DNA of 64,000 bases. It comes from Nitrospirota bacterium (GTDB taxonomy: Bacteria > Nitrospirota > UBA9217). Positions 1-64,000 of the stretch are shown one piece after another. The first letter of the stretch is position 1. The number at the start of each line of letters is the position of its first letter. The stretch covers positions 77,557-141,556 of the forward strand of contig DATIZR010000061.1 of NCBI GenBank assembly GCA_035516965.1, in the 5' to 3' direction. A model generated the notes under the pieces. The model was not told where the DNA came from. It saw nothing but the letters and a program-made list of their open reading frames with translations, and ran no database searches. A program made the translations under genes and the position numbers.

Positions 1-238
1 CCGGGTTACCGGTCAGTGGCGCATTGAGAAGTAAAGGACTTAACCCCTAAAGCGGGTCAGGATCACAGCGGCGGGTCCGCTCCCGATTTTCACGGGATTC
101 CCTTGGCTTGAATGTCTCTCTCTATGTATAAGTGTTACATGTATACCACCGGTATCGGGCAAAGTCAATTTCATTTTCAGAGACTTATTTATATTGCTTC
201 AGGAAACAAAGAAACAAGATCCTGATCGCAAGGCATCT

Positions 239-877
239 TCAAACGATCCGGATGCCATCGATAAGCACGTACGTGTCGTGTTTGATATAGCGCGTTCCCG
301 TCACCGTCAGGTTCGCGTTGTTCTGGAGGTGCATGAGCGTCTGCCGGTCGAACCCCGCGCCGTAGACCTTCGCTACAAGGGGAGCAAAGAAATCCTGCCT
401 TTTTCTGAGTTTTGGGTCGCCCGAATACTTCATTTCGAGAAGCCGGAACCTGCCGCCAGGCTTCAACACGCGCGCAAATTCCGAGATCGCCCGGTCCTGC
501 AGTTCATGGGGCAGGACGCAGCAGAGAAAGAACGCGACGACCCAGTCGTAGGTGTTCGAAGGGACCGTCGCCATCTGCGAAGCGTCTTCCAGAACGAACT
601 TGACATTGCACGTTGCTTCGCTGCACCGCTTCGATGCTTTCTTCAGCATGGCGGAACTGAAATCCATTGCAGTCAGGTCCACGCCTGCTGGGTAGTATTT
701 CAGGTTGCGCCCGGTGCCGACGCCCGCTTCCAGTGCCTCTCCGTGAACATCTTTCAACAGCTCGGGTCGCCACTTCCGGTATTGGCGCTCCCAGGGGTAA
801 TCCAGGATATCGTAGAACCACGCAGTAACGGCATATCGCTTCTGATTTAACAGGTTCAACTCCTGCGTGCGGTCCAT
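239..877 (-). CDS. class I SAM-dependent methyltransferase (methyltransf_11-like)
   Basis: 212-aa ORF with glycine-rich SAM motif LEAGVGTGRN and motif II/III spacing. Start is 2 nt after the stop of the upstream candidate selenoprotein gene. Confidence 0.85.
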   Translation of the reverse strand: MDRTQELNLLNQKRYAVTAWFYDILDYPWERQYRKWRPELLKDVHGEALEAGVGTGRNLKYYPAGVDLTAMDFSSAMLKKASKRCSEATCNVKFVLEDASQMATVPSNTYDWVVAFFLCCVLPHELQDRAISEFARVLKPGGRFRLLEMKYSGDPKLRKRQDFFAPLVAKVYGAGFDRQTLMHLQNNANLTVTGTRYIKHDTYVLIDGIRIV

Positions 878-879
878 CG

Positions 880-1137
880 CTATCCTTCTTTCACGAGAGC
901 CGCCTTGAGCTGTTCGTAGGAGATCATTCCCCTTTTCACGATAAAACAGTCATTGACCTTTACCGAGGGACAGGGTGGCGCATCCTTTTCCGATGCATAT
1001 TCAGGGGCCGTTTTCTTGATCACGATAATTTCCGCGCCGAATTCCTGCTCCGCCCGACGGGCGGACTCGATGTGAGACAGTCACCACTTACCCATGGGAT
1101 CGTTCATGTACAGCGTGATGGTGCGTTTTTTTATCAT
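880..1137 (-). CDS. candidate selenoprotein: 85-aa thioredoxin/glutaredoxin-fold protein with in-frame TGA (Sec codon at 1081-1083, codon 19)
   Basis: ATG at 1137 with AGGAAA RBS; frame reads MIKKRTITLYMNDPMGKW-TGA-LSHIESARRAEQEFGAEIIVIKKTAPEYASEKDAPPCPSVKVNDCFIVKRGMISYEQLKAALVKEG to TAG at 880-882. The TGA sits where the first Cys of a Trx/Grx CxxC (W-C motif) would be. C-terminus resembles small Trx-fold proteins (P-x-V-x-V-N-D-x-x-V...eL). A 6-bp GC stem-loop (CCGCCC-GUC-GGGCGG, about 1050-1064) lies 16 nt downstream of the UGA, consistent with a bacterial SECIS. Sits between an Rdx/SelW gene and a methyltransferase in a tight operon. Confidence 0.45.
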
Positions 1138-1178
1138 CGTTTCCTGTCCGGGCAGAGAGGGAAGAGCGGCGGGCCCGT

Positions 1179-1415
1179 TCACTCGGGGCCCCGCCGCTTC
1201 CTGAGAATTTCGATGATCTCTTCCTTGGACGGGAAAACGCCCGAGACAGACTTTGAGAAGACTGTCTCTCCGTCCGCAATGACCGTGAATGCACCGCTCT
1301 CAGTCGAGTGGACCAAGACCGGCTTGACGCCGAACGCTTCCTGGATTGCCAGCGAGAAAGCGGCCGCAATGGGCCGGTAATTGCACGTCCCGCAGTATTC
1401 AATGGCTATCTGCAT
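1179..1415 (-). CDS. SelW/Rdx family redox protein (Cys form, CGTC motif)
   Basis: 78 aa, MQIAIEYCGTCNYRPIAA... typical Rdx/SelW/SelT N-terminus with CxxC (CxxU in selenoprotein versions); both codons verified as Cys (tgc). Confidence 0.8.
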   Translation of the reverse strand: MQIAIEYCGTCNYRPIAAAFSLAIQEAFGVKPVLVHSTESGAFTVIADGETVFSKSVSGVFPSKEEIIEILRKRRGPE

Positions 1416-1434
1416 GAACGGGAATCGGCAGCCG

Positions 1435-1620
1435 CTACATCTTCTTCAGCTCGGACCTCTTGATCTTGACGTGTTCTCCGTCCGCCATGACCACCCGGAC
1501 CGTTGTGGCCGAATGATATTCCTTTTCCATGCACTCGTATTCGGCGTTCTTCGTGAGGGATACTTCCTTGCCACTGATGGTTTGCACTTTCTTCGTGTCG
1601 CCAATGTACTGGACCTTCAT
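1435..1620 (-). CDS. hypothetical small protein (61 aa)
   Basis: ORF in same orientation between the RACo and Rdx genes; no recognizable family. Confidence 0.4.
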   Translation of the reverse strand: MKVQYIGDTKKVQTISGKEVSLTKNAEYECMEKEYHSATTVRVVMADGEHVKIKRSELKKM

Positions 1621-1677
1621 TCTGTGCCATCCTTTCCGCGGCCCGGCGTCAAGCGACGCTGCCGCGCGCAGAGAACG

Positions 1678-3621
1678 TTAGACATATTCCGGCGGCAAAA
1701 TTCCCTTCAGATGCGGAAATTTGTCGAACATGTGGGGGAACTGCATGGACTCTCCGAAGCGGTCGTTGAAATCCTCCTCGAGCGCAAGCTCGACGTACTC
1801 GACCTGCCGGGCGATCTCGTTCGCCTCGCGCCGCTTGTCCGTGTTCAAAAGCGCGATCCGGGCGCCGTCGCCCGCTGCGTTCCCTATGTACTCGACCTTT
1901 TTCAGATCGCAGTCAGGAAACATCCCGATGGACATCGCTGCGATCTTGTCGATATGGCTGCCGAAGGCGCCTGCCACGGCAAGGCGGTCAAAGGAGCTGA
2001 CGCCGAGTTTGCGCATCATGATCAGGCAGCCCGAATAGAGGGCTCCCTTTGCGAGCTGGATGGCGCGGACGTCCTTCTGGTTGACCACGATGTCCTGGTC
2101 GATAGCCGTCTCGTGCTTCCAGGCAACGACATACTCGGGTACGTTCTTCGCCCCCTGCCGAACCCGTGCGGACTTGATCTCCGCATTGAGGCGGCCGTTC
2201 TTTACGATGATCCCGGCCTTGAACATTTCGGCGATCACGTCAATGATTGCCGACCCGCAGATGCCCCGGGCCTGCATGTTCCGCTGTCCGTCGCTCCACT
2301 CGTTGCTGCCGATCACCTTGTACACGGGTTCATAGGTCTCTGGATCGATCTTGACCCGTTCGATCGCCCCGGGTGCTGCCCGCATCCCGAACTCGATCTG
2401 GGCCCCTTCAAGGGCCGGGCCCGTGGCGCAGGAACAGGAGATGAGCTTCTTCTTGTTGCCGAAGACCAGCTCGCCGTTCGTGCCGATGTCGATCAGGAGT
2501 GTCATCTTATCCCGCTTGTACGGCGTGTCAGCGATCAGGCATCCGACGTTATCGGCCCCTACGAAACCGGCTTCGATAGGCATGATGTGGATGTTTCCGC
2601 CGGGAAGGATATCGATGCCGAAGCGGTCGGCCTTGAGATCCACGGAATGATGCAGGGCGGGGGTGAAAGGCGCCACGCCCATGTACTCCGGGTTTATCCC
2701 GAGCAGGATATGGTGCATGGCCGTGTTTCCCACGAGGGTCATCTCGCTGATGTCCAAGTGCGAGATCCCCGCTTTGTGGGCCGCCTGCTTCACGATCGTA
2801 TTGAGCCCTTCGATGATCGTGGCCTGGAGCTCTTTGAGCCCGGTCTGTTCGTTCATCATGCAGTAGGTGATGCGCGACATGACGTCCTCGCCGTACCGCA
2901 CCTGCGGGTTCATCATCGATTCGGTCACCAGCACATTGCCGGTGTTGAGGTCGGTCAGATATCCGGCGACGGTCGTGGTGCCGATGTCCACGGCAAGACC
3001 GATATTGGTCGTCACTTCACCCGGCTCGACACGGATGATCTCGCTCTTGTTCCAGACCGTTACCGTCACCTTCCAGTCCCCCTTGCGGATCGCGTCGGGA
3101 AGGACCTGGAGCGCGCGGTAATCGATGGACAGCCCCTTGACCCGGTGAGTCTTGGAAAGCGCCTTTTCCAGCCGCTCGAAGTCGCCGAGGGGATCATCGA
3201 GGGATGGATGGGGCAGCTCCACGTAGTACTTCAACACCGCCGGTTTGAGTTTTATCTTGATGACGCCGGCGGCCTTGCTCACGACCTGTTTTCCCGTGCG
3301 GCTGGCTTCGGGAACGAAGACAAGCACATCGCCCAGGATCTTCGTGGAGCAGGCCAGGCGGATGTGTTCGTCCGAATCCTTCCGCTTGAGCACCTTGATC
3401 TCTTTTTCGTCGAGATCGCTCAGGTGCTTCATCGAGGACGTTATGTTCTCCTTCGGAAAGCTACCCTCCATGACCTTGACGCGGCACTTTCCGCAGACCA
3501 TATGCTCTCCGCAGACCGCCTCGATACCCACCCCCAGCCTTCTCGCGGCGTCGAGGATCGTAGTGCCTTCAGGTACCTTGCCGCGACGACCGGAAGGCTG
3601 AAAGATGATCGTATGATCCAT
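1678..3621 (-). CDS. corrinoid activation/regeneration protein (RACo-like; N-terminal 2Fe-2S ferredoxin + ASKHA/DUF4445 ATPase)
   Basis: 647 aa. N-term CGEHMVCGKCRV plant-type ferredoxin motif followed by a DUF4445 (acetate/sugar kinase fold) body. Strong RBS AGGAGAAGG. Canonical partner of corrinoid proteins. Confidence 0.85.
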   Translation of the reverse strand: MDHTIIFQPSGRRGKVPEGTTILDAARRLGVGIEAVCGEHMVCGKCRVKVMEGSFPKENITSSMKHLSDLDEKEIKVLKRKDSDEHIRLACSTKILGDVLVFVPEASRTGKQVVSKAAGVIKIKLKPAVLKYYVELPHPSLDDPLGDFERLEKALSKTHRVKGLSIDYRALQVLPDAIRKGDWKVTVTVWNKSEIIRVEPGEVTTNIGLAVDIGTTTVAGYLTDLNTGNVLVTESMMNPQVRYGEDVMSRITYCMMNEQTGLKELQATIIEGLNTIVKQAAHKAGISHLDISEMTLVGNTAMHHILLGINPEYMGVAPFTPALHHSVDLKADRFGIDILPGGNIHIMPIEAGFVGADNVGCLIADTPYKRDKMTLLIDIGTNGELVFGNKKKLISCSCATGPALEGAQIEFGMRAAPGAIERVKIDPETYEPVYKVIGSNEWSDGQRNMQARGICGSAIIDVIAEMFKAGIIVKNGRLNAEIKSARVRQGAKNVPEYVVAWKHETAIDQDIVVNQKDVRAIQLAKGALYSGCLIMMRKLGVSSFDRLAVAGAFGSHIDKIAAMSIGMFPDCDLKKVEYIGNAAGDGARIALLNTDKRREANEIARQVEYVELALEEDFNDRFGESMQFPHMFDKFPHLKGILPPEYV

Positions 3622-3671
3622 AGTGTTATTCCTTCTCCTTGCTTTAAATTGACCCGGCCCTTCATCTCGAA

Positions 3672-3709
3672 ACCAGCGGGGAGTACGGGTCGTCGGACTC
3701 CCCGCTGGT
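3672..3709 (-). other. perfect 13-bp inverted repeat (stem-loop) in the intercistronic region between the corrinoid protein and RACo genes
   Basis: accagcggggagt-N12-actccccgctggt; no U-tract follows on either strand, so it is not a classic intrinsic terminator. Likely an mRNA processing/stability or polarity element. Confidence 0.5.
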
Positions 3710-3742
3710 ACCGCAGTTCCTTGAATGAAGATTGCCGGCTGT

Positions 3743-4414
3743 CTAGGCTGCCTCGCCTTTTCGCAGCGTTTCGAGCATTTTCATGGCTTCGCGAAGAGCA
3801 TTGGGAGCATTGTCCGCCGTGATGTCCGCGCCGTATTCCTCCACGGTCTTCTCGGTGATCGGCGCGCCGCCGATCATGATCTTCACTTTCGGATTTTTCT
3901 CCTTGATCATCGGGATAAGCTTCTTGATGCCGACCATGGAGGTCGTCATCATGGCGGAAAGCATCACGATGTCGGAGTCGGTCTTGAGCTGCTCCTCGAC
4001 GAATTTCTGAAGCGGAACGTCACGTCCAAGGTCGTGCACGGTCCACCCCGATGATTCGAATATGGCCTTGATGAGGTTCTTCCCGAGATCGTGCACGTCG
4101 CCCTGCATCACGCCGAGCACGACCTGGCCGCGTTTTCCGCCGCTCGACACTTTAATATGCGGCTTCAGGACGTCGAGGGCGGCGTAGAGCGCCTTGGCGC
4201 AGAGCAGCGTCTCGGGGACGAAATACTCGTGGCTGTCGAACTTCTGGCTGACGACCTCCATGCCCCCTGCCAGACCCTCCATCGTCATCTTATAGGCATC
4301 GGCGCCCACCTTGACCGCCTCTTCCGCCGTTTTTCTGGCGTCTTCAACTTTGTAGTTGATGACCGCCTCCTGTAGTCTCTTGATCAGTTCCTGTTCCTTT
4401 TCCTTCGTCGCCAT
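3743..4414 (-). CDS. cobalamin-binding corrinoid protein (MtaC/MtbC/MttC-like, B12-binding domain)
   Basis: 223 aa; B12-binding DxHxxG motif (GDVHDLGKNL) and helical cap domain; RBS AGGAGG. Confidence 0.9.
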   Translation of the reverse strand: MATKEKEQELIKRLQEAVINYKVEDARKTAEEAVKVGADAYKMTMEGLAGGMEVVSQKFDSHEYFVPETLLCAKALYAALDVLKPHIKVSSGGKRGQVVLGVMQGDVHDLGKNLIKAIFESSGWTVHDLGRDVPLQKFVEEQLKTDSDIVMLSAMMTTSMVGIKKLIPMIKEKNPKVKIMIGGAPITEKTVEEYGADITADNAPNALREAMKMLETLRKGEAA

Positions 4415-4459
4415 GTATGGTAATCCTCCTTAAGTTATTGATAGTGCGCTCTTGCGTGG

Positions 4460-5524
4460 TTATTTATAGACGCCGTACTTCTTCGACGCTTCGACGATCC
4501 GCTTCGCGTTTCTGAGCGGGGCATTGGGGCCGAACTCGCATCCAGTCGCGAGGATGAATCCTCCGCCTTTGGCGAAGATCTCGATCTCTGCCTTGCACTC
4601 CTCCTCGATCTCCTCGGGCGTACCGAGGAATGCCACCGGTCCCGGCGGGATCCAGCCGATCGTCGTGATGCACTTGCCCCACTTGGCCTTGTGCTCTTCC
4701 CAGCTGTCCACATCGTCCGCAACATAGGCATGGGAGATCGCATGGGGTTTTCCGTATTTCGCGCTCAGGTCGAAGTAGATCCCGTTGCCGCAGTTGTGGA
4801 AGGCGAAGAGCGCGCCTGCCTTGTGCACGTAATCCGCGATCTTCCTGACGGACTCGCCCTCGAATTTTTCCCAGAGCGGCTTGCTCAGGATGCTTTGCGA
4901 TGCGTACAGGTGATCGTAGCATATGCAGTGAACTCCCGCTTCGAGCTGTGCCTTTGTGTACTCCAGCAGCATCTCGTCCACCACTTCGACGGCGGCCATG
5001 ACCTCGGCGGGGTGCTCCATGAGATCCATGAAGAATGCTTCCGGGCCGCGCATCATGCTGAGGACGCCGATGGAGCCGTAGACGAAGCCGACGATGGCAT
5101 GGGTCTTGCCGATCTCCTTCGAAAGGCCCGCGGCGAGATCGATCACGCCCTTGGTCCGCTGCGTCTTGCGCGGGTCGATGCGCTTGACCTTCGTGTACTC
5201 CTTGTAGCTGCTGATGAACGGCTTGTCGTAGTTCGGATGCGCCGTGCCCATCTCGGGGAAGTTGATCTCGCATCCTAATGCATGGGCCTCGACGGAAAGG
5301 TCCACCAAAAGGACCACACCGTCATGGCCGATCATATCGAGAGCGTCCACATGCCCCCTGACCATTGCGGGGATATCAGTGCACTGCGACCATTCCGCGT
5401 AGGTCAGCCCCGAGAACCGGTGGCTTGCGCCGCATACCAGCGGTGCAGCAGGGACCCGGTCCGCCTCCTTGAACTGCATTGCCGTCGCCACTCTTTCAAG
5501 ACCATTCATTCGATCTGTTGCCAT
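4460..5524 (-). CDS. uroporphyrinogen decarboxylase (URO-D) family methyltransferase (MtaA/MtbA/CmuA-like, methylcobamide methyltransferase)
   Basis: URO-D fold protein; start most likely ATG at 5524 (MATDRMNGLE) preceded by AAGGAGG, rather than the longest ORF start at 5554. Confidence 0.85.
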   Translation of the reverse strand: MATDRMNGLERVATAMQFKEADRVPAAPLVCGASHRFSGLTYAEWSQCTDIPAMVRGHVDALDMIGHDGVVLLVDLSVEAHALGCEINFPEMGTAHPNYDKPFISSYKEYTKVKRIDPRKTQRTKGVIDLAAGLSKEIGKTHAIVGFVYGSIGVLSMMRGPEAFFMDLMEHPAEVMAAVEVVDEMLLEYTKAQLEAGVHCICYDHLYASQSILSKPLWEKFEGESVRKIADYVHKAGALFAFHNCGNGIYFDLSAKYGKPHAISHAYVADDVDSWEEHKAKWGKCITTIGWIPPGPVAFLGTPEEIEEECKAEIEIFAKGGGFILATGCEFGPNAPLRNAKRIVEASKKYGVYK

Positions 5525-5582
5525 TGAGAACCTCCTTGCTTTCGGGATTAACAATACCGGTCACATCCAGCATGACCGAACC

Positions 5583-6275
5583 TTATTCGATCAGCACGAG
5601 CCCGCTCCAGACGACCTCATGTTTCGGTGGAATGTCGAAGGGAAGCCCCGCATTCTGGCTCGTTTTCACCACGTCGATGCCGACGCCTTCCATTGCCGGC
5701 CGCGCCTGGTAGGCCCGGCGGCAGCCCGCCCCAGGACCTGCACACGACGGGCAGAGCATGCAGTCGCCCCCGATCAGGCCCAGGGCATAATGAAATCCGA
5801 GGGCCATGGCCTGGGCCTCCACTTCATTCACCAGTTTGTGTAGCCTGACAGCTTGCAGCTTGACGTCATCCAGGTTCCTGCGCGCTTCATCCGGTTCGCC
5901 TCCTTTCTGCGCAGGATCGGTGTTGTGGGATTCCAGGAACTTGAGGACCACTTCCTTGTTGAAATCATCCATGGCCAGGGAGAGCGGCGCCTTGGTCTGA
6001 ACCAGAACTGCGGTCCGGTACTTGCTCAGCGCCGTCCTGAACTCATCCACCGTGGGCACATTGGGAGGACAGGTCAGCGTTCTGCCAAAATGGGGACAGC
6101 GCGGGATCTCGCACTTCATCCGCACCCGTTCGTCGACGACGATCTTGCGCGCCGAAAAGGCCTTTGCCTTCCAGGCGCCTTTGTCGAGGGCGAACTGCAC
6201 GACCTGAGCGATACGCTCCGGTACGCCGTTTTTCTTCTTCCCTGTCGCTTTTCGCGCTGTCCCTGCCGCTGTCAT
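5583..6275 (-). CDS. DUF2284 family predicted metal-binding protein
   Basis: Cys-rich motifs (CEIPRCPHFG, CMLCPSC); family commonly encoded next to corrinoid methyltransferase genes. Confidence 0.7.
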   Translation of the reverse strand: MTAAGTARKATGKKKNGVPERIAQVVQFALDKGAWKAKAFSARKIVVDERVRMKCEIPRCPHFGRTLTCPPNVPTVDEFRTALSKYRTAVLVQTKAPLSLAMDDFNKEVVLKFLESHNTDPAQKGGEPDEARRNLDDVKLQAVRLHKLVNEVEAQAMALGFHYALGLIGGDCMLCPSCAGPGAGCRRAYQARPAMEGVGIDVVKTSQNAGLPFDIPPKHEVVWSGLVLIE

Positions 6276-6277
6276 CA

Positions 6278-6511
6278 CTACTCCTTGCCGCCCATTGAGA
6301 TATAGAATTTGGGCTTATAGGTATCCACATTCACCATGTCCTGGTTCAGCACGACGCGCTTCTTCTTCCAGCAGGCCGGGCACATGTACCGCGACTTGAA
6401 GCCACGGTCGGGCCCTGTGTAGCGGAGCTCCATATGGGCCCTGCAAGCCTTCACCCCGCAATCCGCGCAGATGAAATCCGCCTTCCCCCCGCACTTGAAA
6501 CATTTTTCCAT
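6278..6511 (-). CDS. small zinc-ribbon protein (77 aa, 8 Cys in CxxC pairs)
   Basis: MEKCFKCGGKADFICADCGVKAC...CPAC; AGGAGG RBS; overlaps the downstream gene start. Confidence 0.55.
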   Translation of the reverse strand: MEKCFKCGGKADFICADCGVKACRAHMELRYTGPDRGFKSRYMCPACWKKKRVVLNQDMVNVDTYKPKFYISMGGKE

Positions 6512-6634
6512 GATTCATTCCTCCTATCCCCGGACAAGCCGGAACTAAAACTTGACACAGATAAAGTCCGATAAAAAATTACGAAAAATCATGATCCTTC
6601 ATAAGCAATCTGTGCAGATCAGTGTCAAAACCTT

Positions 6635-9340
6635 CTAAGTCGTCAGCCGCTTGTAGATCAACGGCAGCCGCACCGGCAGCGTTTCCACGTTTTCGATGAG
6701 GGTGTAGTTCGTTTCCCCGTACATGTACGGAAGGTAGTCGCGGCTCTTTTTGTCCACGGTGATGCAATACGAGAAGACCCCTTTTCTTTTGGCCTCCCAG
6801 AGGGAATGCCGCGTGTCCTCCACCGCATAATCGGCATCCCCGTAATCGATGTCATAGGGCCTGCCGTCTGACAGGAGGATCAGGAGCCGGATCCGCGAGT
6901 TCTGCCGGCTGAGCAGCCGTGTGGCGTGCCGGATGGCCGCTCCGAGCCGCGTCTGGGCCATGGGTTTGATATAGTCGAACCGCTGCCGGAACCGGGTGGG
7001 AGACTTCTCGTCGAAATCGCGGATCACATAAAAATCCATCTTGTCCCGGTAGTTCGACGAGAAGCCGTACACGGCCCATTGATCGCCGATGCTTTCCAGC
7101 GCTTCGGCCATCAGCACCAGCCCCTCGCGCTCGACGTCGATGATCGTCTTGCCCGAGGGCAGCTCGTCGCCCGTGGAATAGCTCATGTCCACCAGAAAGG
7201 CTACGGACACGTCGCGCAGGTTCTTTTCCCGCCTGATATAGACCCGGTCCGAGGGCGTGATGCCCGCGTGGCGCTCGACGACCGCTTCGATCATGGCGTC
7301 GAAGTCGATATCATCGCCCCGCTCCTCACGGAAGAACCTCTGGATGCGGTCGGGCCGCAGCATGCTGAAGTACCGGCGCAGCACGCTCACCAGGCCGTAC
7401 TGCTCCGCGACCGTTCGGTCGTAGTACGCGGTCGAACTTTCCGGCGTGTCCATCTCCCGCACGCGGACCCAGTCCTTCCGGTAATCCCCCATCTTCGAAT
7501 CCCACTCGTCGTAGTACACGGTCCTGCGGAACCGCTTCTCCGCCTCCATCTCGTCGAGCACGGCTTTGACCTGACCGAAGAGCTCCAGCAACCGGTCCAT
7601 GTCCTGCACCTGCCAGAGGAGTTCCTCGGATTCGATGACGGCTTCTTCCTCGATGCGCGTGAGCGCGGCGTTCACCAGTTCCGGCTCCACTGTTGATTTC
7701 CTGTCCGCGAACCGCTCGACGAATTCGATCGTCAGGCGCTTCATGCCCTGGCGGGCGTTCTCCACGAGCTCGTAATCGATCACGCCGCGATAGAACAGGC
7801 GGTTCCCCGCTTCCCGGTTCTCCGAGATCTCACAGGCATCCGTCCCGTCCAGCGATCGAAGAAGCTCCACGGTGAGCTCGAGCACTTCGCGGGAGGAGCA
7901 GCCCGGACGCAGCACGCGGACGAGTGAATCCCTGAGCAGCGCGCCCAATTTGTCCCCTGCACCCGGCGAGGCGTCGTAGCCCTTGACGTCCCGGAGGCCG
8001 AGCTGTTCGAAGATCGATCGCTCCGTCTTGCCCAGCGCCCGTTCCCGGGCAAGGTAGGCGTTCATGATCAGGTCCCGGTCCTTCCTGAGGCCCGGGTATG
8101 CACTCATCATCAGGAAATCCACCCGCTCATCTTCGAGAAATTCGAAGACGCGAAACGCCTGTCTGGGGTTCGGGAGGGCGCCAAGGCCGGCCCTCACCTC
8201 GGAAGCCGGGAGTTCGAAGGTCCCGTGCAGCAGATGGGCCATTTCGTGGGTCAGGATCCACTTGTACGTCGTAAAGTTCGTGTCCTCGTCGGGGAAGGCC
8301 TCGATCCGCGCCGGCAAAAAGATGCGTGCCCCGTCCGTGACGGAGAAAAACCGGCTCAAACCGGGCAGGTTCTTGTAAAAGACCGACGACGAGCGCAGCA
8401 TGATCTTCGCGCCTATCAGGGCTTCGGCATAGTCCCGCAGGACCGTATGGATGTCTTTCAGCTCCAGACCCTTGACGAGGCTCTCCATCGTCGTTCGGCT
8501 GGACCCGGTCTGGAGCGAGAAGAAGGATTGCCCCTTGTCCGCCTGACTGTCGACGTTCTCCAGGCCCCGGGATACCCACTGCTCGAGATCTTTCATGGTG
8601 AGCCTGCCCAGGATCTGCGGCGCCGACTTGAAGTACTGCAGGGCCAGGTCCGCCTTTTTCGCTTTTCCCGCTGATGCGCCGGTAGCGAGCAGGCTGTGGG
8701 CCGAGTAAGCGGCCTTGATGTTCGGTGCCTTGTCGATCAGCAGCAGGCCGAGAAGTGCCCAGCGGTCCAGGTCGCAGACGTCGATCTTTTTCATCACCTC
8801 GGGACTGGACCGGAAATATTCCCGGCCCGTTTTCCAGGATTTCTGCGTGATCTCCACGCCGCGCACTGCCCAGCGTTCGAACGCCTCATCGCCCACGCTG
8901 TCCAGCATCGAGGGGCTCGCCTCCAGATATTGCAGCGCCACGTCCTGGTCCTTGTCAGCCAGCGCAGCCGCGATCTTCGCCCATTCCAGGATCACCGCGT
9001 CAGGCCTTCCTTTGAGGCGCGGCAGCCCGCGGAAGAGACTTTCTACGACGCTCCACTTTGACTTGCCCATCAGGGTGAAAAGAGAAAGGAGTTCTGTTCG
9101 CACGGAAAGGCCTTCCACGGTCTGTAATGCCGCATCTCCTGAGGAGAGAAGCGACAGGGGCAGCGCCCTGTCCAGCGACTGGAACTGCCGGACTATGCCG
9201 AGGTAGCACTTCAGGCCCTCGTCATCGATGATCCCGCGCAGCCGGGAAACGGCCCCGTCCACGCGTTCCTTGCCGAGTTCCACGGCGATCGATGCCGCGA
9301 GCACGGCGATCTGCTCCTGTATGGTGTCTTCGGTTGTCAT
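6635..9340 (-). CDS. VWA domain protein of the CbbO/NorD family (partner of CbbQ-type MoxR ATPase)
   Basis: 901 aa; C-terminal von Willebrand A domain with MIDAS DMSYS; 4-nt overlap with the upstream cbbQ-like gene. Confidence 0.8.
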
Positions 9341-10170
9341 AGAACCGCCGATACGATCTCCTTCAGTGTTTTCTGGATCTCCTGATCGTCGGTGATAGGC
9401 TTGATCAGGGCAACCTCGCAGGCGCGTCTGGGTTCCACCCCGCGGGTGACCAGCACGCCGGCATAGATCAGCAGACGCGTGCTCACACCCTCGTCGAGCC
9501 CTCGGTCCTTGAGCCCGCGGAACTTTTCCGCGATCTTCCTGAGTTCGGATGCCGTCTTGTGATCGACCCCGCTCTCGTGCACCACGATCTCCTGCTCCAG
9601 GCTGGCGGACGGATAGTCGAATTCCAGCGTGATGAACCGCTGCTTGGTGCTCTGCTTCAGGTCTTTAAGCACGGTCTGATAACCGGGGTTATAGGAGATG
9701 GCCAGCATGAACGAGTCAGACGCCTCAAGGATCTGCCCTCGCTTTTCAAGGGGCAGCACCCGGCGGTCGTCCGTCAGGGGATGGATGACCACGGTGGTGT
9801 CCTTCCTTGCCTCGACGATCTCATCGAGGTAGCAGATGCCGCCGTGGCGGACCGCAAGGGTAAGGGGGCCGTCCTGCCAGCGCGTCGATCCGCCGTCGAG
9901 CAGGTATCTGCCCACCAGGTCGCTTGCGGTAAGGTCTTCGTGGCAGGCGATCGTGATGAGCGGCTGCCCGACCTTGTATGCCATGTAGGACAGGAACCGC
10001 GTCTTGCCGCAGCCCGTCGGTCCTTTCAGCATGAGCGGCAGCCGGTTCTCATAGGCGATCCGGAAAAGCTCCACCTCGTCCTGTATGGGCAGGTAGAAGG
10101 GCTCTTGGGTGATCTTGTAGTCCTGCATGCTCTTTTCCGTCGCATGTGTCGTCATCATTGATTCTTGCAT
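9337..10170 (-). CDS. CbbQ/NirQ/NorQ/GvpN family AAA+ (MoxR) ATPase
   Basis: Walker [25 protein letters not shown] motif, strong family-level match to CbbQ. Confidence 0.9.
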
Positions 10171-10189
10171 ATCCCCGCCTCCCCTTCGC

Positions 10190-10618
10190 TCACTGATTCT
10201 TCTCTTTCGCCTGATCCCGGTTCAGGCCGTACTGTACCTGGACCGCCTCGATCGCCTGTTCCGAAGCCTTCCTGATGGACTCTTCGGAAAGACCGTAAAT
10301 AACCGCATTCATCACCAGCCGGAAGCGCTTCGTTTTATTGCCGTCCCGCCCCGCGACCATGATCTCTCCGTTGCCGCCGACCGTATCGGCGTGAAGGAAC
10401 CCGGAGGAATGCTCTATGAACGCCTTTACGTGACTGACGTCCTTTGCTCCCGCTGCCTCGCACCCCGAGGCCGTCAGATGTACCGCGTCGCAGGCAAGGG
10501 ACCTGAGTTCTGCGGGATCGAGGCCCTCAGGGGATGAGAAGACCCTTTCCAGGCTGTGGCTGTTGATGTCCTGATGGGCCGGATTCTCAGGCTCGGCAAA
10601 TTGAACCTTGAGTTTCAT
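10190..10618 (-). CDS. hypothetical protein (142 aa)
   Basis: ORF translationally coupled (4-nt overlap) to the upstream CobW-like gene; no confident family call. Confidence 0.5.
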
Positions 10619-11232
10619 GTCGTCACCGTAGCGCTCTGGATCCGGCCGGCAAGAGATGACAACCCTTCTCCCGTGACGGTCGAGATCCGGACGACCTCAG
10701 CTCCCTGATTGATCTCGCGCACAGCTCGCGAAGCCGCTTCGAGCTCCTCTGCCGTCACCAGGTCGGATTTGCTCAGCCCGATGATGGTTGCGTCCTTTAT
10801 CTGGAGCGACACCAGGCGCTTGAGCGTATCGTAGGTCAGGAGCTTCGCGGCCCGGGACGTGTCGAACAGGACAATGGTGTGGCCCATCTCCACCGGGTTC
10901 TTCCGCGCCGACAAAAGCACGGTCTGGCGGATCGCGTCAGGGACGGCTATGCCCGTGGGCTCGATGATGACGACGTCGGGACGTACGTTAGCGGCGAGGG
11001 TCTCCAGGGTCTTCATGAGGTTTCCCGCTACCTGGCAGCAGATGCATCCGCCCCCGATGTCCTTGACCGTCAAACCGTATTCCTGCATGACCGCCCCGTC
11101 CACGGGCACAACACCCACATCATTCACCAGGATGGCGATTTTCGCCCCGCCTCCGGCCAGCTTTTTGCTCAGCGCGATGATGAGCGTTGTCTTCCCCGAG
11201 CCGAGATATCCGGCTATCAACACGATCTTCAT
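10615..11232 (-). CDS. CobW/HypB/UreG (G3E) family GTPase, probable metallochaperone
   Basis: P-loop GYLGSGKTT and the G3E metal-binding GGCICC motif. Confidence 0.85.
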   Translation of the reverse strand: MKIVLIAGYLGSGKTTLIIALSKKLAGGGAKIAILVNDVGVVPVDGAVMQEYGLTVKDIGGGCICCQVAGNLMKTLETLAANVRPDVVIIEPTGIAVPDAIRQTVLLSARKNPVEMGHTIVLFDTSRAAKLLTYDTLKRLVSLQIKDATIIGLSKSDLVTAEELEAASRAVREINQGAEVVRISTVTGEGLSSLAGRIQSATVTT

Positions 11233-11248
11233 GGTTCGGCAGCCGCCT

Positions 11249-12265
11249 CTACACCTTGGTCAAGGCCTTCATCAGGGCTTCCATGTTCTCCCGCGGCACT
11301 TCAGGCCAGAGATCGCAGCCGGGCCAGACCGCGTTCGCCCCACCCTTGAGGGAGTCGAGCGCCGCCGGGCCCACGTCCTTGGCCGCGCCCTTGTGGAGGA
11401 CCTTTATGGGATCGAAATTGCCGAGGATGAGGGCCCCGGCGCCGAGCTTCTGGCGCGTTTCAGCAATGCAGTTCTTTTGGTCAACGCTCACCGCGTCCGC
11501 TCCGCATTCGAACATATCCGTGATGATGGCATTCGTATCGCCACAGATGTGCAGGATGCTCGGTCGCGGCATTTCTGCCAGGATCCGGGTGAGATGGGGC
11601 TTGATCAGGCTCTTGAAGCTCCGCGGGCTCATCACATCCGAGGTTCCGCCCATTTCCCGAAGCGTAAAATAGTCAGCCCCGGCCTCCTGGTATACTTTGA
11701 AGACCTCCACGATGAAACCCGAGATCTTTTCCAGGAGTTTGGCCGTCTTTTCCGGTTCGAGAAAGGACTCCTCGAACAACACGTCGAGCTCTTTTATCTG
11801 GCCCGCAAGGGTAAAGGGGCCGAGGACATAGGTACCGATCGCAACGTCGTTCCCAAGCTCCCTTCTCAAGGCCTTGATGGCCTTGACCACCACGGGGATC
11901 CTCCCGGCGTTCCTGATGTCGGTGGGGATCTTGAGGTCGTCGGCGCTGGTAACGACTTTCTCCTTGACCGTGGGATAGAGGAGTCCTTCAACTTCATCAT
12001 AGAAGTTCATCTTCGATCCCAGCGCTTCAGCCTCCACGCCGAGGTCAAAGGGCACCACCGCGCATTCGAAGCCGAATTCCCGGTACATGCCGCCTGCCGC
12101 CCTGGCCATGAGCTCCGGGTCCCGGTGAACCTTTGAAAAAACTATTCCATTTTTGTCCAGGACCGGCTTGATGACATTCCCCATCCCGCTGAATATGGGC
12201 GGACGGTCAACCTTTTCTCCTTTGAGAAATTTCATAACCCGCTCTTTTGCCGTCAATGACGCCAT
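11249..12265 (-). CDS. uroporphyrinogen decarboxylase (URO-D) family methyltransferase (second paralog)
   Basis: 338 aa URO-D/MtaA-like fold; preceded by the conserved palindromic promoter module at 12373-12394. Confidence 0.85.
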   Translation of the reverse strand: MASLTAKERVMKFLKGEKVDRPPIFSGMGNVIKPVLDKNGIVFSKVHRDPELMARAAGGMYREFGFECAVVPFDLGVEAEALGSKMNFYDEVEGLLYPTVKEKVVTSADDLKIPTDIRNAGRIPVVVKAIKALRRELGNDVAIGTYVLGPFTLAGQIKELDVLFEESFLEPEKTAKLLEKISGFIVEVFKVYQEAGADYFTLREMGGTSDVMSPRSFKSLIKPHLTRILAEMPRPSILHICGDTNAIITDMFECGADAVSVDQKNCIAETRQKLGAGALILGNFDPIKVLHKGAAKDVGPAALDSLKGGANAVWPGCDLWPEVPRENMEALMKALTKV

Positions 12266-12372
12266 AACTTCTCCTTTCGCCTCTCGCGCCGATGCCCCGG
12301 TTGCTCCGCAAGCGTCGGCATTTGTTTTCTATTTTTTTTGATGTATGCATACTTCCATGATCGCCGTAAATC

Positions 12373-12394
12373 GTCAATCGGGGAAACCCTGATT
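12373..12394 (-). promoter_or_regulatory. 22-bp palindromic operator-like motif GTCAATCGGGGAAACCCTGATT overlapping a TTGAC -35 element, upstream of the URO-D methyltransferase gene
   Basis: Identical 22-mer also at 15177-15198 upstream of cooS. In gene orientation it reads AATCAGGGTTTCCCCGATTGAC-N17/18-AGTATG, i.e. a dyad centred about -43 (class II activator position) fused to a -35/-10-like pair. Confidence 0.5.
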
Positions 12395-12574
12395 CTCCAG
12401 AATAAAATACCTTAGCCATCCTATTTCGGCTCTCTCATCCGTGTAAGACTTCAGGATGACGAATACAAGGGTAACAGGATAAAAGTGATAGAATAAAATC
12501 GTACAAAAGTAACCTATCAATCGACAACACTCTGCGTTTTATAGAGATAACTCGCTCCTTCCGCTTTTGCCGAA

Positions 12575-13165
12575 TCACAGGTTCTTGATAAGGTCGAGAA
12601 AATGGTCAAGGGTAATGGACATCCGCTCCACAGGCAAGCCGGTAAACACGCTGAACCTTTGCACCTTTATCTCGTCGAGGGGGATAACGCCCGTATCAAA
12701 CACGAGAATCCGTTTGTAGTGTTCGAACATTGACCGGAAATTAAAATCAAAATCTTTTTTCCCCGCTTCGAACATCTTTTCCCAGTTATTGATCCACCCC
12801 GCGGAAAGAAAAAAACTGATTGCCTCGTTGTTGAGACGCGCTACCTCCTCCCGTCCCACAAAGGCCTCGAGACAGTTTCCTGCAGCCAGTTTCTTGGCCC
12901 CGTATCGTTCCAGAATATCCATGATGTCGGGGTGGCAATGTCCGTAAAGAACCTTCATGGTGACCCCCTCTGCCCGGTTTTTTTCCAATGCATCAACCAG
13001 GTTCGCCTTCAATCTGTCGAAGTTCACATGAAGGGCGGCATCAAGGAAGATGACCCGGTGCGGAAATTTATTTTCCCTGATCAAATATTCAATTTCTTCC
13101 TTGAATATTCCGCAGCTGATAAAGATGACGGGGTCCTTTTGCATGATTTCAACCTTTCTCCGCAC
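12575..13165 (-). CDS. DUF1638 domain protein
   Basis: 196 aa; family typically encoded next to corrinoid methyltransferase systems. Confidence 0.7.
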   Translation of the reverse strand: MRRKVEIMQKDPVIFISCGIFKEEIEYLIRENKFPHRVIFLDAALHVNFDRLKANLVDALEKNRAEGVTMKVLYGHCHPDIMDILERYGAKKLAAGNCLEAFVGREEVARLNNEAISFFLSAGWINNWEKMFEAGKKDFDFNFRSMFEHYKRILVFDTGVIPLDEIKVQRFSVFTGLPVERMSITLDHFLDLIKNL

Positions 13166-13194
13166 GGCAGGCTGAGCGTATCACTCAGGCGAGC

Positions 13195-15114
13195 CTATAC
13201 ATCAAAGGCGATCTCCCTCCGTTTTGCCAGGATATGTTCTTCGATCTCTTGAGCTGCCTTGACCGAATCGTCTTGCAGGAGCATTCTGCCGCCGGTAACA
13301 TCGACCATATCTTCGGTGAGGTATTTTTTCACGAGGGGACTGCCGCCGATCATCGGCTCAGGTGAAACATACGTCAGGAGTCCGTAAGCAAGGGCGGTAA
13401 AGATGTCGGCGATCGCCTTTTGCTCCATGTACTCGGGCACGGCCGCGGCTACGGGCAACTGGCTGGTGTCGCAGCCGATGGTCCAGGCGAGCGCCGCCAC
13501 GGTGTCAAGGATCTTACCCACGTCGGTGCAGGAGCCATAAGACACGATCGGAGGCACGTCGTATTTTTCACAGACCGACCTGAGTTTCCTGCCTGCTTTT
13601 TTTGCCATCTCTTTTGTCGACATACAGAGGTTCTGGTGCGTAGAGGAGCAGCATCCGGCCCCGATAACCATGATATCGCGCTTAATGAGTTCCAGCGTCA
13701 GCGTCTCTATCGAGCGGCCTCCCTGCTCATGCCGGGCGTTCGTGCATCCGGCGACGGCCACCGCGCCCTTGATGTTCCCCTTCTTCAGCTCATCGATGTA
13801 CGTGTTGATATTGTTCCCGAACATGGTGAGCACTGTCTCGGTCGTGTAGCCCGCGATGCACTGCGTTCCCTTCGCGCTCTTCGGGATATTGACGATTCTC
13901 TTTTTGTCCGCCTTCCTCGCTTTGAACTGTACCATGGCCGCATGGAGGATATGATCGGCCTGCTCGTCGGCTTGAGCGGGGTCGAAATCAACCGCATCCA
14001 CGCCGGGAAAGCGCACGACGGGGTCGGTGCTGATCAGCCTTGTTCCATATTTGTCAGCATAGTCCTTCAGAGTCGGCACGGAACAGTTCAGGTCCATGAG
14101 AAAGAGATCGATCAGCCCGGTGGCGATAAAGAGCTCTTCCTGTATCCAGTTCCCCAACTGCCCTCCGAAGATCTCCCGGTAATGGCCTTTACCCGAAACG
14201 TTCATGAGCTGCTGGCCCTCGCAGAGAGATCCGTAGAGTTTGATGCCCTTTGCCCCTGCATCCCGGGCGGCGGTCTGGAACGCTTTTCCTGCGGCTTTTT
14301 CCATGATGTGTCCGGCGAAGACCGGCTGGTGGCCGTTGGATACGATGTTCACCGTCTCCGGATCGAGACAGCCGACGTTCGACGAACCATTGACCAGTTC
14401 AGGCGTGCCGAGCAGAATATCCTGGATGACCGTGATCCCCCAGAGGCCGACGTATTCGTTTGCAAGACCGAGTCTCAATGCGCTCTGCATCAGATCGACA
14501 GGGTCATTGCTGACATTGGTCATGCACTTGGTGAGCGCGGTCAGGATCTCCGAACTCGGCCCGCCTGCGTAGAGGCCCTTTGCTTTCCAGAGTTCCCTTC
14601 TCTTGTCGACGGCAAAAAGGTCCATGAGCGTCATGGGCTCGTCACCCTGTTTGCCTATCTCGCGGAGGATGAAATCGGCGAACTGTGTCGCGAGCTCATG
14701 CACCGGCCGGGTGTGGTCCCAGCCAAGCCCCTGGCACATCCTCTGGAGTTTGCCTTCGTCCCTGAGCTTCAAGGGGGACTTCCCTTCGCCTATTGCCTTG
14801 AGCGTAGTAGCGAGATTGCGGCACTGGTAGGTGTTCGCAGCAGTGCCGATCGCCGCAAGTTTGAGCAGGTTGCGGGCGACAATGACATCGCCGCTTGCGC
14901 CGCACACTCCGAGCGGAGCCTTGCTCGTGATCCTGCAGGGGCCGTCGGAGCATAACTGGCAGCTGAGCCCTTTCTTGCAGGTGCCGCATTGGGGTTGCTG
15001 GGATTCGAACCGCTCGAAGACGGTGCTCATGCCCTGACTGACAGCGGCCTGATGCAGTTCGTGGCTTTGCTTGTCCTGATGACTTTTCTTCACAACGGTG
15101 ATTTTCGTCTGCAT
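13195..15114 (-). CDS. cooS: anaerobic Ni-dependent carbon monoxide dehydrogenase catalytic subunit CooS
   Basis: 639 aa; N-terminal QPQCGTCKKGLSCQLCSDGPCRI (B/D-cluster Cys pattern of Ni-CODH); size and conserved Cys/His positions fit CooS rather than the shorter hybrid-cluster protein. Confidence 0.85.
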   Translation of the reverse strand: MQTKITVVKKSHQDKQSHELHQAAVSQGMSTVFERFESQQPQCGTCKKGLSCQLCSDGPCRITSKAPLGVCGASGDVIVARNLLKLAAIGTAANTYQCRNLATTLKAIGEGKSPLKLRDEGKLQRMCQGLGWDHTRPVHELATQFADFILREIGKQGDEPMTLMDLFAVDKRRELWKAKGLYAGGPSSEILTALTKCMTNVSNDPVDLMQSALRLGLANEYVGLWGITVIQDILLGTPELVNGSSNVGCLDPETVNIVSNGHQPVFAGHIMEKAAGKAFQTAARDAGAKGIKLYGSLCEGQQLMNVSGKGHYREIFGGQLGNWIQEELFIATGLIDLFLMDLNCSVPTLKDYADKYGTRLISTDPVVRFPGVDAVDFDPAQADEQADHILHAAMVQFKARKADKKRIVNIPKSAKGTQCIAGYTTETVLTMFGNNINTYIDELKKGNIKGAVAVAGCTNARHEQGGRSIETLTLELIKRDIMVIGAGCCSSTHQNLCMSTKEMAKKAGRKLRSVCEKYDVPPIVSYGSCTDVGKILDTVAALAWTIGCDTSQLPVAAAVPEYMEQKAIADIFTALAYGLLTYVSPEPMIGGSPLVKKYLTEDMVDVTGGRMLLQDDSVKAAQEIEEHILAKRREIAFDV

Positions 15115-15176
15115 GGTCTCCCCTTTCCCGCATACCCCTGTTTGTTGTATTCATACTGGCACGAGGCCGCAACCGG

Positions 15177-15198
15177 GTCAATCGGGGAAACCCTGATT
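15177..15198 (-). promoter_or_regulatory. second copy of the 22-bp palindromic motif plus TTGAC/AGTATG promoter-like elements, 62 nt upstream of cooS
   Basis: Exact 22/22 identity to 12373-12394, with conserved spacing to a downstream AGTATG. Confidence 0.5.
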
Positions 15199-15431
15199 TA
15201 GCCCCATGAAATGCCTGATACAGGCGCGAAACTCCTGCTGCAGGACCCGTGAACGACGCTGCGCCGTGTTCAGCTGATCGCCAGGGCCGGGGCAGTCGGC
15301 AAAAATGGTTCTGTGCTTTATTGCAGGGCCTTCCGGAGGATGAGGCGTACGTCAATGAGGGGGCATCGTTACAAGGGTCGACAGAAAAAGGGCTGGTGCA
15401 GGGCGGAGGTCGTTTTCCTGTTCATGAGTGA

Positions 15432-16079
15432 TCAAAGGGATGTTAATCCCTCGCGGATCGCGTATTTCGTCAATTCAGCGACGGTATGGATATTGAGCTT
15501 TTCCATGACTTTCATCCGGTGCGTTTCGATGGTCTTGATGCTCAGGTGCAGCTGAAAAGCTATTTCCTTGGAGGTCTTTCCTTCAGCCATGAGCTGGAGC
15601 ACCTCCCGCTCCCGGTCGGTTAAATGGGAGAAAACGCTCGGTTCTGATTTCGATGAGTTTCGCACGAAATGGTCCACGACCACTCCTGAGATGCAGGGGC
15701 TGAGATAGGTCTGGTTCTTCAGCACCGTCTTGATGGCGGCGAGCAGTTCGTCGACCGCGCATTGCTTGAGAAGGTAGGCCGTTGCCCCCGCCTTGAGCAT
15801 TTCCGATACGAAATGCCGGTCGGAATGCATGGAGAGCGCGATCACTTTGACACCGGGACGGTCTGCGACGATCTGGCGGGTGGCTTCGATGCCGTTCATG
15901 TCGGGCATGGCAATGTCCATGACGACGACGTCGGGCGACAATTTCTTCGCAAGGCGGACTGCTTCCCTGCCGTCCTCGGCTTCGCCGACCACCGCGAGCT
16001 CCGCATTCTGTTCGAGCACCATGCGCAGACCCCCGCGCATCATGACGTGATCGTCTGCGAGAAGTACCTTGATTTTCAT
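15432..16079 (-). CDS. LuxR/NarL-family response regulator (REC + HTH_LuxR)
   Basis: Receiver motifs LLADDH, VVVMDIAMP, KVIALS; C-terminal LuxR HTH (LTDREREVLQLMAEGKTSKEIA). Confidence 0.9.
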   Translation of the reverse strand: MKIKVLLADDHVMMRGGLRMVLEQNAELAVVGEAEDGREAVRLAKKLSPDVVVMDIAMPDMNGIEATRQIVADRPGVKVIALSMHSDRHFVSEMLKAGATAYLLKQCAVDELLAAIKTVLKNQTYLSPCISGVVVDHFVRNSSKSEPSVFSHLTDREREVLQLMAEGKTSKEIAFQLHLSIKTIETHRMKVMEKLNIHTVAELTKYAIREGLTSL

Positions 16080-18436
16080 TCCCTGACAGCCTCCGCGTTT
16101 TCTTCCCGGTCGAGGGGCGAGGTCACCGTCACCCGAGTGCCCCGGCCGGGCCCGGTATCGATCGAGAGGGAGCCCCCGAGGTACTTCAACCGCTCCCGTA
16201 TGCTGAAGAACCCGAAGGTCAGGTCCGTGTCGATCTTCGAAGCATCGAACCCGATGCCGTCGTCTTCGACGACGATTTTTATGGCGCCGGCCTCCCGGCT
16301 TATGCCGACATTCACTTGGTGCGCCTGGGAGTGCTTCACAATGTTCATGAACAGCTCACGCACGGTCTGGAACAGAAGAATGCTGACATCTCTCTTCAAC
16401 GGCTTGGGGCTGCCGTCATTTTCACAGTAGAATAGAATGTAATGCTGTTTCTGCATCTGCTCCGCGAGCCATTCAATCGTCGCTTCAATGCCAATATCAT
16501 ACAGCAGCGGCGGACTCAGCTCGAAGGACAATGATTTCGTGTAACTGATCGATTGATCGATGAGTTCTACGATGCCGCCGACGGCCTCCTCGTGGGCGTT
16601 CCCGGACAGCGTATTTCTGAGGACCCCGAGCTTGATCCTGGTCAGGGCGAGCATTTGTCCGATATTGTCGTGAAGGTCCATGGCAATTCGCCTTCTTTCC
16701 TTCTCTTCGGCGAGCAGCAGCTCCGAGGCCAGGAGCCTCAGCTGCTCCTGGTAGGCGTGGAACTGCTCTTCGGTCTTCTTCCGCTCGGTAATGTCACGCT
16801 GGACCGAGACAAAGTGGGTTACCTTTCCCCGTTCGTCCCGCAGGGGGGTGATCTGCCACTCCATATTGAACTGCGTGCCGTCTTTCCGTGTGGCCACCGT
16901 CTCGATATAAAAGGCCTTGCTCTGGGATGTGCCTGTCTCCAGTTTATTCCACTGGGTGCTGTCGGTGAGCGGCCCCTGGAGAAGCGAAAGCTTGCCGGTC
17001 ACTTCCTCCGCCGCATATCCCGTCATCTTGGTAAAAGCCGGATTCACGAAGACAACTCGCGACGCGGAGCGCACGGGGGTTGCTGTTGTGATGACGACCG
17101 CGTCTCCCGCCTGCTGGATCGCCGATTCGGTCAGGCGCAGCTTCTCTTCGGCCTTTTTCCGCTCCGTGATGTTATTGAAGAAGGCGAGCGTGGCGGGCCT
17201 TCCCATCCACGTGATCAGGACCGAGTTGATCTCCAGCCATTTGGTATTCCCTTCGCCGTCCAGAACCCGGCAGGAATAATAGGGAGAAACGCTGTCCCCC
17301 TTGATCCTCTTCAGGTGCCGCTCCATCACCATCTCCCGGTCGTCGGGATGAATGAAATCGGTAAAGGGACGAGAGGTCAGTTCTTCCTTCGAATGTCCCC
17401 AGATCTTTACCGCCTTGGGGTTCACGTACCGGAAGAAATTATCCTGCGTGATCAAAATGCCCTCGTTCGCATACTCGACCACGAGCCGGTATTTCTCCTC
17501 TGATTTCCGGAGGCTCTGCTCCATCCATTTGCGCTCGGCGATTTCCTGCTGCAGCTCCTCGTTCGCGATGCTGAGCCGGGCGGTGCCGATCGTCACCCGC
17601 TCTTCCAGGTCGCTGCTCCACTTTTTTAAAAGCTCTTCGTGGTGTTTCTGCACGGTCACGTCGTTGCCGACGCAGAGGACCTCGGTCATGGTTCCGGAAT
17701 CATCGAAGAGTGCCGTGTTCGCCCAGGAAATCCAGGCGGTCTCGCCGTTCTTCCGGATATGTTCGAATTCAGCGCTTGCGTACAGCCCGGGAGCGGCCGC
17801 GATATCGTGCAGCATGGTCTCCATGTCGGGCCCGGGGTTTTCCGTTCTTTGCATGACGGTCCCCACGATGCTCTTCCCGACGAGCTCCTGCTCGCCGTAC
17901 CCGAAAAATCTCTGTGCAAAAGGATTGATGAAGGTGATGACGCCCTTGCCGTCCATCCGCAGGATGATGCTGTTGGCGCTTTCGACGAGGTGCTTATATT
18001 TGGCTTCGCTCTCCCTGAGCGCCTTCCGTGTCTGCTTCTCGTTCGTGATATCCTCTACCGTGCAGATCATGCCGTCGTACGACCCGTTCTTGATATTCGG
18101 GATCAGCCATCCCGACTGGTATGTCTGTTTTCCCGCCAAGGTGCGGATGGAAACCCCGGGATAATACACAGGCCGCAGCGTTGCCTGCGCCTCATCGTAG
18201 TAGGGCTTGAACTCCTGCGTTGCGTGCTCCGCGTTTTGCGGGAAGACCCTTGACCCGATCAGCTTCTGCTGCGTCACTCCGGCGATCATCTCCATTGCCT
18301 TGTTCGCGTAGTAGATGACGTCGTTCTTGTCCGCCACCCAGACGCCGGATGTGATCCCATCCATGATGCTCTCATACAGATGCTTGCTGATTTTGTCCCT
18401 TTTTCGCGGCCCTGCTTCTTTTACCAGTGGTCTCAT
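16076..18436 (-). CDS. multi-PAS sensor histidine kinase (HisKA_3/NarL-type kinase core)
   Basis: 786 aa; several PAS/PAC repeats followed by an HisKA_3 H-box (RRRIAMDLHDNIGQ) and an HATPase_c; 4-nt overlap with the cognate LuxR regulator. Confidence 0.85.
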   Translation of the reverse strand: MRPLVKEAGPRKRDKISKHLYESIMDGITSGVWVADKNDVIYYANKAMEMIAGVTQQKLIGSRVFPQNAEHATQEFKPYYDEAQATLRPVYYPGVSIRTLAGKQTYQSGWLIPNIKNGSYDGMICTVEDITNEKQTRKALRESEAKYKHLVESANSIILRMDGKGVITFINPFAQRFFGYGEQELVGKSIVGTVMQRTENPGPDMETMLHDIAAAPGLYASAEFEHIRKNGETAWISWANTALFDDSGTMTEVLCVGNDVTVQKHHEELLKKWSSDLEERVTIGTARLSIANEELQQEIAERKWMEQSLRKSEEKYRLVVEYANEGILITQDNFFRYVNPKAVKIWGHSKEELTSRPFTDFIHPDDREMVMERHLKRIKGDSVSPYYSCRVLDGEGNTKWLEINSVLITWMGRPATLAFFNNITERKKAEEKLRLTESAIQQAGDAVVITTATPVRSASRVVFVNPAFTKMTGYAAEEVTGKLSLLQGPLTDSTQWNKLETGTSQSKAFYIETVATRKDGTQFNMEWQITPLRDERGKVTHFVSVQRDITERKKTEEQFHAYQEQLRLLASELLLAEEKERRRIAMDLHDNIGQMLALTRIKLGVLRNTLSGNAHEEAVGGIVELIDQSISYTKSLSFELSPPLLYDIGIEATIEWLAEQMQKQHYILFYCENDGSPKPLKRDVSILLFQTVRELFMNIVKHSQAHQVNVGISREAGAIKIVVEDDGIGFDASKIDTDLTFGFFSIRERLKYLGGSLSIDTGPGRGTRVTVTSPLDREENAEAVRE

Positions 18437-18559
18437 TTTCCCTTCTCACTGAACCCGGTCTCGGTAATGGTGTGCACCTGCGCTCTACCAACGGCCAAAA
18501 TTCGTACCCGCCTGGCCGCTTCGAAGGTCGCTCCCGATGAACAGGAACGACAAATTACG

Positions 18560-18802
18560 TCACGCCCTGCTTCCCCTTTTCCCTGCCACGGCGGCAACAA
18601 TTTTCGAAAAAACAGGGAAACGACCCGCTGCGTGCGTGGGAAAAATCAGGTCATCATTGACCGTAACCTCGAAAGCGCCTCTATCAGAAGAGTGGATAAG
18701 CACGGGTTTGATGCCATTTTCCGCCTCGATCACCCTGGCAAGGCTGGCAGCGATCGGCCGGTAATTGCAGGTCCCGCAGCAGGTGATGGAAATCTGTCTC
18801 AT
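18560..18802 (-). CDS. SelW/Rdx family redox protein, second paralog (Cys form)
   Basis: 80 aa, MRQISITCCGTCNYRPIAA..., about 60% identical to the 1179-1415 product. Confidence 0.8.
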   Translation of the reverse strand: MRQISITCCGTCNYRPIAASLARVIEAENGIKPVLIHSSDRGAFEVTVNDDLIFPTHAAGRFPVFSKIVAAVAGKRGSRA

Positions 18803-19034
18803 GGTTTACGTTAACACTGCGCATGTTGCCTGTCAAGACAGCTTTCTGCCCCCCGATGAGAGCACTTATATCCTGCAGGGAAATGGGTAACGGGGAAGAC
18901 TGAGGGGTACTGATCAAATCAGGAGGGAGAACCCTGATCACGAGGGGATACCTGGATGACCACGGTTTACGAAAACAGGGTCTTTTCCCGGTGCTGAGCC
19001 GTGTGTTCGCGAAACGAACCTGTGGTTCCCTGGT

Positions 19035-19817
19035 TTATTTATCCCTGCAGAGCTGCAGTTCCAAAAACTGGACAGACCTCATGAAATCCAGGGACTTGAG
19101 GCGCTTTCCTATAATATGGAGGAGATGTAACGAAAAGGCCCGGTCGAGTTCCTGCATGATTCCCGGCGAAGGCTTGAGCCGGCAGACCTTGTCCATGTCC
19201 ATCCGGAGCGCCTGGTAGTAGAAACCGACCGCTCCCGGTGTGATCCGTACCTGCTCGTCCCCGGAAGACACCACGCAGTCCGGACAGAAGACCCCGCCCT
19301 TCATGACCTCGAAGATCATCTCGCTCTTCGGCTGCGTCCCGCACGAAAGGCAGTAGTCCAGCTTCGGCTGGTACCCGAGGAGGGACAGGAACTTGATCTC
19401 GAAGATCCTGAGCAGAAAGGCCGGGTCCTCCCCCCCGTCGAGCAAATGGAGGATGTGCGAGAGGAGCAGGAAGGCCGCTGCGTTGCGCTCGCCCAGGGGG
19501 GACATCTCGCGCACCATCTCGAGCATCACGGCGCCGGCTGCGGCGCGGCCCAGGTCCGAACCGATCAACGAATGCTGCTCGATGATGTCCGAGGACTCGA
19601 TCCGGAGCAGTTCCTGGTGCTCCCGTTCGTAGAGATGGAGCCGGCAGTAGGTAAAAGCCTCGAGCGCCGCGCCGAAGCGCTTGAAGGACTTACGGGCGTT
19701 CTTGGCCACGCCCTTCAGCATGCCCCGGTCGAGCGAGAAGAAGGCGACGAGCTTGTCCGCCTCTCCCAGGTTCATGCTGCTGATGACGATGGCTTCGGTC
19801 TTGGATTTCATGGGCAT
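19035..19817 (-). CDS. recO: DNA repair protein RecO
   Basis: N-terminal OB-fold (EAIVISSMNLGEADKLVAFFS) and C-terminal Cys4 zinc motif (CLSCG...CPDC). Confidence 0.85.
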   Translation of the reverse strand: MPMKSKTEAIVISSMNLGEADKLVAFFSLDRGMLKGVAKNARKSFKRFGAALEAFTYCRLHLYEREHQELLRIESSDIIEQHSLIGSDLGRAAAGAVMLEMVREMSPLGERNAAAFLLLSHILHLLDGGEDPAFLLRIFEIKFLSLLGYQPKLDYCLSCGTQPKSEMIFEVMKGGVFCPDCVVSSGDEQVRITPGAVGFYYQALRMDMDKVCRLKPSPGIMQELDRAFSLHLLHIIGKRLKSLDFMRSVQFLELQLCRDK

Positions 19818-19987
19818 GGGATCACTTGGCAGCCGCGGGCTTCAGCCAGCTCCGGAACCGGCTCACTGCTAAAAACGAGATTGTATTATACACGGTTGGA
19901 AGGAGAGAGAAAAGAAGGAATGCGCGGAAGAAACAGCAATCTGCACGAGAGAATACAATTCCGCGGCAGCGGTTAAGCTCGGACGAG

Positions 19988-20827
19988 CTACAGGCTGATC
20001 TCCATCCCCGCTTCCACGCCATAGCACTGCAGTGATGCGCTTTCCTTGCGGGCAATGCCGCGGCAATCGTCCACGATGCGGTCCAGCTCAACGTCGGTCC
20101 GGTCCTGGTTGTGATGGATCAGCCCGAACTGTTTTGCCCCGGCCTCCATTGCCAGGCGCAGGGCGTCCGTGTAGAGGGAATGGCCCCACCCCCTCGTGAT
20201 CGTGTACTGGTCCGGGGTGTACTCGGCGTCATGCATCACGATGTCGGCTCCCCGGGCGAAGCGGACGTAGTCCTGGTACTCGCCTCCGCCGGAATGGCGC
20301 AGGGTCAGCTCGTTGTCGGTCAGGAACACGAAGCTCTTGTCGTCCTCGGTGAACTTGTACCCGAGCCCCTGGTTGGGATGGCTCAACTGCATGGGCGTCA
20401 CGAGCACAGGACCGATCGTGAAGGGCTCTTCGCACAGGGTATGCGGCACGATGACCGACTGCAGCTGGCTGAAGTCGACCGGGAAGTAGGGGGCTGCCAT
20501 GGACTGGGAAAGGACCTTCTCGATGGACTGCTGCGTGTAGGTGCACCCGTAGAGCTTGATGGTCGTTTTATTGCTGTAGATGGGCTTGAAGAAGGGAAAC
20601 CCGATCAGGTGGTCCCAGTGGGCGTGGGTGAAGAGGATGTTGAGCGTCGACTCGCCGGACGCGATCAGCTTGTTCCCGAGCTTTCTGATACCGGTCCCCG
20701 CGTCGATGATGATGACGTCGTTGTCCCTGCTCCTGATCTCGATGCAGGTCGTGTCGCCGCCGTACTTCGTGTACTCCTTTCCCGAGACAGGGATGGAGCC
20801 CCTGGCTCCCCAGCAGGTGATCCTCAT
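19988..20827 (-). CDS. MBL-fold metallo-hydrolase
   Basis: HxHxDH motif (THAHWDHLIG) and downstream metal-binding His/Asp residues. Confidence 0.85.
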   Translation of the reverse strand: MRITCWGARGSIPVSGKEYTKYGGDTTCIEIRSRDNDVIIIDAGTGIRKLGNKLIASGESTLNILFTHAHWDHLIGFPFFKPIYSNKTTIKLYGCTYTQQSIEKVLSQSMAAPYFPVDFSQLQSVIVPHTLCEEPFTIGPVLVTPMQLSHPNQGLGYKFTEDDKSFVFLTDNELTLRHSGGGEYQDYVRFARGADIVMHDAEYTPDQYTITRGWGHSLYTDALRLAMEAGAKQFGLIHHNQDRTDVELDRIVDDCRGIARKESASLQCYGVEAGMEISL

Positions 20828-20862
20828 TCAGCGACCTCCGGACTCTGTGGCAATGGCCAGAC

Positions 20863-21465
20863 TTATGCTCGCTGTTTCCTTCGATGGTTCCATACGTACA
20901 CCGCGATGATCGCAGCGCTCAGGGCGATTGCGCCGAACAGCGCCTGGTGCGAATACTTCATGATCAGCTCCCGCTCGGCGCCGATGAAGTAGCCTATGGA
21001 GGTCAGGATCGTGACCCAGAGGCCCGCTCCGAGCAGCGTATAGAGAGAGAACTTGACGTGATTCATGCCCGCGAGGCCCGCGGGAAGCGAGATGAGGTGC
21101 CGCACCACGGGAAGCAGTCTTCCGATGAAGGTCGATACCTCGCCGTGGTCCGCGAAGAACCGCTCGACCTTCGCGAACTTCTCCTCGGTGATCCAGACGT
21201 ACTTGCCGTACTTCAGGAGCAGCGGCCTGCCGAGGTAATGGGCCGCGAAGTAGTTCGCGTAGGCGCCCACGAGGCTTCCCAGGGTCCCGCAGAAGATCGC
21301 GACGAACAGGTGCATCTGCCCCTGCTGGGCAAGGTACCCTGCCGGAGGCATGACCAGCTCGCTCGGGATCGGGATGACCGAGCTTTCCATGACCATGAGC
21401 AGGAAGATGCCGGGATACCCGAGCGCCCCGATGGTCAGGACCAGCCAGTTGATCAGTTCGTGCAT
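20863..21465 (-). CDS. DedA/SNARE-associated family membrane protein
   Basis: 200 aa polytopic membrane protein with the DedA signature region (GYPGIFLLMVMESSVIPIPSE). Confidence 0.85.
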   Translation of the reverse strand: MHELINWLVLTIGALGYPGIFLLMVMESSVIPIPSELVMPPAGYLAQQGQMHLFVAIFCGTLGSLVGAYANYFAAHYLGRPLLLKYGKYVWITEEKFAKVERFFADHGEVSTFIGRLLPVVRHLISLPAGLAGMNHVKFSLYTLLGAGLWVTILTSIGYFIGAERELIMKYSHQALFGAIALSAAIIAVYVWNHRRKQRA

Positions 21466-21539
21466 CGTAAAAGCTCCTTTTAACCGGAGATGAACACGGA
21501 TAAAGATGAAGCATGAACTTCCGCATCAGTCCGAATCAT

Positions 21540-21745
21540 TTCCTAACCCGGACAAGCCAGATCAAAACCAGAAGCTAAAGGCGTCTCTCGCGGAGCACGC
21601 GGAGGACGCAGAGTTTAAAACCAAAACCAGAAAGTCTCTCATGGCGAATTATTTTTTTATTTTCTCTGCGAGCTCTGCGCCTCTGCGAGATATCTTCTTG
21701 CCGCTTTGTAAAGAATTTGATTTGTTAGTTACCAACTATTTATTC
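21540..21745 (+). repeat. copy A of a roughly 195-205-bp AT-richer repeat element (inverted partner at 50072-50263)
   Basis: About 90% identity to the reverse complement of 50072-50263 over about 190 bp, differing mainly by two 9-bp tandem-unit indels (cgcggag / ctctgcg repeats). Contains an internal inverted repeat cgcagag...ctctgcg. Lies between dedA and era. Confidence 0.6.
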
Positions 21746-21817
21746 TAGCTGAAAGACTGAACCCGTACGAAATTATTGCCTTTGCCCGCCGCATCCTCCG
21801 CGCCTGCGGGTATCCGC

Positions 21818-22717
21818 CTACTCTTCCGTCACGAGCCCCAGGTTCTTGAGCATATGCTCGTCCTCGCGCCAGGCCTTCTTTACCTTCACCCAGAGCTGGA
21901 GGAAGATCTTCGCTCCGAGCAGTTTCTCGGCGTCCAGCCGGGCGAGCGTGCCGATCTTCTTCAGCATGGCCCCGCCCCTGCCGATCAGGATCCCCTTCTG
22001 CGATTCCCGCTCCACGTAGATGACGGCCGTGATCCGCGTGATCTCCGCCTCCTCTTTCATTTCCTCGATTACGACAGCTGTCGAATAGGGTATCTCATCC
22101 TTCGTGAGCTCGAAGATCTTCTCGCGGATAAGCTCGGACACGATGAACCGCTCGGGCTGGTCCGTGAGCTGGTCGTCGGGGAAGTACTTCGGACCCTCGG
22201 GGAGCCGCGCAAGGACCGACGGGATCAGCCCGCCGAGGTCGCTCCGGAGCGCCGAGACCGGGATGATCTCGGCAAAACCATACAGCCTGCTGTACTCCTG
22301 CATCAGGGGCAGGAGGCGCTCCTTCTCGACGAGGTCGATCTTGTTGATCAGCAGGTAGACCGGGGTTTTCACGTTCTTCAGGGTTTCGATGATGTACCGG
22401 TCCCCTCCGCCCGGCTTTTCCGTCGCCTCCGCGAGCATCAGGATCACGTCCACCTCGTTGTACGTGGCGAGCGCGGTCTTGACCATGACCTCGTTCATCC
22501 TGTGCATGGGCTTGTGGATGCCCGGCGTGTCCATGAAGACCATCTGCGCATTGCGCTCGTTCACGATCCCGAGTATGCGGTTCCGGGTGGTCTGCGGTTT
22601 GTCCGAGATGATGGCGATCTTCTCGCCCAGGAGCGCGTTCAGGAGCGTGGACTTGCCCACGTTCGGCCTGCCCACGATCGAGATGAAGCCGGACCTGAAT
22701 TTCTGCCCTTTGGTCAT
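21818..22717 (-). CDS. era: GTPase Era
   Basis: G1 GRPNVGKST, G-domain motifs, C-terminal KH domain. Start at MTKGQKF; the longer TTG-initiated extension is unlikely. Confidence 0.9.
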   Translation of the reverse strand: MTKGQKFRSGFISIVGRPNVGKSTLLNALLGEKIAIISDKPQTTRNRILGIVNERNAQMVFMDTPGIHKPMHRMNEVMVKTALATYNEVDVILMLAEATEKPGGGDRYIIETLKNVKTPVYLLINKIDLVEKERLLPLMQEYSRLYGFAEIIPVSALRSDLGGLIPSVLARLPEGPKYFPDDQLTDQPERFIVSELIREKIFELTKDEIPYSTAVVIEEMKEEAEITRITAVIYVERESQKGILIGRGGAMLKKIGTLARLDAEKLLGAKIFLQLWVKVKKAWREDEHMLKNLGLVTEE

Positions 22718-22801
22718 GCCGGCTAGAATACCCGAAAACACCGGCTCACGCAACAGAAAAGCCGGGAAACGCGACGAGAGAAGGTGGGAGGAACGTGACA
22801 A

Positions 22802-23269
22802 TCAGCGGGCGGCACAGTAGCCTTGAGGGTGCTTTGCGAAGTAGGCCTTCAGTTTGTCGAGGACCTGCGCCTTTTCCTGCTCCGTGAGCGGCGCATATCC
22901 CCGTCCGTACTTCCAACCATAGGCCCAGCGATACCACGCGGGAAATGCCGGATTACCGCCCGCCCGGACGCCGTCATACATCAGGTCCGCCAGAACCTTG
23001 CTGTGGGTGCGCTCGTACACGCACTCGCGCAGTTCCCGGTCGGCGTTCAGGCGCTCGTCCTCGGTGCCGCCCTGCCAGTAGGCCTTGTCGTGGCGGAAGC
23101 AGCACTCGCACCACAGCGTCCGGTCCTGGAGATTCCCGTCCGGGAACAGCGAGCAGCCGTCGCTCGTGAAGCCGCTGATGTCCGCGGCATGATAGGTCGC
23201 GCAGCCTGCGGCGAGGATTGACAGGCAGAGAAGCAGGAGTATTGTTCCTGACAATGATCGTCCCTGCAT
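22802..23269 (-). CDS. putative lipoprotein with prokaryotic phospholipase A2-like motif
   Basis: Signal peptide plus lipobox (LSILAAGC); motif CECCFRHDKAYW resembles the PLA2 His-Asp catalytic block (CxRHDxxY). Start chosen at MQGRSLSG to avoid overlap with the upstream hydrolase gene. Confidence 0.5.
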   Translation of the reverse strand: MQGRSLSGTILLLLCLSILAAGCATYHAADISGFTSDGCSLFPDGNLQDRTLWCECCFRHDKAYWQGGTEDERLNADRELRECVYERTHSKVLADLMYDGVRAGGNPAFPAWYRWAYGWKYGRGYAPLTEQEKAQVLDKLKAYFAKHPQGYCAAR

Positions 23270-23304
23270 TCTTCTGCCGTTGATGGAAAATTCCGGAAAC
23301 AATG

Positions 23305-24108
23305 TCACCCCGTCCCCACGCTCTTCACCGCCGCAACAAACTCCTCGGCCCTCTCCACCTGCGGCATGTGGCCCGCGCCTTCTATCGGTATGAATGCCGG
23401 GTTGTTGAGCCATTTTCGTATGAGTTCGCGCTGATTCACAGATACGAGCCGGTCTCCGGTGCCCCAGATCACGGTTGTGGGGACCTTCGGCACGCTCTGC
23501 GGACGAGGCTGGTTCATGGCCGTATCGAACACGATCCGGCTGTGCTTGTCCTCGTATCCGCGTATCCGCTCGATAAAACCCGGCGGCAGGGCCGCTGGAC
23601 TCGGAAAAGCCCTGGCGAACGCCTTGTTCGAGTACACCATGTTGCGCATAAGGCTACGGAAAGGCTTTTCGATCATCGGGACACTGATGAGCTTTTTCAG
23701 GAAGGTCGGAACATAGGGAAGATGACCGCCGTTCACGATCACCAGATGTCTGGTGCAATCGGGGAACGTTGCTGCAAACTCGATGGCGTGCGCTACACCA
23801 AAGGAATTTCCGATCACAAGGACCCGATCGGCTCCAAGGCTCTCCACCAGGCTTTTCATCATACGAGCGCTTTCAGCAAGGGTCGGGATTGGCAGGGGGT
23901 CCGACTGAGCAAAGCCCGGCATGTCCGGCGCGATGATGGTGAAGGATCGGCTCAGGTCCTTCCAGACTGCTGACCAGCTCATCTCCGCATCGCCCCAGGC
24001 AGAGTGAAACAGCAGGAGCGCCGGGCCTGTCCCGCCAACCCAGACATGAACACTCCGTCCCAAGACCGTCAGGTCTTTCGGCTGTGGTATATTGTTTGAG
24101 GCAGTCAT
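23305..24108 (-). CDS. alpha/beta-fold hydrolase
   Basis: GNSFG nucleophile elbow (GxSxG), downstream His; start at MTASNN (24108) preferred over the long N-terminal extension. Confidence 0.8.
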   Translation of the reverse strand: MTASNNIPQPKDLTVLGRSVHVWVGGTGPALLLFHSAWGDAEMSWSAVWKDLSRSFTIIAPDMPGFAQSDPLPIPTLAESARMMKSLVESLGADRVLVIGNSFGVAHAIEFAATFPDCTRHLVIVNGGHLPYVPTFLKKLISVPMIEKPFRSLMRNMVYSNKAFARAFPSPAALPPGFIERIRGYEDKHSRIVFDTAMNQPRPQSVPKVPTTVIWGTGDRLVSVNQRELIRKWLNNPAFIPIEGAGHMPQVERAEEFVAAVKSVGTG

Positions 24109-24640
24109 AAGGCTCGTTGGCAAAGAGTTTCGCCGAATCTCGCGGCGGTTTTGATAAAGCCCCTGGTGAACCCGCCTTCGCTCAGAAAACGTTCTCCCAG
24201 TTGTCCTAGCCGTTGGTCTAGCAGATAGTTGGTCTGATGAATCAGGCAAACGGGCGTGTTCACCGCGATCTCAGGTCCCTGCCCTTTCTATATAAGTCCT
24301 ATAGGTCATAGACGACCTATCACTCGCCTACGCGAGCCTTCTTAACTGCCTGCGCTTGCAGGTTGTCCTGGTCCAAAGGTCGTGCCCGCGCTGGCGAAGA
24401 TGATAATTACTTAGCGCACCGAGAATATCACAGCCACCAAGAAAAATAAAGTGCCCTGATGGCTTTATAGGATCAGAATCCCCGAAGGTTCCTGCCTGCT
24501 TCGACATCTTCTTATCTCGACAGCGTTACTTCCCAGGAAGTCCAGAAAGCGAGATTCTTCGCTGTTCTCAGTCAGAATGACAGCCCATTCGCTGTCTGTA
24601 TCAAAGGCTACTCCTTTTGTCTTATTTTACAGACACCCGT

Positions 24641-24668
24641 CTTGACATCTCAGGCCTTTGAGATATAT
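24641..24668 (+). promoter_or_regulatory. candidate sigma70 promoter for the CHRD gene (TTGACA-N16-TATATT)
   Basis: -35 TTGACA at 24641-24646, -10 TATATT at 24663-24668, about 50 nt upstream of a GAAGGAGG RBS and the ATG at 24718. Confidence 0.4.
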
Positions 24669-24717
24669 TTGAAAGTGAAAGGGAATAATTGAACCAACAA
24701 CGAAGGAGGCCAAACAT

Positions 24718-25191
24718 ATGAAAACGGTAAAAGGAGTAGTATTCGTTTTGTTCGCAATCCTTCTGACCACATCGCTGGGAATGGCGGCAGGAGCCGGTCA
24801 TTTCAAGGCCAAACTCAGCGGCTCGGAAGAGACCCCCGCTGTCATGACTAAGACAACGGGCGAGGCGATATTCAAACTGAGCAAGAACGGCAAGGAGCTG
24901 ACGTACGAACTCAAGGTAAAGGAAGGCGAGAACGTCACCGCTGCGCACATCCATGCCGGCAAGAAGGGCGAGGAAGGACCGCCGGTAGTCCCGCTCTTCG
25001 GCGGTAAGAAAAAGGAAGGAATGTTCTCCGGCGTACTGGCGAAAGGGACCATAACGGATAAGAACCTTGTCGGTCCGCTGGCCGGGAAAACGATCGAAGA
25101 CCTGGTGAAGATGATTAAAGAAGGAGGCGCCTATGTGAACGTTCATACGCCGGCGCATCCGGGCGGAGAAATACGCGGCCAGATCGAGTAG
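24718..25191 (+). CDS. secreted CHRD domain protein
   Basis: Signal peptide plus CHRD signature (AAHIHAGKKGEEGPPVV ... YVNVHTPAHPGGEIRGQI). Confidence 0.85.
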   Translation: MKTVKGVVFVLFAILLTTSLGMAAGAGHFKAKLSGSEETPAVMTKTTGEAIFKLSKNGKELTYELKVKEGENVTAAHIHAGKKGEEGPPVVPLFGGKKKEGMFSGVLAKGTITDKNLVGPLAGKTIEDLVKMIKEGGAYVNVHTPAHPGGEIRGQIE

Positions 25192-25225
25192 CAGAACGTA
25201 CGCAGGCGTAAATCGGGAAGATTAC

Positions 25226-25263
25226 AAAGCGTAGCCGGGCAGAAGTCCGGCTACGCTTTTTTA
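25226..25263 (+). terminator. rho-independent terminator after the CHRD gene
   Basis: aaagcgtagccgg-gcagaagt-ccggctacgc followed by TTTTTT. Confidence 0.7.
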
Positions 25264-25355
25264 TGCGTTGTGATGGGGCAGAATCCCCGCCACCACCAGC
25301 GCGCGGTACTTTCCATTTGACAATTCACCGCGCTTATCGGTATTATCACACTACA

Positions 25356-26354
25356 ATGACCCCGGAAAAGATCGACAGCAGCGCCCTCCGCGACAAGATC
25401 CTGAAGCTCAAGAAAGACCTGAACGCCATCATCCTCGCCCATAATTACCAGCGGCCCGAGGTGCAGGACATTGCCGACATCACCGGAGATTCCCTTGAGC
25501 TGTCGCGCGCGGCGGCGAAGACCGGTTATGACGTGATCGTGTTCTGCGGCGTCCATTTCATGGCCGAGAGCGCCTCGATCCTGTCCCCGGACAAGACCGT
25601 GCTGCTCCCGGAGATCGGCGCGGGCTGCCCCATGGCCGACATGGTCACCGTCGAGGGTCCGCGCAAGACGCGGCGTCAGCATTACACCGACGTGCTGGGG
25701 ATAACCTTTGCGTTCGCCGACGACTTCACGCTGCTGGACATGAAGAAGAAATACCCGGGCGTACCGATCGTGGCCTACGTCAATACCTCGGCCGCGGTAA
25801 AGGCCGAGAGCGATATCTGCTGCACCTCGTCGAACGTGGTCAAGGTCGTGGAGTCGCTCAAAGAGGACACGATCATCTGCATCCCGGACCGGAACCTCTC
25901 CGCCTATGCGGCGAAGAGGACGAAAAAGAAGATCATCTCCTGGGACGGGTTCTGCAATGTCCACATGGCCCACCTCAATGTGGATGACGTGAGAGAGTCA
26001 AAGGCGAAGCATCCCGACGCGCTGCTGATCGTGCATCCCGAATGCCCTCCCGAGGTCCAGGACATGGCCGACCACATCACGAGCACCTCGGGCATGCTTC
26101 GGTATTGCCGGGAGTCGAACCACAAAGAATTCATCATCGGCACCGAGGAGGGCATCCTCCACCGCCTCAGGAAGGAAAGTCCCGGCAAGAAGTTCTATGT
26201 GCTGAACAACGAGATGGTCTGCCCGAACATGAAGCGGACCAGGCTCGAGAGCGTGGCCGCGGCCATGGAAAAGATTCAGTACGTGATCAAGGTGCCCGAA
26301 GACATCCGCGTCAAAGCCAAGCGGGCGCTGGACCGGATGCTGGAGATCACGTAA
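25356..26354 (+). CDS. nadA: quinolinate synthase NadA
   Basis: NadA fold and motifs ([34 protein letters not shown], Cys ligands for the 4Fe-4S cluster). Start at MTPEKID just after the terminator. Confidence 0.9.
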
Positions 26355-26439
26355 AAAGGTTGGGGTGCAGTGTTCATTCCGGAACTACTGCACTCCGAAC
26401 TACGAACTCTTGACCCCGAACAAGGCACTCCGAGCTCAC

Positions 26440-27570
26440 ATGCAAATCGCAATCCTTATACTGCTCACCCTCGTCCTGCTCGTCCTGATCTGGTTCGTTC
26501 TCCAGTCCCGGAACAAGGCCGTCGATCCCGCCGTCTCGCTGCTCCAGCAGGAAGTCGAGTCCCTTCGAGGGCAATTGACCGAGTCCATGCAGAGAGGCCA
26601 GGAAAGCGTCAACCTGCAGCTCGGCGTGATCACGAGCCAGGTGAACAACCAGCTCGGCCAGGTGACGACCCAGGTGAACAACCAGTTGGGCCAGGTCACC
26701 ACGCAGCTCCAGAAATCCACGGGAGACCTGAACGCGCGGCTGGACAACGCGGCGAGGGTCGTTCAGGAAGTGAGCAAGAGCCTGGGGGGGTTGAACGAGG
26801 CCACGAAAAAGGTGTTCGACGTCGGCAAGGACATCGCAAGCCTGCAGGAGATCCTGAGGTCCCCGAAGCTGCGCGGAGGGCTCGGCGAGCTGTTTCTCGG
26901 CGACCTGCTGGCCCAGATCTTCCCCCCCGCCTACTATTCGCTGCAGCACAGGTTCAGGAGCGGAGAGGCCGTGGACGCGGTCATCAGGCTCGGCGACAAC
27001 CTGGTGCCCGTGGACGCCAAGTTCCCGCTGGAGAACTTCAGGCGCGTCGTAGAAACGGGTGAGGACGAGCAAAAGGCCGCGAAGAGAAAGTTCATAGCCG
27101 ACGTAAAGAAGCACATCGACGCCATTGCGGGCAAGTACATCCTGCCCGATGAGGGCACCTTCGATTTTGCGCTCATGTACATCCCGGCAGAGAACGTATA
27201 CTACGAACTGATCATCAAGGACGAGGCCGTGGACACGGAAAAGGCGCTGATCAACTACGCCTTCACGAAGCGCGTGATCCCCGTGTCTCCGAACAGCTTC
27301 TACGCCTATCTCCAGACGATCCTTTTGGGCCTCAAGGGCCTGCACATCGAGGAGCAGGCCCAGGATATCCTGAAGAACCTTGCCAGGCTTTCGGGCGATT
27401 TCAGAAAATTCCAGGAAGAGTTCGAACTGGTGGGGAAACACCTGTCAAATACGAAGGCGCGATATGATGAAGCGGACAAGCGGCTCGAAAGGTTCGGCGA
27501 CCGGCTTCAGGCATTGAGCGGAGCCGAAGCGACCCCCGTTGTGGAGGAAATAAGAAAACTGCCGCTCTAA
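26440..27570 (+). CDS. rmuC: DNA recombination protein RmuC
   Basis: N-terminal TM helix, long coiled-coil and conserved RmuC C-terminal domain (MYIPAENVYYE, VSPNSFYAYLQ). Confidence 0.85.
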   Translation: MQIAILILLTLVLLVLIWFVLQSRNKAVDPAVSLLQQEVESLRGQLTESMQRGQESVNLQLGVITSQVNNQLGQVTTQVNNQLGQVTTQLQKSTGDLNARLDNAARVVQEVSKSLGGLNEATKKVFDVGKDIASLQEILRSPKLRGGLGELFLGDLLAQIFPPAYYSLQHRFRSGEAVDAVIRLGDNLVPVDAKFPLENFRRVVETGEDEQKAAKRKFIADVKKHIDAIAGKYILPDEGTFDFALMYIPAENVYYELIIKDEAVDTEKALINYAFTKRVIPVSPNSFYAYLQTILLGLKGLHIEEQAQDILKNLARLSGDFRKFQEEFELVGKHLSNTKARYDEADKRLERFGDRLQALSGAEATPVVEEIRKLPL

Positions 27571-27755
27571 CGCCAGCGGCAGCCCGTCCCCGCCGCGGTC
27601 CTGCTCACATCCACGCGGTCTTGCAGCGCTGCATCCATTCGGATTGCTTCACTCCCCCGCTGTGCATGCCTCTGCTGGAATCCCTTTCTCTTCGCCGTCT
27701 TTCCCGAAAGCCGATTGAGCATCATGGCCGGGACGTCCGCCAGCCGCGCTCTGCA

Positions 27756-29576
27756 TCAAATCTCCACGCGTGTCACGACGCCGTGCAGTTTGTTGTACGG
27801 CAGCTTGTAGAACTGCACGATGTTCGGGGTCAGGCGCTTGATGAACGAGAAGATACCCCAGATGATATTGCTCGGCTGGATGTCCTCGACCCCGTAGAAG
27901 ATCGTCTTCTCGTGGATCCCGGCCTCGCGCAGGATCTCCTCGACGTCAGGCACTTCCATGTATCCCATCTGGATCTCGAAGGAGCGCAGCCCCGGGGCCA
28001 GGTCATCCTTGAAATACCCCGTGACGCCAAAGGGGTCCTCGCGCTTCAGGATCGACACGATAATGTTGTCCTCGTAGATGATGTTGTTCTTGAACATGGT
28101 GTGCACGATGTAGGGGGGGATTTCCGCCGCAGTGCGGGAGAAATACAGCGCCGTTCCGCCGATTTTGCTCGCCTGTTGGTAGATCTGCCCGTAGCTCAGC
28201 AGGAACACATCGATCGGCAGGGGCTGGAGCGCGATGTACAGTTTGCGCTGTCCCCGGCGGTAGAGCATGATGATCGAGAACGGAATGGCTGCGATGATGA
28301 GCGACCAATAGCCGCCGTGCGGTATCTTGTAGGTATTTGACAGGAGAAAGAGAAAGGAGACAAGGGTCACGAAGACCGATACCGCCGCGCGGACGTATCT
28401 TTTCCTGAGCGAAAAGATCCAGGTCATGAATATGCCCGTCAGCGTCATCGTGCCGGTCACGGCAAGCCCGTAGGCAGCCGCGAGACTGCTCGACTCTCTG
28501 AATTCCTTGATGATGTAGAGGACGGCCAGGAGGAGGAACCAGTTCACGAAACCGATGTAGATCTGGGAATGCCGTTCCTCCGACGTGTAGTCGACCTTGA
28601 ACATGGGCATGATCCTCGTCGTGATGCCCTGGTAGACGATCGAGAACATGCCGCTGATCATCGCCTGAGAGGCGATGACCGTGGCGATGATGGAGAGCAC
28701 CAGGAACGGAACGTACAGGAACTGCGCCTGATGGTAAACCATTTCAAACAGGACGTTCCTGGCTCCGGGATGTTCGACAAGAAAAGCACCCTGACCGAGG
28801 TAATTGAACACGAGGGCCACGAACACAAAACGCCATGCCCGCACGATCGGCTCGCGTCCGAGGTGGCCCATGTCCGCATAGAGGGCCTCTCCGCCCGTTG
28901 CGCAGAGAATGACCTCGGATAGAACGAAGAATCCCGTGAGGCCGTGTTCGATGAGGAACCGCACCGCGTAGTAAGGATTGATCGCCTTGCACACCGAGGG
29001 GACATGGAGGATCGAGAGGAGGCCTGAGATCGTGAGGGAAAGGAACCACGCGATCATCAACGGACCGAACGCTCCTGCAACCCGCTCGGTCCCCCTCTTC
29101 TGGAATGAGAACAGGAGGACCGCGATGGCCCCGGCGATCACGATGAGGGATTGCTGACTCATTCCCTCGAATCCCTTGATCAGGAGTATGCCTTCCACCG
29201 CGGAAAGAATGCTGATGGCGGGCGTAATGACGCCGTCGCCGATGATGAGGGAAATGCCGATGAAGGACAGCAGCGTGACGAGCGCGACCTGCCGGCTCGA
29301 TTTCAGGAGCGGGACCAGCAGTTCCCGCAGGACGATCGTCCCGCCCTCGCCCCGCCTGCCCAGGCTCATGGCAAGCCAGGCATACTGCACCGTGACAAGG
29401 AGGATCAGCGTCCAGACGATCAGCGACAGGACGCCGATGACGTTGCGTTCCGTTCTGACGATGGTGGGAAGCAGAAAGATGACGGTGAGGGTGTAGATGG
29501 GGCTCGTGCCGATATCGCCGAACACGAGGCCGAGGGAACGTACAATTCCTTTGACCGGAGAGGTTTTATCGGGCAT
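27756..29576 (-). CDS. kup: KUP/HAK/KT family potassium transporter
   Basis: 606 aa with Kup motifs (GDIGTSPIYT, GGEALYADMGH); start at MPDKTSP. Confidence 0.9.
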   Translation of the reverse strand: MPDKTSPVKGIVRSLGLVFGDIGTSPIYTLTVIFLLPTIVRTERNVIGVLSLIVWTLILLVTVQYAWLAMSLGRRGEGGTIVLRELLVPLLKSSRQVALVTLLSFIGISLIIGDGVITPAISILSAVEGILLIKGFEGMSQQSLIVIAGAIAVLLFSFQKRGTERVAGAFGPLMIAWFLSLTISGLLSILHVPSVCKAINPYYAVRFLIEHGLTGFFVLSEVILCATGGEALYADMGHLGREPIVRAWRFVFVALVFNYLGQGAFLVEHPGARNVLFEMVYHQAQFLYVPFLVLSIIATVIASQAMISGMFSIVYQGITTRIMPMFKVDYTSEERHSQIYIGFVNWFLLLAVLYIIKEFRESSSLAAAYGLAVTGTMTLTGIFMTWIFSLRKRYVRAAVSVFVTLVSFLFLLSNTYKIPHGGYWSLIIAAIPFSIIMLYRRGQRKLYIALQPLPIDVFLLSYGQIYQQASKIGGTALYFSRTAAEIPPYIVHTMFKNNIIYEDNIIVSILKREDPFGVTGYFKDDLAPGLRSFEIQMGYMEVPDVEEILREAGIHEKTIFYGVEDIQPSNIIWGIFSFIKRLTPNIVQFYKLPYNKLHGVVTRVEI

Positions 29577-29659
29577 CTGAGGGGGAGCTGTTGAGAAGAG
29601 ACAATGAGAGTTCCCGCCTGCGTTGCGGACAGCGTGGTCGTGCGACCAGCACCATTGAA

Positions 29660-29712
29660 AGGGATGCAATAAAGAACACGGATCGGGTCGTTACGCCGCA
29701 ATCCGTGTTCTC
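29660..29712 (-). terminator. probable intrinsic terminator downstream of tatA
   Basis: 10-bp perfect stem (GAACACGGAU...AUCCGUGUUC) followed by UUUAUU on the minus-strand transcript. Confidence 0.55.
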
Positions 29713-29747
29713 TGTCACCGCTCCGGGCGCCGAAGAGGACGCCCAAA

Positions 29748-29942
29748 CTATGCCTTTTTTTCTTCGCTCTTCTGCTCCGCCATGGGTGTCGCCTGAGTCT
29801 CGTCCCTCATGGCCTTCTTAAAGGACTTGATGCTTTTACCGAGACCCTCTCCCAGTTCGGGAAGCTTGCCGGGACCGAAAATGATAAGAACGATCACCAG
29901 GATCAGGATCAGGTGCATCGGCTGGAAAAGACCTTCAAACAT
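29748..29942 (-). CDS. tatA: twin-arginine translocase subunit TatA/E
   Basis: 64 aa, N-terminal TM helix plus [10 protein letters not shown] hinge and amphipathic helix. Confidence 0.85.
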
Positions 29943-29971
29943 GGTTCATCCCTCCCTATCGGAATGGGTTC

Positions 29972-30000
29972 ATTATACGCACGGTCCCCCGTACTGTCAA
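29972..30000 (-). promoter_or_regulatory. near-consensus sigma70 promoter for tatA (TTGACA-N17-TATAAT)
   Basis: On the minus strand: TTGACAgtacgggggaccgtgcgTATAAT, then AGGGAGGG RBS and the ATG at 29942. Confidence 0.5.
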
Positions 30001-30957
30001 CAGGAATTCAGGCGCCCATGCCCTCCCGGCGCGTTTCCTGCGACACGGCGCTCCCCGCCAGCTCATAATTGCCGTTCATGAACTTCTGCGCGAATGCCCT
30101 ACATCGCGGTCGTCCTTCAGTACGGCGTCGAGCTGACGGGTATATCGTGGGCAGAGGGAAGATGAGGACGAGCGCATGGATCAGATCGTGCCGATATCGC
30201 CGAACATCGAACAGGGATTTTAAGGGTACCTTTGAATGGGGAGGCGTTGTCAGGCATAAAAAAATGCGTAACGGGCGGTTCGCGGAGTGTCGCTGCGATC
30301 AAGATTAATACGGTTGCCGGGACAAGACAGGGTAGAACAGCAAAGGTTCAAGCCAAAATAGACATATTCTCCAGCTGGCAGAATAGTGCTGCCGGTTTGA
30401 GAGGGGGGTTCTCCTCACCCTGAAAAGAACCTTGACTCCGGCATATGTCCGCCGTATAATTCGGGGCATGAAGGGAACGAAGAGAATAGTCATTGGCATT
30501 ATAGCAATACTCTTCATCCTCGCAATCATTCCTGCTTTTTACCCGGGTGAGGATGATGCCCTTGGCCGGGACTGTCCTTTTTGCAGGGCCTATGGTCAGC
30601 TGTTTACCGCAACAATAAACACCTTCAATGAATTCGGCTTTCATCTCTGCTGGATCATAACTTCCCCGTCCGTCGAAGATTCGTGCAATTTGCCGAAAGC
30701 ACTCCCCTCATCCGCAGTAAGTCGCGCTCCTCCTGCATAGTGACCCCTTGATTTCCCGATTCATGTACTCACGATAGACAGTGCCGTCAACAACCGACTT
30801 TTTTGCGAACCCGCTACGCAAAATTGCGGGGCGAGCATCATGGCTGCTACCCGCGTGTGGTCCCGCGTCGAGCGATTGCGTTTCCCCCATTAATAATAGG
30901 GTTGTCCTGTTGCAGCATTGTCGTCGGCCTTTGCTTTCCATGCATGGGGGTGAACCT

Positions 30958-31593
30958 ATGCCGACCATTCAGGCTGAAGCTTACAATAACGAAATCTTTC
31001 ATTGTGCGCGTTGCAGGTGTCGTTATCGGGCGAGGGTCGCCACCTGGGTAGACGTTTCCCGGTCGCCGCAGGTAAAGGCCCTCATGCAGCGATGGGAATT
31101 CAACACGATCACCTGCCCTCGCTGCGGACACCGGCAGTTTTCAGGCACCTTTTTTTTCTATGAAGACTTTTTGGAGGGGATGCTCGTCGCCGTTTTCCCC
31201 GATGTCCCCGCCGATCCAGGGTTCCAGGAAGAACAAATCAAACAAGTGTACGGCTACTATCCTACACTCGATTTTTTCTACGACATGACCCAGCTGTGGT
31301 TCCTGATTTATCTGCAGGAGCACTATAAGAATAACAAGCCGCAGAGTACGGCATCGGAAATCGGCCGGGGGAAACAGCAGCTTCAGACATTCCTTCGGTT
31401 CGTCAAAAGGGACCCGCTGATGCTTACGCTCCGCAAGACGCTGACGGAGACGGTTTCCGGGAACAAAACAAGCGACGACCTCCAGAACATAATATGGCGC
31501 GCTCTTGCCAAGATAGAAGGGGTATCTCCCGGACGTCGCGGCCTAGGTGACGCCGCCGTGCGGATGAGCCGGCGGCCGGCCACGTCTGCATAG
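30958..31593 (+). CDS. CpXC domain protein
   Basis: Two zinc-ribbon halves (HCARCRCRY ... TCPRCGH) typical of the CpXC family; start at MPTIQ with a GGGGG RBS. Confidence 0.6.
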   Translation: MPTIQAEAYNNEIFHCARCRCRYRARVATWVDVSRSPQVKALMQRWEFNTITCPRCGHRQFSGTFFFYEDFLEGMLVAVFPDVPADPGFQEEQIKQVYGYYPTLDFFYDMTQLWFLIYLQEHYKNNKPQSTASEIGRGKQQLQTFLRFVKRDPLMLTLRKTLTETVSGNKTSDDLQNIIWRALAKIEGVSPGRRGLGDAAVRMSRRPATSA

Positions 31594-31738
31594 ATCGAAG
31601 CGGTCTCGGGATATGTTGCTCCTCTCCGATGCCGCGATTGCCGCACCCTTACCGGATGCCGGAAACCGGAGCCCCTCGGCGCGCTTCTCTTTGCTGTCAT
31701 GACCGGTGGGTAGCCGGTACAGTTTAGGAGGGAATTTT

Positions 31739-32764
31739 ATGCACCTTATGCGCCTGAAGAAGTACCCTGTGCTACTTATCGTGGCTCTTACATTTGCCAT
31801 CACGTACCTGCACTATTCCGCCGCGGTGGCAGTCCAGACCCTTCACAATATCTACCGAGAATTGTACTATATTCCTGTGCTTCTGGCCGCTCTCGCGTAT
31901 GGCCTGCGAGGGGCCCTCTTGTCTTACCTCCTGGTCTTTGCTCTCTATCTTCCCTACGTTATCATGACATGGCCCGGCTCGGCCCTGAACGAGACGAACC
32001 GTTTACTGCCGCTCCTTTTGCAAGGACTGTTCGCCATGATAGCGGGATATCTGGTCGATCGTGAAAGAAAACAGAGAGCGCAGTTGGAACAAGAACGGTA
32101 TCTCGCGGACATCGGACGGATCACGACGGTCATCGTGCATGATCTCAAGAACCCGCTCGTCGCAATAGCCGGGTTTGCCCGACGCATCAGGGAAGGCAAG
32201 GGAAGGACTGAGAACGCGGCAACGGTGATCATGGAAGCTACCGAGCAGATGGAGAATATCGTGACCAGCGTACTTGATTTTTCCAAACCAGTATACCTGG
32301 ATTTCAAAAGGCTCGATATAAGAGACCTCGTTCAACGCGCCGGCGACTCGTGCAGAATGAGGGGCGATCAGAGGTCGGTGGCCCTTTCAATTGACCTGCC
32401 GTCCCTTCCTGTGAACGGATGGGCCGACACTTGTCAACTGGAACGAGCACTCGTCAATCTTATTCTCAACGGTATTGACGCATCGGAGAGGGGGCAGAGC
32501 GTTTCGATCAGCATGACGGCGCATGGCCATGAACTCACCATCAGGATTGCTGATCAGGGTTCGGGCATGACCACGGAAACCCTCGAGCATATCTTCGTCC
32601 CCTTTTATACAAAGAAGCCCGACGGGACGGGCCTCGGTATGCCCATCGCAAAGAAGATCGTCGAAGCCCACGGCGGAAAAATCCACGTCAGCAGCACGCC
32701 AGCGCACGGGACCGTGGTGGCGGTAGAATTGCCACTTGAGGGAAGAGACAAGGTGATTGAATAA
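31739..32764 (+). CDS. membrane sensor histidine kinase (HisKA + HATPase_c)
   Basis: 4 predicted TM helices, H-box VIVHDLKNPL, N/G1/G2 boxes. Confidence 0.85.
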   Translation: MHLMRLKKYPVLLIVALTFAITYLHYSAAVAVQTLHNIYRELYYIPVLLAALAYGLRGALLSYLLVFALYLPYVIMTWPGSALNETNRLLPLLLQGLFAMIAGYLVDRERKQRAQLEQERYLADIGRITTVIVHDLKNPLVAIAGFARRIREGKGRTENAATVIMEATEQMENIVTSVLDFSKPVYLDFKRLDIRDLVQRAGDSCRMRGDQRSVALSIDLPSLPVNGWADTCQLERALVNLILNGIDASERGQSVSISMTAHGHELTIRIADQGSGMTTETLEHIFVPFYTKKPDGTGLGMPIAKKIVEAHGGKIHVSSTPAHGTVVAVELPLEGRDKVIE

Positions 32765-32995
32765 AAACGGAGCAGACGAAGTTATTGAACCTGCGACAGA
32801 TGGACCACGATCCATCGGCCGGCTTGAAGAGGAACTCGCTTACGCACTCGACTTCGCAGGATCAGCCGCGCGAAGGGATGGCATTTTTAACAGAACGTTT
32901 CATCAAAAGAACAGTTTTTTCGGTGGCCCGTGCAGGTTTCGTCAGGTATTGAGTTTGCTGATCCAAAGCCGGAAAAACCAAGATCGGGGGCAGCA

Positions 32996-33307
32996 ATGAC
33001 CGCAGGAAATAACGACAGAAAGAATGTATCGAAACACATCTTGCCGGCGTCCTCAAACCTCCTGGGGCTATGTTTTTTGATCCTTTCGCTGAAAAAGCTC
33101 TGGAAGGGGAACGGCGTGGGGCGGATTATTGACAAGATGGACGGCGTAGTGATCCTGATTTTTCTTACCGCCAGTTTGCTGTCATATGCATCAATGAGGG
33201 CGACCCGGCATGGAGATCGGTACGAAAAAACTGCCGACATCTTCTTCCTGGCCGGCTTGCTTCTGTTGTCTCTCATTGCGATCGTCACGGCTTTTGAACT
33301 GACCTAG
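32996..33307 (+). CDS. hypothetical small membrane protein
   Basis: 103 aa with 3 hydrophobic helices; no family assignment. Confidence 0.4.
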   Translation: MTAGNNDRKNVSKHILPASSNLLGLCFLILSLKKLWKGNGVGRIIDKMDGVVILIFLTASLLSYASMRATRHGDRYEKTADIFFLAGLLLLSLIAIVTAFELT

Positions 33308-33375
33308 CAGAGGCCCCCCTCCCGCTGCTGCCGATACGATTTCGGGAACAAGACAGACTGATGCAGTACCTTCCT

Positions 33376-34431
33376 TCACCGGGATTGACGGTCCACCTCG
33401 TCATAGATGAGCGTTGTGATATCACGGATGACGGCTACCAGTTTATCGGCATCTTCCCCGCGGGCCATCACCCCCATGAGATAAGGCCGGCTCGGTTGAT
33501 AGACGATCCCGAACGCATGGAGCTGCGTCAAGCGTCCATCACTGTCTGCGCTGCCCGGGCCTTCATCGATCATTCTCCTGCCGAACTTGAACGCGCAATC
33601 GACGTTGGAGGGGATGCCTGCGACCATCCCGCTCTTGAACACCGACCGGGAGAGAGTGTGCAGCGCTTTTTCCGACGTCTCCTTGTTCAGATACGAGGCA
33701 CGGTACAGAACACGGTAGAACGATGCATAGGCGCTGAAAGGCACCGGGGAGTCTTTTTTCCCCGGATCGTAGTTCACGTAGATATCCTTGAATATCCTGT
33801 CCAGGTAGCCCGGGGACAGATTGGCCGCGAGCAACGCGTGGGCATCTGCGTCGTCATGGACGATCATCCTGAAGATCAGGTCATCAACAGTATAGGACTT
33901 TCCCGCCTCGAGCGGCTGGTAGGAACTCTCGACAGGCCGTTCTTCTCTGACGATGTTCCCTGTGTAGGCGACCCTTCTCTTCAGAACGAGAGGATCCGAC
34001 TCCGACCATTTGAAGTAGGCGATCATCAAGGGCAGCTTCAACAGGCTTTCGGAGGAGAAGGTTTCGTTTTCCCGGATGCCGAAGTGGTGGCCGCCGTTCA
34101 GGTCGCGGAAATACACCGACAGGGCTGACGCGTCATGTGCCCGCAATTTGCTTTCAATAAGCGCGGCAACCTTATACCGGAACGGCTTGAGGTCCCCGCG
34201 GGCCTGCACCCGGTCCGGGTTCTTGCGTCCCGATAAGGGGTGTACGAACCTGAATTCTCCGGGCCTGTCCGTCGCAACTTCGTCACTCTCGTCGCTGCTG
34301 TTCTCGTATATGCCGCCGAGAATCCCGGTGGCCCTGCCGATAAACGCACCGGATGAAAATGCCGCCAGCAGGAGGACGGCCATGAGAGACCGCCTGATGG
34401 TTACACTTTTTTTCCGTTCCTGGTCAGACAT
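33376..34431 (-). CDS. serine hydrolase, class A beta-lactamase/PBP-like
   Basis: N-terminal signal/TM, SxxK (SLLK) and downstream conserved blocks; distant family-level call. Confidence 0.65.
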   Translation of the reverse strand: MSDQERKKSVTIRRSLMAVLLLAAFSSGAFIGRATGILGGIYENSSDESDEVATDRPGEFRFVHPLSGRKNPDRVQARGDLKPFRYKVAALIESKLRAHDASALSVYFRDLNGGHHFGIRENETFSSESLLKLPLMIAYFKWSESDPLVLKRRVAYTGNIVREERPVESSYQPLEAGKSYTVDDLIFRMIVHDDADAHALLAANLSPGYLDRIFKDIYVNYDPGKKDSPVPFSAYASFYRVLYRASYLNKETSEKALHTLSRSVFKSGMVAGIPSNVDCAFKFGRRMIDEGPGSADSDGRLTQLHAFGIVYQPSRPYLMGVMARGEDADKLVAVIRDITTLIYDEVDRQSR

Positions 34432-34457
34432 TTCTTCTCAGGCCGGTTCCGCGAAGG

Positions 34458-37004
34458 TCAGAAGTCATAGACCCCGTCCAGAAAATCACGGGCATAACGA
34501 TCAACGGCGGCATCATCATACAGCACAGCATCCAGCTGCCGGGTATAGGAAAAAAGCCTTCCCATCTGGTCCAGCAGCCCCTCCGCGTCCGCCTGTGGCA
34601 CATTCGCGAGCCGGGCTACGATCAGGTCCCCTTTGGTCTTGATGTTGAACCCATACGCTCCCAGAATTGCGGCGAGAAGCTGCAGCCGCCTCGATCGCTT
34701 GGTCATGTCCGTGGCTCCTCCGGCGAACCTGAAATAAATATGGTTATTTCTGGTGTTTTCGCTGCAATAGCAGTCGAGGATGATGAAGTGGTAGCCGAAT
34801 TTAAGGCTGATGTTCGCATACTCCCGCGAAATGACGGCCATGTTCGCCTCCACCCGTCCGCCAGTCTCGGTCGTAATGTCCGGCACCCGCAGCATGCTCG
34901 CCATGAAATCGTTGACCTTGAGCGGCACCGCATCGGAGCGCCAGAGCCCCGGCCTGGTCATGCCGGTGATGATCGCGCGCAACGGAAGAGACGTGACCTG
35001 CTCCGCGGCGACCTGCTTCTTCCCTTGCGGATTGTCCAGACCGCCGCCGATATCGATCAGCAGAATATCCGCCGGTATTGGCAGGTCCAGTTTCACGGCT
35101 CCCGCCTTGACCCCGCGTTCCGCGCCTTCGATCAGCGCGGCTACCGCTTTCTCATGGATGAACCGCAGGATGTCGTGCATCGTCCTGCAGGCCCTGGGCG
35201 TAAACTCGTCGCGGAGGGGATCAACAAGATTCAGTGGCGCGATATAACGGAGGAGGTACCGCTTCTTGCGGAACTCGAGGAGTTCTTCCAGTCTCACGCT
35301 GTCATCCTGCGCCCGTTCCAGCACCGGTTTGGCCAGACCCTGGTACAGCGTTGCGCCATCGCCGTCCACCTGGACCGTGATCTCCTGCCCCTGGCTCAGC
35401 ACCTGGGTCGCATTCCCGGCGTTGACGACCGTCGGTATCTTGAACTCCCGGCACAGGGTTGCCATGTGACTCGTGGGCGTTCCGCTGTCGGTGATGATCG
35501 CGGACACGCCGGTCATCACTCGGACAAAATGAGACGAATCGTGGCGGGCAACCAGGACGGCCCCCCGGGGGATGGCATCCAATTCACTGTCCTGCTTGAG
35601 AATGAAAACGCGGCCTGCAGCCGCGCCTTTGTACACGGCAAGACCGCGGTTGCGCAGAACGATGCGCGCGGCGGGCGGGCCGGGAACCGCGTCCGCTGGG
35701 CGAGCCGTCTCGTGGGACAGCCTGAGCGGACGCGACTGAAGAATATAGGGTTCCCCACGGCTGTCAAGGGCCCACTCGATGTCCTGCGGGCCCTTGAAGT
35801 GTTGTTCGACCCGGAGAGCGAGGCTGGCCAGTTCCGTGACCTGCGTGCGGGACAGGCTCGGCCGGCTGCGCTTGTCCTCCGGCGTTGCAACCGACGTAAC
35901 GCCCTCGTTCCCCATTACGACCATCGTGTCCTTGGCGCCCGTTCTTTCCTCGATCAATTCCGGGGGGTCGCCCTTTTTCACCCTGAAAAGATCAGCGTCC
36001 GTCTCTCCTTCAACGATCGCGGTGCCCAGACCCCAGGCTGCGTTGATGACCATGGTTCCAGGATCTCCCTGGGGATCTGACGTGTACACAACACCGCTTG
36101 TCAAGGCAGGCACCATCGCCACGCAGGCCACGGCCATTTTCATGCTCCGGATGTCATGGCCCATCCTGCGTCGATACGCCGCAGCCTTCTCCGAGAAGAG
36201 ACTGGCCACCACCTCCCGGTAGGCCTTGTCCACGGCGGCCGTCTCCAAGGGAACGTTCAGGACCGTCTCGAACTGTCCCGCAAAGGAGAATTCGCCATCC
36301 TCCTCAACGGCGCTGCTCCGAACGGCCAGTGTGCAGCCGGCGCCGCAGCGCGACTTGATTTTTCTGACGGCCTTCTCGAGGGCGCGGCTGAGCTCCGGGG
36401 GCAGGGCCCCTTTCCGGACCCGCTCCTGCACTTCGGGAAGGGAAGGCTCAGCGGCAAAACCTTCGTCCTGAGATGGGTCGAATATGCCGTTCTGGCGCAT
36501 GAACGCGTCGAAGGCGCGGGTCGTCACCGCGAAAGCGTCCGGGACATGCAAGTGGAGGGCATTTTTAATCTCGGCGAGGTTGTTGTTCTTGCCGCCCAGG
36601 GCGGCCGACATGTCGCCGCTCACCTGTTCGTAGAAAAGAACGAGTGCATCCGGCATGGGGACCGTCTCGTCGATAACACGCCGTATGTGCGCGTCTATTT
36701 CCATGAACCGTTGCCGAAGCCGGGGATACCGGCCCCGCGTGAGCGTGTCGAAGCCATTGACCGATTCTTGCACAGCCGCGGACAGTTCGCCGTAGGAACG
36801 CCTGACATACTGGATGTCGAAGAGATAGTCCCCTCCCAGCGTATCGCCCATTTCGGTGATCACTTCGAGCGATCGGTTGTTCCGGTCGAGGACCTCGCGG
36901 AAGTCATGAAACAGCCGGCCGAACTCATCCTGACTGCGACCGCGGGGGCCGGCAAAACGGAACAGCGATTTTAATTGTGAGGTCAGTCGGTGCATTGCCA
37001 TCAT
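34458..37004 (-). CDS. PEP-utilizing enzyme family protein (pyruvate,water dikinase/PEP synthase-like) with atypical C-terminal domain
   Basis: 848 aa: N-terminal ATP-grasp-like PPDK_N domain, central phospho-His swivel domain (GTPTSHMATLCREFKIPTVVN), C-terminal about 300 aa without the obvious PEP-binding TIM-barrel signature. Confidence 0.75.
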   Translation of the reverse strand: MMAMHRLTSQLKSLFRFAGPRGRSQDEFGRLFHDFREVLDRNNRSLEVITEMGDTLGGDYLFDIQYVRRSYGELSAAVQESVNGFDTLTRGRYPRLRQRFMEIDAHIRRVIDETVPMPDALVLFYEQVSGDMSAALGGKNNNLAEIKNALHLHVPDAFAVTTRAFDAFMRQNGIFDPSQDEGFAAEPSLPEVQERVRKGALPPELSRALEKAVRKIKSRCGAGCTLAVRSSAVEEDGEFSFAGQFETVLNVPLETAAVDKAYREVVASLFSEKAAAYRRRMGHDIRSMKMAVACVAMVPALTSGVVYTSDPQGDPGTMVINAAWGLGTAIVEGETDADLFRVKKGDPPELIEERTGAKDTMVVMGNEGVTSVATPEDKRSRPSLSRTQVTELASLALRVEQHFKGPQDIEWALDSRGEPYILQSRPLRLSHETARPADAVPGPPAARIVLRNRGLAVYKGAAAGRVFILKQDSELDAIPRGAVLVARHDSSHFVRVMTGVSAIITDSGTPTSHMATLCREFKIPTVVNAGNATQVLSQGQEITVQVDGDGATLYQGLAKPVLERAQDDSVRLEELLEFRKKRYLLRYIAPLNLVDPLRDEFTPRACRTMHDILRFIHEKAVAALIEGAERGVKAGAVKLDLPIPADILLIDIGGGLDNPQGKKQVAAEQVTSLPLRAIITGMTRPGLWRSDAVPLKVNDFMASMLRVPDITTETGGRVEANMAVISREYANISLKFGYHFIILDCYCSENTRNNHIYFRFAGGATDMTKRSRRLQLLAAILGAYGFNIKTKGDLIVARLANVPQADAEGLLDQMGRLFSYTRQLDAVLYDDAAVDRYARDFLDGVYDF

Positions 37005-37125
37005 AGCTCAAAATAATAAGTGGGCCGCCTGCAAACGGATGGACGCGGACCGGTGCCATGGCCAATGCCGCGCCGAGATGCCTTCGGGACAGTCTTTCGA
37101 CTTCATCCGCGTCCGGATACAAGGC

Positions 37126-37497
37126 TCAGGCCTGCTTTTCCAGTGCCCGCTTGATCGACGCTTTCAATTCCTTGATCTTGACCGGTTTCGGGAAAAAATC
37201 ATGCACTTCCCGTCGCAGCGCTTCGATGGCGGCGTCGAGGTTGGCGAAAGCGGTGATCATGATGACCTGGGTAGCGGGGTAGCGGTCCTTGACCGTCTTC
37301 AGCACCTCCATGCCGTCGATCCCTTTCATTTTATAGTCGGTCACCACGACGTCGAATTTCTCGTCCTGCAGCCGCTTGAGCGCCGGCTCGGCGTTCAAGA
37401 AGGTTTCGACCACGTAGCCGTCCTGCTCGAGCGACAATCTTGCCATGTCTCCCACGATTTTTTCGTCATCAATGACCATGATTCTGCTCTTCGCCAT
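37126..37497 (-). CDS. single-domain response regulator (CheY-like receiver)
   Basis: MAKSRIMVIDDE..., D-D-D-T-K receiver residues; strong RBS AGGAGAGGAG. Confidence 0.85.
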   Translation of the reverse strand: MAKSRIMVIDDEKIVGDMARLSLEQDGYVVETFLNAEPALKRLQDEKFDVVVTDYKMKGIDGMEVLKTVKDRYPATQVIMITAFANLDAAIEALRREVHDFFPKPVKIKELKASIKRALEKQA

Positions 37498-37587
37498 GTA
37501 TGTCTCCTCTCCTGTTTGGTCAGCCAAACGTGCAATCCCGGCAGAGCGGGTTCGCCGGGACCTTACTGATGCCAATGCTGGTCTCTT

Positions 37588-39060
37588 TTACTTTTGCCTC
37601 ACCCCTGAGGCCGCGGAGTAACCGGAGGGGGCCTCTTCACCCTTCTCGACATACTGCGGCAGTTCCACGGTAAAGGTAGTTCCGACCCCCACCTTGCTCT
37701 CCACTCGGATTTCGCCCTGATGATTTTTGATGATGCCATAACTGACCGAGAGACCGAGCCCCGTTCCAGCGTCGCCCTTGGTGCTGAAAAAGGGGTCGAA
37801 GATGTGGGGCAGGAACTCGGGGGGTATCCCCCTGCCTGTGTCCATCACGGTCACCTCCGTGGACGCGCGGCTCTTTCCCGGCCTCGACGAAATGACGATC
37901 CTGCCGCCCGGGGACGTCGCCTGGACGGCGTTCGTGACGAGATTGACGAGGACTTGCTGTATCTGGTGCTCATCGACGAAAACATGCGGCAACCCGTCGC
38001 CGAGGCGGATGCTTGTCTCGATATTGGAGACATCTATCATGTTCTGGACCAGCGTCAGCGTCTTCTGGATCACGACATTGATGTCGGCCTCCCGCGGGTT
38101 CGCGTCCTTGGGCTTGGAAAAGTCGAGCAGGTTTTTTACGATCTGCCGGATCCTATCAGTTTCCGCCTCCACCTTCTGCATCAAATCGATCCGGTCCTCT
38201 TCCCCCAGATTTTCGTACACCTCCGCGTAGGTCTGGGCGATCATGGAAATGTTGTTCAGCGGATTGGTCAGTTCGTGCGCCACGCCTGCCGTCAGGATGC
38301 CGAGGGACGCAAGCTTCTTGGACTGGATGATCTCTTCCTCGCGATGGGCCAGTTCCTCGGACATGGAATTGATGGCCGTGATGACCGCGCCGAGCTCGTC
38401 TCGGGTACGGAAGCCCTCTATCTTGTGGAAGTTGCCCTCAGAGATGGACTTCGTCATCGTTTCGATCGCCCTGAGCGATCGCACGATCTTCTTTGAGATG
38501 AAATGGCTGATAAAAAGGGCCGAAGCAAGGATGGCCCAGAAGGAAAAGATCAGGATGTTCTTCGAACTCAGGATGATCTCGTTTACGCGCCGCCGCTCCA
38601 GCTGGGTGATGGAATCGGAGTATTCCTTCAGTTTGCGCCCTGCCGACCGAATCTTCGCCTCCAGATAGGGGTCCGGAAGGTTCTTGCTCGGCGCTTCGCC
38701 GATAGTATCGGAATAGGCCTTGAGCAGGGTCTGGAGTTTTTCCAGGTCAGTCTCCCCGATTGCCGGAATGATGTCTTTCTTCGCTGCTTCGAGGGTTTCC
38801 TGGGTAGCAGAGATCTTTTCCCGTATCTCCCCCAGCGCCATCCGATCGCGGTAGAGAAAGTAGTTCTTTTCCGACAGCCTCATGGTGAGAAAGGACGCGT
38901 TCAGATCGTCGGCGATCTCCACGAACCGGAGCTTCGTGAGGACGAGCGTCATGTTCTGGAAGGCGAAGAAGCCGATCAGAATGATGAACGCCGCGTTGAT
39001 ACTGTTGGAAATAATGAGTTTTTTCTCGATCTTCATGCTTCGAGTATTATACTCTATCAC
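37588..39060 (-). CDS. sensor histidine kinase (TM sensor domain with EKNYFLY motif, HAMP, HisKA, HATPase_c)
   Basis: H-box GVAHELTNPLNNI, N/G boxes; N-terminal sensor paralogous to the kinases at 51734 and 60578. Confidence 0.85.
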   Translation of the reverse strand: MIEYNTRSMKIEKKLIISNSINAAFIILIGFFAFQNMTLVLTKLRFVEIADDLNASFLTMRLSEKNYFLYRDRMALGEIREKISATQETLEAAKKDIIPAIGETDLEKLQTLLKAYSDTIGEAPSKNLPDPYLEAKIRSAGRKLKEYSDSITQLERRRVNEIILSSKNILIFSFWAILASALFISHFISKKIVRSLRAIETMTKSISEGNFHKIEGFRTRDELGAVITAINSMSEELAHREEEIIQSKKLASLGILTAGVAHELTNPLNNISMIAQTYAEVYENLGEEDRIDLMQKVEAETDRIRQIVKNLLDFSKPKDANPREADINVVIQKTLTLVQNMIDVSNIETSIRLGDGLPHVFVDEHQIQQVLVNLVTNAVQATSPGGRIVISSRPGKSRASTEVTVMDTGRGIPPEFLPHIFDPFFSTKGDAGTGLGLSVSYGIIKNHQGEIRVESKVGVGTTFTVELPQYVEKGEEAPSGYSAASGVRQK

Positions 39061-39232
39061 CGTTTTTTTGGGAACCTGTTAATTTGCCGCGGCGTGGCGC
39101 CGTGTCAGGAAGGCCCCAGCCCTTTCTTCTGCTCCACCGTTCTTCGTCACTTCAGGGATCAACCGGGATTTGCGTCGTAAAGCCCGCGGGAAGGAGGTAC
39201 GGGGACGCCCGACAGTTCAAGCGGATAGGCGC

Positions 39233-39796
39233 TCAGGTTCCTGTGCTTCTCTGGTGTTCGGAAGGAAGATCGGCAATGTACATGGTCTCCGTAAGGGACA
39301 GGTCTATCTGGTAACCTAATTCCTGGTTCGCCCGTCTGATGAAACGAATTATTTCCCTGATATCTGCCGACTCCCCGAAGAATATTTTGCGAATTCCTTT
39401 CTGAGCGTTGATCAGGAGGTTGTACCGCCCACGGAAGACCCCGATCAAAAGCCACAGACCGACCCCGACCATGAGCCAGATGACGAGAGGCGCGATGGGG
39501 ATTCCCAGCGTAAGAGATCTTATTTTGACGAGATAAACACCGCCTTCTGCCATGATGAATGCCGCGATGACAAGGACAAGGCCGGTCACCACCAGGACGA
39601 AACCCGAAAGAAACCGCAGAAACGGGTGTCGTGATTTTGAATCGTGGCGCAGTTGGACCCCCCGGATCTCCTCTTTTGGCACGGTGACCAGGATCTTGTC
39701 CCCTTCCACTTGACTGATACCTGATGGCGAAATTTGTACCGTTGAGCATCTCATGCGAGTATGATAAAAACTCCGAATAAAATAAATTAAGAGCAC
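39233..39796 (-). CDS. hypothetical membrane protein
   Basis: Several hydrophobic helices; start uncertain. Confidence 0.4.
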   Translation of the reverse strand: MLLIYFIRSFYHTRMRCSTVQISPSGISQVEGDKILVTVPKEEIRGVQLRHDSKSRHPFLRFLSGFVLVVTGLVLVIAAFIMAEGGVYLVKIRSLTLGIPIAPLVIWLMVGVGLWLLIGVFRGRYNLLINAQKGIRKIFFGESADIREIIRFIRRANQELGYQIDLSLTETMYIADLPSEHQRSTGT

Positions 39797-39863
39797 GCCT
39801 CAGAGAAGTCCCGCCCCCGGAATTTTCGGCCGGGGGGCGGGATTCAGGAGCCGGCAATCACAA

Positions 39864-41399
39864 TCAAACTTCCGCGAATTCCTTGGCTGCTTCCGCGGCT
39901 TCCGCGTCCACCTTGGTTTCCTTCTTGGCAGTTGAAAGAACCGCGGCGACCACGTTCAGCACCAGGAGGACGCCCATCACCACGATAAAGCCCCGCATGA
40001 AGGCGTGGTCCTTCATTTCGACGGGGATGCTGCCATTGCTGAAAATATGCTGAACAGCACCATACCCCTTATCAGCCAGGTATTTATGCTCCAGTTTGGT
40101 GAAGATCAAGCCTGAAATATCAACACCGAAGATCAGCCCGAGGGACCGCATCATGTTCAAGACACCGCCAGCAAGGCCCAGTTTTTCCCTGGGAGCGGCG
40201 CCCATGATCGCGCTGTTGTTGGGAGGTGTGAACATGCCCATCCCGACGCCCAGGAGCACTAATTCACCGATCAATAAGATAAAATGTGAGCGAACTCCCA
40301 GGAACAACAGGGCAAAACAAGCGAGTGCAGACACCATCATGCCCGAGGCCGTCATGATCCTCGAACCGTATTTGTCGGAGATATGGCCCGAAAACGGCGC
40401 AACGAGCGCCATGGCGAGTGGAATAGGCATAAGAAGGGTGCTCGTCAAGACCGGGCTGTAATTAAGCACTTTTTCGAGATAGAACGGCATCAGGAAGAGG
40501 ACGGCAAACAGAACGTAATACGACATCATGCCGGTCAGATTGCCGATCAGGAATGTGCTGTTCTTGAACAATTTCAGATCGATGAGCGGATGCGCAACCC
40601 GCAGTTCCGTCAGCACGAACAGGCCGAGCAGGACACAGGCGTGTATGAAGTAGACAATGATGGTGTACGAACCCCATCCCAGGCTTACTACTTCGTTGAA
40701 TCCCAGCACGAGAAATGCGAGGCCCGACGCGAAGAATATCGTTCCGAGATAATCGATTGACTCTTTTTTCTCGGCTTTTTCATTGGGCGGCAGAACAAAC
40801 AGGGCGGCGACCGTGCCAAGGATGCCGATCGGAATATTGATGTAGAACACGGAACGCCAACCGATCGTGGAGATCAGCACGCCTCCCACGAAAGGACCAA
40901 CGGCCATGGCAATCGCCTGTACGGCTCCCTGAATGCCGATTGCCTTGCCCCGCTCAGTCCCCGGAAAAGCCTGAGTGATCAACGCGACGGAATTCGCCTG
41001 CAAAAGCCCGGCGCCGATTGCCTGGAGGACACGAGCGGCAATAAGGAATATGGCAGATGTAGCCATTCCGCAGAACAGCGACCCTACGGTAAAGACGACA
41101 AATCCCGCATTATACAGCCTCGATCTGCCGAACATGTCGGCGAGCCTTCCGAAAAAGGGAAGGAAGATAGTCAGAGTGAGCATGTACGACATTGCCACCC
41201 ATTCGATGAGGGACATGGAAACATTGAACTCGCTTTTCAGGGTCGGCATGGCAACGTTGACAATGCTGACGTCCAGTGCGGACATCGTCGCGCCGATCAG
41301 AACATTAATCAGAATGAACCACTTCCAGGTAGGCCTGGCGGAGAAAATCGGATGGGGAAACTGCTTAAGACTCTTAATGGAAAACATGGTAAATGCCAT
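39864..41399 (-). CDS. MFS transporter, DHA2 (EmrB/QacA, 14-TMS) family
   Basis: 511 aa, 14 predicted TM segments, MFS motif A (GRLADMFGRSR). Confidence 0.9.
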   Translation of the reverse strand: MAFTMFSIKSLKQFPHPIFSARPTWKWFILINVLIGATMSALDVSIVNVAMPTLKSEFNVSMSLIEWVAMSYMLTLTIFLPFFGRLADMFGRSRLYNAGFVVFTVGSLFCGMATSAIFLIAARVLQAIGAGLLQANSVALITQAFPGTERGKAIGIQGAVQAIAMAVGPFVGGVLISTIGWRSVFYINIPIGILGTVAALFVLPPNEKAEKKESIDYLGTIFFASGLAFLVLGFNEVVSLGWGSYTIIVYFIHACVLLGLFVLTELRVAHPLIDLKLFKNSTFLIGNLTGMMSYYVLFAVLFLMPFYLEKVLNYSPVLTSTLLMPIPLAMALVAPFSGHISDKYGSRIMTASGMMVSALACFALLFLGVRSHFILLIGELVLLGVGMGMFTPPNNSAIMGAAPREKLGLAGGVLNMMRSLGLIFGVDISGLIFTKLEHKYLADKGYGAVQHIFSNGSIPVEMKDHAFMRGFIVVMGVLLVLNVVAAVLSTAKKETKVDAEAAEAAKEFAEV

Positions 41400-41814
41400 C
41401 TCCTTTCACGTTGTGCACATAATAATCCATACATCCGGACAGAGAAGAGGAGATGCCTTCGCCGGGCGCCCTTGCAAAAAGCCGATACACGCTTTTCGGT
41501 TTGGGGGTCCGGTTCATACGCGGAACCAGGAAGATCCCCGGCTTGAGCCGATAGAAAACGCTTGTATGAGTGTCCTTATTTATTGCAACCGGGGGGAGCG
41601 GATCCGTTCGATCCAACCCGCGGTATTTCGTATCCGTGTCCGGATCAGACTCCCCGCGTATGCTCACCATGCTGCCGTAAAAGGAAAAGTCGATGGTGAT
41701 ATGGCGGTCGTCCTTTGCTTCGAGCATGGCCGGCGCCGGTTTGGCGCTGACAAGCTGAAGCAGGCTGAACAACAGCATGAGCAGCGTCGTTCCGAGGAAA
41801 CGCGTACTGCCCAT
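41374..41814 (-). CDS. secreted hypothetical protein (short paralog of the 46481-47269 product)
   Basis: Signal peptide; shares the HITIDFSFYGSMVSIRGESDP block with the longer paralog but lacks its C-terminal half; possibly truncated. Confidence 0.45.
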   Translation of the reverse strand: MGSTRFLGTTLLMLLFSLLQLVSAKPAPAMLEAKDDRHITIDFSFYGSMVSIRGESDPDTDTKYRGLDRTDPLPPVAINKDTHTSVFYRLKPGIFLVPRMNRTPKPKSVYRLFARAPGEGISSSLSGCMDYYVHNVKGDGIYHVFH

Positions 41815-41928
41815 TAGTCTGGCATATCGAGCATAATGTATGAAATGTAAGAATGAATGGATATACATTAGTGTTCCCCCACCTGTGAAAACGCCGATTC
41901 CGATACCGCCGGCACACTCGTGCGCCGG

Positions 41929-43170
41929 TCACTCGGGATAGGCAATCCCCCTGGGAATCTCTGCCTGTTCCTTCCTGACGGGCCAGTACCACAGCATCCC
42001 GTCCACGAGCATCAGGACACCGGCCGCCATGAGCCAGAGATTGAACGATGTGAGCAGGCCGAAGCCGAAATAGCTGATGATACCGATGCCGATGCTCAGG
42101 AACGATATCCCCGTCCTGATGAAGGCAAGCCCGGTCCTTGCCCGGGCGTAAATGGTCCGGTAGCAGGCCGCGATCGTCCGCTGGGCCGCCAGAACATTCC
42201 GCTCGCGCGCGAACATGGTGCGCGTCTTGGAGGAAGGCGTCGGATTGAGATAGGTACTGTGTTCGGCAAGGTAGTCTCCCATCCGCGCAAGCATCGTTCC
42301 CTGCGTTTCCCGGCTGATGCCGGTGTCCTCCATAAAATGATAATTCTCCAGGAACTGGATCGTCGCAGCCGTGACCTCGACGAGCGTCTGGTGCCCGGGC
42401 GGTGTAAGACGGGATTTCCGGACGTTCAAATAGATCGGCAACCCGTAAAAGGAGATCGCAACACCGAGGATGAGCACGGAGAAATACAGGACGGGGTTAT
42501 AGGCGATGTCTTTCGATCTCAAGAGCATGTTCGAGATCGCGATCGTGCCAAGGCCCCACCTAAGGAAGGCGAGGCCGGTCCGGGCTTTTGCCAGGTCGGT
42601 CCGGTAGCAGGCCATCCTCGTGCGCCACTGGGCCATCGTGTTCCGCCAGGAGGCAAGGCCCGTCCGCTCGGTGCCGATCAGAAGCCCCACCTTCGCATGA
42701 AGAAAATCCTGAATGTACCATTGGATATCGGAATCAAGGGTTACCCTGAATTCGTACCGGTCCGCCTTGATGTACTTTTTCACGTCCTTCCGCATCGCGG
42801 GACTTTCGGGATTTCTCGCGGCGATTACCACGGTCCCCGATCTCTCTTTCATCACCGGCATCCACTGGTACGATGAAAGGGAGTCCTGGCTGACGGCGGA
42901 GAGCAATTCCGGAGGAATGGGCAGGCGCTCGTCGTATTCAATGGACTTGCAGCGATAGTATGCCGCGAGCGCATCGAGCAGGTGCCTCTTGGTCACGCCA
43001 AACTCCCGGAGCAGTACCCTTTCGAGATCGACTCCCCTGGCCTGAGCCATGCTGACCGCTTCTTCAAGCTCCGTCCGGTTCAGAATCCCCCGGTCCACGA
43101 GAAGGGAAAACTCCGACTCCTGCCGGATCACGGCGTTCGCGAATTCGTCATTTACGAGATCATTCGTCAT
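41929..43170 (-). CDS. MshEN/T2SSE_N-like (c-di-GMP-binding type) N-terminal domain fused to 2 DUF202 (YidH-like) membrane modules
   Basis: N-terminal about 140 aa resembles the GspE/MshE N-terminal domain (LLREFGVTKRHLLDALAAYY..., IKADRYEFRVTLDSDIQ); followed by two repeats of RTxxAxxRTxLAxxRTGLAF plus TM helices characteristic of DUF202. Confidence 0.6.
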   Translation of the reverse strand: MTNDLVNDEFANAVIRQESEFSLLVDRGILNRTELEEAVSMAQARGVDLERVLLREFGVTKRHLLDALAAYYRCKSIEYDERLPIPPELLSAVSQDSLSSYQWMPVMKERSGTVVIAARNPESPAMRKDVKKYIKADRYEFRVTLDSDIQWYIQDFLHAKVGLLIGTERTGLASWRNTMAQWRTRMACYRTDLAKARTGLAFLRWGLGTIAISNMLLRSKDIAYNPVLYFSVLILGVAISFYGLPIYLNVRKSRLTPPGHQTLVEVTAATIQFLENYHFMEDTGISRETQGTMLARMGDYLAEHSTYLNPTPSSKTRTMFARERNVLAAQRTIAACYRTIYARARTGLAFIRTGISFLSIGIGIISYFGFGLLTSFNLWLMAAGVLMLVDGMLWYWPVRKEQAEIPRGIAYPE

Positions 43171-44815
43171 AGTGATTAAAAATAATCGTCCTCCAGGAAA
43201 AGGCCGGCTTGCCGTAATCGGGAACGGTTATCTCCATGTCTCCGTAACAATAGGGGAATTGTTTCCTCATGCGTTCGGCGGGCAGAATCCAGCGATATCC
43301 GTCAGCGATGAGCACAAGACCGACGACGATGAGCAGCGTGTTAAAGATCGTCCAGCCCGGGGAAGCCGTGCCGAAATAGGCCATAAGGCCCGCGCCCACG
43401 GAAGTGATGCTCATGCCTGTCCTGACGTAGGCCAGACCCGTCCGCGCGACTGCCATGACGGTGCGGAGTCTGGCCATGACGCCCCGGCGGTCGGCGAGCA
43501 CCGTGCGTTCGAGGGCGACTCCTGTCGTGGCCCAGATGCCGGGCAGCTGGGTTGCCGTGACCGGCGGCCCGTTCCTGTCTTTCTTCGAACCCGAGCGTTT
43601 GTGACCGGGAGGAAACGTCAGGTCCCAGATGGTATCCTTATCGAGCACGTTGAGAACGGACCGGTATCCTTCGATCCCCGCCATTCTGCCGCCGAAATAC
43701 CAGTGGAGACCCTCCGCGGACATTAGGACACCGGCGATGACGAGGGAAACGTCGAAGACCGTCCACCCGCTTGTTTGAAATTGCCTCATCAACCCGATGC
43801 CAAGACCGGTGAAGGCAATGCCGGTCCTGGTAAATGCCAGTCCCGTTCTTGCCTTGGCAAGCTTTGTACGGTGGCCGGCCAGCGAGGTCCGCTCCTCCGC
43901 CATGTCGGTCCGGTCGCTTGCCAGATATCTCCGTCTCATGACCGGTGACAGGTTCTCCCAGTCGGCCCGGAGCTCCGTCGCTCCCTGCATCTCTCCCGTG
44001 CGGCTGAAAAGAGCGTGTCCGCTGCTCAAATCGTCACGCAGAACGCGGGAGCCCCAACTCGCCGGCGTGCGGGTCGCGTCGATCGGCTTGCCGGCGATCC
44101 CTCTCGAGGGCAGATACCATTTGATCCCGTCATAAACCATGACGATCCCGGCGACCAGGAGCGGTGTTTCCAATATAACGTACCAGTTAGCGCCGAGCAT
44201 ACGCAAGAAAAGGAGGGCGATGACGATGAAGGCGACGCCGGTCCTGATAAAAGCCAGACCGGTTCTGCCCTTCGCGAACAGCGTACGGTAATGCGCATAT
44301 GTCGACCGCCGGTAGGCGAAGAGGGTCCGTACGCGCGCAAGCGGCGTCCGTCCGCCCGAGATGCTGAAATTGGGGTTCACGTCGAAATTGTGCTCGATAA
44401 TGCGGATGAGGTCGGCTGCCAGGGCGACCCGGAAATCGATCCGATCGACACCCAGCGTCTTCTTGATGTCCTCCGCCACCTCCGGATCTTCGGGGCGGCA
44501 GGCGACGACCTCGGCCCGGTTCTCTCGAACGGAAAGGGGGAACCAGAGCGCCTTCTTTTGATGCTCAAGGTCGAGTCGCAGGACGACAAAATAGGACGCG
44601 ACAACGCTTTCATCGTATTCCACGAAGGGAAGGCCGTAATACTCGGAGAGGCAGAAGAGGACCTCGTGTTTAGGCACACCCTTCCGGACCAGCAGCTCTT
44701 CCACAGAGACGCCCGCTTCGCTCGCCTCCCGGTGCAGAGTCTCAAGCTCGGCAGCGCCAAGGAAGCCGCGCATCACCAGGCGATTGAATTTTGTCATTAT
44801 CATAGTCACTTTCAC
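43160..44815 (-). CDS. MshEN/T2SSE_N-like N-terminal domain fused to 3 DUF202 membrane modules (tandem paralog)
   Basis: Same architecture as the downstream gene: T2SSE_N-like domain then three RTxLAxxRTxLA + TM repeats. Confidence 0.6.
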   Translation of the reverse strand: MKVTMIMTKFNRLVMRGFLGAAELETLHREASEAGVSVEELLVRKGVPKHEVLFCLSEYYGLPFVEYDESVVASYFVVLRLDLEHQKKALWFPLSVRENRAEVVACRPEDPEVAEDIKKTLGVDRIDFRVALAADLIRIIEHNFDVNPNFSISGGRTPLARVRTLFAYRRSTYAHYRTLFAKGRTGLAFIRTGVAFIVIALLFLRMLGANWYVILETPLLVAGIVMVYDGIKWYLPSRGIAGKPIDATRTPASWGSRVLRDDLSSGHALFSRTGEMQGATELRADWENLSPVMRRRYLASDRTDMAEERTSLAGHRTKLAKARTGLAFTRTGIAFTGLGIGLMRQFQTSGWTVFDVSLVIAGVLMSAEGLHWYFGGRMAGIEGYRSVLNVLDKDTIWDLTFPPGHKRSGSKKDRNGPPVTATQLPGIWATTGVALERTVLADRRGVMARLRTVMAVARTGLAYVRTGMSITSVGAGLMAYFGTASPGWTIFNTLLIVVGLVLIADGYRWILPAERMRKQFPYCYGDMEITVPDYGKPAFSWRTIIFNHYDE

Positions 44816-45136
44816 GAGGCGAAAAACATCCAGAAAGATCGAGTTTGCGGGACCGGGTCCAGGGATTCAACAGTGGAGGAAGCATGACCTTCGTGCTTCT
44901 TCGGGAAGATGAGGGCGGGGTCTCTGCTGAGATCTTTCGAACAAACTTCAGAAGCGGCACGGCTCGTGCTCATCCCGAGCGGGGAACTCGCAATGCACTT
45001 TCTTGCCGGCCCGTTTCCGTCTTCGTGTTTAGCACCTTCTTTTCTTTATATCAATGCTCTCGCCGTACTGCATGCAGGGCAGAGCTGCGCTACGGGAACC
45101 CGACTCGCAGCCTCTGCTGCGGATAGCCACGGCCTC

Positions 45137-45559
45137 CTACACTCCCACGACAAACACGGGGCAGGGAGCGCGGTCAATCACCTTCTCGACGACATGGTCG
45201 CCGAAGAGCCGGCTGAAGAGCCCCTTCTTCTTTTTCGAACCCATGATGATGAGGTCGCACCTTTCCTCTTCGGCCACCTCAACGATGCGCTGCGGTACGT
45301 CGCCCTGCTCCAGGCGGGTCTTGATGAGCGCGCCCTCCCGCTCGGCGATGCTCTTGATCTGCCTGGCGGCCTCCGAACCGCCGTCATCAAGCACGTCTTG
45401 CAGGTTCTTGATGCCGGTCAGGTTGAGGTCGCCGTCAAAGGGCTGGACGACCTTGACCACGGTGATCCAGGTCTTTTCGTCCCGGGCGAGCCTAATCCCC
45501 TGTTCGAGGACCTGCTTGTGTCCGTTCAATGCGATCAGGACCTTCCGATAACCTTTCAT
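45137..45559 (-). CDS. universal stress protein (single Usp domain)
   Basis: 140 aa UspA fold, C-terminal G-x2-G-x9-G(S/T) ATP-binding motif (IMGSKKKKGLFSRLFGDHV). Confidence 0.85.
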   Translation of the reverse strand: MKGYRKVLIALNGHKQVLEQGIRLARDEKTWITVVKVVQPFDGDLNLTGIKNLQDVLDDGGSEAARQIKSIAEREGALIKTRLEQGDVPQRIVEVAEEERCDLIIMGSKKKKGLFSRLFGDHVVEKVIDRAPCPVFVVGV

Positions 45560-45615
45560 CTCTTCAGCTCCTTAATCCGACAGCGTGCACGCTTGCAGGC
45601 TTGTCAGTTTGTGTC

Positions 45616-46479
45616 TTACTTCACGATCAGGATCGGGCACGATGCATGGGCGATCGTGCGGTCCGCGGTGCTTCCCATGATCGCCTTGTTCACGCCGCGC
45701 CAGCCGTGGGTCCCCATGACGATGAGGTCGCTCTTCAGCCGTTCGGCCATCTCGACGATCTTGTCTCCCGCGTGCCCTTCCTGGACGACTGCCTTGATCG
45801 GGACGCCGATGTCGGCTGCCAGCTTTTTCGCGACCGACGCGATCTTCTCGGCCTCCTGATACAGGCTCTTGCTGATCGACTCGGTCTTGAAGAAGTCCAT
45901 CATCTCCTCGTACCGCGGGATGACGTACAGGACGGATACCTCGCCACCATCCTCCTTTGCGAGTTCGCCGGCCCGGATCAGCGCTTTCCTGCTCGAAGCC
46001 GACCCGTCAAAAGGCACCAGCAGGGAGGAGTACGTTCCCGAGCACCGGGTGCAGTCCTTTTTCACGACCAGCACGTCGCAGGAGGCGTTCAGGATGATCT
46101 GGGAAGTCACGCTGCCCATCAGAAGCCGTCTGAGCCCCTTCCTTCCGTAGGTGCCGAGCGCGATGAGGTCGGCGTTCTTTCCCCGCGCCGTTTCCAGGAT
46201 CACCTCGGGCGGCTCGCCCTGGCAGACGTAGGACTCGACGCTCCCGTTCAGACCGAATTCGTCCTGCAGGTTCTTCTTCGCGGTCATGCAGACCTGCGTG
46301 CCGAATGCGAACCGCTTGTCCACCTGCTCGGGAAGGATAGCGAACTCCTCCTGATCGAAATAGACCGCGTGGACCAGGCAGAGCTTTCCGCCGTGCTGCT
46401 TCACCCGGAGCGAAGCCTCTTTCAGCGCCGCTTTACTCGATGCTGATTCATCATATCCGACGACAATCGAGCTATACAT
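45616..46479 (-). CDS. tandem universal stress protein (2 Usp domains)
   Basis: 287 aa with two Usp repeats (…LIALGTYGRKGLRRLLMGSV…, …LIVMGTHGWRGVNKAIMGST…). Confidence 0.85.
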   Translation of the reverse strand: MYSSIVVGYDESASSKAALKEASLRVKQHGGKLCLVHAVYFDQEEFAILPEQVDKRFAFGTQVCMTAKKNLQDEFGLNGSVESYVCQGEPPEVILETARGKNADLIALGTYGRKGLRRLLMGSVTSQIILNASCDVLVVKKDCTRCSGTYSSLLVPFDGSASSRKALIRAGELAKEDGGEVSVLYVIPRYEEMMDFFKTESISKSLYQEAEKIASVAKKLAADIGVPIKAVVQEGHAGDKIVEMAERLKSDLIVMGTHGWRGVNKAIMGSTADRTIAHASCPILIVK

Positions 46480-46480
46480 A

Positions 46481-47269
46481 TCAGTGAGAGCCTCCGCCCT
46501 TTCTGAAGATCATGCCGACACCGAAACCCGCCGTCAGCGCGATCCCGATCGAAAGGAAGCCATAGACGGCGCCGCTGTCCTTGGCCATGTTCGCCAGCAT
46601 TTTGACCGTGCCCACCTGCTCCACATTGACCTTCGACTCCGCCTGCTCCACCACGCTGCCGTTCTTCACGGCATAGACCGTGACGAGGTAATCGCCGGGC
46701 GCCGCCTGATAGGGCCAGTCCGTCAGGATGTAGTACTCCTGCCTGCCGGCAGCCGTTGTCTTGGTCGTGATCCCGCCGAACGCGGAGGTATAGACCTTGG
46801 AGTCCTCCTTGAACTTGACGAATTCATCGAACCACTTGGCCTTCTCTTCTTCATTGGTGACCGGGGTCACCTCCACATGTTTTTCGAGCGCGGGATAACC
46901 GATGACATGTTTTTCCTGCTCTTCCTTGCTGAGCATATCGTCGAGCTTCCTGGTGCTGTACACGGCGTAAAAATTAGGCGTCTGCTCGAACTTGAGCTGC
47001 CCCACGTTCATCCACAGTACCCCGGCGACCTTGCCCTTCTGCTTCAGGACCTGATGGCCTTCGGGGGAGGTCATCTTGATGACCAGGTCGACATTGGGGT
47101 CCGACTCGCCCCGTACGCTCACCGTGCTGCCGTGATAGAAGAAGTCGATCGTGATGTGGTCATGGTTCGCCTTTGCCGTAAGCATGGCGAAAGCGTCATG
47201 GGTAATGCCGAGTTGCAGCATACAGATTGCAAATAAAGCTGCTATGATAAATTTGAAATTCGGTTTCAT
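46481..47269 (-). CDS. secreted/membrane-anchored hypothetical protein (signal peptide, C-terminal TM helix)
   Basis: 262 aa; translationally coupled (ATG/TAA 1-nt overlap) to the upstream TSUP permease gene; paralog of 41374-41814. Confidence 0.55.
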   Translation of the reverse strand: MKPNFKFIIAALFAICMLQLGITHDAFAMLTAKANHDHITIDFFYHGSTVSVRGESDPNVDLVIKMTSPEGHQVLKQKGKVAGVLWMNVGQLKFEQTPNFYAVYSTRKLDDMLSKEEQEKHVIGYPALEKHVEVTPVTNEEEKAKWFDEFVKFKEDSKVYTSAFGGITTKTTAAGRQEYYILTDWPYQAAPGDYLVTVYAVKNGSVVEQAESKVNVEQVGTVKMLANMAKDSGAVYGFLSIGIALTAGFGVGMIFRKGGGSH

Positions 47270-48237
47270 TAGTGTCCCCCTGCCTGTGAAAGTAGTAACG
47301 AAGGTGCAAGCGTTAGTTCAAACACGATCTTGACGGTCACGGCGAGCACGATCCCCGCCAGGAGGATCTTGAGCTGCTCGGCTTTCAGCTTCCTGCCGAA
47401 GACGGCGCCGACCTGCGCGCCGACCGTGGAGCCCAGGAGCAGGAGCACGGCGAGGACGAAGTCCACGCTGTGGTTCGTATAGGCCTGAAGGAAGGTGACC
47501 TCGATGCAGGTGAACAGGATCTGGAACAGGCTCGTTCCGACCACGACGTGCATCGGCATCCGGAGGATGTAGACCATGATCGGCACCATCAGGAACCCGC
47601 CGCCCACCCCCATGATCGCGGCGAGCACGCCCACGAAACCGCCCAGGACGATCGGGACGAGGATCGAATGGGTGATGCCAGATTTTTCAAAGCGTGTCTG
47701 AAAGGGCAGGGACTTGAGGAACCTGCCCACGGCGGACTCGGTCTCTTCCTTCTCATCCGCTGCAGCGGTATCCTTTTTCTTTTTCATGCTCTGCAGGCTT
47801 TCGATGAACATGTACACGCCCACGATGCCGAGCATGAACACGTATGTCATCTTGATGACGAAATCGGCGTTGCCCATGGCGTGGAGCAGCTTGATCGCCT
47901 GCACGCCGACGATCCCTCCGGCGAAGCCGCCCACCAGGAGGTACAATCCCATTTTGAAGTCCACGTTGCCGACCTTCCAATGCGCGTACGTGCCGGACGT
48001 CGAGGCCGCCACGATCTGGTTCGAATCGGTCGCCGCCGCCACCGTCGAAGGAATACCGAACATGATGAGGAGCGGCGTCATGAGGAATCCGCCGCCCACG
48101 CCGAATAGGCCGGAAAGCAGGCCCACAGCGAGCCCGAGCCCGACAGGGATCAGGATATTGATGCTGGTCAGTGCCACAGGTAGGTACAGGTACATTTGTC
48201 TTACTCCTTTTCGCAGGTTAAATTTATCTCTCAGCAA
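47269..48237 (-). CDS. TSUP family permease (TauE/SafE, DUF81)
   Basis: Two 4-TM repeats with a hydrophilic linker, typical DUF81 GxxxGxxGxGGG motifs. Confidence 0.85.
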   Translation of the reverse strand: MLRDKFNLRKGVRQMYLYLPVALTSINILIPVGLGLAVGLLSGLFGVGGGFLMTPLLIMFGIPSTVAAATDSNQIVAASTSGTYAHWKVGNVDFKMGLYLLVGGFAGGIVGVQAIKLLHAMGNADFVIKMTYVFMLGIVGVYMFIESLQSMKKKKDTAAADEKEETESAVGRFLKSLPFQTRFEKSGITHSILVPIVLGGFVGVLAAIMGVGGGFLMVPIMVYILRMPMHVVVGTSLFQILFTCIEVTFLQAYTNHSVDFVLAVLLLLGSTVGAQVGAVFGRKLKAEQLKILLAGIVLAVTVKIVFELTLAPSLLLSQAGGH

Positions 48238-48379
48238 CCGAAATCACCGAGGGTTCAGAGAACTGCTCCCTCGTGAAAGATGAACATCTTCCTCGGTGTG
48301 CTCTGTGTCCTCTGCGGTAAATCCTTCTTCACGTTCCTCTGGATGCCCTTGTGAAGATCCCGGTCCCGGATTTTCCGTA

Positions 48380-48874
48380 TTACACCAATGCCGCCTGGCG
48401 GGTCATGGTGACGATCGGCCGCGAGGCGGTCCTGACCAGCCTGTTCAGGTCCTTCGCGGTGACGTTCCCCGACTCGGTGATCAGCGGGCTCAGCACAACC
48501 TTATCGATCCCCGCATGGCTCTTCAGATAAGTCCGGATACCAGATACCGCGTCCAGGTCCGTGTCCTGGACCTTCACGGTAATCCCCTCCTGAGCGCATG
48601 TCACCACGAGCTTTTCGACCAGTTTCCTCGACCGCTCGGTCGCCTCAGGAGCAGGGCCGGCCATGATCTGACGCGCCGTATCATGCTCGCCGGCCTCGGC
48701 GAAGGTGACAGCCGTCATAAGCGTCTCGAACTTGTCGATTAGGTTCCTCTTCTTCTGGACAAGCAGGAGCGTGATGTCCTCATACATCGCCTTTGCGAGT
48801 TCGACGGCGTAGGACACCCCCTCTTCGAGATTCTCATCACGGTAGGTCACGAACAGCAACTGTCTCTTTCCCAT
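48380..48874 (-). CDS. Usp-like protein with inserted helical segment (FAEAGEHDTARQIM motif)
   Basis: Usp-like beta-strands at both ends; internal segment shared with 57469-57960 and with the small ORF 58014-58178. Confidence 0.6.
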   Translation of the reverse strand: MGKRQLLFVTYRDENLEEGVSYAVELAKAMYEDITLLLVQKKRNLIDKFETLMTAVTFAEAGEHDTARQIMAGPAPEATERSRKLVEKLVVTCAQEGITVKVQDTDLDAVSGIRTYLKSHAGIDKVVLSPLITESGNVTAKDLNRLVRTASRPIVTMTRQAALV

Positions 48875-49418
48875 GTGTCCAACCTCCTTTACCAGCGCAT
48901 TTCTGTATTATATGTTAGCAATAGCGATGCCAACGCATAACATACTGTATTTATGAACTATTTAATATTTTATGGAATTTGTTCCGTTTCAGAATTGAAC
49001 GCACGTGAACACTGATGGAGAAAACAGGATAGGATAGAAGCAGGGAAAGATGGTCAGAGTCCTTTATTAACGGGGCTGAAATGCTTTATGTCCGATATTT
49101 TGCCTCCCCTAAAGCGGCTTTCAGAGAATTATTTGATGTGTTTAAATATGGAACAGCGCTGCATTGATTATTCTCAAGAGATCCTTGCTTCGCTCCCAAC
49201 GATCCTTTCCATACCTCAGAGGGAGTTGTACGCGGTTACAAAGGACTGATTTTTCAATCGTGAATTACGAGGAGAAAGTTTCAGAGGCTCGGAACGGGGA
49301 AGGTGAAATATCAGCGTGGCTAATTTACCGGAGGATGCTATCCTGAACTAGCATTTTTATCTCAGGGAACTGTCCCGGATGGCTGACTCGGAAAATCTCG
49401 TGCTGCAAGACCATTCGT

Positions 49419-49949
49419 TCATGCGGCGCCGACGATCTTTTCATACTCTGCTATGACCTCGTCTTTCTGGTTCCTGATTTCCGCAGAGAATATGAAAAAC
49501 TTCGATTTTCTTCCGAGCAGCCTGACGTCAGCGAACAGGGTATCGCCAGGGCCGGCGTTCTTCTTATATCGTACGACCTTCTGGACAACATAGGGATCAC
49601 GGTCCAGCCCTTTCACCGACATCGGGATCAGTGCCGCGGCTACAAGACAGGCAAATTCATCCTGGGCATACCCCGGGTAGGTTGGAGCCCCCGGGAAATG
49701 GCCCTCAAGGTCGGGGTCGTCAATACTGATCCCCTTGACGCCTGTCATGAGATTCGGCGAACTGGAACAATACAGAGCACCGTCGATCTTTCTGAGTGCC
49801 GCTCCGCGGTGGGGCAGGATGGTCTCGAGGCTTTCCCTGTTGAAACAAAGGAACGGAGATTCCCTCGCTTTGCTCAATACTCCCGTCACTGCAACCCTTT
49901 TAGACCGGGGTGCCGGATCTAAGCGATGAAGATTCTGACTTGCCAGCAT
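49419..49949 (-). CDS. FabZ/FabA-like hotdog-fold dehydratase
   Basis: ILPHR...GHFPGAP...P(G) motif typical of beta-hydroxyacyl-ACP dehydratases; exact start uncertain. Confidence 0.65.
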   Translation of the reverse strand: MLASQNLHRLDPAPRSKRVAVTGVLSKARESPFLCFNRESLETILPHRGAALRKIDGALYCSSSPNLMTGVKGISIDDPDLEGHFPGAPTYPGYAQDEFACLVAAALIPMSVKGLDRDPYVVQKVVRYKKNAGPGDTLFADVRLLGRKSKFFIFSAEIRNQKDEVIAEYEKIVGAA

Positions 49950-50071
49950 AAGGTAAGTATAATCAGCGGGTTGGTTTTGTCAAGCATTCTGCGGGTTTTA
50001 TCTTTCGCATCAAGAGATGTATGCTGAGCGTATGAATGCTGGGCGGGATGAGTTTTACAGCGGGGCTGTTA

Positions 50072-50263
50072 TGTATCATTAGTAAGTAACAAATCGAATT
50101 CTTTACAAAACGGCAAGAAAATTTCTCGCAGAGGCGCAGAGAAAATAAAAAATAATTCGCCATGAAAGACTTTCGGGTTTTGGTTTTAAACTCTGCGTGC
50201 TCCGCGAGAGACGCCTTTAGCTTCTGGTTTTGATCCGGCTTGTCCGGGTTAGGATTATAACTT
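50072..50263 (-). repeat. copy B (inverted) of the roughly 195-bp repeat element also at 21540-21745
   Basis: Reverse complement aligns to 21540-21745 with about 90% identity; lies between the FabZ-like gene and the sigma54 regulator gene. Confidence 0.6.
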
Positions 50264-50265
50264 CG

Positions 50266-51615
50266 TCAGCTGTCCTGGTCGCCGTTTTCATCCTTCAATA
50301 TCCTCCACAGGCTCGTCCTCGAAATGCCGAGCACCTCCGCCGCCCGGGATCTGTTGCCGCCGAACAGTTCAACGACCTTCCCGGCATATTCCCTGTTCAG
50401 TTCATCGATGGTCTTGATCTTGTCAGGCTCGATCGTTTCGATCTGGAACATCTTGATCGTCTGGGGCAGGCTCTCGGGAGTGATCAGCGTCCCCTTTTCG
50501 AGGATGATGGCGCGCTCGATGATGTTCTCGAGCTCGCGGACGTTCCCCGGGAAGCTGTAGTGCAGCAGCACCTGCATCGCCTCTTTCGTGAACCCTGCGA
50601 TCTTCCTGCGCGACCGCGGCAGGTGCTTCTCGAGGAAATAAGTGCAGAGCGGGACGATGTCGTCGCGCCGGTCCCGGAGGGGCGGCGTGAATATTTCCAT
50701 GATGTTCAGCCGGTAATAGAGATCCTCGCGAAACCTGCCCTCCGCGATGACCGTACGCACGTTCTGGTTCGTGGCGGCGATGAAGCGCACGTCGACCCTG
50801 ATCGGCCGCGTTCCGCCCACGCGGTAGAACTCCCCCTCTTCGATCACCTTGAGCAGTTTGGCCTGGAGATTCGGGGCCAACTCGGCGATTTCGTCGAGGA
50901 ACAGTGTCCCCGTGTCGGCTATCTCCACCAGCCCCTGCTTGGTCTTGACCGCGCCGGTGAAGGCGCCCTTCTCGTGCCCGAAGAGTTCGCTCGCGAGCAG
51001 TTCCTCGGTCAGGGTCGCGCAGTTGATGGACAGGAAAGGCATGCCCTGGCGCCGGCTCGTAAAGTGGATGATCTTGGCGAGGAGGCTCTTGCCGACGCCG
51101 GTCTCGCCCGTCAGGAGCACGTTGCAGTCGGAGTCCTTCATGCCTTCGATCACGGACAGGATGTTGTTCATGGGTTCGCTCTTGGCGATGATCGATACCT
51201 TCTTATCCTGGTCCGCGTACGCCTTGAGCGCGACGTTCTCCTTCCTGAGCGCACGCTGGTCGAGGATCTTCCTGACCTTGAGCAGCAGCTCATCCAGATT
51301 GAAGGGCTTGGTGACGTAATCGTAGGCGCCCTTTTTCATGGCGTCGACCACGGAGCCGATGCTGCCGAAGCCGGTGATGATGATCACCTCGGATTCGATC
51401 TGCCGCTCCCGGATCCGCTCGAGCAGCTCGATCCCCGTCATACCCGGCATCTTGATGTCGGCTATCAGAAGATCAAAATGGTCCTTTTCGATCCTCTGCA
51501 GCGCGTCCGCGCCGTTCTGCGTGCCAATTGCCTGGTAGCCCTCCTTCTGGAGCGCGTTCAGCAGGTGCTTCAGAGTGATGTCTTCGTCTTCCGCGATCAA
51601 TATCTTGAATGCCAT
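50266..51615 (-). CDS. sigma54-dependent response regulator (NtrC family: REC + AAA+ sigma54 activator + Fis HTH)
   Basis: Receiver, GAFTGA (GHEKGAFTGA) and ESELFGHEKG motifs, C-terminal HTH. Start at MAFKILIAEDE with GGAAGGA RBS. Confidence 0.9.
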   Translation of the reverse strand: MAFKILIAEDEDITLKHLLNALQKEGYQAIGTQNGADALQRIEKDHFDLLIADIKMPGMTGIELLERIRERQIESEVIIITGFGSIGSVVDAMKKGAYDYVTKPFNLDELLLKVRKILDQRALRKENVALKAYADQDKKVSIIAKSEPMNNILSVIEGMKDSDCNVLLTGETGVGKSLLAKIIHFTSRRQGMPFLSINCATLTEELLASELFGHEKGAFTGAVKTKQGLVEIADTGTLFLDEIAELAPNLQAKLLKVIEEGEFYRVGGTRPIRVDVRFIAATNQNVRTVIAEGRFREDLYYRLNIMEIFTPPLRDRRDDIVPLCTYFLEKHLPRSRRKIAGFTKEAMQVLLHYSFPGNVRELENIIERAIILEKGTLITPESLPQTIKMFQIETIEPDKIKTIDELNREYAGKVVELFGGNRSRAAEVLGISRTSLWRILKDENGDQDS

Positions 51616-51733
51616 AACGAAAATTCCTTCCGGAGTGGGACGCGGATGAACACGGTTTTCACCGATACGTCCGGCAAAGCGTCTTTCCCGTTCCCTCCGC
51701 AACGATCAGCTCTAGCCACGTCCCGATCCCTGT

Positions 51734-53311
51734 TTATATCTTTTCCGCCGGCAGCGTGATCGTGAACGTTGTCCCCTTCCCCTCTTCGCTCTCCACGACG
51801 ATATCGCCGTAATGCTTCTTAACGATATTATAGACGATGGCAAGTCCAAGACCGGTGCCCTTGTCCTTGGTCGTGAAAAAGGGTTCGAAGATCTTGTCCG
51901 CGGATTCCCGGGCGATACCGCTGCCGGTATCGCTGACCCGCAACACCACGGTTTCACCGGATTTTTCCACCCACGCTGCAAGCTCGCCCTGCCCCTGCAT
52001 GGCGTCGACGGCGTTCAGAAAAAGATTCGTGAATACCTGCTCCAACTGGACCGGGTCGGCCGACACCACGATCTGCGGCGGCTGGGCCTCCAGCGAGAAC
52101 CGTATTCTGGCGAGATCGCGGCTGCTGCCGATATGCCGGAAGGCGTCCCTGATCAGCCCCGTCAGCTCTACCTCGCGGAACTGGGGCTCCCTGCCGCGCG
52201 CGAACTCGAGGAGGTCTCCAACGATCCGCTTCACCCGCTCCGTCTGTCCCACGATATCGACAACCGCCTCCTTCAGTTCGCCGGAGCTGGCATCACCGGC
52301 CTCCTTCTGCAGGATCTGAGCGGAGAGATAGATGTTGTTCAGGGGGTTGTTGAGCTCATGCGCGATGCCCGACGCGAGCGTGCCGATGGCGGCGAGCTTC
52401 CTGGTCTGCATGAGCTCCCTGTTCTTGCGATCGAGCTCGGTCTCGCGCTGCGCAAGCTGATCCTCCATGTCATTGAACTTCCCGATCAGCACACCCACCT
52501 CATCATGCTCCGTGCGGGGGGAACCGGGTTCCGTCAAGTGAGGATAGGATCCCCGCCCGGTCCTCTCCACGACGCTGATCAGGAGCCTCAGCCTCCTCAC
52601 GACATTCGTGCTGATGAAAAACAGCATGCCTATGCCGACAATGAAGAACACGGGAAAGAAGATCAGGATAGCGACTTGCGAGACGCGGATCACGGTCTCG
52701 GTCTTTTCCCGCGCGATCTTATCCAGGTCCTTTGAGATGACCAGGATGTCCTCCCCGGTCTTCCGGAGCGCCATTATCTCGGCATCGAGCTCTTGGAGGC
52801 CGGTGACCAGCGCGTGACCCCGGGGAAGCGAAAAAATCTTTTCAAGGAAACCGGCGGCCCGCGACGGCTGCTCAAGGAACGTGGATTCCACGAGGGCGAG
52901 AAACCGGGCATCGCTCCGATTCGCCGCTCTCGTACCGGCAAAGAGATCGGTGAGACGTTTTGCCGATCCTTCGATGGTATTGAAGTGCCGCTCATATTCG
53001 CCGATGCTGCTCCGCAGGGACAGCTTGTCCGCCTGGTCGATCTCCGGGTTCTGCATCAGCAGGACTTTCAATTCGGCCAGGTACGCCCGGACCGCCGCGG
53101 ACTCCTCGTCGGCCTGCCGCGGGCTGTACAGGAAATAATTCTTTTCGTGCCGTCTGAGCTGAAGCGACTTGCGGCTGATCGTATCCGTGATCTCGAGATA
53201 CCGGATCTCGCGCTTGATCTCGGTGAAGCTCAAATATTCGAATGCCGCGAGGATAGCGATGATGGCAGAGCTGGTAAGAAAGCTGATTGCGATCTTTTTC
53301 TTGAGCGACAT
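51734..53311 (-). CDS. sensor histidine kinase (EKNYFLY-type sensor, HAMP, HisKA, HATPase_c), partner of the sigma54 regulator
   Basis: H-box GIAHELNNPLNNI, N/G1/G2 boxes; HK-RR operon arrangement. Confidence 0.85.
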   Translation of the reverse strand: MSLKKKIAISFLTSSAIIAILAAFEYLSFTEIKREIRYLEITDTISRKSLQLRRHEKNYFLYSPRQADEESAAVRAYLAELKVLLMQNPEIDQADKLSLRSSIGEYERHFNTIEGSAKRLTDLFAGTRAANRSDARFLALVESTFLEQPSRAAGFLEKIFSLPRGHALVTGLQELDAEIMALRKTGEDILVISKDLDKIAREKTETVIRVSQVAILIFFPVFFIVGIGMLFFISTNVVRRLRLLISVVERTGRGSYPHLTEPGSPRTEHDEVGVLIGKFNDMEDQLAQRETELDRKNRELMQTRKLAAIGTLASGIAHELNNPLNNIYLSAQILQKEAGDASSGELKEAVVDIVGQTERVKRIVGDLLEFARGREPQFREVELTGLIRDAFRHIGSSRDLARIRFSLEAQPPQIVVSADPVQLEQVFTNLFLNAVDAMQGQGELAAWVEKSGETVVLRVSDTGSGIARESADKIFEPFFTTKDKGTGLGLAIVYNIVKKHYGDIVVESEEGKGTTFTITLPAEKI

Positions 53312-53666
53312 GGCCCACAGTACCACAAGAAAAGACCCAAGCGCAAGTCAGAAAAATCCTGATAGATGCATCCTTGAGCCGACTTTGCACGGAACATCAC
53401 GGCCTAGGAGTAAAGGCCTGCGGCGCGATCGAACGACCCGCTCTCCGCCCAAGTAATGCCTTCTGTGCCCGATCATTACAGAAGGACAGATCTGCCCGCC
53501 CGTCGGAACCTATGGGAGGCGCTGTCAGTTAAATTACCAAACTCTGGTGTTTTAACATGGTCCAAATCAGGACAGTGTCTGATAACCACACAATAAATAA
53601 AGAATCATAAGAAGGCACGCATTTTGCTGCTAATTATGGTGATACCAGAAATTATATGGAGGCGGC

Positions 53667-54929
53667 ATGAAAGACAGACGCCAAGTCGTTCTTCTCTCCC
53701 TCGCAGCCGTCTTTTTCCTCTGGACCGTCCAATCCGCCGTTGATGCCTTCATATTTCATAAGAGTGGATTTCTGAGCCTGCTGCTTTTTGACGTTTCCCT
53801 GCACACGGTATATTCCCGCGTGCTCATGCTGGCGGGTCTCGCTGTGTACGGCATCGTGATCACCGAGATCCGAGACATGACTGAGCGCAGTCGGACGGAA
53901 GAGGAATCGCGAATGCATCACGAGCAGATGGAGAAAAAAATACTGGAACGGACCGAGGAATTGCATGCCATCAATGAGCTCCTGCAGAAGGAGATCCAGG
54001 ATCGGACGCGGACCGAGGAGGAACTCTGCCGCTCGGAAACTTTTCTGGACACCATCTTCGACAGTTTCCACGACCCTTTCTGCATTGTGGACAGGGAGTA
54101 CCGCATCGTCAAATTCAATGGTGCCTATGCGCGGACCAAGGACAAACAGCCCCAGGAGCTTTTAGGGAAGACGTGCTATGAAGTGCTGTACAAAAAAAGC
54201 GGCACCTGCGAAGAATGCGTGGTTCAGAAGACATTCCTGTCCGCGAACCCTTGCGTCAAAGAGAAGATGGTCGCCGCACCGGGCATGACGGACGCGTGGA
54301 TCGAGATCTGCACCTATCCGATATTCGACCGCGACGGGCGGGTATCGCATGTCATCCAATATTCCCGGGACATCACGGAACGAAAAAGGGCGGAGGAAGA
54401 GAAGAGACTGCTGATCGTGAACCTGAACCGCCTGTCGACGACTGACAGCCTGACTGGCCTCCTGAACCGCCGGGCGCTCAGCGATGCCCTCCAATCCGAG
54501 ATCGAACGTGCGCAGCGGTACGGTAATGATCTGTCCCTGATCCTCTGCGATATCGACAGGTTCAAGAAGATCAACGACACGCACGGCCATGCCACGGGCG
54601 ATGGAGCGCTCCAGGCAGTTGCGGCTTCACTGAAACGGTGGCTCCGGAAGACGGACATCCTGGGACGTTACGGGGGAGACGAGTTCATGATCATCCTGCC
54701 CGAGACCGCACCTGCAGGCGCCAGGCAGATTGCGGAGAAGATCCGCTCCGCTGCCGCTGAGATCGCGCTGAACGCGTCAGGGAAATCGCTCGGCATATCG
54801 CTCAGCATCGGCGTCGCCAGCTGCTGCACGGCCGTCGATACGATGGACAGCCTCGTAAAGCTCGCCGATGCAGCTCTGTACAAATCCAAACACCGGGGAA
54901 GAAACAGGGTGTCCTCAGCGAGGGCATAG
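53667..54929 (+). CDS. membrane-anchored PAS-GGDEF diguanylate cyclase
   Basis: 2 TM helices, PAS domain, GGDEF domain with intact RYGGDEF active site and RxxD I-site-like motif. Confidence 0.85.
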   Translation: MKDRRQVVLLSLAAVFFLWTVQSAVDAFIFHKSGFLSLLLFDVSLHTVYSRVLMLAGLAVYGIVITEIRDMTERSRTEEESRMHHEQMEKKILERTEELHAINELLQKEIQDRTRTEEELCRSETFLDTIFDSFHDPFCIVDREYRIVKFNGAYARTKDKQPQELLGKTCYEVLYKKSGTCEECVVQKTFLSANPCVKEKMVAAPGMTDAWIEICTYPIFDRDGRVSHVIQYSRDITERKRAEEEKRLLIVNLNRLSTTDSLTGLLNRRALSDALQSEIERAQRYGNDLSLILCDIDRFKKINDTHGHATGDGALQAVAASLKRWLRKTDILGRYGGDEFMIILPETAPAGARQIAEKIRSAAAEIALNASGKSLGISLSIGVASCCTAVDTMDSLVKLADAALYKSKHRGRNRVSSARA

Positions 54930-55203
54930 CAACACGATATCCCCAACCGCGGCTCCCGGTTGGTCGGCCTCCGGACCATCCTTACTGTCATTTCTCCGAA
55001 TCCTATCATTCCCTGGGCGCCGTTCGTGATCCTCATGACCGTCAGGGTCAGGCTCATGAAGAGCCGATGAGAATGCCGGGCGCGCTCTCTTGCTTGCCGG
55101 GTGCTGTCCTCGGCCGGCGTACCGCAAGCAGCCCCGGGTGCAGGCCGCCAAAAAAGGCTGAAGGGAATGACCCTTCAGCCTCGTGCATTTGCCGGCTGCT
55201 CCT

Positions 55204-56058
55204 TCAGGACTTGACGACGAGCACCGGGCAGGTCGCATAGCCGATCACCTTTTCCGCCACGCTTCCCATCAAAAGACGTCTCAGCCCCGTGCGGCCGTGG
55301 GAGCCGATGACGATCATATCGGCCTTCTGCTCCTGGGCCAGGTTGTTCACCGCCTGGTGGGCCTCGGCCTCGCCCACGAAAGTTTCGGCCCTGACACCGG
55401 CGGCCTCGGACTGGCTCTTTACCTCGGCCACGAACCCCTTCGCCTTCCTGATCAGGTCCTCGACCGCCTGCGGAGCCTCCGCATAAAATTCGGTGGGAAC
55501 ATCCACGACGGAGAGGACCTTCAGCTCACCGCCGTAGGATTGAGCGAACGCTATGGCCCGCTTCGCGGCAAGGTCGCTGTACTTCGACCCGTCCGTGGCC
55601 ATAACGATGGTCTTCCAGCCGACCTTCGTCCCGTTCGGCACGACCAGCACGTCCCGCTGAGAATGGCCGATGACGCGGGCCGTCACCCGCCCGACGAGCA
55701 TGCGCTCGACGGGACGGAGGCCGCGTCTTCCCATGATGATCAGGTCGCAGTTCTCGGCATCGGCCAGGTCCACGATCCGCTCGTGGGCATCGCCCTCCTC
55801 GCAGACCGTTTTGATCAGCGCCCGCTCCTGCTCGGCGAATTTCCGTGCGTCACGCAGGGCATCCTCACAGGGCTTTCTCAGGGCGGCCCTGATGTCCTTG
55901 ACGCCAATGGTCTCGATCTCGCCGTCGTAGGGAGGCACCACGGACGTGACGGTTATCCAGCACTTCTCATCAACAGCAAACCGGAACGCCTGCAGAAGCG
56001 CGTTCCGGCTTGATTCAGAACCATCGACAGCAACAAGGATCTTTTTATATTTCCCCAT
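55204..56058 (-). CDS. tandem universal stress protein (2 Usp domains)
   Basis: MGKYKKILVAVDGSE... and second repeat WKTIVMATDGSK...; start at 56058 overlaps the upstream TSUP gene by 14 nt. Confidence 0.85.
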   Translation of the reverse strand: MGKYKKILVAVDGSESSRNALLQAFRFAVDEKCWITVTSVVPPYDGEIETIGVKDIRAALRKPCEDALRDARKFAEQERALIKTVCEEGDAHERIVDLADAENCDLIIMGRRGLRPVERMLVGRVTARVIGHSQRDVLVVPNGTKVGWKTIVMATDGSKYSDLAAKRAIAFAQSYGGELKVLSVVDVPTEFYAEAPQAVEDLIRKAKGFVAEVKSQSEAAGVRAETFVGEAEAHQAVNNLAQEQKADMIVIGSHGRTGLRRLLMGSVAEKVIGYATCPVLVVKS

Positions 56059-57127
56059 GCTCCAGGGCCCCCGCAGCATGCTGCAGTTTCTCGGCCTGTT
56101 TGCCCTGCCACATCGCACGAAGGACGATGAAGGCGCCGAGCAGCAATGCGAAGATCATTATAGCAAAGCTGGTCGTCTTCAGCAACTTGACCGTGGCGTC
56201 GCCGAGCTTGGAGATCAGCCCGAGCTGGGAGAGATAGACCGGTACCATCAAACCGCGGCTGAAGAGCACGATCACCATGATCAAGCCCATCACGACCTTG
56301 ATCATGAAGGGCTTCACATAGGTCGTCCCGATGGCGCCGAGCTGGATGCCGAAAAGCGAGCCGGCCAGGATGATCATGGCGAGACGGATGTCGACGAGGC
56401 CGTGGAGGGCGTACTTGAAGGAGCCGCCGAGGCCCATCACGAAGGCGATCACGAGCTCCGTGGCCGAAGCCATCAGGCTCGGCGCGCCCAGCACATAGAT
56501 CATGGACGGGACGCCGATGAACCCGCCGACCGCGATGGTCGCCGCCAGCATGCCCGTCGCAAAACCGAGGGGGATCGTGAACAGGACCGAAACGCGGGCA
56601 TTGATGCTCTTGAAATAGACCATGGTTCCGGGGATGTTGATGGACTGCACCCACCGGGCGAGCCTGCCCGCCTTCTCTTCCGCATGGGTGTTGCCGGACT
56701 TGTAGGTCTTCCAGGCGTCGCGGAGGACGAACCCGCCGACCGTCGCGAGGATCACGACGAAGGCAACGCTGACGTAAAGGTTCGACCCGGCATCGCCGAA
56801 GGAGGCCTTGATCTTTTCCTGGATGCTTGCTCCATAGAGCACGCCCGCTTCGGCCGAGATGCCGAGAACGATGCCCAGCTTCACATCGACCTGGCCGTAC
56901 TTGGCCCTCTTGATCGCGCCCACGAGGGCCTTGGGGAACTTATGGCACATGTTGCTCGCCACGGCGACGAGCCCGGGGACCCCCAGGCTCATCATGCCCG
57001 GCGTCAGAACGAAGGCGCCGCCGGAACCAATGAATCCGCTGACGAGGCCGCCCACAAAGCCGACCCCGAACAGGTAGAGGAGCGTAATGGTGTCGAGATT
57101 GATGAAATTGGCAGTGATGTCATGCAT
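56045..57127 (-). CDS. TSUP family permease (TauE/SafE, DUF81), second paralog
   Basis: 360 aa, two DUF81 4-TM repeats. Confidence 0.85.
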   Translation of the reverse strand: MHDITANFINLDTITLLYLFGVGFVGGLVSGFIGSGGAFVLTPGMMSLGVPGLVAVASNMCHKFPKALVGAIKRAKYGQVDVKLGIVLGISAEAGVLYGASIQEKIKASFGDAGSNLYVSVAFVVILATVGGFVLRDAWKTYKSGNTHAEEKAGRLARWVQSINIPGTMVYFKSINARVSVLFTIPLGFATGMLAATIAVGGFIGVPSMIYVLGAPSLMASATELVIAFVMGLGGSFKYALHGLVDIRLAMIILAGSLFGIQLGAIGTTYVKPFMIKVVMGLIMVIVLFSRGLMVPVYLSQLGLISKLGDATVKLLKTTSFAIMIFALLLGAFIVLRAMWQGKQAEKLQHAAGALEHGEI

Positions 57128-57128
57128 C

Positions 57129-57380
57129 TTACTTTACCTCCTTTTTCTTCCTGGCGGCCTCGACCCCCAGAACGGTCCAAAAATGCCCGGTGAACGTGCC
57201 GTGAACAAATGAGAATAAGAACGCCGTGACGATCGGCAGCAGGGCGTACATGCCTCCCTTGCCGAACATGCTGTTCACCACATCCTGATTCCGCAGGAGA
57301 GCCGCGTAGAGCGCCAGGGAGATTACTCCCAGGACGATCATTGCGGTCACCGGCTTCTTTTTGCTACTGCTTGTTGCCAT
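57129..57380 (-). CDS. small membrane protein (2 TM), coupled to the TSUP gene
   Basis: MATSSSKKKPVTAMIVLGVISLALYAALL...; stop 1 nt from the TSUP start. Confidence 0.4.
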   Translation of the reverse strand: MATSSSKKKPVTAMIVLGVISLALYAALLRNQDVVNSMFGKGGMYALLPIVTAFLFSFVHGTFTGHFWTVLGVEAARKKKEVK

Positions 57381-57468
57381 GATGATTCCTCCTTGAATGA
57401 TTTTAACGAACCAATCGTGCCCTTCCACGACGTTGCTATAGTTACACCTCAGTAATGTATATTTCTGC

Positions 57469-57960
57469 TCACGCCCTTGCCCCGTCCATCACCACCACGA
57501 GCGGGCATTTCAGCTTCTGCCACAGTTCGGAGAGCATCGTGTCCTTCTTGTTGCAGTCCTCGTCCAGGCTGCTGGGCGACTCGACCACGGCGAAGAGGAT
57601 CTCTTTTTCCCGGTTCGTATAATCGATGACCGCCTTCTTGAGGCACCCCGATCTGCGGATCACCCGGTACGTAATGCCCTCGTCCGCCAATTCACGCTGC
57701 AGTGCCTCGAGCCCGGGATCGGCCAGCGCCGTGGTGGACGAGACGTAGAGGAGATCGATGGCCGCGCCGATCCGCTTCGACGAGTTGACGGCATACTTTA
57801 CGGTTTTTCCATCGATCCGTCCCTGCCTGAGCGCAAGGAGCACCCGACGGCCTTCCCTCATAAAGGACTCGGCCGCCTCGCGCTCCCCCTCTTCTGCAAA
57901 GGAAACCGCCGCAAGGGCGCTTTCCATTTTTTTCATCATTTTGTTCAGCTTGTTTTCCAT
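57469..57960 (-). CDS. Usp-like protein with N-terminal FAEEGE helical segment
   Basis: Distant Usp fold (…LLYVSS…, CPLVVVMD); N-terminal AAVSFAEEGEREAAESFMREG is paralogous to segments in 48380-48874 and 58014-58178. Confidence 0.5.
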   Translation of the reverse strand: MENKLNKMMKKMESALAAVSFAEEGEREAAESFMREGRRVLLALRQGRIDGKTVKYAVNSSKRIGAAIDLLYVSSTTALADPGLEALQRELADEGITYRVIRRSGCLKKAVIDYTNREKEILFAVVESPSSLDEDCNKKDTMLSELWQKLKCPLVVVMDGARA

Positions 57961-58013
57961 GCGATTCCCCGCATTTTCTGATCCGGCTTTTCAGGGCCTG
58001 AACCGCTCCCGGC

Positions 58014-58178
58014 TCAGTCGGCGCGAACTTCCTTTCTCGCCGCCGGTCTCTGGGTCGGACGATCGCTCTTCCGAACGCGCCCCTCATTCATGATCTGCCG
58101 TGCCGTTTCGAATTCACCAGCTTCCGCATAGCTCGCTGCAACCATCGCTGTCTCGAATTTCTTGAGTAAGGTTTTCAT
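58014..58178 (-). CDS. unannotated small ORF (54 aa) carrying the standalone AEAGE-ARQIM motif
   Basis: Not in the ORF track (under 60 aa). ATG at 58178 preceded by a very strong RBS AAAGGAGGTAAGGAG. Product MKTLLKKFETAMVAASYAEAGEFETARQIMNEGRVRKSDRPTQRPAARKEVRAD shares the A-x-(S/T)-(F/Y)-AEAGE-x3-ARQIM-x-(E/A)-G block with two Usp-like proteins in the window. Confidence 0.4.
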   Translation of the reverse strand: MKTLLKKFETAMVAASYAEAGEFETARQIMNEGRVRKSDRPTQRPAARKEVRAD

Positions 58179-58435
58179 GGCTCCTTACCTCCTTTCGGTT
58201 ATTTACTAATGTATATTTCAACATACATGCCAGAACGGGGAAATGTTATAAGCAATTGATTTAGAATTGTTTTTAAAATTTCTACACTGGGCAAATGCGA
58301 TACAAGACGTTAAATTTTGCAATGCTATTTCCTGCTACAGGCATTACACATTGAATTTAAAAAGAAATTTTATATGTTGCATGAAATCGTCGGACGTTGT
58401 AAAATGCAACTCAAATCTACCATCCGCTGCCGACC

Positions 58436-60466
<2,031 letters not shown>

Positions 60467-60577
60467 AAGAGAGGCAATCCTGCAAAGTTGTCTTCTGAGG
60501 GTAGCCAACGGGGGCCGCCCCTACAAAGGTATCCGCGGTATCCGCGTTCGACCGTGTTTATCCGTGGTTAAAAAGCG

Positions 60578-62131
60578 ATGATCATGTTCAACTACCGCCC
60601 CAGCATACGTCAGAAAATCACCCTCGGCTACTTTGCGATCGTGGCCATGATCATCGCCCTGTCGCTCTTCACCTTCTTCGAACTGCGGTTCATCGAACGG
60701 AAGATCATCTTCGGGGAGGCCATATCGGAGTTCTTCGATACCACGCTCGAGATCAGGCGGTTCGAAAAGAACTACTTCCTCTACGAACAGGCGACGGATT
60801 ATCTCGAAAACACGAAGTATGTGGTCAAGGCGCTGGAGCTGCTCGAAAACAACTCGACCGGATTCGCGGCCCTGTCCTCGTCATCCCAGATCGAAACGCT
60901 CCGGGACCGGCTGGTCACCTACCGCCTCCTCGTTGACCAGTACGCCGCGATCAATAAACGGAAGCGACAGAGCAGAATGGTCGAAAACACGGCAAACAAG
61001 ACCATGCTGGAGGGGAAGATCCGGGTCGCCGGCAAGGACATCACGACCATAGCCGAGGATATCTCGAAGACCGAGCGCAAGAGCCTCCAGATGCTGCTCA
61101 AATCGTCCCAGCGCATCCTGGTCCTCTCCATCGTGCTGCTCTCCCTCGCCGTCATCGCCATCGGCCAGGTCTTCTCCCAAGTCGTCGTGAAACCGCTCAA
61201 GCTCATCGAGAAGAACATGGAGGTGATCGCCGACGGTCGGTTCGAGAAGATCCAGATCGAGTCCCGCGACCGGGAGATCGCTTCGCTGACAAATGCCTTC
61301 AACAAGATGCTCCGGGAACTGGAGCTCCGGCAGCGGCATCTCGTCCAGTCCGAAAAGCTCGCCTCCCTGGGCACGCTGCTCTCCGGCGTGGCCCACGAGT
61401 TGAATAACCCGCTGTCGAACATATCTTCGTCGAACCAGATCCTGATCGAGGAACTGAAAGAGGCGCAGGAAAAACCGGAGAGCGGCGGGTTGCCCCTGGA
61501 CCCCGCCTTTGCCAACGAGCTCCTGACGCAGATCAACGAACAGACGGACCGGGCCAGGAACATCGTCCGCTCGCTGCTCGAGTTCTCGCGGGACAAGGAC
61601 TTCAAGAAGCAGAGCCTGCCGGTCCGGGCCCTCTTCGACGAGACCCTGCGGTTCGTGAAAGGCCAGATCCCGGCGAACACGGCGATCAGGATCGAAGTCC
61701 CCGACGATGTGGCGATCACCGCGGACAAGCAGCGCATCCAGCAGGCGTTCCTGAACCTCATCAAGAACGCGCTCGATGCCGTTGCCGATCAGGGGGGCGG
61801 GACCGTGTCGATCACCGCACACCGCCACAGCGCCATCGACAAGGCCGGCGACGACGACACGGGCATCTACAACTATCTCAAGTACCGCGGCAAGTGCACG
61901 CTCGAGCAGGACACCGTCGACATCGAGATAAGGGACACCGGCCCCGGCATCCCGGTCGAGGCGATCCCGAAGATCTTCGACCCCTTTTTCACGACCAAGG
62001 ATGTGGGAAAGGGTTCGGGTCTCGGGCTGTTCATCGTCCATGAGATCATCGAAGAGCACGACGGCTGCATCGCCGTGGACAGCGGGCCGGGCGAGGGAAC
62101 GACGTTCCTGATGCGTCTGCCGGTGAAGTAA
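60578..62131 (+). CDS. sensor histidine kinase (EKNYFLY-type sensor, HAMP, HisKA, HATPase_c)
   Basis: H-box GVAHELNNPLSNI; N/G boxes; third paralog of this kinase type in the window. Confidence 0.85.
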   Translation: MIMFNYRPSIRQKITLGYFAIVAMIIALSLFTFFELRFIERKIIFGEAISEFFDTTLEIRRFEKNYFLYEQATDYLENTKYVVKALELLENNSTGFAALSSSSQIETLRDRLVTYRLLVDQYAAINKRKRQSRMVENTANKTMLEGKIRVAGKDITTIAEDISKTERKSLQMLLKSSQRILVLSIVLLSLAVIAIGQVFSQVVVKPLKLIEKNMEVIADGRFEKIQIESRDREIASLTNAFNKMLRELELRQRHLVQSEKLASLGTLLSGVAHELNNPLSNISSSNQILIEELKEAQEKPESGGLPLDPAFANELLTQINEQTDRARNIVRSLLEFSRDKDFKKQSLPVRALFDETLRFVKGQIPANTAIRIEVPDDVAITADKQRIQQAFLNLIKNALDAVADQGGGTVSITAHRHSAIDKAGDDDTGIYNYLKYRGKCTLEQDTVDIEIRDTGPGIPVEAIPKIFDPFFTTKDVGKGSGLGLFIVHEIIEEHDGCIAVDSGPGEGTTFLMRLPVK

Positions 62132-62181
62132 CGATAGGGTCAGGGTGCAGAGCGGGTGAAGGGATCGAAGGAGCTGAAGAC

Positions 62182-63543
62182 GTGAACAACAACACGAAAC
62201 TACTCATCATCGACGACGAGCGCGTGGCGCTCAGGAACCTCGAACACGTCATGAAAAAAGAGGGCTACGACGTGACCGGCACCCAGAGCGGCGCGAACGC
62301 CCTGAAGCTGCTCGAGGGCCAGCACTTCGACGTGGTCCTCACGGACCTGCGGATGGAGAAAGTCGACGGCATGGAGATCCTGAAGCGCTGCCGCGAGCTC
62401 TACCCCGACACGGAAGTGATCATGATCACCGGCTTTGCGACGCTGGAGTCCGGCGTCGACGCCATGAAGCACGGGGCCTTCTATTACATCGCCAAGCCCT
62501 TCAAGCTCGACGAGGTCCGCAAGGTCGTGAAGGAGGCGGTCGAGAAGGTCTCGCTCAAGAAGGAGAACGAACACCTCCGGGAGCAGCTCGAGCACTACCG
62601 GGGCAGGGTCAAGATCATCACCCAGGACCCGGCCATGCAGCGCCTGCTCGACACTGCTCGCCAGATCGGCCCTACGGACTGCAACGTGCTGATCTCGGGC
62701 GAGAGCGGGACGGGCAAGGAACTGTTCGCCCGGTATCTCCACGTCAGCAGCAAGCGCGCCGAAGGCCCCTTCTTCGCCATCAACTGCGGCGCCTTCAACG
62801 AGGAGCTCCTGACGAGCGAGCTCTTCGGCCACGAGAAGGGCTCATTCACCGGGGCGAACGCGTTCAAGAAGGGCCTGATCGAAATGGCCACGGGAGGGAC
62901 GCTCTTCCTCGACGAGATCACCGAGATGCCTGCGTCCATGCAGGTGAAGCTCCTGCGCGTGATCCAGGAGCGCGAGATGATCCGCGTGGGAGGAACGGAA
63001 CAGATCAAGGTGGACGTGCGCCTCGTGGCCGCGACGAACAGGAACATCCAGGACGCGATCAAGGAAGGCGCCTTCCGGCAGGACCTGTACTTCCGCCTGA
63101 ACGTGGTGACCCTGCACATACCGCCGCTGTCTGAACGCAAGGACGATATTCCCCTCCTCTCCTACTACTTCCTGAAGAAATACGCGGTCATCATGAAGAA
63201 GGACGTGAACGACATCTCCCAGGACGTGATCGGCCTCCTCCTGGGGTACGATTTCCCGGGGAACGTGCGGGAGCTCGAGAACATCATCGAACGCGGCGTG
63301 GCCCTTGCCACGGGGAATGCCATCGAGCTCGCTCACCTGCCCGAGGACCTGCGGGAACTGAACATCAGGACCTTCCGCAAGAAGGAGGGCAAGATCCCCT
63401 CGCTGGAAGAGCAGGAGACGGCCTACATCAAGTGGGTGCTGAACGAGGTCGGCGGGAACAAGACGCTGGCATCCCAGATCCTGGGCATCGACCGCGTGTC
63501 GCTCTGGAGAAAGCTCAAGAAGTACGGGCTGGAGCCGGAATAA
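62182..63543 (+). CDS. sigma54-dependent response regulator (NtrC family)
   Basis: Receiver + AAA+ (GESGTGKE, GHEKGSFTGA GAFTGA-type) + C-terminal HTH. Confidence 0.9.
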   Translation: MNNNTKLLIIDDERVALRNLEHVMKKEGYDVTGTQSGANALKLLEGQHFDVVLTDLRMEKVDGMEILKRCRELYPDTEVIMITGFATLESGVDAMKHGAFYYIAKPFKLDEVRKVVKEAVEKVSLKKENEHLREQLEHYRGRVKIITQDPAMQRLLDTARQIGPTDCNVLISGESGTGKELFARYLHVSSKRAEGPFFAINCGAFNEELLTSELFGHEKGSFTGANAFKKGLIEMATGGTLFLDEITEMPASMQVKLLRVIQEREMIRVGGTEQIKVDVRLVAATNRNIQDAIKEGAFRQDLYFRLNVVTLHIPPLSERKDDIPLLSYYFLKKYAVIMKKDVNDISQDVIGLLLGYDFPGNVRELENIIERGVALATGNAIELAHLPEDLRELNIRTFRKKEGKIPSLEEQETAYIKWVLNEVGGNKTLASQILGIDRVSLWRKLKKYGLEPE

Positions 63544-63625
63544 GGGCCGGAAAAAGTCGTTGATTTTCCCCCGGACCAATGGTATCGTGCTTCTGCCTTC
63601 GGGAATGAAGGCGGGAATTGACAGG

Positions 63626-63814
63626 ATGATGAAAGCAAAGTCGCCGGCATTCGATAAAATACTGCTGTTCCTTGTTATCCCGCTGGCCGTGGTGCTGGGG
63701 CTCAAGTACCTGAAGCAGTATGTTTACCTGTCCTTTACCCTGCTGTCATTGAAATTTGTCTGGGTCATCCTTATCGTACTGGCCTTTCTGACGCTGATCA
63801 AGAAACGGACGTAA
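63626..63814 (+). CDS. hypothetical small membrane protein
   Basis: 2 predicted TM helices; start uncertain. Confidence 0.3.
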
Positions 63815-63852
63815 ACCTTGGCGTCCGGATCGAAGAACCAAAGGAGGATTTC

Positions 63853-64000
63853 ATGGGAAGAGGTCTGTTCCAACCGATGCATCTGCTGCTCATTCTGGTC
63901 ATCGTCCTGATCATTTTCGGCCCCGGCAGGCTGCCGGAGATCGGCGCGGGGCTCGGGAAGAGCATACGCGGATTCAAGAAGGCCATGTCCGAGAAGGACG
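63853..64000 (+). CDS. tatA: twin-arginine translocase subunit TatA/E (second copy, 3' truncated by window end)
   Basis: [49 protein letters not shown]; about 80% identical to the 29748-29942 product. Confidence 0.75.

What the first reader, a model, noticed from the sequence alone, without database searches (positions are those of the whole stretch)
880..1137. Unannotated candidate selenoprotein: Trx-fold 85-aa ORF with in-frame TGA and SECIS-like hairpin, between a SelW/Rdx gene and a SAM methyltransferase
Reading from the ATG at 1137 (good RBS) the frame runs through a TGA at codon 19 and continues 66 more codons to a TAG at 880, ending 2 nt before the methyltransferase start. The part after the TGA has no alternative start yet shows a thioredoxin/glutaredoxin-like C-terminus (PCPSVKVNDCFIV...ISYEQLKAAL). 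The TGA occupies the position of the redox-active Cys after a conserved Trp (GKW-U). A GC-rich 6-bp hairpin with GU in the loop lies 16 nt downstream of the UGA, the window expected for a bacterial SECIS. Co-operonic location with a SelW/Rdx-family gene fits a selenium-linked redox module. Standard gene callers would miss or truncate this gene.
Basis: partly seen in the sequence, partly recalled or inferred. Interest (0 to 1): 0.7.

Follow-up and report, generated by a model that had tools for sequence, protein, structure and literature searches.

The report
Unannotated TsoC-like thioredoxin-fold selenoprotein
A small gene that the public annotation cuts to 47 residues almost certainly reads a UGA stop codon as selenocysteine to make an 85-residue thioredoxin-like protein; it is a sister clade of the recently named TsoC selenoprotein family, so this is a solid but incremental addition.

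Summary
On the minus strand, ATG 1137 to TAG 880 is one reading frame broken only by TGA 1083-1081.

- **Conserved UGA:** 38 homologous loci carry TGA at this codon (37 with distinct sequences, nearly all those with a named source from Nitrospirota MAGs). Three distinct relatives carry TGC (Cys) there.
- **Upstream peptide is translated:** the 16 codons before the UGA are under purifying selection (dN/dS about 0.14).
- **SECIS:** a 7-bp GC-rich hairpin with loop GUC (1065-1049) starts 15 nt after the UGA. Its codons show strongly suppressed synonymous variation. The three Cys forms lack it.
- **Fold:** an AlphaFold model of a Cys homologue (56% identical) is a minimal thioredoxin fold. Sec sits at the N-terminus of helix 1, and an invariant Cys56 precedes the conserved Pro57, the expected cis-proline.
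- **Family:** the closest is NCBIfam NF045708, "NEPxGxxU motif selenoprotein TsoC". The score is 42.7 bits against a cutoff of 45; hhalign gives 99.4% probability. This clade differs by the extra Cys, by lacking TsoA and TsoB neighbours, and by its partners.
- **Partners:** a Cys-rich SAM methyltransferase here; ArsR, TauE, DsrE/Tus-like and SQR-like genes elsewhere.

Sec machinery could not be checked, and function is inferred.

The parts
880..1137 (-). Full-length selenoprotein gene (85 codons plus TAG stop), a TsoC-like thioredoxin-fold protein with Sec19
   Evidence: Translation. The same architecture occurs in 38 loci carrying TGA. Cys homologues read the two halves as one protein. NF045708 matches residues 6-83 to profile positions 2-83 of 87.
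1081..1083 (-). UGA codon 19, read as selenocysteine
   Evidence: TGA at this aligned position in all 38 Sec-type loci and TGC in 9 loci (3 distinct). It aligns with the invariant Cys of TsoC-scoring proteins.
1049..1065 (-). SECIS-like hairpin UCCGCCC-GUC-GGGCGGA (7 bp, loop 1058-1056), 15 nt after the UGA
   Evidence: Folds. Of pair cells across 35 sequences, 82.9% are paired. Codon entropy is 0.41-0.76 bits in the five hairpin codons against 0.87-2.40 in all 25 other 4- or 6-fold conserved columns (Mann-Whitney p = 2.8e-4). The hairpin is absent from the Cys forms.
970..972 (-). Codon for invariant Cys56 (PPCPSV), immediately before the conserved Pro57, the expected cis-proline; candidate partner of Sec19
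   Evidence: Invariant in alignments A1-A3. It lies just before strand 3 in the model. TsoC-scoring proteins have Phe here.
1140..1145 (-). Shine-Dalgarno-like AGGAAA ahead of ATG 1137
   Evidence: Read directly. Homologous loci carry AAGGAG or GGAG at the same place.
239..877 (-). Partner SAM-dependent methyltransferase with conserved CxxxxC and vicinal CC; starts 2 nt after the selenoprotein stop
   Evidence: Pfam Methyltransf_25/_11. A 77-81% identical gene lies directly downstream in 9 of 11 loci of the GKW-U sub-clade. Cys conservation is shown.
1179..1415 (-). Upstream Rdx/SelW-family gene, Cys form (CGTC); ends in TGA used as a true stop
   Evidence: PF10262 at E 2e-16 and TIGR02174. 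It is the neighbour in 5 of 11 sub-clade loci.

Best explanation
Window 1137-880 (minus strand) encodes an 85-residue thioredoxin-fold selenoprotein.

How the UGA is read: UGA-19 is decoded as selenocysteine by the SelB/tRNA-Sec route (inferred), directed by the hairpin at 1065-1049, which starts 15 nt downstream.

Active site: Sec19 sits at the N-terminus of helix 1, where thioredoxins carry their attacking Cys. Invariant Cys56 directly precedes the conserved Pro57, the expected cis-proline, and can probably close a selenenylsulfide with Sec19 (inferred from general thioredoxin-fold geometry).

Family: the protein belongs to a small clade, found mostly in Nitrospirota MAGs, that is sister to the NCBIfam TsoC family (NEPxGxxU motif).

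Function (inferred from gene neighbourhoods only): it is a dedicated selenol/thiol oxidoreductase or carrier for a sulfur, selenium or metalloid species, working with the adjacent Cys-rich methyltransferase. It would either regenerate that enzyme's cysteines or hand it the substrate, in the way thioredoxin serves ArsM-type enzymes. In the sister sub-clade the same protein sits in ArsR-controlled operons with TauE permeases, a DsrEFH/TusBCD-like relay and an SQR-like flavoprotein. That points to reactive sulfur or selenium handling.
For: - **Frame and UGA:**
- **Truncated database entries:** all 13 first database hits begin after the UGA, yet their DNA carries the conserved N-terminus plus TGA.
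- **Breadth:** 12 of 12 loci from species-representative genomes and 22 metagenome loci carry TGA at the same codon.
- **Cys forms:** 12 full-length Cys forms plus one with Trp; TGC confirmed in DNA.
- **Upstream peptide:** dN/dS 0.14 over 218 pairs; 199 synonymous against 117 non-synonymous codon differences versus the window.
- **TGA is an ordinary stop here:** it ends the two flanking genes, at 1181-1179 and 241-239.
- **Hairpin:** conserved position; loops are GUC, GGUCG or CGUGN; L009 shows three double compensatory pairs. Synonymous variation is suppressed only there. Sec forms fold better than synonymously recoded versions (mean -10.95 against -8.0 kcal/mol), and the Cys forms do not.
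- **Fold:** AlphaFold2 model of P0022 has pLDDT 87.6 with a beta-alpha-beta-beta-beta-alpha order. Foldseek top hits are thioredoxins and MTH895 (PDB 1ilo), TM 0.63-0.67.
- **Family:** NF045708 at E 4e-11 for the window protein, and all 16 tested members hit it. hhalign against TsoC-scoring proteins gives 99.4% probability, E 3e-21.
- **Neighbourhoods:**. Cysteines of the methyltransferase are shown.
- **A second selenoprotein nearby:** 10 related loci carry a neighbouring DsrE-like gene with its own in-frame TGA and a hairpin at the same spacing. These lineages therefore appear to use Sec.
Against: - No Sec machinery could be examined for this genome. There is no tRNA in the window and no SelB or SelD motifs.
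- The hairpin alone is not statistically unusual (z -1.35). Strict covariation is modest: 8 double-change cells, and 27-45 of 500 shuffles do as well. It also overlaps conserved residues.
- No Rfam model applies.
- The Sec19-Cys56 proximity was not measured.
- Function rests only on gene context, and two different methyltransferase families are involved.
- There is no experimental evidence.
Confidence: 0.85

Rival explanations
1. It is simply an orthologue of TsoC (NF045708) that scores slightly under threshold because the model was trained on other phyla. It would then be neither a separate clade nor anything new.
For: The match covers the full length at E 4e-11 and 42.7 bits, against a cutoff of 45. 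It shares the N[ED]PxGxxU motif. hhalign gives 99.4% probability. ArsR regulators next to relatives weakly hit the TsoR model.
Against: The window protein and the two Cys-form relatives of its clade that were scored individually (P0127, P0128) fall at 40-43.5 bits. Cys-type proteins that pass the cutoff (45.5-60 bits) have Phe where this clade has invariant Cys56. No TsoA (LULAxC), TsoB (UxxxxU) or TsoX motif occurs in the window or in any of about 50 related loci. The neighbouring DsrE-like selenoprotein does not hit TsoA. Identity between the two profiles is only 23%.
Confidence: 0.25
2. UGA-19 is read through, but not as selenocysteine. Possibilities are near-cognate Trp or Cys insertion, or a lineage-wide change in the meaning of UGA.
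For: One database relative (P0016) is recorded with Trp at the position. Sec machinery is unverified for this genome.
Against: TGA terminates the flanking genes and, in L003, L005, L007 and L009, the same gene. A hairpin with bacterial SECIS spacing and a G/U loop is under RNA-level constraint. The aligned residue in relatives is Cys, the hallmark of Sec sites. Nitrospirae are reported to carry selB and selC (review PMC13188914).
Confidence: 0.05
3. The TGA is a true stop. The real gene is the 47-66 aa ORF downstream, and the 18 codons upstream are a separate leader peptide or non-coding sequence.
For: This is how every gene caller annotated it. Many relatives have an ATG four codons after the TGA.
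Against: The window copy has no start before GTG 1023. The upstream peptide is always in the same frame, directly abuts the TGA, and has dN/dS 0.14. Cys forms fuse both parts. Strand 1 of the thioredoxin fold is encoded upstream of the TGA, so the short product would lack a core strand and the active-site residue.
Confidence: 0.03
4. It is a pseudogene: a Cys-type gene inactivated by a TGC/TGT-to-TGA mutation.
For: A single-base change separates TGA from the Cys codons.
Against: The same TGA occurs in 37 distinct sequences down to about 50% identity, with continued purifying selection on both sides.
Confidence: 0.01

Closest known systems
NCBIfam NF045708, 'NEPxGxxU motif selenoprotein TsoC' (Haft & Tolstoy 2025, mSystems; listed in review PMC13188914)
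   Same: Same length (about 85 aa) and the same N[ED]PxGxxU active-site motif with a single Sec at the start of helix 1. The conserved Pro, the expected cis-proline, is shared. Homology covers the full length (E 4e-11; hhalign 99.4%). Both have Sec and Cys forms. An ArsR-type regulator lies nearby in relatives.
   Different: The score is 42.7 bits, below the curated cutoff of 45. Cys56 before the conserved Pro is invariant here but is Phe in proteins that pass the cutoff. There are no TsoA, TsoB or TsoX neighbours. The partners differ: a methyltransferase, or TauE, DsrEFH-like and SQR-like genes. The clade is found mostly in Nitrospirota MAGs. The original paper could not be read.
MTH895/ArsE family thioredoxin-like proteins (TIGR00412, Pfam Thioredoxin_3 PF13192; PDB 1ILO)
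   Same: The same minimal 4-strand, 2-3-helix thioredoxin fold of about 80 residues. Foldseek gives TM 0.63-0.67 and 25% identity to 1ilo. Weak sequence hits occur in a few members.
   Different: There is no CxxC motif, only a single Sec plus a distant Cys before the conserved Pro. Sequence scores lie far below the family cutoffs: the best individually reported TIGR00412 score among relatives is 25.5 bits against 62. The window protein itself gives no Pfam hit.
Other thioredoxin-like bacterial selenoproteins (SaoT UxxC; Sec.1 CxU and Sec.2 UxC of PF13192; HUIPC-motif family), as tabulated in PMC13188914
   Same: Small thioredoxin-fold proteins with Sec at the helix-1 active site, often clustered with other selenoproteins.
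   Different: Those have a Cys two or three residues from the Sec (CxU, UxC, UxxC). Here the residues after Sec are L-S-H with no nearby Cys, and no NCBIfam model other than TsoC is hit.
Thioredoxin-dependent disulfide cascade of ArsM/AS3MT arsenite methyltransferases (from my own knowledge, not tested here)
   Same: A Cys-rich class I SAM methyltransferase paired with a thioredoxin-fold reductant. The window methyltransferase has conserved CxxxxC and CC and weak hits to ArsM-type models.
   Different: The methyltransferase is not an ArsM member (26 bits against 263). Its substrate is unknown. The partnership is inferred from gene adjacency only.
Reactive-sulfur operons under ArsR-type sensors (BigR/SqrR type) and the S. 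aureus cst operon with TauE, a DsrE-domain sulfurtransferase and SQR (from my own knowledge)
   Same: Relatives of the window gene lie directly after an ArsR-family gene with a weak BigR hit (50 bits). They are followed by TauE, TusD/TusC/TusB-like genes and an SQR-like flavoprotein.
   Different: All hits are far below the equivalog cutoffs. The window copy has lost this context and sits in a corrinoid methyltransferase cluster. No persulfide dioxygenase was seen.

Membership tests
Bacterial selenoprotein (Sec-decoding gene) | In-frame UGA conserved among homologues, with coding conservation on both sides | tested here: met
   38 loci carry TGA at the aligned codon. Upstream dN/dS is 0.14 and downstream 0.31.
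Bacterial selenoprotein (Sec-decoding gene) | Homologues with Cys aligned to the UGA | tested here: met
   12 full-length Cys forms. TGC confirmed in 9 loci, 3 of them distinct.
Bacterial selenoprotein (Sec-decoding gene) | SECIS stem-loop shortly downstream of the UGA with G (and usually U) in the apical loop. The usual criterion, from memory of bSECISearch, is that the loop lies 16-37 nt from the UGA. | tested here: met
   A 7-bp stem starts 15 nt after the UGA and the GUC loop begins 22 nt after it. Synonymous variation is suppressed in the stem codons. Covariation is only modest, and no dedicated SECIS program was available.
Bacterial selenoprotein (Sec-decoding gene) | selA, selB, selC (tRNA-Sec) and selD present in the genome | not testable with these tools
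   Only 64 kb of the genome is held. It contains no tRNA and no SelB or SelD motifs. Indirect support: a second TGA-containing DsrE-like gene in 10 related loci, and selB/selC reported in Nitrospirae (PMC13188914).
TsoC (NCBIfam NF045708, equivalog) | HMM score at or above the curated cutoff (45 bits) | tested here: not met
   42.7 bits for the window protein. Its Cys-form clade relatives P0127 and P0128 score 43.5 and 40.2 bits, whereas five Phe-type Cys proteins score 45.5-60 bits. All 16 Sec-form members tested hit the model (best E 2.8e-12), but their individual bit scores were not reported.
TsoC (NCBIfam NF045708, equivalog) | NEPxGxxU active-site motif | tested here: met
   The window has N-D-P-M-G-K-W-U. 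The family consensus is N[DE]PMG[KG][WR]U.
TsoC (NCBIfam NF045708, equivalog) | Location in a 'three selenoprotein operon' with TsoA (LULAxC) and TsoB (rhodanese/DsbD, UxxxxU) | tested here: not met
   Motif scans of the window and all loci found none. NCBIfam scans of the neighbours gave no TsoA or TsoB hit.
Thioredoxin fold / MTH895-ArsE family (TIGR00412, PF13192) | Beta-alpha-beta ... beta-beta-alpha fold, with the active residue at the N-terminus of helix 1 and a cis-Pro before strand 3 | tested here: met
   Model of homologue P0022 (pLDDT 87.6). Foldseek hits are thioredoxins and 1ilo. This was tested on a 56%-identical Cys homologue, not on the window sequence itself. Whether the conserved Pro is in the cis conformation was not measured.
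Thioredoxin fold / MTH895-ArsE family (TIGR00412, PF13192) | CxxC redox motif and family HMM score above cutoff | tested here: not met
   The motif is W-U-L-S-H, with no second Cys within four residues. The window protein has no Pfam hit. Only 2 of 16 members hit TIGR00412 (best E 6e-4) and 3 of 16 hit PF13192 (best E 0.008).
SelW/Rdx family (considered because of the neighbouring gene) | PF10262 match with a CxxU or CxxC motif | tested here: not met
   The candidate gives no Rdx hit. The Rdx match belongs to the separate upstream gene at 1179-1415.

The most novel reading that the evidence does not exclude
The Sec19/Cys56 protein is not a generic reductant. It would be the substrate-carrying arm of a previously undescribed chalcogen or metalloid methylation pathway. 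The selenolate would bind or reduce a sulfur, selenium, arsenic or similar species and present it to the Cys-rich methyltransferase. In the window's lineage this module would have been recruited into a corrinoid (MtaA-like, B12 protein, RACo) methyl-transfer cluster, so the protein selenol could even serve as acceptor or donor in cobalamin-dependent methyl transfer.
Probability: 0.1. Interest if true: 0.7.

Novelty: new variant of a known kind. Interest (0 to 1): 0.45.

Why it matters
- **Annotation gap.** At least 37 distinct loci, including species-representative Nitrospirota MAGs and the record this window seems to come from, list this gene as a 47-73 aa hypothetical protein. The current TsoC model just misses the window copy, and its Cys-form clade relatives that were scored individually also fall short. 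A rebuilt or lower-threshold model would recover the clade.
- **Active site.** The clade adds a second type of active site (Sec plus a Cys before the conserved Pro) to a family whose function is unknown.
- **Testable partners.** Its conserved partners are a Cys-rich methyltransferase, ArsR-type regulators, TauE, a Sec-containing DsrE/Tus-like relay and an SQR-like enzyme. These give concrete hypotheses about sulfur, selenium or metalloid handling in anaerobic Nitrospirota.
- **Overall.** It extends known selenoprotein biology rather than departing from it.

Tried and rejected
- **Structure of the window protein.** I modelled Cys homologue P0022 instead.
- **Profile search of solved structures by sequence.** Only a chance TIM hit at E 0.66.
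- **Rfam.** The gathering-threshold scan found only a cobalamin riboswitch. A permissive scan of 900-1200 gave noise. No bacterial SECIS model matched.
- **Single-sequence folding.** Not significant (z 0.29 for 71 nt; z -1.35 for 44 nt). The SECIS case rests on comparative data.
- **Other selenoproteins or Sec machinery in the window.** A crude TGA-bridged ORF scan, motif scans and Pfam on 30 further ORFs found none. The DUF2284 gene at 5583-6278 is a Cys form.
- **TsoA, TsoB and TsoX motifs.** None in any locus.
- **Haft & Tolstoy 2025.** Not held in the library. A literature search for this clade returned nothing.
- **Source contig.** Look-up through P0005 found no record.
- **Considered and rejected.** Leader peptide plus short ORF, pseudogene, and genome-wide UGA reassignment (see the rival explanations).

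Full report
**1. The observation.**
On the minus strand an ORF starts at ATG 1137, preceded by AGGAAA at 1145-1140. It runs through TGA 1083-1081 (codon 19) and ends at TAG 882-880, 2 nt before the ATG of the next gene. The product is MIKKRTITLYMNDPMGKW-U-LSHIESARRAEQEFGAEIIVIKKTAPEYASEKDAPPCPSVKVNDCFIVKRGMISYEQLKAALVKEG.

After the TGA there is no start codon until GTG 1023. That 47-aa ORF is exactly what a GenBank Nitrospirota MAG record calls a hypothetical protein (P0005). The flanking genes are an Rdx/SelW-family protein in its Cys form (CGTC; 1179-1415) and a class I SAM methyltransferase (239-877). Both flanking genes end in TGA (1181-1179 and 241-239), so TGA is an ordinary terminator in this genome.

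**2. Is the UGA read through?**
A first protein search found 13 relatives. All were 47-66 aa and all began after the UGA position. The DNA of three of them shows the same N-terminal peptide, MKK(R/H)TIT(L/M)YMN(D/N)PMGKW, in frame and directly followed by TGA, with synonymous differences between loci.

A scan of one genome per species found 12 loci: 11 Nitrospirota MAGs and one Rokubacteria MAG. All carry TGA after N[DE]PMG[KG][WR]. A metagenome scan added 22 more. In total 38 loci carry TGA, 37 of them with distinct sequences.

Across the distinct Sec-type sequences the 16 codons before the UGA have dN/dS of about 0.14 (NG86, 218 pairs). Against the window copy they differ by 199 synonymous and 117 non-synonymous codon changes. 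The peptide upstream of the UGA is therefore translated in the frame that reads through it.

A profile search then recovered 12 full-length relatives with Cys at the position (..NDPMGKRC..), encoded by TGC. This is the Sec/Cys alternation that defines genuine selenoprotein families. One relative (P0016) is recorded with Trp there; I did not resolve why.

**3. The SECIS element.**
Fifteen nucleotides after the UGA lies the hairpin UCCGCCC-GUC-GGGCGGA (1065-1049).

- **Taken alone it is unremarkable.** The shuffle z-score is -1.35.
- **Conservation of pairing.** A stem at this place occurs in almost every Sec-type locus, with loops GUC, GGUCG, CGUGN or GGC. Of pair cells, 82.9% are paired, against 37-51% when the 3' arm is slid.
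- **Covariation is modest.** There are 8 double-change cells, and 27-45 of 500 shuffles do as well. The clearest case is L009, with three compensated pairs.
- **Codon usage is the strongest evidence.** The five stem codons (Ala, Ala, Arg, Arg, Ala) have codon entropies of 0.41-0.76 bits. All 25 other conserved 4- or 6-fold degenerate columns have 0.87-2.40 bits (Mann-Whitney p = 2.8e-4).
- **Recoding control.** Sec forms fold better than synonymously recoded versions (-10.95 against -8.0 kcal/mol on average; 8 of 36 with p < 0.05). The three Cys forms do not and lack the hairpin.

Rfam offers no applicable model. From my knowledge of bacterial SECIS rules, the spacing and the G/U loop fit.

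**4. The protein.**
The window sequence gives no Pfam hit. It does match NCBIfam NF045708, "NEPxGxxU motif selenoprotein TsoC", over its whole length at E 4e-11 and 42.7 bits, just below the curated cutoff of 45. All 16 Sec forms tested hit this model. A few also touch the MTH895/ArsE and Thioredoxin_3 models weakly.

The structure tool would not accept the U-to-C window sequence. I therefore modelled Cys homologue P0022, which is 56% identical. The model has pLDDT 87.6 and pTM 0.75, with the order beta1-alpha1-beta2-(short helix)-beta3-beta4-alpha. Foldseek against the PDB returns thioredoxins and the minimal thioredoxin MTH895 (1ilo; TM 0.63-0.67, 25% identity).

The Sec/Cys residue lies at the N-terminus of helix 1, the position of the nucleophilic Cys in thioredoxins. 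An invariant Cys (Cys56 in PPCPSV) sits just before strand 3, next to the conserved Pro57, the expected cis-proline. That Sec19 and Cys56 are close enough to form a selenenylsulfide is an inference from general fold geometry.

**5. Relation to TsoC.**
TsoC is a published selenoprotein family from the "three selenoprotein operon" (Haft & Tolstoy 2025, as tabulated in PMC13188914). I could not read the original paper.

An exhaustive HMM search of 1.84 billion cluster representatives found only 43 clusters at E ≤ 0.001, so the superfamily is small. Five Cys-type proteins pass the TsoC cutoff (45.5-60 bits). All have [LF]P-x-F-P-A where the window clade has P-P-C-P-S. Cys-form members of the window clade score 40-43.5 bits.

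Profile-profile comparison gives 99.4% probability, E 3e-21 and 23% identity. Sec19 aligns to the TsoC Cys, and Cys56 aligns to Phe. No TsoA (LULAxC), TsoB (UxxxxU) or TsoX motif occurs in the window or in any related locus. I therefore treat this as a sister clade of TsoC, not as a member.

**6. Gene neighbourhoods.**
Two sub-clades exist.

- **GKW-U sub-clade (the window, 11 distinct loci).** A 77-81% identical methyltransferase follows directly in 9 loci, and Rdx precedes in 5. In three loci (the window, L002, L005) the pair sits at the end of a corrinoid methyl-transfer cluster. That cluster holds an MtaA/CmuA-like URO-D protein, a B12-binding protein, the RACo activator and a conserved 61-aa ORF. 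Further upstream in the window lie DUF2284, VWA/CbbQ, CobW, a second URO-D, DUF1638 and Prismane genes.
- **Partner methyltransferase.** It keeps a CxxxxC and a vicinal CC in all orthologues and hits no equivalog model.
- **GKR-U sub-clade (26 loci) and the Cys forms.** An ArsR/SmtB regulator lies directly upstream in 24 of 26 and 3 of 3 loci respectively. It gives weak BigR and TsoR hits. Downstream come TauE permeases, DsrE-family proteins, an SQR-like flavoprotein, another methyltransferase family and an MMPL/TP_0789 exporter pair.
- **L011 and nine other loci.** The next gene after the TsoC-like one is a TusD/DsrE-like protein with its own in-frame TGA at the active-site position (KVYL-U-GGC). 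It has a hairpin 15 nt downstream and is followed by TusC- and TusB-like genes.
- **Fusions.** A TsoC-like domain is fused to two rhodanese domains in P0165 and to an MbdU-like metal-binding domain in P0140.

**7. Mechanism.**
Shown: a conserved, translated UGA with Cys homologues; an RNA-constrained hairpin; a thioredoxin fold with the Sec at the catalytic position.

Inferred: decoding by SelB; a Sec19-Cys56 redox or ligand site; and the role. My best reading is a dedicated selenol/thiol oxidoreductase or carrier for a reactive sulfur, selenium or metalloid species that serves the adjacent Cys-rich methyltransferase. It would resemble thioredoxin's service to ArsM-type enzymes. I give about 0.35 to that specific function and about 0.85-0.9 to the protein's identity as a selenoprotein.

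**8. What could not be done.**
The window contains no tRNA, no SelB or SelD motifs and no other convincing selenoprotein gene. The genome's Sec machinery therefore remains unchecked. Indirect support comes from the second Sec gene in related loci and from the reported selB/selC arrangement in Nitrospirae.

**9. Verdict.**
The gene is real, is mis-annotated in public records, and is very probably a selenoprotein. It is not an unknown kind of protein. It is a distinct, under-threshold sister clade of the TsoC family with an extra active-site Cys and different partners. Interest is moderate.

Noticed in passing
window 1-168 (minus strand): Cobalamin riboswitch aptamer (RF00174, 33.2 bits against a 31.5 gathering score), cut off at its 3' end by the window edge. 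It lies downstream of the methyltransferase gene, so it presumably controls the next gene beyond the window. This fits the B12-dependent gene cluster upstream.
   Followed up: no
L011 6282-6638; also L007, L009, L012, L033, L034, L040, L044, L048, L050: A TusD/DsrE-like gene next to the TsoC-like gene has an in-frame TGA at the expected active-site position (KVYL-U-GGCLNFRR). A hairpin (UUUCGCC-GUGC-GGCGAAA) starts 15 nt after it. TusC-like and TusB-like genes and an SQR-like flavoprotein follow. Gene callers truncate it to 76 aa. It gives no TsoA hit.
   Followed up: partly
window 239-877 (minus strand) and orthologues in L001-L005 and L013: The partner methyltransferase keeps four cysteines in all orthologues: KRC-x4-C and FFLCCVLP just after the strand-4 motif. 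This suggests soft-metal(loid) or redox chemistry. It passes no NCBIfam equivalog cutoff; the best hits are PmtA at 64 bits against 390 and CpaM at 55 against 180.
   Followed up: partly
window 1435-1620 (minus strand): A 61-aa ORF with no family hit lies between RACo and Rdx. It is conserved (59-70% identity) at the same position in L002 and L005 and is also detected in L027.
   Followed up: partly
proteins P0165 and P0140: Natural fusions of a TsoC-like Cys-form domain. P0165 is a signal peptide plus the TsoC-like domain plus two rhodanese domains, with a TsoB-model hit of 98 bits. P0140 is the TsoC-like domain plus an MbdU-like metal-binding region (319 bits). Both link the family to sulfur or selenium transfer and to metal binding.
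   Followed up: partly
protein P0016: One full-length relative is recorded with Trp (NEPMGARW-QQNT) where the others have Sec or Cys. This could be a real TGG, or a TGA translated under another genetic code by the source pipeline. Its DNA was not inspected.
   Followed up: no
window 5583-13165 (minus strand): The corrinoid cluster upstream carries unusual accessory genes: DUF2284 (Cys form of a domain found in the MbdU and ArsM/DUF2284 selenoproteins), a 77-aa Cys-rich ORF (6278-6511), a 901-aa VWA protein with a CbbQ/NorQ-type AAA+ partner, a CobW GTPase, a second URO-D-family methyltransferase and DUF1638. A Prismane-family protein follows at 13195-15114. A PAS histidine kinase and a LuxR-type response regulator sit just upstream (15432-18436).
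   Followed up: partly
window 58436-60466 (plus strand): A Lon-type protease (AAA, Lon_lid and Lon_C domains) has a response-regulator receiver domain (residues 116-224) in its N-terminal part, ahead of the AAA domain. A histidine kinase and a sigma-54 activator follow.
   Followed up: no
L015 6001-7092: In the Rokubacteria locus the TsoC-like frame has no stop for 363 codons after the start and overlaps a TauE-like match at 6341-7045. This may be a high-GC open frame or an assembly or frameshift problem. Its SECIS-like hairpin is shifted by 3 nt.
   Followed up: no

What the first reader, a model, noticed from the sequence alone, without database searches (positions are those of the whole stretch)
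12373..12394. Duplicated palindromic operator + promoter module in front of cooS and a corrinoid methyltransferase gene
An identical 22-mer GTCAATCGGGGAAACCCTGATT occurs at 12373-12394 and 15177-15198. Each lies 60-110 nt upstream of a minus-strand gene start (URO-D methyltransferase; cooS). In gene orientation both read AATCAGGGTTTCCCCGATTGAC-N17/18-AGTATG(A/C)AT. The imperfect dyad AATCAGGG/CCCCGATT is centred about 10 bp upstream of a TTGAC -35 element, the spacing of class II CRP/FNR-family activators such as CooA. A looser relative (ATCAGGagggagaaCCCTGAT) sits at 18918-18938 upstream of the second Rdx gene. This suggests co-regulation of the CO and methyl branches by one dimeric transcription factor not encoded in the window.
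Basis: seen in the sequence. Interest (0 to 1): 0.6.

Follow-up and report, generated by a model that had tools for sequence, protein, structure and literature searches.

The report
Duplicated response-regulator operator before cooS and methyltransferase
The repeated 22-base sequence is a real, conserved regulator-binding site fused to a promoter, and it is most likely bound by the two-component response regulator encoded right next to it, not by a CooA-like CO sensor; this is an ordinary kind of gene switch, though from an unstudied and very widespread regulator family.

Summary
The identical 22-mer is present at both coordinates, with none expected by chance. Each copy holds a 19-bp dyad, AATCAGGG-TTT-CCCCGATT. 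Its last bases start a TTGAC(C/G) -35 box. Exactly 17 nt later comes a weak -10 box, (C/A)AGTAT. A half-site, T(A/C)AGG, lies 22 bp upstream.

In nine protein-anchored related loci this pair is always followed by the same dyad. Usually the methyltransferase operon follows, once a molybdopterin oxidoreductase operon.

Similar dyads are 18-fold enriched just downstream of homologous regulator genes across many phyla. The exact 19-mer also occurs in 67 metagenome stretches, mostly non-coding, with a phased -10 box.

No CRP/FNR gene was found among the window ORFs scanned, and no CooA box lies near cooS. The "looser relative" at 18918-18938 is not conserved and scores below chance.

Most likely the neighbouring regulator activates both promoters from about -43. 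The cooS copy arose by promoter duplication when cooS was inserted. Binding, transcription starts and the kinase signal are untested. This is a new member of a known kind.

The parts
15180..15198 (-). Operator dyad AATCAGGGTTTCCCCGATT, cooS copy (predicted centre about -43)
   Evidence: It scores 27.6 bits on a matrix built from independent sites. It is conserved in L004, L151 and metagenome relatives.
15208..15218 (-). Upstream half-site-like element TCAGGCATTTC, 22 bp upstream of the equivalent TCAGG of the dyad (cooS copy)
   Evidence: It is a conserved block in the 18-sequence promoter alignment. A weaker second site peaks at exactly -22 in 57 independent contexts.
15176..15181 (-). Predicted -35 hexamer TTGACC, overlapping the right arm of the dyad (cooS promoter)
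   Evidence: Read from the sequence. G at the third position of the hexamer in 53 of 57 contexts.
15153..15158 (-). Predicted -10 hexamer CAGTAT, 17-nt spacer; predicted transcription start near 15146
   Evidence: An A2/T6 hexamer sits at this exact offset in 47% of 57 contexts, against about 8% background. The simple promoter scan did not flag it, because only 3 of 6 positions match the consensus.
13195..15114 (-). cooS, Ni-CO dehydrogenase catalytic subunit
   Evidence: Pfam Prismane. NCBIfam TIGR01702 625 bits, above the 478-bit cutoff.
12575..13165 (-). DUF1638 gene, probably co-transcribed with cooS
   Evidence: Pfam PF07796. The cooS-DUF1638 pair recurs in L008 and L153.
12376..12394 (-). 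Operator dyad AATCAGGGTTTCCCCGATT, methyltransferase copy (the ancestral copy)
   Evidence: A matching or variant dyad is present upstream of the methyltransferase gene in L004-L008 and L151-L153.
12404..12414 (-). Upstream half-site-like element TAAGGTATTTT, 22 bp upstream of the dyad's TCAGG (methyltransferase copy)
12372..12377 (-). Predicted -35 hexamer TTGACG (methyltransferase promoter)
12349..12354 (-). Predicted -10 hexamer AAGTAT, 17-nt spacer; predicted transcription start near 12342
1678..12265 (-). Target operon: MtaA-type methyltransferase, CobW GTPase, 142-aa protein, CbbQ/MoxR AAA+, VWA protein, 77-aa ORF, DUF2284, second URO-D methyltransferase, corrinoid (B12-binding) protein, RACo activator
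   Evidence: Pfam and NCBIfam. The gene order is conserved in L005-L008, L152 and L153.
15432..16079 (-). NarL/LuxR-type response regulator, the proposed factor that binds the dyad
   Evidence: Response_reg plus GerE domains. Closest solved structures are VraR, NarL, DevR and DesR. The gene co-occurs with the dyad.
16076..18436 (-). Cytoplasmic sensor histidine kinase with four PAS domains, HisKA_3 and HATPase_c; cognate partner of the regulator
   Evidence: It is syntenic with the regulator in all related loci.

Best explanation
Each copy is a composite activator-dependent sigma-70-type promoter.

Layout:
- A strong 19-bp dyad, AATCAGGG-N3-CCCCGATT, is centred near -43. Its last two bases begin the -35 box TTGAC(C/G).
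- A weaker half-site lies 22 bp (two helical turns) upstream, near -65.
- A poor -10 box, (C/A)AGTAT, follows after a 17-nt spacer.

Proposed mechanism: the NarL/LuxR-type response regulator encoded immediately upstream (16079-15432) is phosphorylated by its four-PAS HisKA_3 kinase (18436-16076). It binds the dyad as a dimer, probably with a second dimer at the upstream site. It then recruits RNA polymerase and switches on cooS-DUF1638 and the corrinoid methyltransferase operon together.

Origin: the methyltransferase copy is ancestral. The cooS copy arose by duplication of about 75 bp of promoter when cooS(-DUF1638) came to lie between the regulator gene and the methyltransferase gene. Selection has since kept the operator identical while the spacers drifted.

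What is shown: the sequence anatomy, synteny, conservation, co-occurrence with the regulator gene and phasing of the promoter elements.

What is inferred: binding by this regulator, activation rather than repression, and the start sites. The kinase signal is unknown.
For: 1. Adjacency: the kinase and regulator genes lie directly upstream of the first copy.

2. Synteny in nine protein-anchored loci with 66-94% regulator identity (Nitrospirota, Thermodesulfovibrionales, Rokubacteria). The kinase-regulator pair is always followed by a high-scoring dyad and then by the methyltransferase operon (L004-L008, L151-L153). In L154 it is followed by two tandem dyads 22 bp apart and a TorD-like/molybdopterin oxidoreductase operon instead. 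The site therefore tracks the regulator, not the target.

3. In loci where cooS is divergent from the kinase gene (L008, L153), cooS has no site. cooS carries the site only where it sits between the regulator and the methyltransferase gene.

4. A non-circular test used the pattern ATCRGGG-N3-CCCYGAT taken from the window alone. With up to 2 mismatches it is 18-fold enriched in the 300 nt after regulator-homologue stop codons: 13 hits against 0.72 expected, P about 1e-12. With the orthologous loci L004-L008 set aside, the count is 11 against 0.59 expected.

5. The DNA-binding domain of this regulator clade is nearly invariant across phyla (...KT[VI]E.HR...AELTKYAIREGLTSL).

6. The exact 19-mer occurs in 67 metagenome stretches, giving 57 non-redundant contexts:
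- 17% lie inside ORFs of 120 aa or more, against 71% for random positions in the same contigs.
- A second site sits at exactly -22.
- G follows the final TT in 53 of 57.
- A -10-like hexamer sits at one fixed offset in 47%, against about 8% background.

7. In 18 orthologous promoters, only the dyad, the upstream half-site and the -10 position are conserved. The 19-nt spacer is free to vary.
Against: - There is no binding or expression data of any kind, and transcription starts are unmapped.
- The -10 box matches only 3 of 6 consensus positions, and the simple promoter scan did not flag either promoter.
- No site was found upstream of the kinase operon, so there is no sign of autoregulation.
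- In most non-orthologous metagenome contexts no regulator gene is visible on the contig, so the link there is only by inference.
- An operator overlapping the -35 box could equally serve repression.
- Nothing in the kinase's PAS domains identifies a signal.
- The position matrix used was built partly from regulator-adjacent sites. Only searches are free of that circularity.
Confidence: 0.7

Rival explanations
1. The dyad is the operator of the neighbouring response regulator (or another dimeric factor), but it acts as a repressor site that blocks the -35 box. The two operons would be de-repressed rather than activated.
For: The dyad overlaps the predicted -35 hexamer. Repressors commonly occupy that position. 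The -35 box itself is a good match, TTGAC(C/G), 5 of 6.
Against: The weak -10 box, the phased upstream auxiliary site at -22 and the rigid dyad-to-(-10) spacing across 57 contexts are typical of activator-dependent promoters. From general knowledge of the family, NarL-family regulators sited near -42 usually activate.
Confidence: 0.15
2. A CRP/FNR-family activator such as CooA, encoded elsewhere in the genome, binds the dyad in class II fashion.
For: The position relative to the -35 box resembles class II CRP/FNR sites. One target is cooS, and none of the window ORFs scanned has a CRP/FNR-type domain, so the factor would have to be encoded elsewhere.
Against: The dyad has an odd 3-nt spacer and a GGG/CCC core, unlike TGTCGGCNNGCCGACA (PMC545781). 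No CooA-like box lies near cooS. The site follows the NarL-type regulator gene across phyla and across different target operons. cooS lacks the site where it is not adjacent to the regulator.
Confidence: 0.04
3. Some other widely conserved DNA-binding protein, unrelated to the neighbouring two-component system, recognises the 19-mer. The co-occurrence with the regulator gene is a by-product of conserved gene neighbourhoods.
For: Most of the 57 metagenome contexts show no regulator gene on the same contig. The exact 19-mer is conserved across organisms with 36-64% G+C.
Against: The neighbourhoods differ widely: methyltransferase, Mo-oxidoreductase, receiver-domain, HD-GYP, STAS and MerR genes. 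The regulator gene is the only recurrent neighbour.
Confidence: 0.08
4. The 22-mer is a dispersed repeat, a mobile-element remnant, or a hairpin acting at the RNA level (terminator or attenuator).
For: The sequence can form a 7-bp hairpin. A terminator-like call at 12431-12414 lies just upstream of the methyltransferase copy. Related dyads often lie shortly after a stop codon.
Against: There are only two copies in 64 kb. There is strong non-coding and orientation bias with a phased -10 box. No U-tract follows the hairpin, and there is no Rfam match. There is no covariation: pairing and covariation do not exceed shuffles, and variants break pairs on one side.
Confidence: 0.03

Closest known systems
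NreB-NreC of Staphylococcus (PAS/HisKA_3 kinase plus NarL-type regulator binding a GC-rich palindrome, TAGGG-N4-CCCTA; site recalled from memory, not checked here)
   Same: Same two-component architecture: a cytoplasmic PAS kinase of the HisKA_3 type with a NarL/LuxR-HTH regulator. Some sources label homologues 'NreC'. The operator is likewise an inverted repeat with GGG...CCC cores.
   Different: The spacer is 3 nt, not 4, and the flanks differ. The kinase has four PAS domains, whereas NreB is recalled from memory to have one PAS domain with a cysteine-ligated [4Fe-4S] cluster; that cysteine signature was not specifically searched for here. The targets are CODH and corrinoid methyltransfer, not nitrate respiration. 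No NreC equivalog match was found.
DosS/DosT-DosR (DevR) of Mycobacterium
   Same: It is a NarL-family regulator; PDB 3c3w matches at E = 5.6e-28. From memory: it binds about 20-bp palindromes, often in phased tandem, with the proximal box overlapping the -35 box, and its kinases sense CO, NO and O2.
   Different: The Dev box (TTSGGGACTWWAGTCCCSAA, from memory) is a different sequence. The DosS/DosT sensors are haem-GAF domains, not PAS. No evidence here points to gas sensing.
CooA (CRP/FNR family) at coo promoters
   Same: It controls a cooS gene. The dimer site lies just upstream of, or overlapping, the -35 box (class II geometry).
   Different: The consensus TGTCGGCNNGCCGACA (PMC545781) is unrelated, and no such box is present. 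No CRP/FNR-type domain was found among the window ORFs scanned. The site tracks a NarL-type regulator.
MecA/MecD two-component pair of the anaerobic dichloromethane (mec) cassette
   Same: A dedicated histidine kinase and DNA-binding regulator are encoded with MtaA-family methyltransferases, a corrinoid protein and a RACo activator (bioRxiv 10.1101/2021.08.30.458270).
   Different: MecA has a PocR sensor domain. The mec cassette has an MtrH methyltransferase and a transporter, and no cooS, CobW, MoxR or VWA genes. No operator is described there.
VraR/LiaR-type regulators (closest solved structures)
   Same: Best sequence match among solved structures: 5hev VraR, E = 1.9e-40. Same domain organisation.
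   Different: They are cell-envelope stress regulators with membrane kinases and different operators.

Membership tests
NarL/FixJ (LuxR-type HTH) response-regulator operator | A regulator gene with receiver plus GerE/LuxR HTH domains, and a cognate HisKA_3 kinase, next to the regulated promoter | tested here: met
   Pfam Response_reg + GerE (16079-15432) and PAS x4 + HisKA_3 + HATPase_c (18436-16076), directly upstream of the cooS copy.
NarL/FixJ (LuxR-type HTH) response-regulator operator | Site made of two inverted half-sites suited to a dimer, often with auxiliary phased sites | tested here: met
   AATCAGGG-N3-CCCCGATT. A second site lies exactly 22 bp upstream.
NarL/FixJ (LuxR-type HTH) response-regulator operator | Site and regulator gene co-occur across genomes, independent of target gene identity | tested here: met
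   All nine protein-anchored related loci carry the site, including one with a different target operon. Enrichment is 18-fold downstream of homologous regulator genes, P about 1e-12.
NarL/FixJ (LuxR-type HTH) response-regulator operator | Direct, phosphorylation-dependent binding of the regulator to the site | not testable with these tools
   Needs EMSA, footprinting or DAP-seq.
CRP/FNR-family (CooA-type) class II operator | Even-spaced palindrome of the TGTCGGCNNGCCGACA / 5-N6-5 type | tested here: not met
   The dyad has a 3-nt odd spacer and different half-sites. The only window match to the CooA consensus (3 mismatches) is at 41135, fewer than the 4.7 expected by chance. Consensus taken from PMC545781.
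CRP/FNR-family (CooA-type) class II operator | A cognate CRP/FNR regulator gene | tested here: inconclusive
   None was found among the window ORFs scanned with Pfam. A few ORFs were not scanned, and the rest of the genome is unavailable.
CRP/FNR-family (CooA-type) class II operator | Site centred about 41-44 bp upstream of the transcription start | tested here: inconclusive
   The predicted centre is about -43, based on the phased -10 box. The start is not mapped, and the feature is shared by many activator families.
Sigma-70-type promoter | -35 and -10 hexamers with a 16-18 nt spacer in the single sequence | tested here: inconclusive
   TTGAC(C/G)-N17-(C/A)AGTAT: 5 of 6 and 3 of 6 positions match. 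This is below the scan threshold.
Sigma-70-type promoter | Promoter elements at a fixed distance in independent occurrences | tested here: met
   G completes TTG in 53 of 57 contexts. An A2/T6 hexamer sits at one offset in 47%, against about 8% background, P about 3e-15.
Dispersed repeat (REP/MITE-like) | Many copies per genome without positional or orientation bias relative to genes | tested here: not met
   Two copies in 64 kb. 17% lie inside long ORFs against 71% for random positions. Orientation is fixed relative to the -10 box.
Intrinsic terminator or structured RNA | Hairpin with a U-tract, or base-pair covariation | tested here: not met
   No U-tract. No Rfam hit. Pairing 72.5% against 73.0% in shuffles, and no excess covariation.

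The most novel reading that the evidence does not exclude
The four-PAS kinase and NarL-type regulator could form a new, third kind of CO- or redox-responsive switch for Ni-CO dehydrogenase genes, beside CooA and RcoM. It would couple CO oxidation to reductive activation of corrinoid methyltransferases. Its 19-bp operator, conserved letter for letter across phyla, would then mark the regulon of a large uncharacterised sensor family in anaerobes.
Probability: 0.1. Interest if true: 0.75.

Novelty: new member of a known kind. Interest (0 to 1): 0.42.

Why it matters
- It gives a concrete, testable regulatory link for an uncultured Nitrospirota lineage: kinase to regulator to a 19-bp operator to cooS and a complete corrinoid methyltransferase system.
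- It shows how a CODH gene was wired into an existing regulon by promoter duplication.
- It provides an operator consensus and promoter geometry for a NarL-type regulator clade that spans many phyla. I found no characterised member of this clade.
- With that consensus, regulons could be predicted directly from genomes and metagenomes.
- It would also add a two-component route to the short list of ways cooS genes are controlled.

Tried and rejected
- Rfam search of 12000-19200 at a permissive threshold found nothing near either copy.
- The simple promoter/terminator scan did not flag the promoters. Its terminator-like call at 12431-12414 overlaps the conserved upstream half-site, so it is doubtful as a terminator.
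- Hairpin reading of the dyad: no covariation.
- CooA box search: negative.
- The third site at 18918-18938: rejected, with a low score, wrong spacing and no conservation.
- Literature searches for the motif string and for NarL-type sites with TCAGGG/CCCTGA cores found nothing. A search for the NreC site returned only irrelevant papers.
- Signal clues in the kinase: the fourth PAS domain resembles LOV domains, but by my reading of the translation it appears to lack the photoactive cysteine and flanking NCRF residues. No cofactor or signal can be assigned.
- NCBIfam gives only sub-threshold similarity to MctR/MctS, UvrY and NarL.
- A further matrix hit at 53346-53364 (17 bits) lies within the range of shuffled controls and was not pursued.

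Full report
**Observation**

The 22-mer GTCAATCGGGGAAACCCTGATT occurs exactly twice in the window, at 12373-12394 and 15177-15198. There are no further matches with up to three mismatches, and none appeared in 100 shuffles.

Read in gene orientation (minus strand), both copies are AATCAGGGTTTCCCCGATTGAC. One ends 62 nt before the cooS ATG (15114). The other ends 107 nt before the ATG of a URO-D/MtaA-type methyltransferase (12265).

An alignment of the two upstream regions shows a second shared block, AGTATG(A/C)ATACA(A/T)CAAA. The 19 nt in between are unrelated.

**Context**

The window is a metagenomic contig of an uncultured member of the Nitrospirota, near Thermodesulfovibrionales. The gene order on the minus strand is:

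- Rdx (18802-18560)
- a cytoplasmic histidine kinase with four PAS domains, HisKA_3 and HATPase_c (18436-16076)
- a NarL/LuxR-type response regulator (16079-15432)
- [copy 1 of the module]
- cooS (15114-13195), a true CODH equivalog
- DUF1638 (13165-12575)
- [copy 2 of the module]
- MtaA-type methyltransferase
- CobW GTPase
- a 142-aa protein
- CbbQ/MoxR AAA+
- a 901-aa VWA protein
- a 77-aa ORF
- DUF2284
- a second URO-D methyltransferase
- a corrinoid protein
- a RACo activator (down to 1678)

The 'methyl branch' is therefore a complete corrinoid methyltransferase system.

No ORF with a CRP/FNR-type domain was found among the window ORFs scanned. No CooA-like box (TGTCGGCNNGCCGACA, PMC545781) lies near cooS.

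**Comparative evidence: synteny**

A scan of species-representative genomes with the regulator protein returned 80 loci. In the five closest (L004-L008; 66-94% identity; Nitrospirota, Thermodesulfovibrionales and a Rokubacteria MAG), the kinase-regulator pair is followed by the methyltransferase-CobW-CbbQ-VWA operon.

cooS lies between the regulator and the methyltransferase only in L004. In L005-L007 it is absent from that position. In L008 the cooS-DUF1638 pair is divergent from the kinase gene.

Every one of these loci has the dyad in front of the methyltransferase gene:

- L004: identical 22-mer, twice
- L008: identical 19-mer
- L005: AATCAGGGTTCTCCCTATT
- L006: AATCAGGGGAATCCCGATT
- L007: AATCAGGAAATGCCTCATT

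Four more loci were fetched through regulator homologues, so they are unbiased with respect to the motif. They agree:

- L151 has both copies, with one base change.
- L152 and L153 have the site before the methyltransferase gene.
- The divergent cooS in L153 has none.
- In L154 the same kinase-regulator pair precedes a TorD-like/molybdopterin oxidoreductase operon. Two tandem dyads 22 bp apart lie in front of it.

The site therefore follows the regulator, not the target genes.

**Comparative evidence: wider association**

I used only the pattern taken from the window, ATCRGGG-N3-CCCYGAT. Matches with up to two mismatches are 18-fold enriched in the 300 nt after stop codons of regulator homologues. 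The enrichment holds across Desulfobacterota, Geobacter, spirochaetes, cyanobacteria and others. There were 13 hits against 0.72 expected (P about 1e-12). With the orthologous loci set aside, the count is 11 against 0.59 expected.

The DNA-binding domain of this clade is almost invariant across phyla.

**The 19-mer elsewhere**

An exact-match scan of metagenome contigs found AATCAGGGTTTCCCCGATT in 67 stretches. About 13 are orthologous cooS or methyltransferase loci. The rest come from organisms with 36-64% G+C. The genes downstream are unrelated to each other: receiver domains, HD-GYP, STAS, MerR, outer-membrane and small proteins.

The hits are not random:

- Only 17% lie inside ORFs of 120 aa or more, against 71% of random positions in the same contigs.
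- The base after the final TT is G in 53 of 57 non-redundant contexts.
- A hexamer with A at position 2 and T at position 6 sits at one fixed offset (positions 41-46 from the dyad start) in 47%, against about 8% background.
- A second, weaker dyad peaks sharply at exactly -22, and only on the upstream side.

**Anatomy**

These data define the following layout: auxiliary site (about -65), 19-bp dyad (centre about -43), -35 box TTGnnn formed by the last two dyad bases plus four more, a 17-nt spacer, then the -10 box.

| Element | cooS copy | Methyltransferase copy |
|---|---|---|
| Upstream half-site | 15218-15208 | 12414-12404 |
| Dyad | 15198-15180 | 12394-12376 |
| -35 box | 15181-15176 (TTGACC) | 12377-12372 (TTGACG) |
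| -10 box | 15158-15153 (CAGTAT) | 12354-12349 (AAGTAT) |
| Predicted start | about 15146 | about 12342 |

In 18 orthologous promoters only these blocks are conserved. The -10 box matches only 3 of 6 consensus positions, and the simple promoter scan missed it. That fits an activator-dependent promoter but is not proof.

**Alternatives examined**

- Structured RNA or terminator: there is no Rfam match and no U-tract. Treating the dyad as a hairpin gives no excess pairing or covariation over shuffles, and variants break pairs on one side.
- Dispersed repeat: excluded by copy number and positional bias.
- The 'looser relative' at 18918-18938: its half-sites are 4 bp too far apart, it scores 6.5 bits against 27.6 for the true sites, and it is missing from L004, L151, L153 and L154.
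- Repression instead of activation remains possible, because the dyad overlaps the -35 box.

**Mechanism and history**

Most likely the phosphorylated NarL-type regulator binds as a dimer at about -43, helped by a second dimer or half-occupancy at about -65. It would activate both promoters, so CODH and the corrinoid methyltransferase system respond to whatever the four-PAS kinase senses.

The methyltransferase copy is ancestral, since it is present in all lineages. The cooS copy exists only where cooS sits between the regulator and methyltransferase genes. Both copies are kept identical in relatives with 83-95% protein identity, while their spacers differ. This indicates an old duplication under purifying selection, not a recent repeat.

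The signal is unknown. The last PAS domain resembles LOV domains. By my reading of the translation it appears to lack the photoactive cysteine.

DUF1638 has been linked genetically to B12-dependent methionine synthesis together with a RamA-like activator (PMC5764234). So cooS-DUF1638 may feed low-potential electrons to corrinoid reactivation. That is speculation.

**Comparison with known systems**

It works like other NarL-family operators that overlap the -35 box (NreC, DosR, NarL; their site details are from memory). Its closest solved relatives are VraR, NarL, DevR and DesR. NCBIfam gives only sub-threshold matches.

A dedicated two-component pair next to a corrinoid methyltransferase cassette has a precedent in MecA/MecD of the mec cassette. 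A survey of CODH contexts noted two-component genes of another type (COG0642/COG0745) near Ni-CODHs without assigning a role (PMC6344411).

I found no paper describing this motif.

**Verdict**

The operator-plus-promoter reading and the co-regulation are supported. The CRP/FNR/CooA assignment and 'not encoded in the window' are not.

This is a new member of a known kind. It is of moderate interest as a clean regulon handle for a widespread, uncharacterised regulator clade, and as an example of promoter duplication recruiting cooS.

Noticed in passing
window 12288-12319 (minus strand): The methyltransferase 5' UTR carries a hairpin (GCCGACGCUUGCGG...CCGGGGCAUCGGC, -18 kcal/mol, z = -1.7). It is shared with the closest relatives (L004, L099/L141, L100, L122), and one pair shows compensatory changes (C-G, G-C, A-U). 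It is absent in L005-L008 and L108.
   Followed up: partly
window 53346-53364: This is the next-best match to the operator matrix (TATCAGGATTTTTCTGACT, 17.0 bits). It lies in the intergenic region just upstream of a HisKA kinase (53326-51734) and a sigma-54-dependent regulator (51702-50266). It is within the range of shuffled controls (maximum 21.9), so it is not individually significant.
   Followed up: partly
window 12575-15114; L008; L153: cooS is paired with a DUF1638 gene, and no cooC or cooF is adjacent. The same pair recurs in a Rokubacteria MAG and in L153. DUF1638 has been linked genetically to B12-dependent methionine synthesis alongside a RamA-like activator (PMC5764234). This hints that the CODH serves corrinoid reactivation.
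   Followed up: partly
window 6635-11232: A CobW-type GTPase, a 142-aa protein with no family match, a CbbQ/MoxR AAA+ ATPase and a 901-aa VWA protein are embedded in the corrinoid methyltransferase operon. They are conserved in all related loci. The module looks like a chelatase or metallochaperone, and its role is unknown.
   Followed up: no
window 18560-18880; L004, L151, L153, L154: A small Rdx-family gene recurs just upstream of the kinase gene. In the window, L004 and L151 it has a conserved promoter-like sequence, CTGTCTTGACAGGC...GTGTTAACGT, which contains the inverted repeat CTGTC-TT-GACAG.
   Followed up: no
window 16739-17131 (kinase residues about 436-566): The PAS domain next to the HisKA_3 domain is most similar to LOV domains of blue-light kinases. 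It reads GKLSLLQGP where LOV domains have GRNCRFLQGP (LOV motif from memory), so by my reading it appears to lack the photoactive cysteine and flanking residues.
   Followed up: partly
L154 6921-6961; L094 1316-1371: In L154 the orthologous kinase-regulator pair is followed by two tandem dyads 22 bp apart and a TorD-like/molybdopterin oxidoreductase operon. L094 has two exact 19-mers in inverted orientation 37 nt apart, which suggests divergent promoters.
   Followed up: partly
window 50266-53326, 58436-63543: The window is rich in signalling genes. It holds two further histidine kinase / sigma-54 regulator pairs, a PAS-GGDEF protein (53667-54929) and a Lon-type protease carrying a receiver domain (58436-60466).
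   Followed up: no

What the first reader, a model, noticed from the sequence alone, without database searches (positions are those of the whole stretch)
21540..21745. Roughly 195-bp element present as an inverted pair 28.5 kb apart (21540-21745 and 50072-50263)
The two copies are about 90% identical in opposite orientation, AT-richer than the flanks, and differ mainly by gain or loss of 9-bp tandem units (cgcggagcac / ctctgcg), typical of slipped-strand variation in non-coding repeats. The small ORFs overlapping them (MANYF...) change frame between copies, so the element is not protein-coding. It could be a multi-copy small-RNA gene, a MITE-like repeat, or recombination sites bracketing an invertible or mobilisable 28.5-kb segment (era through fabZ-like). 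The orientation relative to the adjacent downstream gene differs between copies, arguing against a simple shared promoter.
Basis: seen in the sequence. Interest (0 to 1): 0.55.

Follow-up and report, generated by a model that had tools for sequence, protein, structure and literature searches.

The report
Dispersed hairpin repeat family in Nitrospirota
The two inverted 195-bp copies are ordinary members of a many-copy, non-coding, hairpin-forming repeat scattered between genes of an uncultured Nitrospirota bacterium; this is a new family of a well-known kind of small repetitive DNA, not a switch or a special pair.

Summary
Copy A (21542-21735, +) and copy B (50079-50253, -) are 94% identical at aligned bases and AT-richer than their flanks. 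They differ mainly by one 9-nt unit in each of two tandem arrays.

The interpretation needs narrowing. One 19-mer from the element found at least 11 further insertion sites with unrelated flanks in metagenome contigs of the same population, giving at least 13 sites in all. All are intergenic and lie in either orientation. Some sit inside a histidine-biosynthesis operon. The copies form a star-like family: mean pairwise identity is 93.7%, with 50 private and 8 shared variants. A and B are not each other's closest relatives.

The two 9-nt arrays are complementary. They form the arms of a roughly 108-nt interrupted hairpin, flanked by a 5' and a 3' module. The same arms occur with other loops and without the outer modules. 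Related arms, built from CRCRGAG / CTCYGYG units, recur in other Nitrospirota MAGs.

I found no Rfam match, no conserved ORF, no promoter, and no clear terminal inverted repeats or target-site duplications. No recombinase lies nearby. The era-dedA junction at copy A is conserved in relatives.

Best reading: a new REPIN/ERIC/BOX-like interspersed palindromic repeat. The inversion-site and sRNA-gene readings are not supported.

The parts
21542..21735 (+). Copy A of the ~195-nt element, full length, with 3+3 nine-nt units. It lies antisense to the flanking era -> dedA genes.
   Evidence: nhmmer with the family HMM gives 21542-21735, score 233.5. See also the alignments.
21542..21581 (+). 5' module of copy A (CCTAACCCGGACAAGCC.GATCAAAACCAGAAGCTAAAGGCG). 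In most copies it contains a small CCGG/CCGG hairpin.
   Evidence: Alignments A2 and A3. The first 27 nt also occur alone at L020 10940-10967.
21582..21692 (+). Hairpin core of copy A: a 24-bp stem interrupted by two small internal loops, with an AT-rich extension and a ~50-nt loop.
   Evidence: Folds (-43.2 kcal/mol). Core HMM hit at 21582-21692.
21589..21613 (+). 5' arm: tandem 9-nt units CGCGGAGCA CGCGGAGGA CGCAGAG.
   Evidence: TRF period 9, 2.8 copies. Regex scan.
21664..21689 (+). 3' arm: tandem units CTCTGCGAG CTCTGCGC CTCTGCGAG, complementary to the 5' arm with G.T wobbles.
   Evidence: TRF. Pairing.
21693..21735 (+). 3' module of copy A, the most variable part of the family, with a fuzzy right end (GATTTGTTAGTTAC...).
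   Evidence: Substitution density is 6.8% here and 19% in the tail, against 2-3% elsewhere.
50079..50253 (-). Copy B of the element, with 2+2 units. It lies in the sense orientation, 11-12 nt after the stop codon of a sigma-54 response-regulator gene and upstream of a FabA-like gene.
   Evidence: nhmmer gives 50253-50079, score 194.5. Gene context.
50122..50213 (-). Hairpin core of copy B, one unit shorter in both arms.
   Evidence: Core HMM. Fold at -29.8 kcal/mol. The same locus in another sample (L009) has 3+2 units.
50113..50129 (-). Small terminator-like hairpin inside the 3' module (GCGAGAAATTTTCTTGC followed by CGTTTTGT).
   Evidence: Consensus scan. This is a pattern match only.
21818..22801 (-). 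era (GTPase plus KH domain). Its stop codon lies 80 nt from the 3' end of copy A.
   Evidence: Pfam. Gene model.
20863..21465 (-). DedA/VTT-family membrane protein gene. Its start lies 76 nt from the 5' end of copy A.
50266..51702 (-). Sigma-54-dependent response regulator gene, upstream of copy B.
   Evidence: Pfam.
49419..49949 (-). FabA-like / hotdog-fold gene, downstream of copy B. A TTGACA-16-TATACT promoter-like site at 49983-49956 lies outside the element.
   Evidence: Pfam. Promoter scan.

Best explanation
The element is one member of a family of small, non-coding, interspersed palindromic repeats in the chromosome of an uncultured Nitrospirota bacterium. It works like REPINs, ERIC, BOX or Correia elements.

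Architecture:
- The functional core is a ~108-nt hairpin.
- Its two arms are each three tandem 9-nt units, CGCRGAG+2 nt on one arm and CTCTGCG+2 nt on the other.
- The 195-nt form adds a 5' and a 3' module around this core.

Shown:
- The element is present at 13 or more unrelated intergenic sites, in both orientations.
- It was amplified recently from a master sequence and is now decaying neutrally.
- Its arms gain and lose 9-nt units, and this varies between strains.
- The two window copies have no special relationship to each other.

Inferred:
- Copies are made in trans by an enzyme that recognises the conserved hairpin arms in single-stranded form. This would be REPIN/RAYT-like or another route that needs neither terminal inverted repeats nor target-site duplications.
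- Unit number changes by replication slippage. The two arms are then brought back into register by intrastrand (quasi-palindrome) templated repair or by selection for pairing.
- Once inserted, the element is co-transcribed with its neighbours. Its long hairpin acts as an RNA 3'-end, stability or processing element of variable effect, rather than as a gene or a switch.
For: Multi-copy and dispersed:
- One 19-mer found 16 true element-bearing loci in JGI metagenome contigs. Together with the window these collapse to at least 13 distinct sites with unrelated flanks.
- Four further hits to the 19-mer were chance matches.
- Short-read contigs repeatedly end inside the element (L001, L005, L015, L018, L102).

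Recent burst:
- Mean pairwise identity is 93.7%, range 90.4-96.2.
- There are 50 private and 8 shared variants. A and B are 94.1% identical.

Non-coding and intergenic:
- No high-scoring ORF overlaps any copy.
- The copies are sense, antisense, convergent or divergent to their neighbours.
- Three hairpin elements sit in or after the hisH-hisA-hisF part of a his operon.

Insertion at copy A:
- The era-dedA spacer is 352 nt in the window. It is about 153-165 nt in the closest relatives, so 156 nt of spacer plus 196 nt of element accounts for the length.

Hairpin:
- It is predicted in every copy, at -38 to -53 kcal/mol for 3+3 copies.
- The arms are conserved while the loops differ among the full element, L018b, L013b and L030.
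- Across 11 hairpins, heptamer position 2 pairs as G-C 16, A-T 8, mismatched 4.

Indel dynamics:
- L009 is the same locus as copy B and 99.5% identical over 2644 nt. Both of its gaps fall inside the element. It has 3+2 units, where the window has 2+2 and the family norm is 3+3.

Lineage:
- Era is at most 84% identical to Nitrospirota MAGs.
- Arrays of CRCRGAG / CTCYGYG units occur in 9 of about 20 Nitrospirota loci and 2 of about 60 other loci.

REPIN definition used for comparison: PMC3116915.
Against: - No mobilising enzyme was found. A crude HUH-motif scan of 180 kb of same-population DNA was empty.
- The only transposases seen near a copy (IS110-family and rve-type in L016) are single instances.
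- There are no consistent target-site duplications or target motifs, and only a 5-nt CTAAC...GTTAG terminal complementarity.
- No filled-versus-empty polymorphism was observed at strain level.
- All extra copies were ascertained with one 19-mer from three related samples. They are assumed, not proven, to belong to one genome.
- Within the family there are 0 compensatory pairs, and stems are no better conserved than the loop. Selection on structure is therefore visible only between subfamilies.
- The arms are 100% identical over ~30 nt between this genome and L030, although Era is only 81% identical. This could mean a host function rather than selfish spread.
- Transcription and RNA effects were not tested.
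Confidence: 0.72

Rival explanations
1. It is a classical MITE. That would make it a deletion derivative of a DDE-transposase insertion sequence, moved by cut-and-paste through terminal inverted repeats and leaving target-site duplications.
For: - The element is small, AT-rich, non-coding, multi-copy and intergenic, with a star-like phylogeny.
- Weak end complementarity exists: CTAAC...GTTAG and ATCAAA/TTTGAT.
- Several sites show 4-5-nt similarities between the left flank and the right tail (TAAT, TAATT, TAAG, ATTT).
- One copy abuts an rve-type IS.
Against: - The flank similarities are not at a fixed distance from the ends and are absent at about half of the sites.
- The outer modules are not significantly palindromic. 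Reverse-strand HMM hits cover only the core.
- No IS with matching ends was found in 180 kb of held DNA.
Confidence: 0.13
2. It is a host-selected structural module, such as a transcription terminator, an mRNA stabiliser or an RNase III site. On this reading it is kept because of its function and spread or homogenised by recombination, and is not a selfish mobile element.
For: - Elements lie directly after stop codons: 11 nt at copy B, 1 nt at L004 and about 0 nt after hisF.
- Elements lie between cistrons of the his operon.
- The era-dedA spacer carries a long periodic-arm hairpin of one kind or another in many relatives.
- The arms are conserved across species.
- A small terminator-like hairpin with a T run lies in the 3' module.
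Against: - Orientation is random with respect to transcription.
- The 5' and 3' modules and the loop are as conserved as the stem. This fits recent copying, not selection on structure.
- The closest relatives lack the element at the era-dedA site.
- No canonical terminator was found in copy A.
Confidence: 0.1
3. It is a multi-copy small-RNA gene, or the mRNA of a type I toxin-like small protein (MANYFLIFSASSAPLREIFLPFCKEFDLL...).
For: - The E+ strand of copy A folds better than shuffles (z = -3.3).
- G.T wobbles are much more frequent than A.C at heptamer position 4 (11 against 1), which favours one strand.
- The ORF is intact in 8 of 12 copies.
Against: - There is no Rfam match at E <= 10.
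- There is no promoter-like site in or next to copy A.
- Copy B's z-score is only -1.9, and the opposite strand folds about as well.
- Within stems, one-sided changes that create G.U (9) and A.C (10) are equally common.
- The ORF has no stop codon inside the element and only a weak GAAAG Shine-Dalgarno-like sequence. It is frameshifted or stopped in winB, L021, L019 and L013.
Confidence: 0.04
4. The two copies are recombination sites for inversion or mobilisation of the 28.5-kb segment between them.
For: They are inverted relative to each other and 94% identical, so RecA-dependent inversion between them is physically possible.
Against: - They are two of at least 13 copies and are not sister copies.
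- No invertase, integrase or transposase lies in or beside the segment.
- era-dedA-recO synteny across copy A is shared with 17 relatives.
- An independent assembly (L009) spans copy B in the same arrangement.
Confidence: 0.02

Closest known systems
REPINs (REP doublets forming hairpins) mobilised by RAYT tyrosine transposases; Bertels & Rainey 2011, PMC3116915
   Same: - Two conserved inverted arms are separated by a less conserved spacer and form a ~100-nt hairpin in ssDNA or RNA.
- The copies are extragenic, numerous and dispersed.
- The population has a master-sequence structure.
- Complementarity between the arms is maintained.
- There are no terminal inverted repeats or target-site duplications of the DDE kind.
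- The arm motif persists across a bacterial lineage.
   Different: - Each arm here is a tandem array of three 9-nt units, not a ~20-25-nt REP palindrome.
- The 195-nt form carries extra non-palindromic 5' and 3' modules.
- No RAYT gene has been linked to it, and this could not be tested without the genome.
- There is no sequence similarity to known REPs.
BOX elements of Streptococcus pneumoniae (own knowledge)
   Same: Both are modular intergenic repeats with a variable number of internal subunits and a predicted stable secondary structure. Both are found in either orientation near genes.
   Different: - BOX subunits (boxA, boxB, boxC) are 45-59 nt. Here only 9-nt units vary, and they do so in both arms of one hairpin.
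- The sequences are unrelated and the phylum is different.
ERIC/IRU elements of enterobacteria and Correia (CREE/NEMIS) elements of Neisseria (own knowledge)
   Same: Both are 100-150-nt imperfect palindromes in transcribed intergenic DNA, in both orientations. Size variants arise from internal insertions and deletions. They are co-transcribed and fold into hairpins that affect mRNA processing or stability.
   Different: - Those families have long terminal inverted repeats and TA target duplications, which were not found here.
- The sequences are unrelated.
Bacterial MITEs such as Chunjie (Geobacter uraniireducens) and Nezha (cyanobacteria) (own knowledge)
   Same: Both are small, AT-rich, non-autonomous repeats. 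They can be inserted within operons without disrupting them, and they show recent bursts.
   Different: Defined terminal inverted repeats, target-site duplications and a cognate IS are known for those elements. None could be shown here.

Membership tests
MITE (miniature inverted-repeat transposable element) | Small (<~500 bp), with no coding capacity | tested here: met
   The element is 175-196 nt. The only ORF is broken in 4 of 12 copies and has no stop codon inside the element. It has no Pfam hit (protein 10).
MITE (miniature inverted-repeat transposable element) | Many dispersed, highly similar copies | tested here: met
   At least 13 sites with unrelated flanks, at 90-96% pairwise identity.
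MITE (miniature inverted-repeat transposable element) | Terminal inverted repeats | tested here: not met
   Only CTAAC...GTTAG (5 nt) and an ATCAAA/TTTGAT match were found. Reverse-strand HMM hits cover the core only.
MITE (miniature inverted-repeat transposable element) | Target-site duplication of fixed length | tested here: not met
   In the flank tabulation of 11 sites, short matches appear at some sites but not at a fixed offset. No common target structure was found.
MITE (miniature inverted-repeat transposable element) | Cognate autonomous IS with the same ends | not testable with these tools
   None was found in ~180 kb of held same-population DNA.
REPIN / REP-RAYT system | Two conserved arms in inverted orientation, separated by a less conserved spacer and forming a hairpin | tested here: met
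   Searches show the hairpin. One search shows the arms conserved and the loops different among four element types.
REPIN / REP-RAYT system | Extragenic and over-represented | tested here: met
   All copies are intergenic. The window holds 5 unit arrays against 0.21 in shuffles.
REPIN / REP-RAYT system | Changes on one arm matched on the other | tested here: inconclusive
   Between subfamilies the match holds: position 2 pairs as G-C 16, A-T 8, mismatched 4. Unit loss also occurs in both arms, from L009 (3+2) to winB (2+2). Within the family there are 0 compensatory substitutions.
REPIN / REP-RAYT system | Each arm is a REP, a short imperfect palindrome of ~20-25 nt | tested here: not met
   The arms are tandem 9-nt units. 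They are not self-complementary beyond CTC...GAG.
REPIN / REP-RAYT system | A single-copy RAYT (Y1/HUH) gene flanked by the repeats | not testable with these tools
   A crude HxH...Y motif scan of 180 kb gave 0 hits. This covers only a few per cent of a genome.
Any Rfam RNA family (sRNA, riboswitch, ribozyme, omega/HEARO-type RNAs) | Covariance-model match | tested here: not met
   Nothing was found at the gathering threshold in the window except a cobalamin riboswitch at 1-168. At E <= 10 on 21440-21840 only noise appeared. Nothing was found on L016.
Site-specific invertible segment (invertase/shufflon type) | A recombinase gene next to, or inside, a segment bounded by exactly two inverted sites | tested here: not met
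   The segment genes are NadA, RmuC, Kup, TatA, kinases and regulators, PPDK-like, MFS, Usp and TauE. The 'sites' occur at 13 or more places.
Site-specific invertible segment (invertase/shufflon type) | Both orientations observable | tested here: not met
   Only one arrangement was seen. era-dedA synteny is shared with relatives, and L009 spans copy B identically. Read-level data are not available.
Type I toxin or other small protein gene | ORF conserved in frame, with start, stop and ribosome-binding site | tested here: not met
   One search shows frameshifts in winB and L021, stop codons in L019 and L013, a CTG start in L004, and no stop codon inside the element.

The most novel reading that the evidence does not exclude
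The CRCRGAG/CTCYGYG-armed hairpins could be a lineage-wide, vertically persistent replicator system of this Nitrospirota clade, analogous to REPIN-RAYT. Arms made of tandem 7+2-nt units would be the recognition element for a dedicated single-strand-specific enzyme that has not yet been identified. That enzyme could be an HUH or IS110-like recombinase, or a host RNA- or DNA-binding protein. The 195-nt element would then be a recently expanded composite member of this system.

Three observations are compatible with this reading but do not prove it:
- the strand-asymmetric G.T wobble (11 against 1);
- the arm sequence conserved across genomes whose Era proteins are only 72-84% identical to the window's;
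- the re-symmetrisation of unit number between the two arms.
Probability: 0.2. Interest if true: 0.55.

Novelty: new member of a known kind. Interest (0 to 1): 0.3.

Why it matters
The practical points come first. The element explains why short-read assemblies of this population break at these positions. It also warns against reading any two copies as a functional pair or as the boundaries of an island.

Biologically, it adds a repeat family from an uncultured, poorly studied Nitrospirota lineage to the small set of bacterial interspersed palindromic repeats. It has one unusual feature: the hairpin arms are built from tandem 9-nt units whose number changes in both arms.

A cognate enzyme could turn out to recognise these arms. 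That would extend the REPIN-type 'replicator within a genome' idea to a new phylum and a new arm architecture. The elements' positions after stop codons and between cistrons of a his operon also make them candidates for modulating mRNA ends in these organisms.

Tried and rejected
1. Genome-contig scan with the 20-mer CAGAAGCTAAAGGCGTCTCT gave 0 hits. The species, or the element, is absent from the 185,579 species representatives.

2. Plasmid and phage collections (blastn, distant mode) and IMG/VR (26-mer of the 3' arm) gave no match.

3. Literature searches by sequence words and by MITE/REPIN plus Nitrospirota found nothing describing this element.

4. Target-site duplication and target-hairpin search gave no consistent signal.

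5. The solo 5'-end fragment in L020 was checked as a possible IS end. Its neighbours are a transketolase-like gene and a CMD-family gene, not a transposase.

6. Structure-specific constraint was tested. Paired columns looked more conserved (Fisher p = 0.003). A regional breakdown shows this is caused by the variable 3' module and tail, because the loop (2.4%) is as conserved as the arms (1.9-3.2%). I therefore rejected this as evidence for a selected structure.

7. I first read L030's element as lying in the same orientation as copy A, because of a shared GGCTTGTCC motif. HMM scores (60.9 against 44.0) and loop similarity show that it lies in the opposite orientation relative to era. This favours independent insertion or a hotspot over orthology.

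8. A 'hairpin' at 23426-23573 turned out to lie inside a hydrolase gene and was dropped.

9. The low-GC locus L008 was checked for mobile genes. It holds only an SRAP-family gene and unannotated ORFs.

10. The greedy longest-ORF gene calls were wrong on this GC-rich DNA. I replaced them with a codon-usage-scored model.

Full report
**Observation**

The two copies are real. The repeat finder reports three ungapped inverted blocks of 63-65 nt at 90-97% complementarity. The gapped alignment shows one continuous homology. A family HMM places the boundaries at 21542-21735 (+) and 50079-50253 (-).

Thirty-one-mers from the element occur only at these two places in the 64-kb window, against zero in shuffles. 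The copies are 94.1% identical at aligned bases. Their GC is 0.45 and 0.42, against about 0.6 in the flanks.

They differ chiefly by one 9-nt unit in the array CGCGGAGCA/CGCGGAGGA/CGCAGAG and by about 10 nt in the array CTCTGCGAG/CTCTGCGC/CTCTGCGAG.

**Anatomy**

The two tandem arrays are complementary to each other. CTCGCGGAG pairs with CTCTGCGAG through one G.T wobble. They form the arms of a long interrupted hairpin:
- helices of 10, 7 and 7 bp separated by small internal loops;
- an AT-rich extension;
- a ~50-nt loop.

This hairpin is predicted in every copy, at about -38 to -53 kcal/mol for the ~108-nt core of the copies with 3+3 units. Both strands fold about equally well.

Around the core lie a 5' module (CCTAACCCGGACAAGCCGGATCAAAACCAGAAGCTAAAGGCG) and a more variable 3' module. 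The 3' module contains a small terminator-like hairpin with a T run. The difference between copies A and B is therefore loss of one unit from both arms.

**Copy number and distribution**

The 20-mer CAGAAGCTAAAGGCGTCTCT is absent from 185,579 species-representative genomes. A 19-mer found 20 loci in JGI metagenome contigs. Four of these are chance matches. The other 16 carry the element.

After merging identical loci from different samples, there are at least 13 distinct sites with unrelated flanks, counting the two in the window. Two contigs carry two copies each. Five short-read contigs end inside the element, which is the usual sign of a repeat that assemblers cannot cross.

The Era protein of the window is at most 84% identical to proteins of uncultured Nitrospirota MAGs. 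The host is therefore an unrepresented Nitrospirota species. I assume, but did not prove, that the element-bearing contigs belong to that one population. Their GC is mostly 0.56-0.64, and two of them overlap the window at 99.5-99.9% identity.

**Family structure**

Eleven distinct full copies have a mean pairwise identity of 93.7%. There are 50 private and 8 shared variants, and each copy lies 3-10 substitutions from the consensus. This is a star-like pattern, expected after a burst of copying from a master sequence followed by independent decay. Copies A and B are not each other's nearest relatives, so a local duplication is excluded.

**Context**

With a codon-usage-scored gene model, no copy overlaps a credible gene. 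The orientations are:
- sense to both neighbours: winB, L008, L004, L011;
- antisense to both neighbours: winA, L019, L021;
- between convergent genes: L013, L016;
- between divergent genes: L017.

Several copies begin 1-12 nt after a stop codon.

In L013, three elements of the hairpin family lie in a histidine-biosynthesis operon. One sits between hisH and hisA, one between hisA and hisF, and one directly after hisF. These elements are therefore tolerated inside polycistronic units and must be co-transcribed there.

**Insertion at copy A**

era-dedA(-recO) synteny is shared with 17 related MAGs. The era-dedA spacer is about 153-165 nt in the closest relatives and 352 nt in the window, which equals 156 nt of spacer plus the 196-nt element. 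This junction is thus the ancestral arrangement with an added element.

That argues against copy A being an inversion or island boundary. The 28.5-kb segment encodes NadA, RmuC, Kup, TatA, histidine kinases and response regulators, a PPDK-like enzyme, an MFS transporter, DUF202/MshEN proteins, Usp proteins and TauE. It encodes no recombinase or transposase. An independent assembly (L009) spans copy B in the same arrangement.

**What it is not**

- It matches no Rfam family, even at E <= 10.
- No sigma-70-like promoter lies in or beside copy A.
- Within the family no pair shows a compensatory double change.
- One-sided changes creating G.U (9) and A.C (10) are equally frequent.
- The loop (2.4% variant cells) is as conserved as the arms (1.9-3.2%). 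An apparent excess conservation of paired columns (p = 0.003) is explained by the variable 3' module and tail.
- The ORF MANYFLIFSASSAPL... is intact in 8 of 12 copies. It is frameshifted in winB and L021 and stopped in L019 and L013. It lacks a stop codon inside the element and has no Pfam match.
- No terminal inverted repeat beyond CTAAC...GTTAG was found, and no fixed target-site duplication or common target structure.
- Nothing similar exists in the plasmid, phage or IMG/VR collections.
- Nothing similar was found in the searched literature.

**A wider hairpin family**

The core occurs without the outer modules (L018 177-287) and with a different loop (L013 1934-2057). It also occurs in another species, L030, in the same era-dedA spacer but in the opposite orientation. 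In all of these the arms are nearly identical while the loops differ.

More distant hairpins have arms built from CACRGAG / CTCYGTG units. They occur in L013c, L029, L032, L036, L039 and L073. Arrays of such units are found in 9 of about 20 Nitrospirota loci, but in only 2 of about 60 loci from other phyla.

Over 11 hairpins, heptamer position 2 pairs as G-C 16 times, A-T 8 times and is mismatched 4 times. Complementarity is therefore maintained between subfamilies (CGC..GCG against CAC..GTG). Position 4 is G.T 11 times and A.C once, a wobble asymmetry that favours one strand. These counts are not phylogenetically independent.

**Dynamics of the arms**

The locus of copy B exists in another sample (L009) at 99.5% identity over 2644 nt. 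Both gaps between the two sequences fall inside the element. L009 has three units in the 5' arm and two in the 3' arm. The window has two and two, and the family norm is three and three.

This shows that unit number changes at strain level. The order 3+3 -> 3+2 -> 2+2 is an inference. So is the restoration of register, which could arise by quasi-palindrome (intrastrand template-switch) repair or by selection for pairing.

**Most likely mechanism**

The properties shown here are:
- conserved inverted arms around a less conserved spacer;
- extragenic location;
- many copies;
- a master-sequence population;
- no terminal inverted repeats or target-site duplications;
- lineage-wide persistence of the arm motif.

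These match most closely what Bertels and Rainey defined as REPINs (PMC3116915). There is added modularity and subunit variation reminiscent of BOX elements, and the operon-internal locations are typical of REP/ERIC/Correia elements.

I therefore commit to a non-autonomous interspersed palindromic repeat. I infer that it is copied in trans by an enzyme recognising the hairpin arms in single-stranded form, and that it acts on neighbours only through the RNA hairpin it contributes to their transcripts.

Membership in the REPIN/RAYT family itself cannot be claimed. The arms are not REP palindromes, and no RAYT could be sought genome-wide. A crude motif scan of 180 kb was negative.

One lead remains open. 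The most divergent copy (L016) lies 407 nt downstream of an IS110-family transposase gene and directly abuts an rve-type IS. IS110-family elements also lack terminal inverted repeats and target-site duplications, and they often target palindromic repeats (own knowledge). This is a single instance.

**Verdict**

The element is a new family of a known kind of bacterial repeat. It is of moderate-to-low interest in itself. It carries a modest chance of marking an undescribed REPIN-like replicator system in Nitrospirota.

Noticed in passing
window 60440-60560: An intergenic hairpin of a different sequence type lies between a Lon-like/response-regulator gene (58436-60466) and a histidine kinase gene (60578-62131). 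Its arms are also short tandem units: ATGCGGA x2.3 at 60449-60464 and GGTATCCGC x2.1 at 60528-60546. Periodic-arm hairpins therefore seem to be a general feature of this genome's spacers.
   Followed up: partly
window 48290-48318: A degenerate array of the same unit type (CTCGGTG TG CTCTGTG TC CTCTGCGG) lies in the spacer between the TauE gene and the 164-aa gene. It is probably a decayed member of the hairpin superfamily.
   Followed up: partly
window 21738-21817, and the era-dedA spacers of L024, L039 and L073: Directly after the era stop codon the spacer carries GCGGA-type short tandem motifs. In the window this reads GCGGATACCCGCAGGCGCGGAGGATGCGGCGGGC. In the relatives it appears as 7-nt TGCGGAx / ATTGCGG repeats. 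The closest relatives (L036, L026, L029, L028) instead have an AT-rich periodic hairpin (CCAAAT... / ATTTG... units) at the same place.
   Followed up: partly
L016 3-881 and 1485-2298: The most divergent element copy (1289-1483) lies between a partial IS110-family transposase gene (DEDD_Tnp_IS110 plus Transposase_20) and an rve-type (IS3/IS481-like) IS. The terminal sequence of that IS (TGTCAGGACATCGGTTACCCGA) directly abuts the element's 3' tail. This is either an IS-rich spot or IS targeting of the palindromic repeat.
   Followed up: partly
L020 10940-10975; L021 11078-11086; L017 1000-1017; L030 7040-7075: The reverse complement of the element's 5' end (CCGGCTTGTCCGGGTTAGG, followed by AG or GGGG) lies 5-9 nt upstream of predicted start codons at several sites. 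There its AGG/AGGAG could serve as a Shine-Dalgarno sequence. This may be coincidence, or the end module may mimic or supply a ribosome-binding site.
   Followed up: no
window 12373-12412 and 15177-15216: A 40-nt direct repeat at 80% identity shares the 22-nt palindromic core GTCAATCGGGGAAACCCTGATT. It lies in two spacers upstream of minus-strand genes (11249-12265 and 13195-15114) in a corrinoid/methyltransferase-type gene cluster. It could be a shared operator or a small regulatory hairpin.
   Followed up: no
window 1-168 (-): A cobalamin riboswitch aptamer (RF00174, 33.2 bits against a gathering score of 31.5) is cut off by the window start.
   Followed up: no
window 26617-26706: A 33-nt in-frame tandem repeat (2.7 copies, 82% matches) lies inside the RmuC-family gene. 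It encodes repeated QLGQVTTQVNN-like segments.
   Followed up: no
window 51289-51435 / 62368-62514 / 58907-59101 / 37301-37394: Long-range repeats at 70-77% identity reported by the repeat finder fall inside paralogous sigma-54 activator, response-regulator and kinase genes. They are coding paralogy, not repeat elements.
   Followed up: partly
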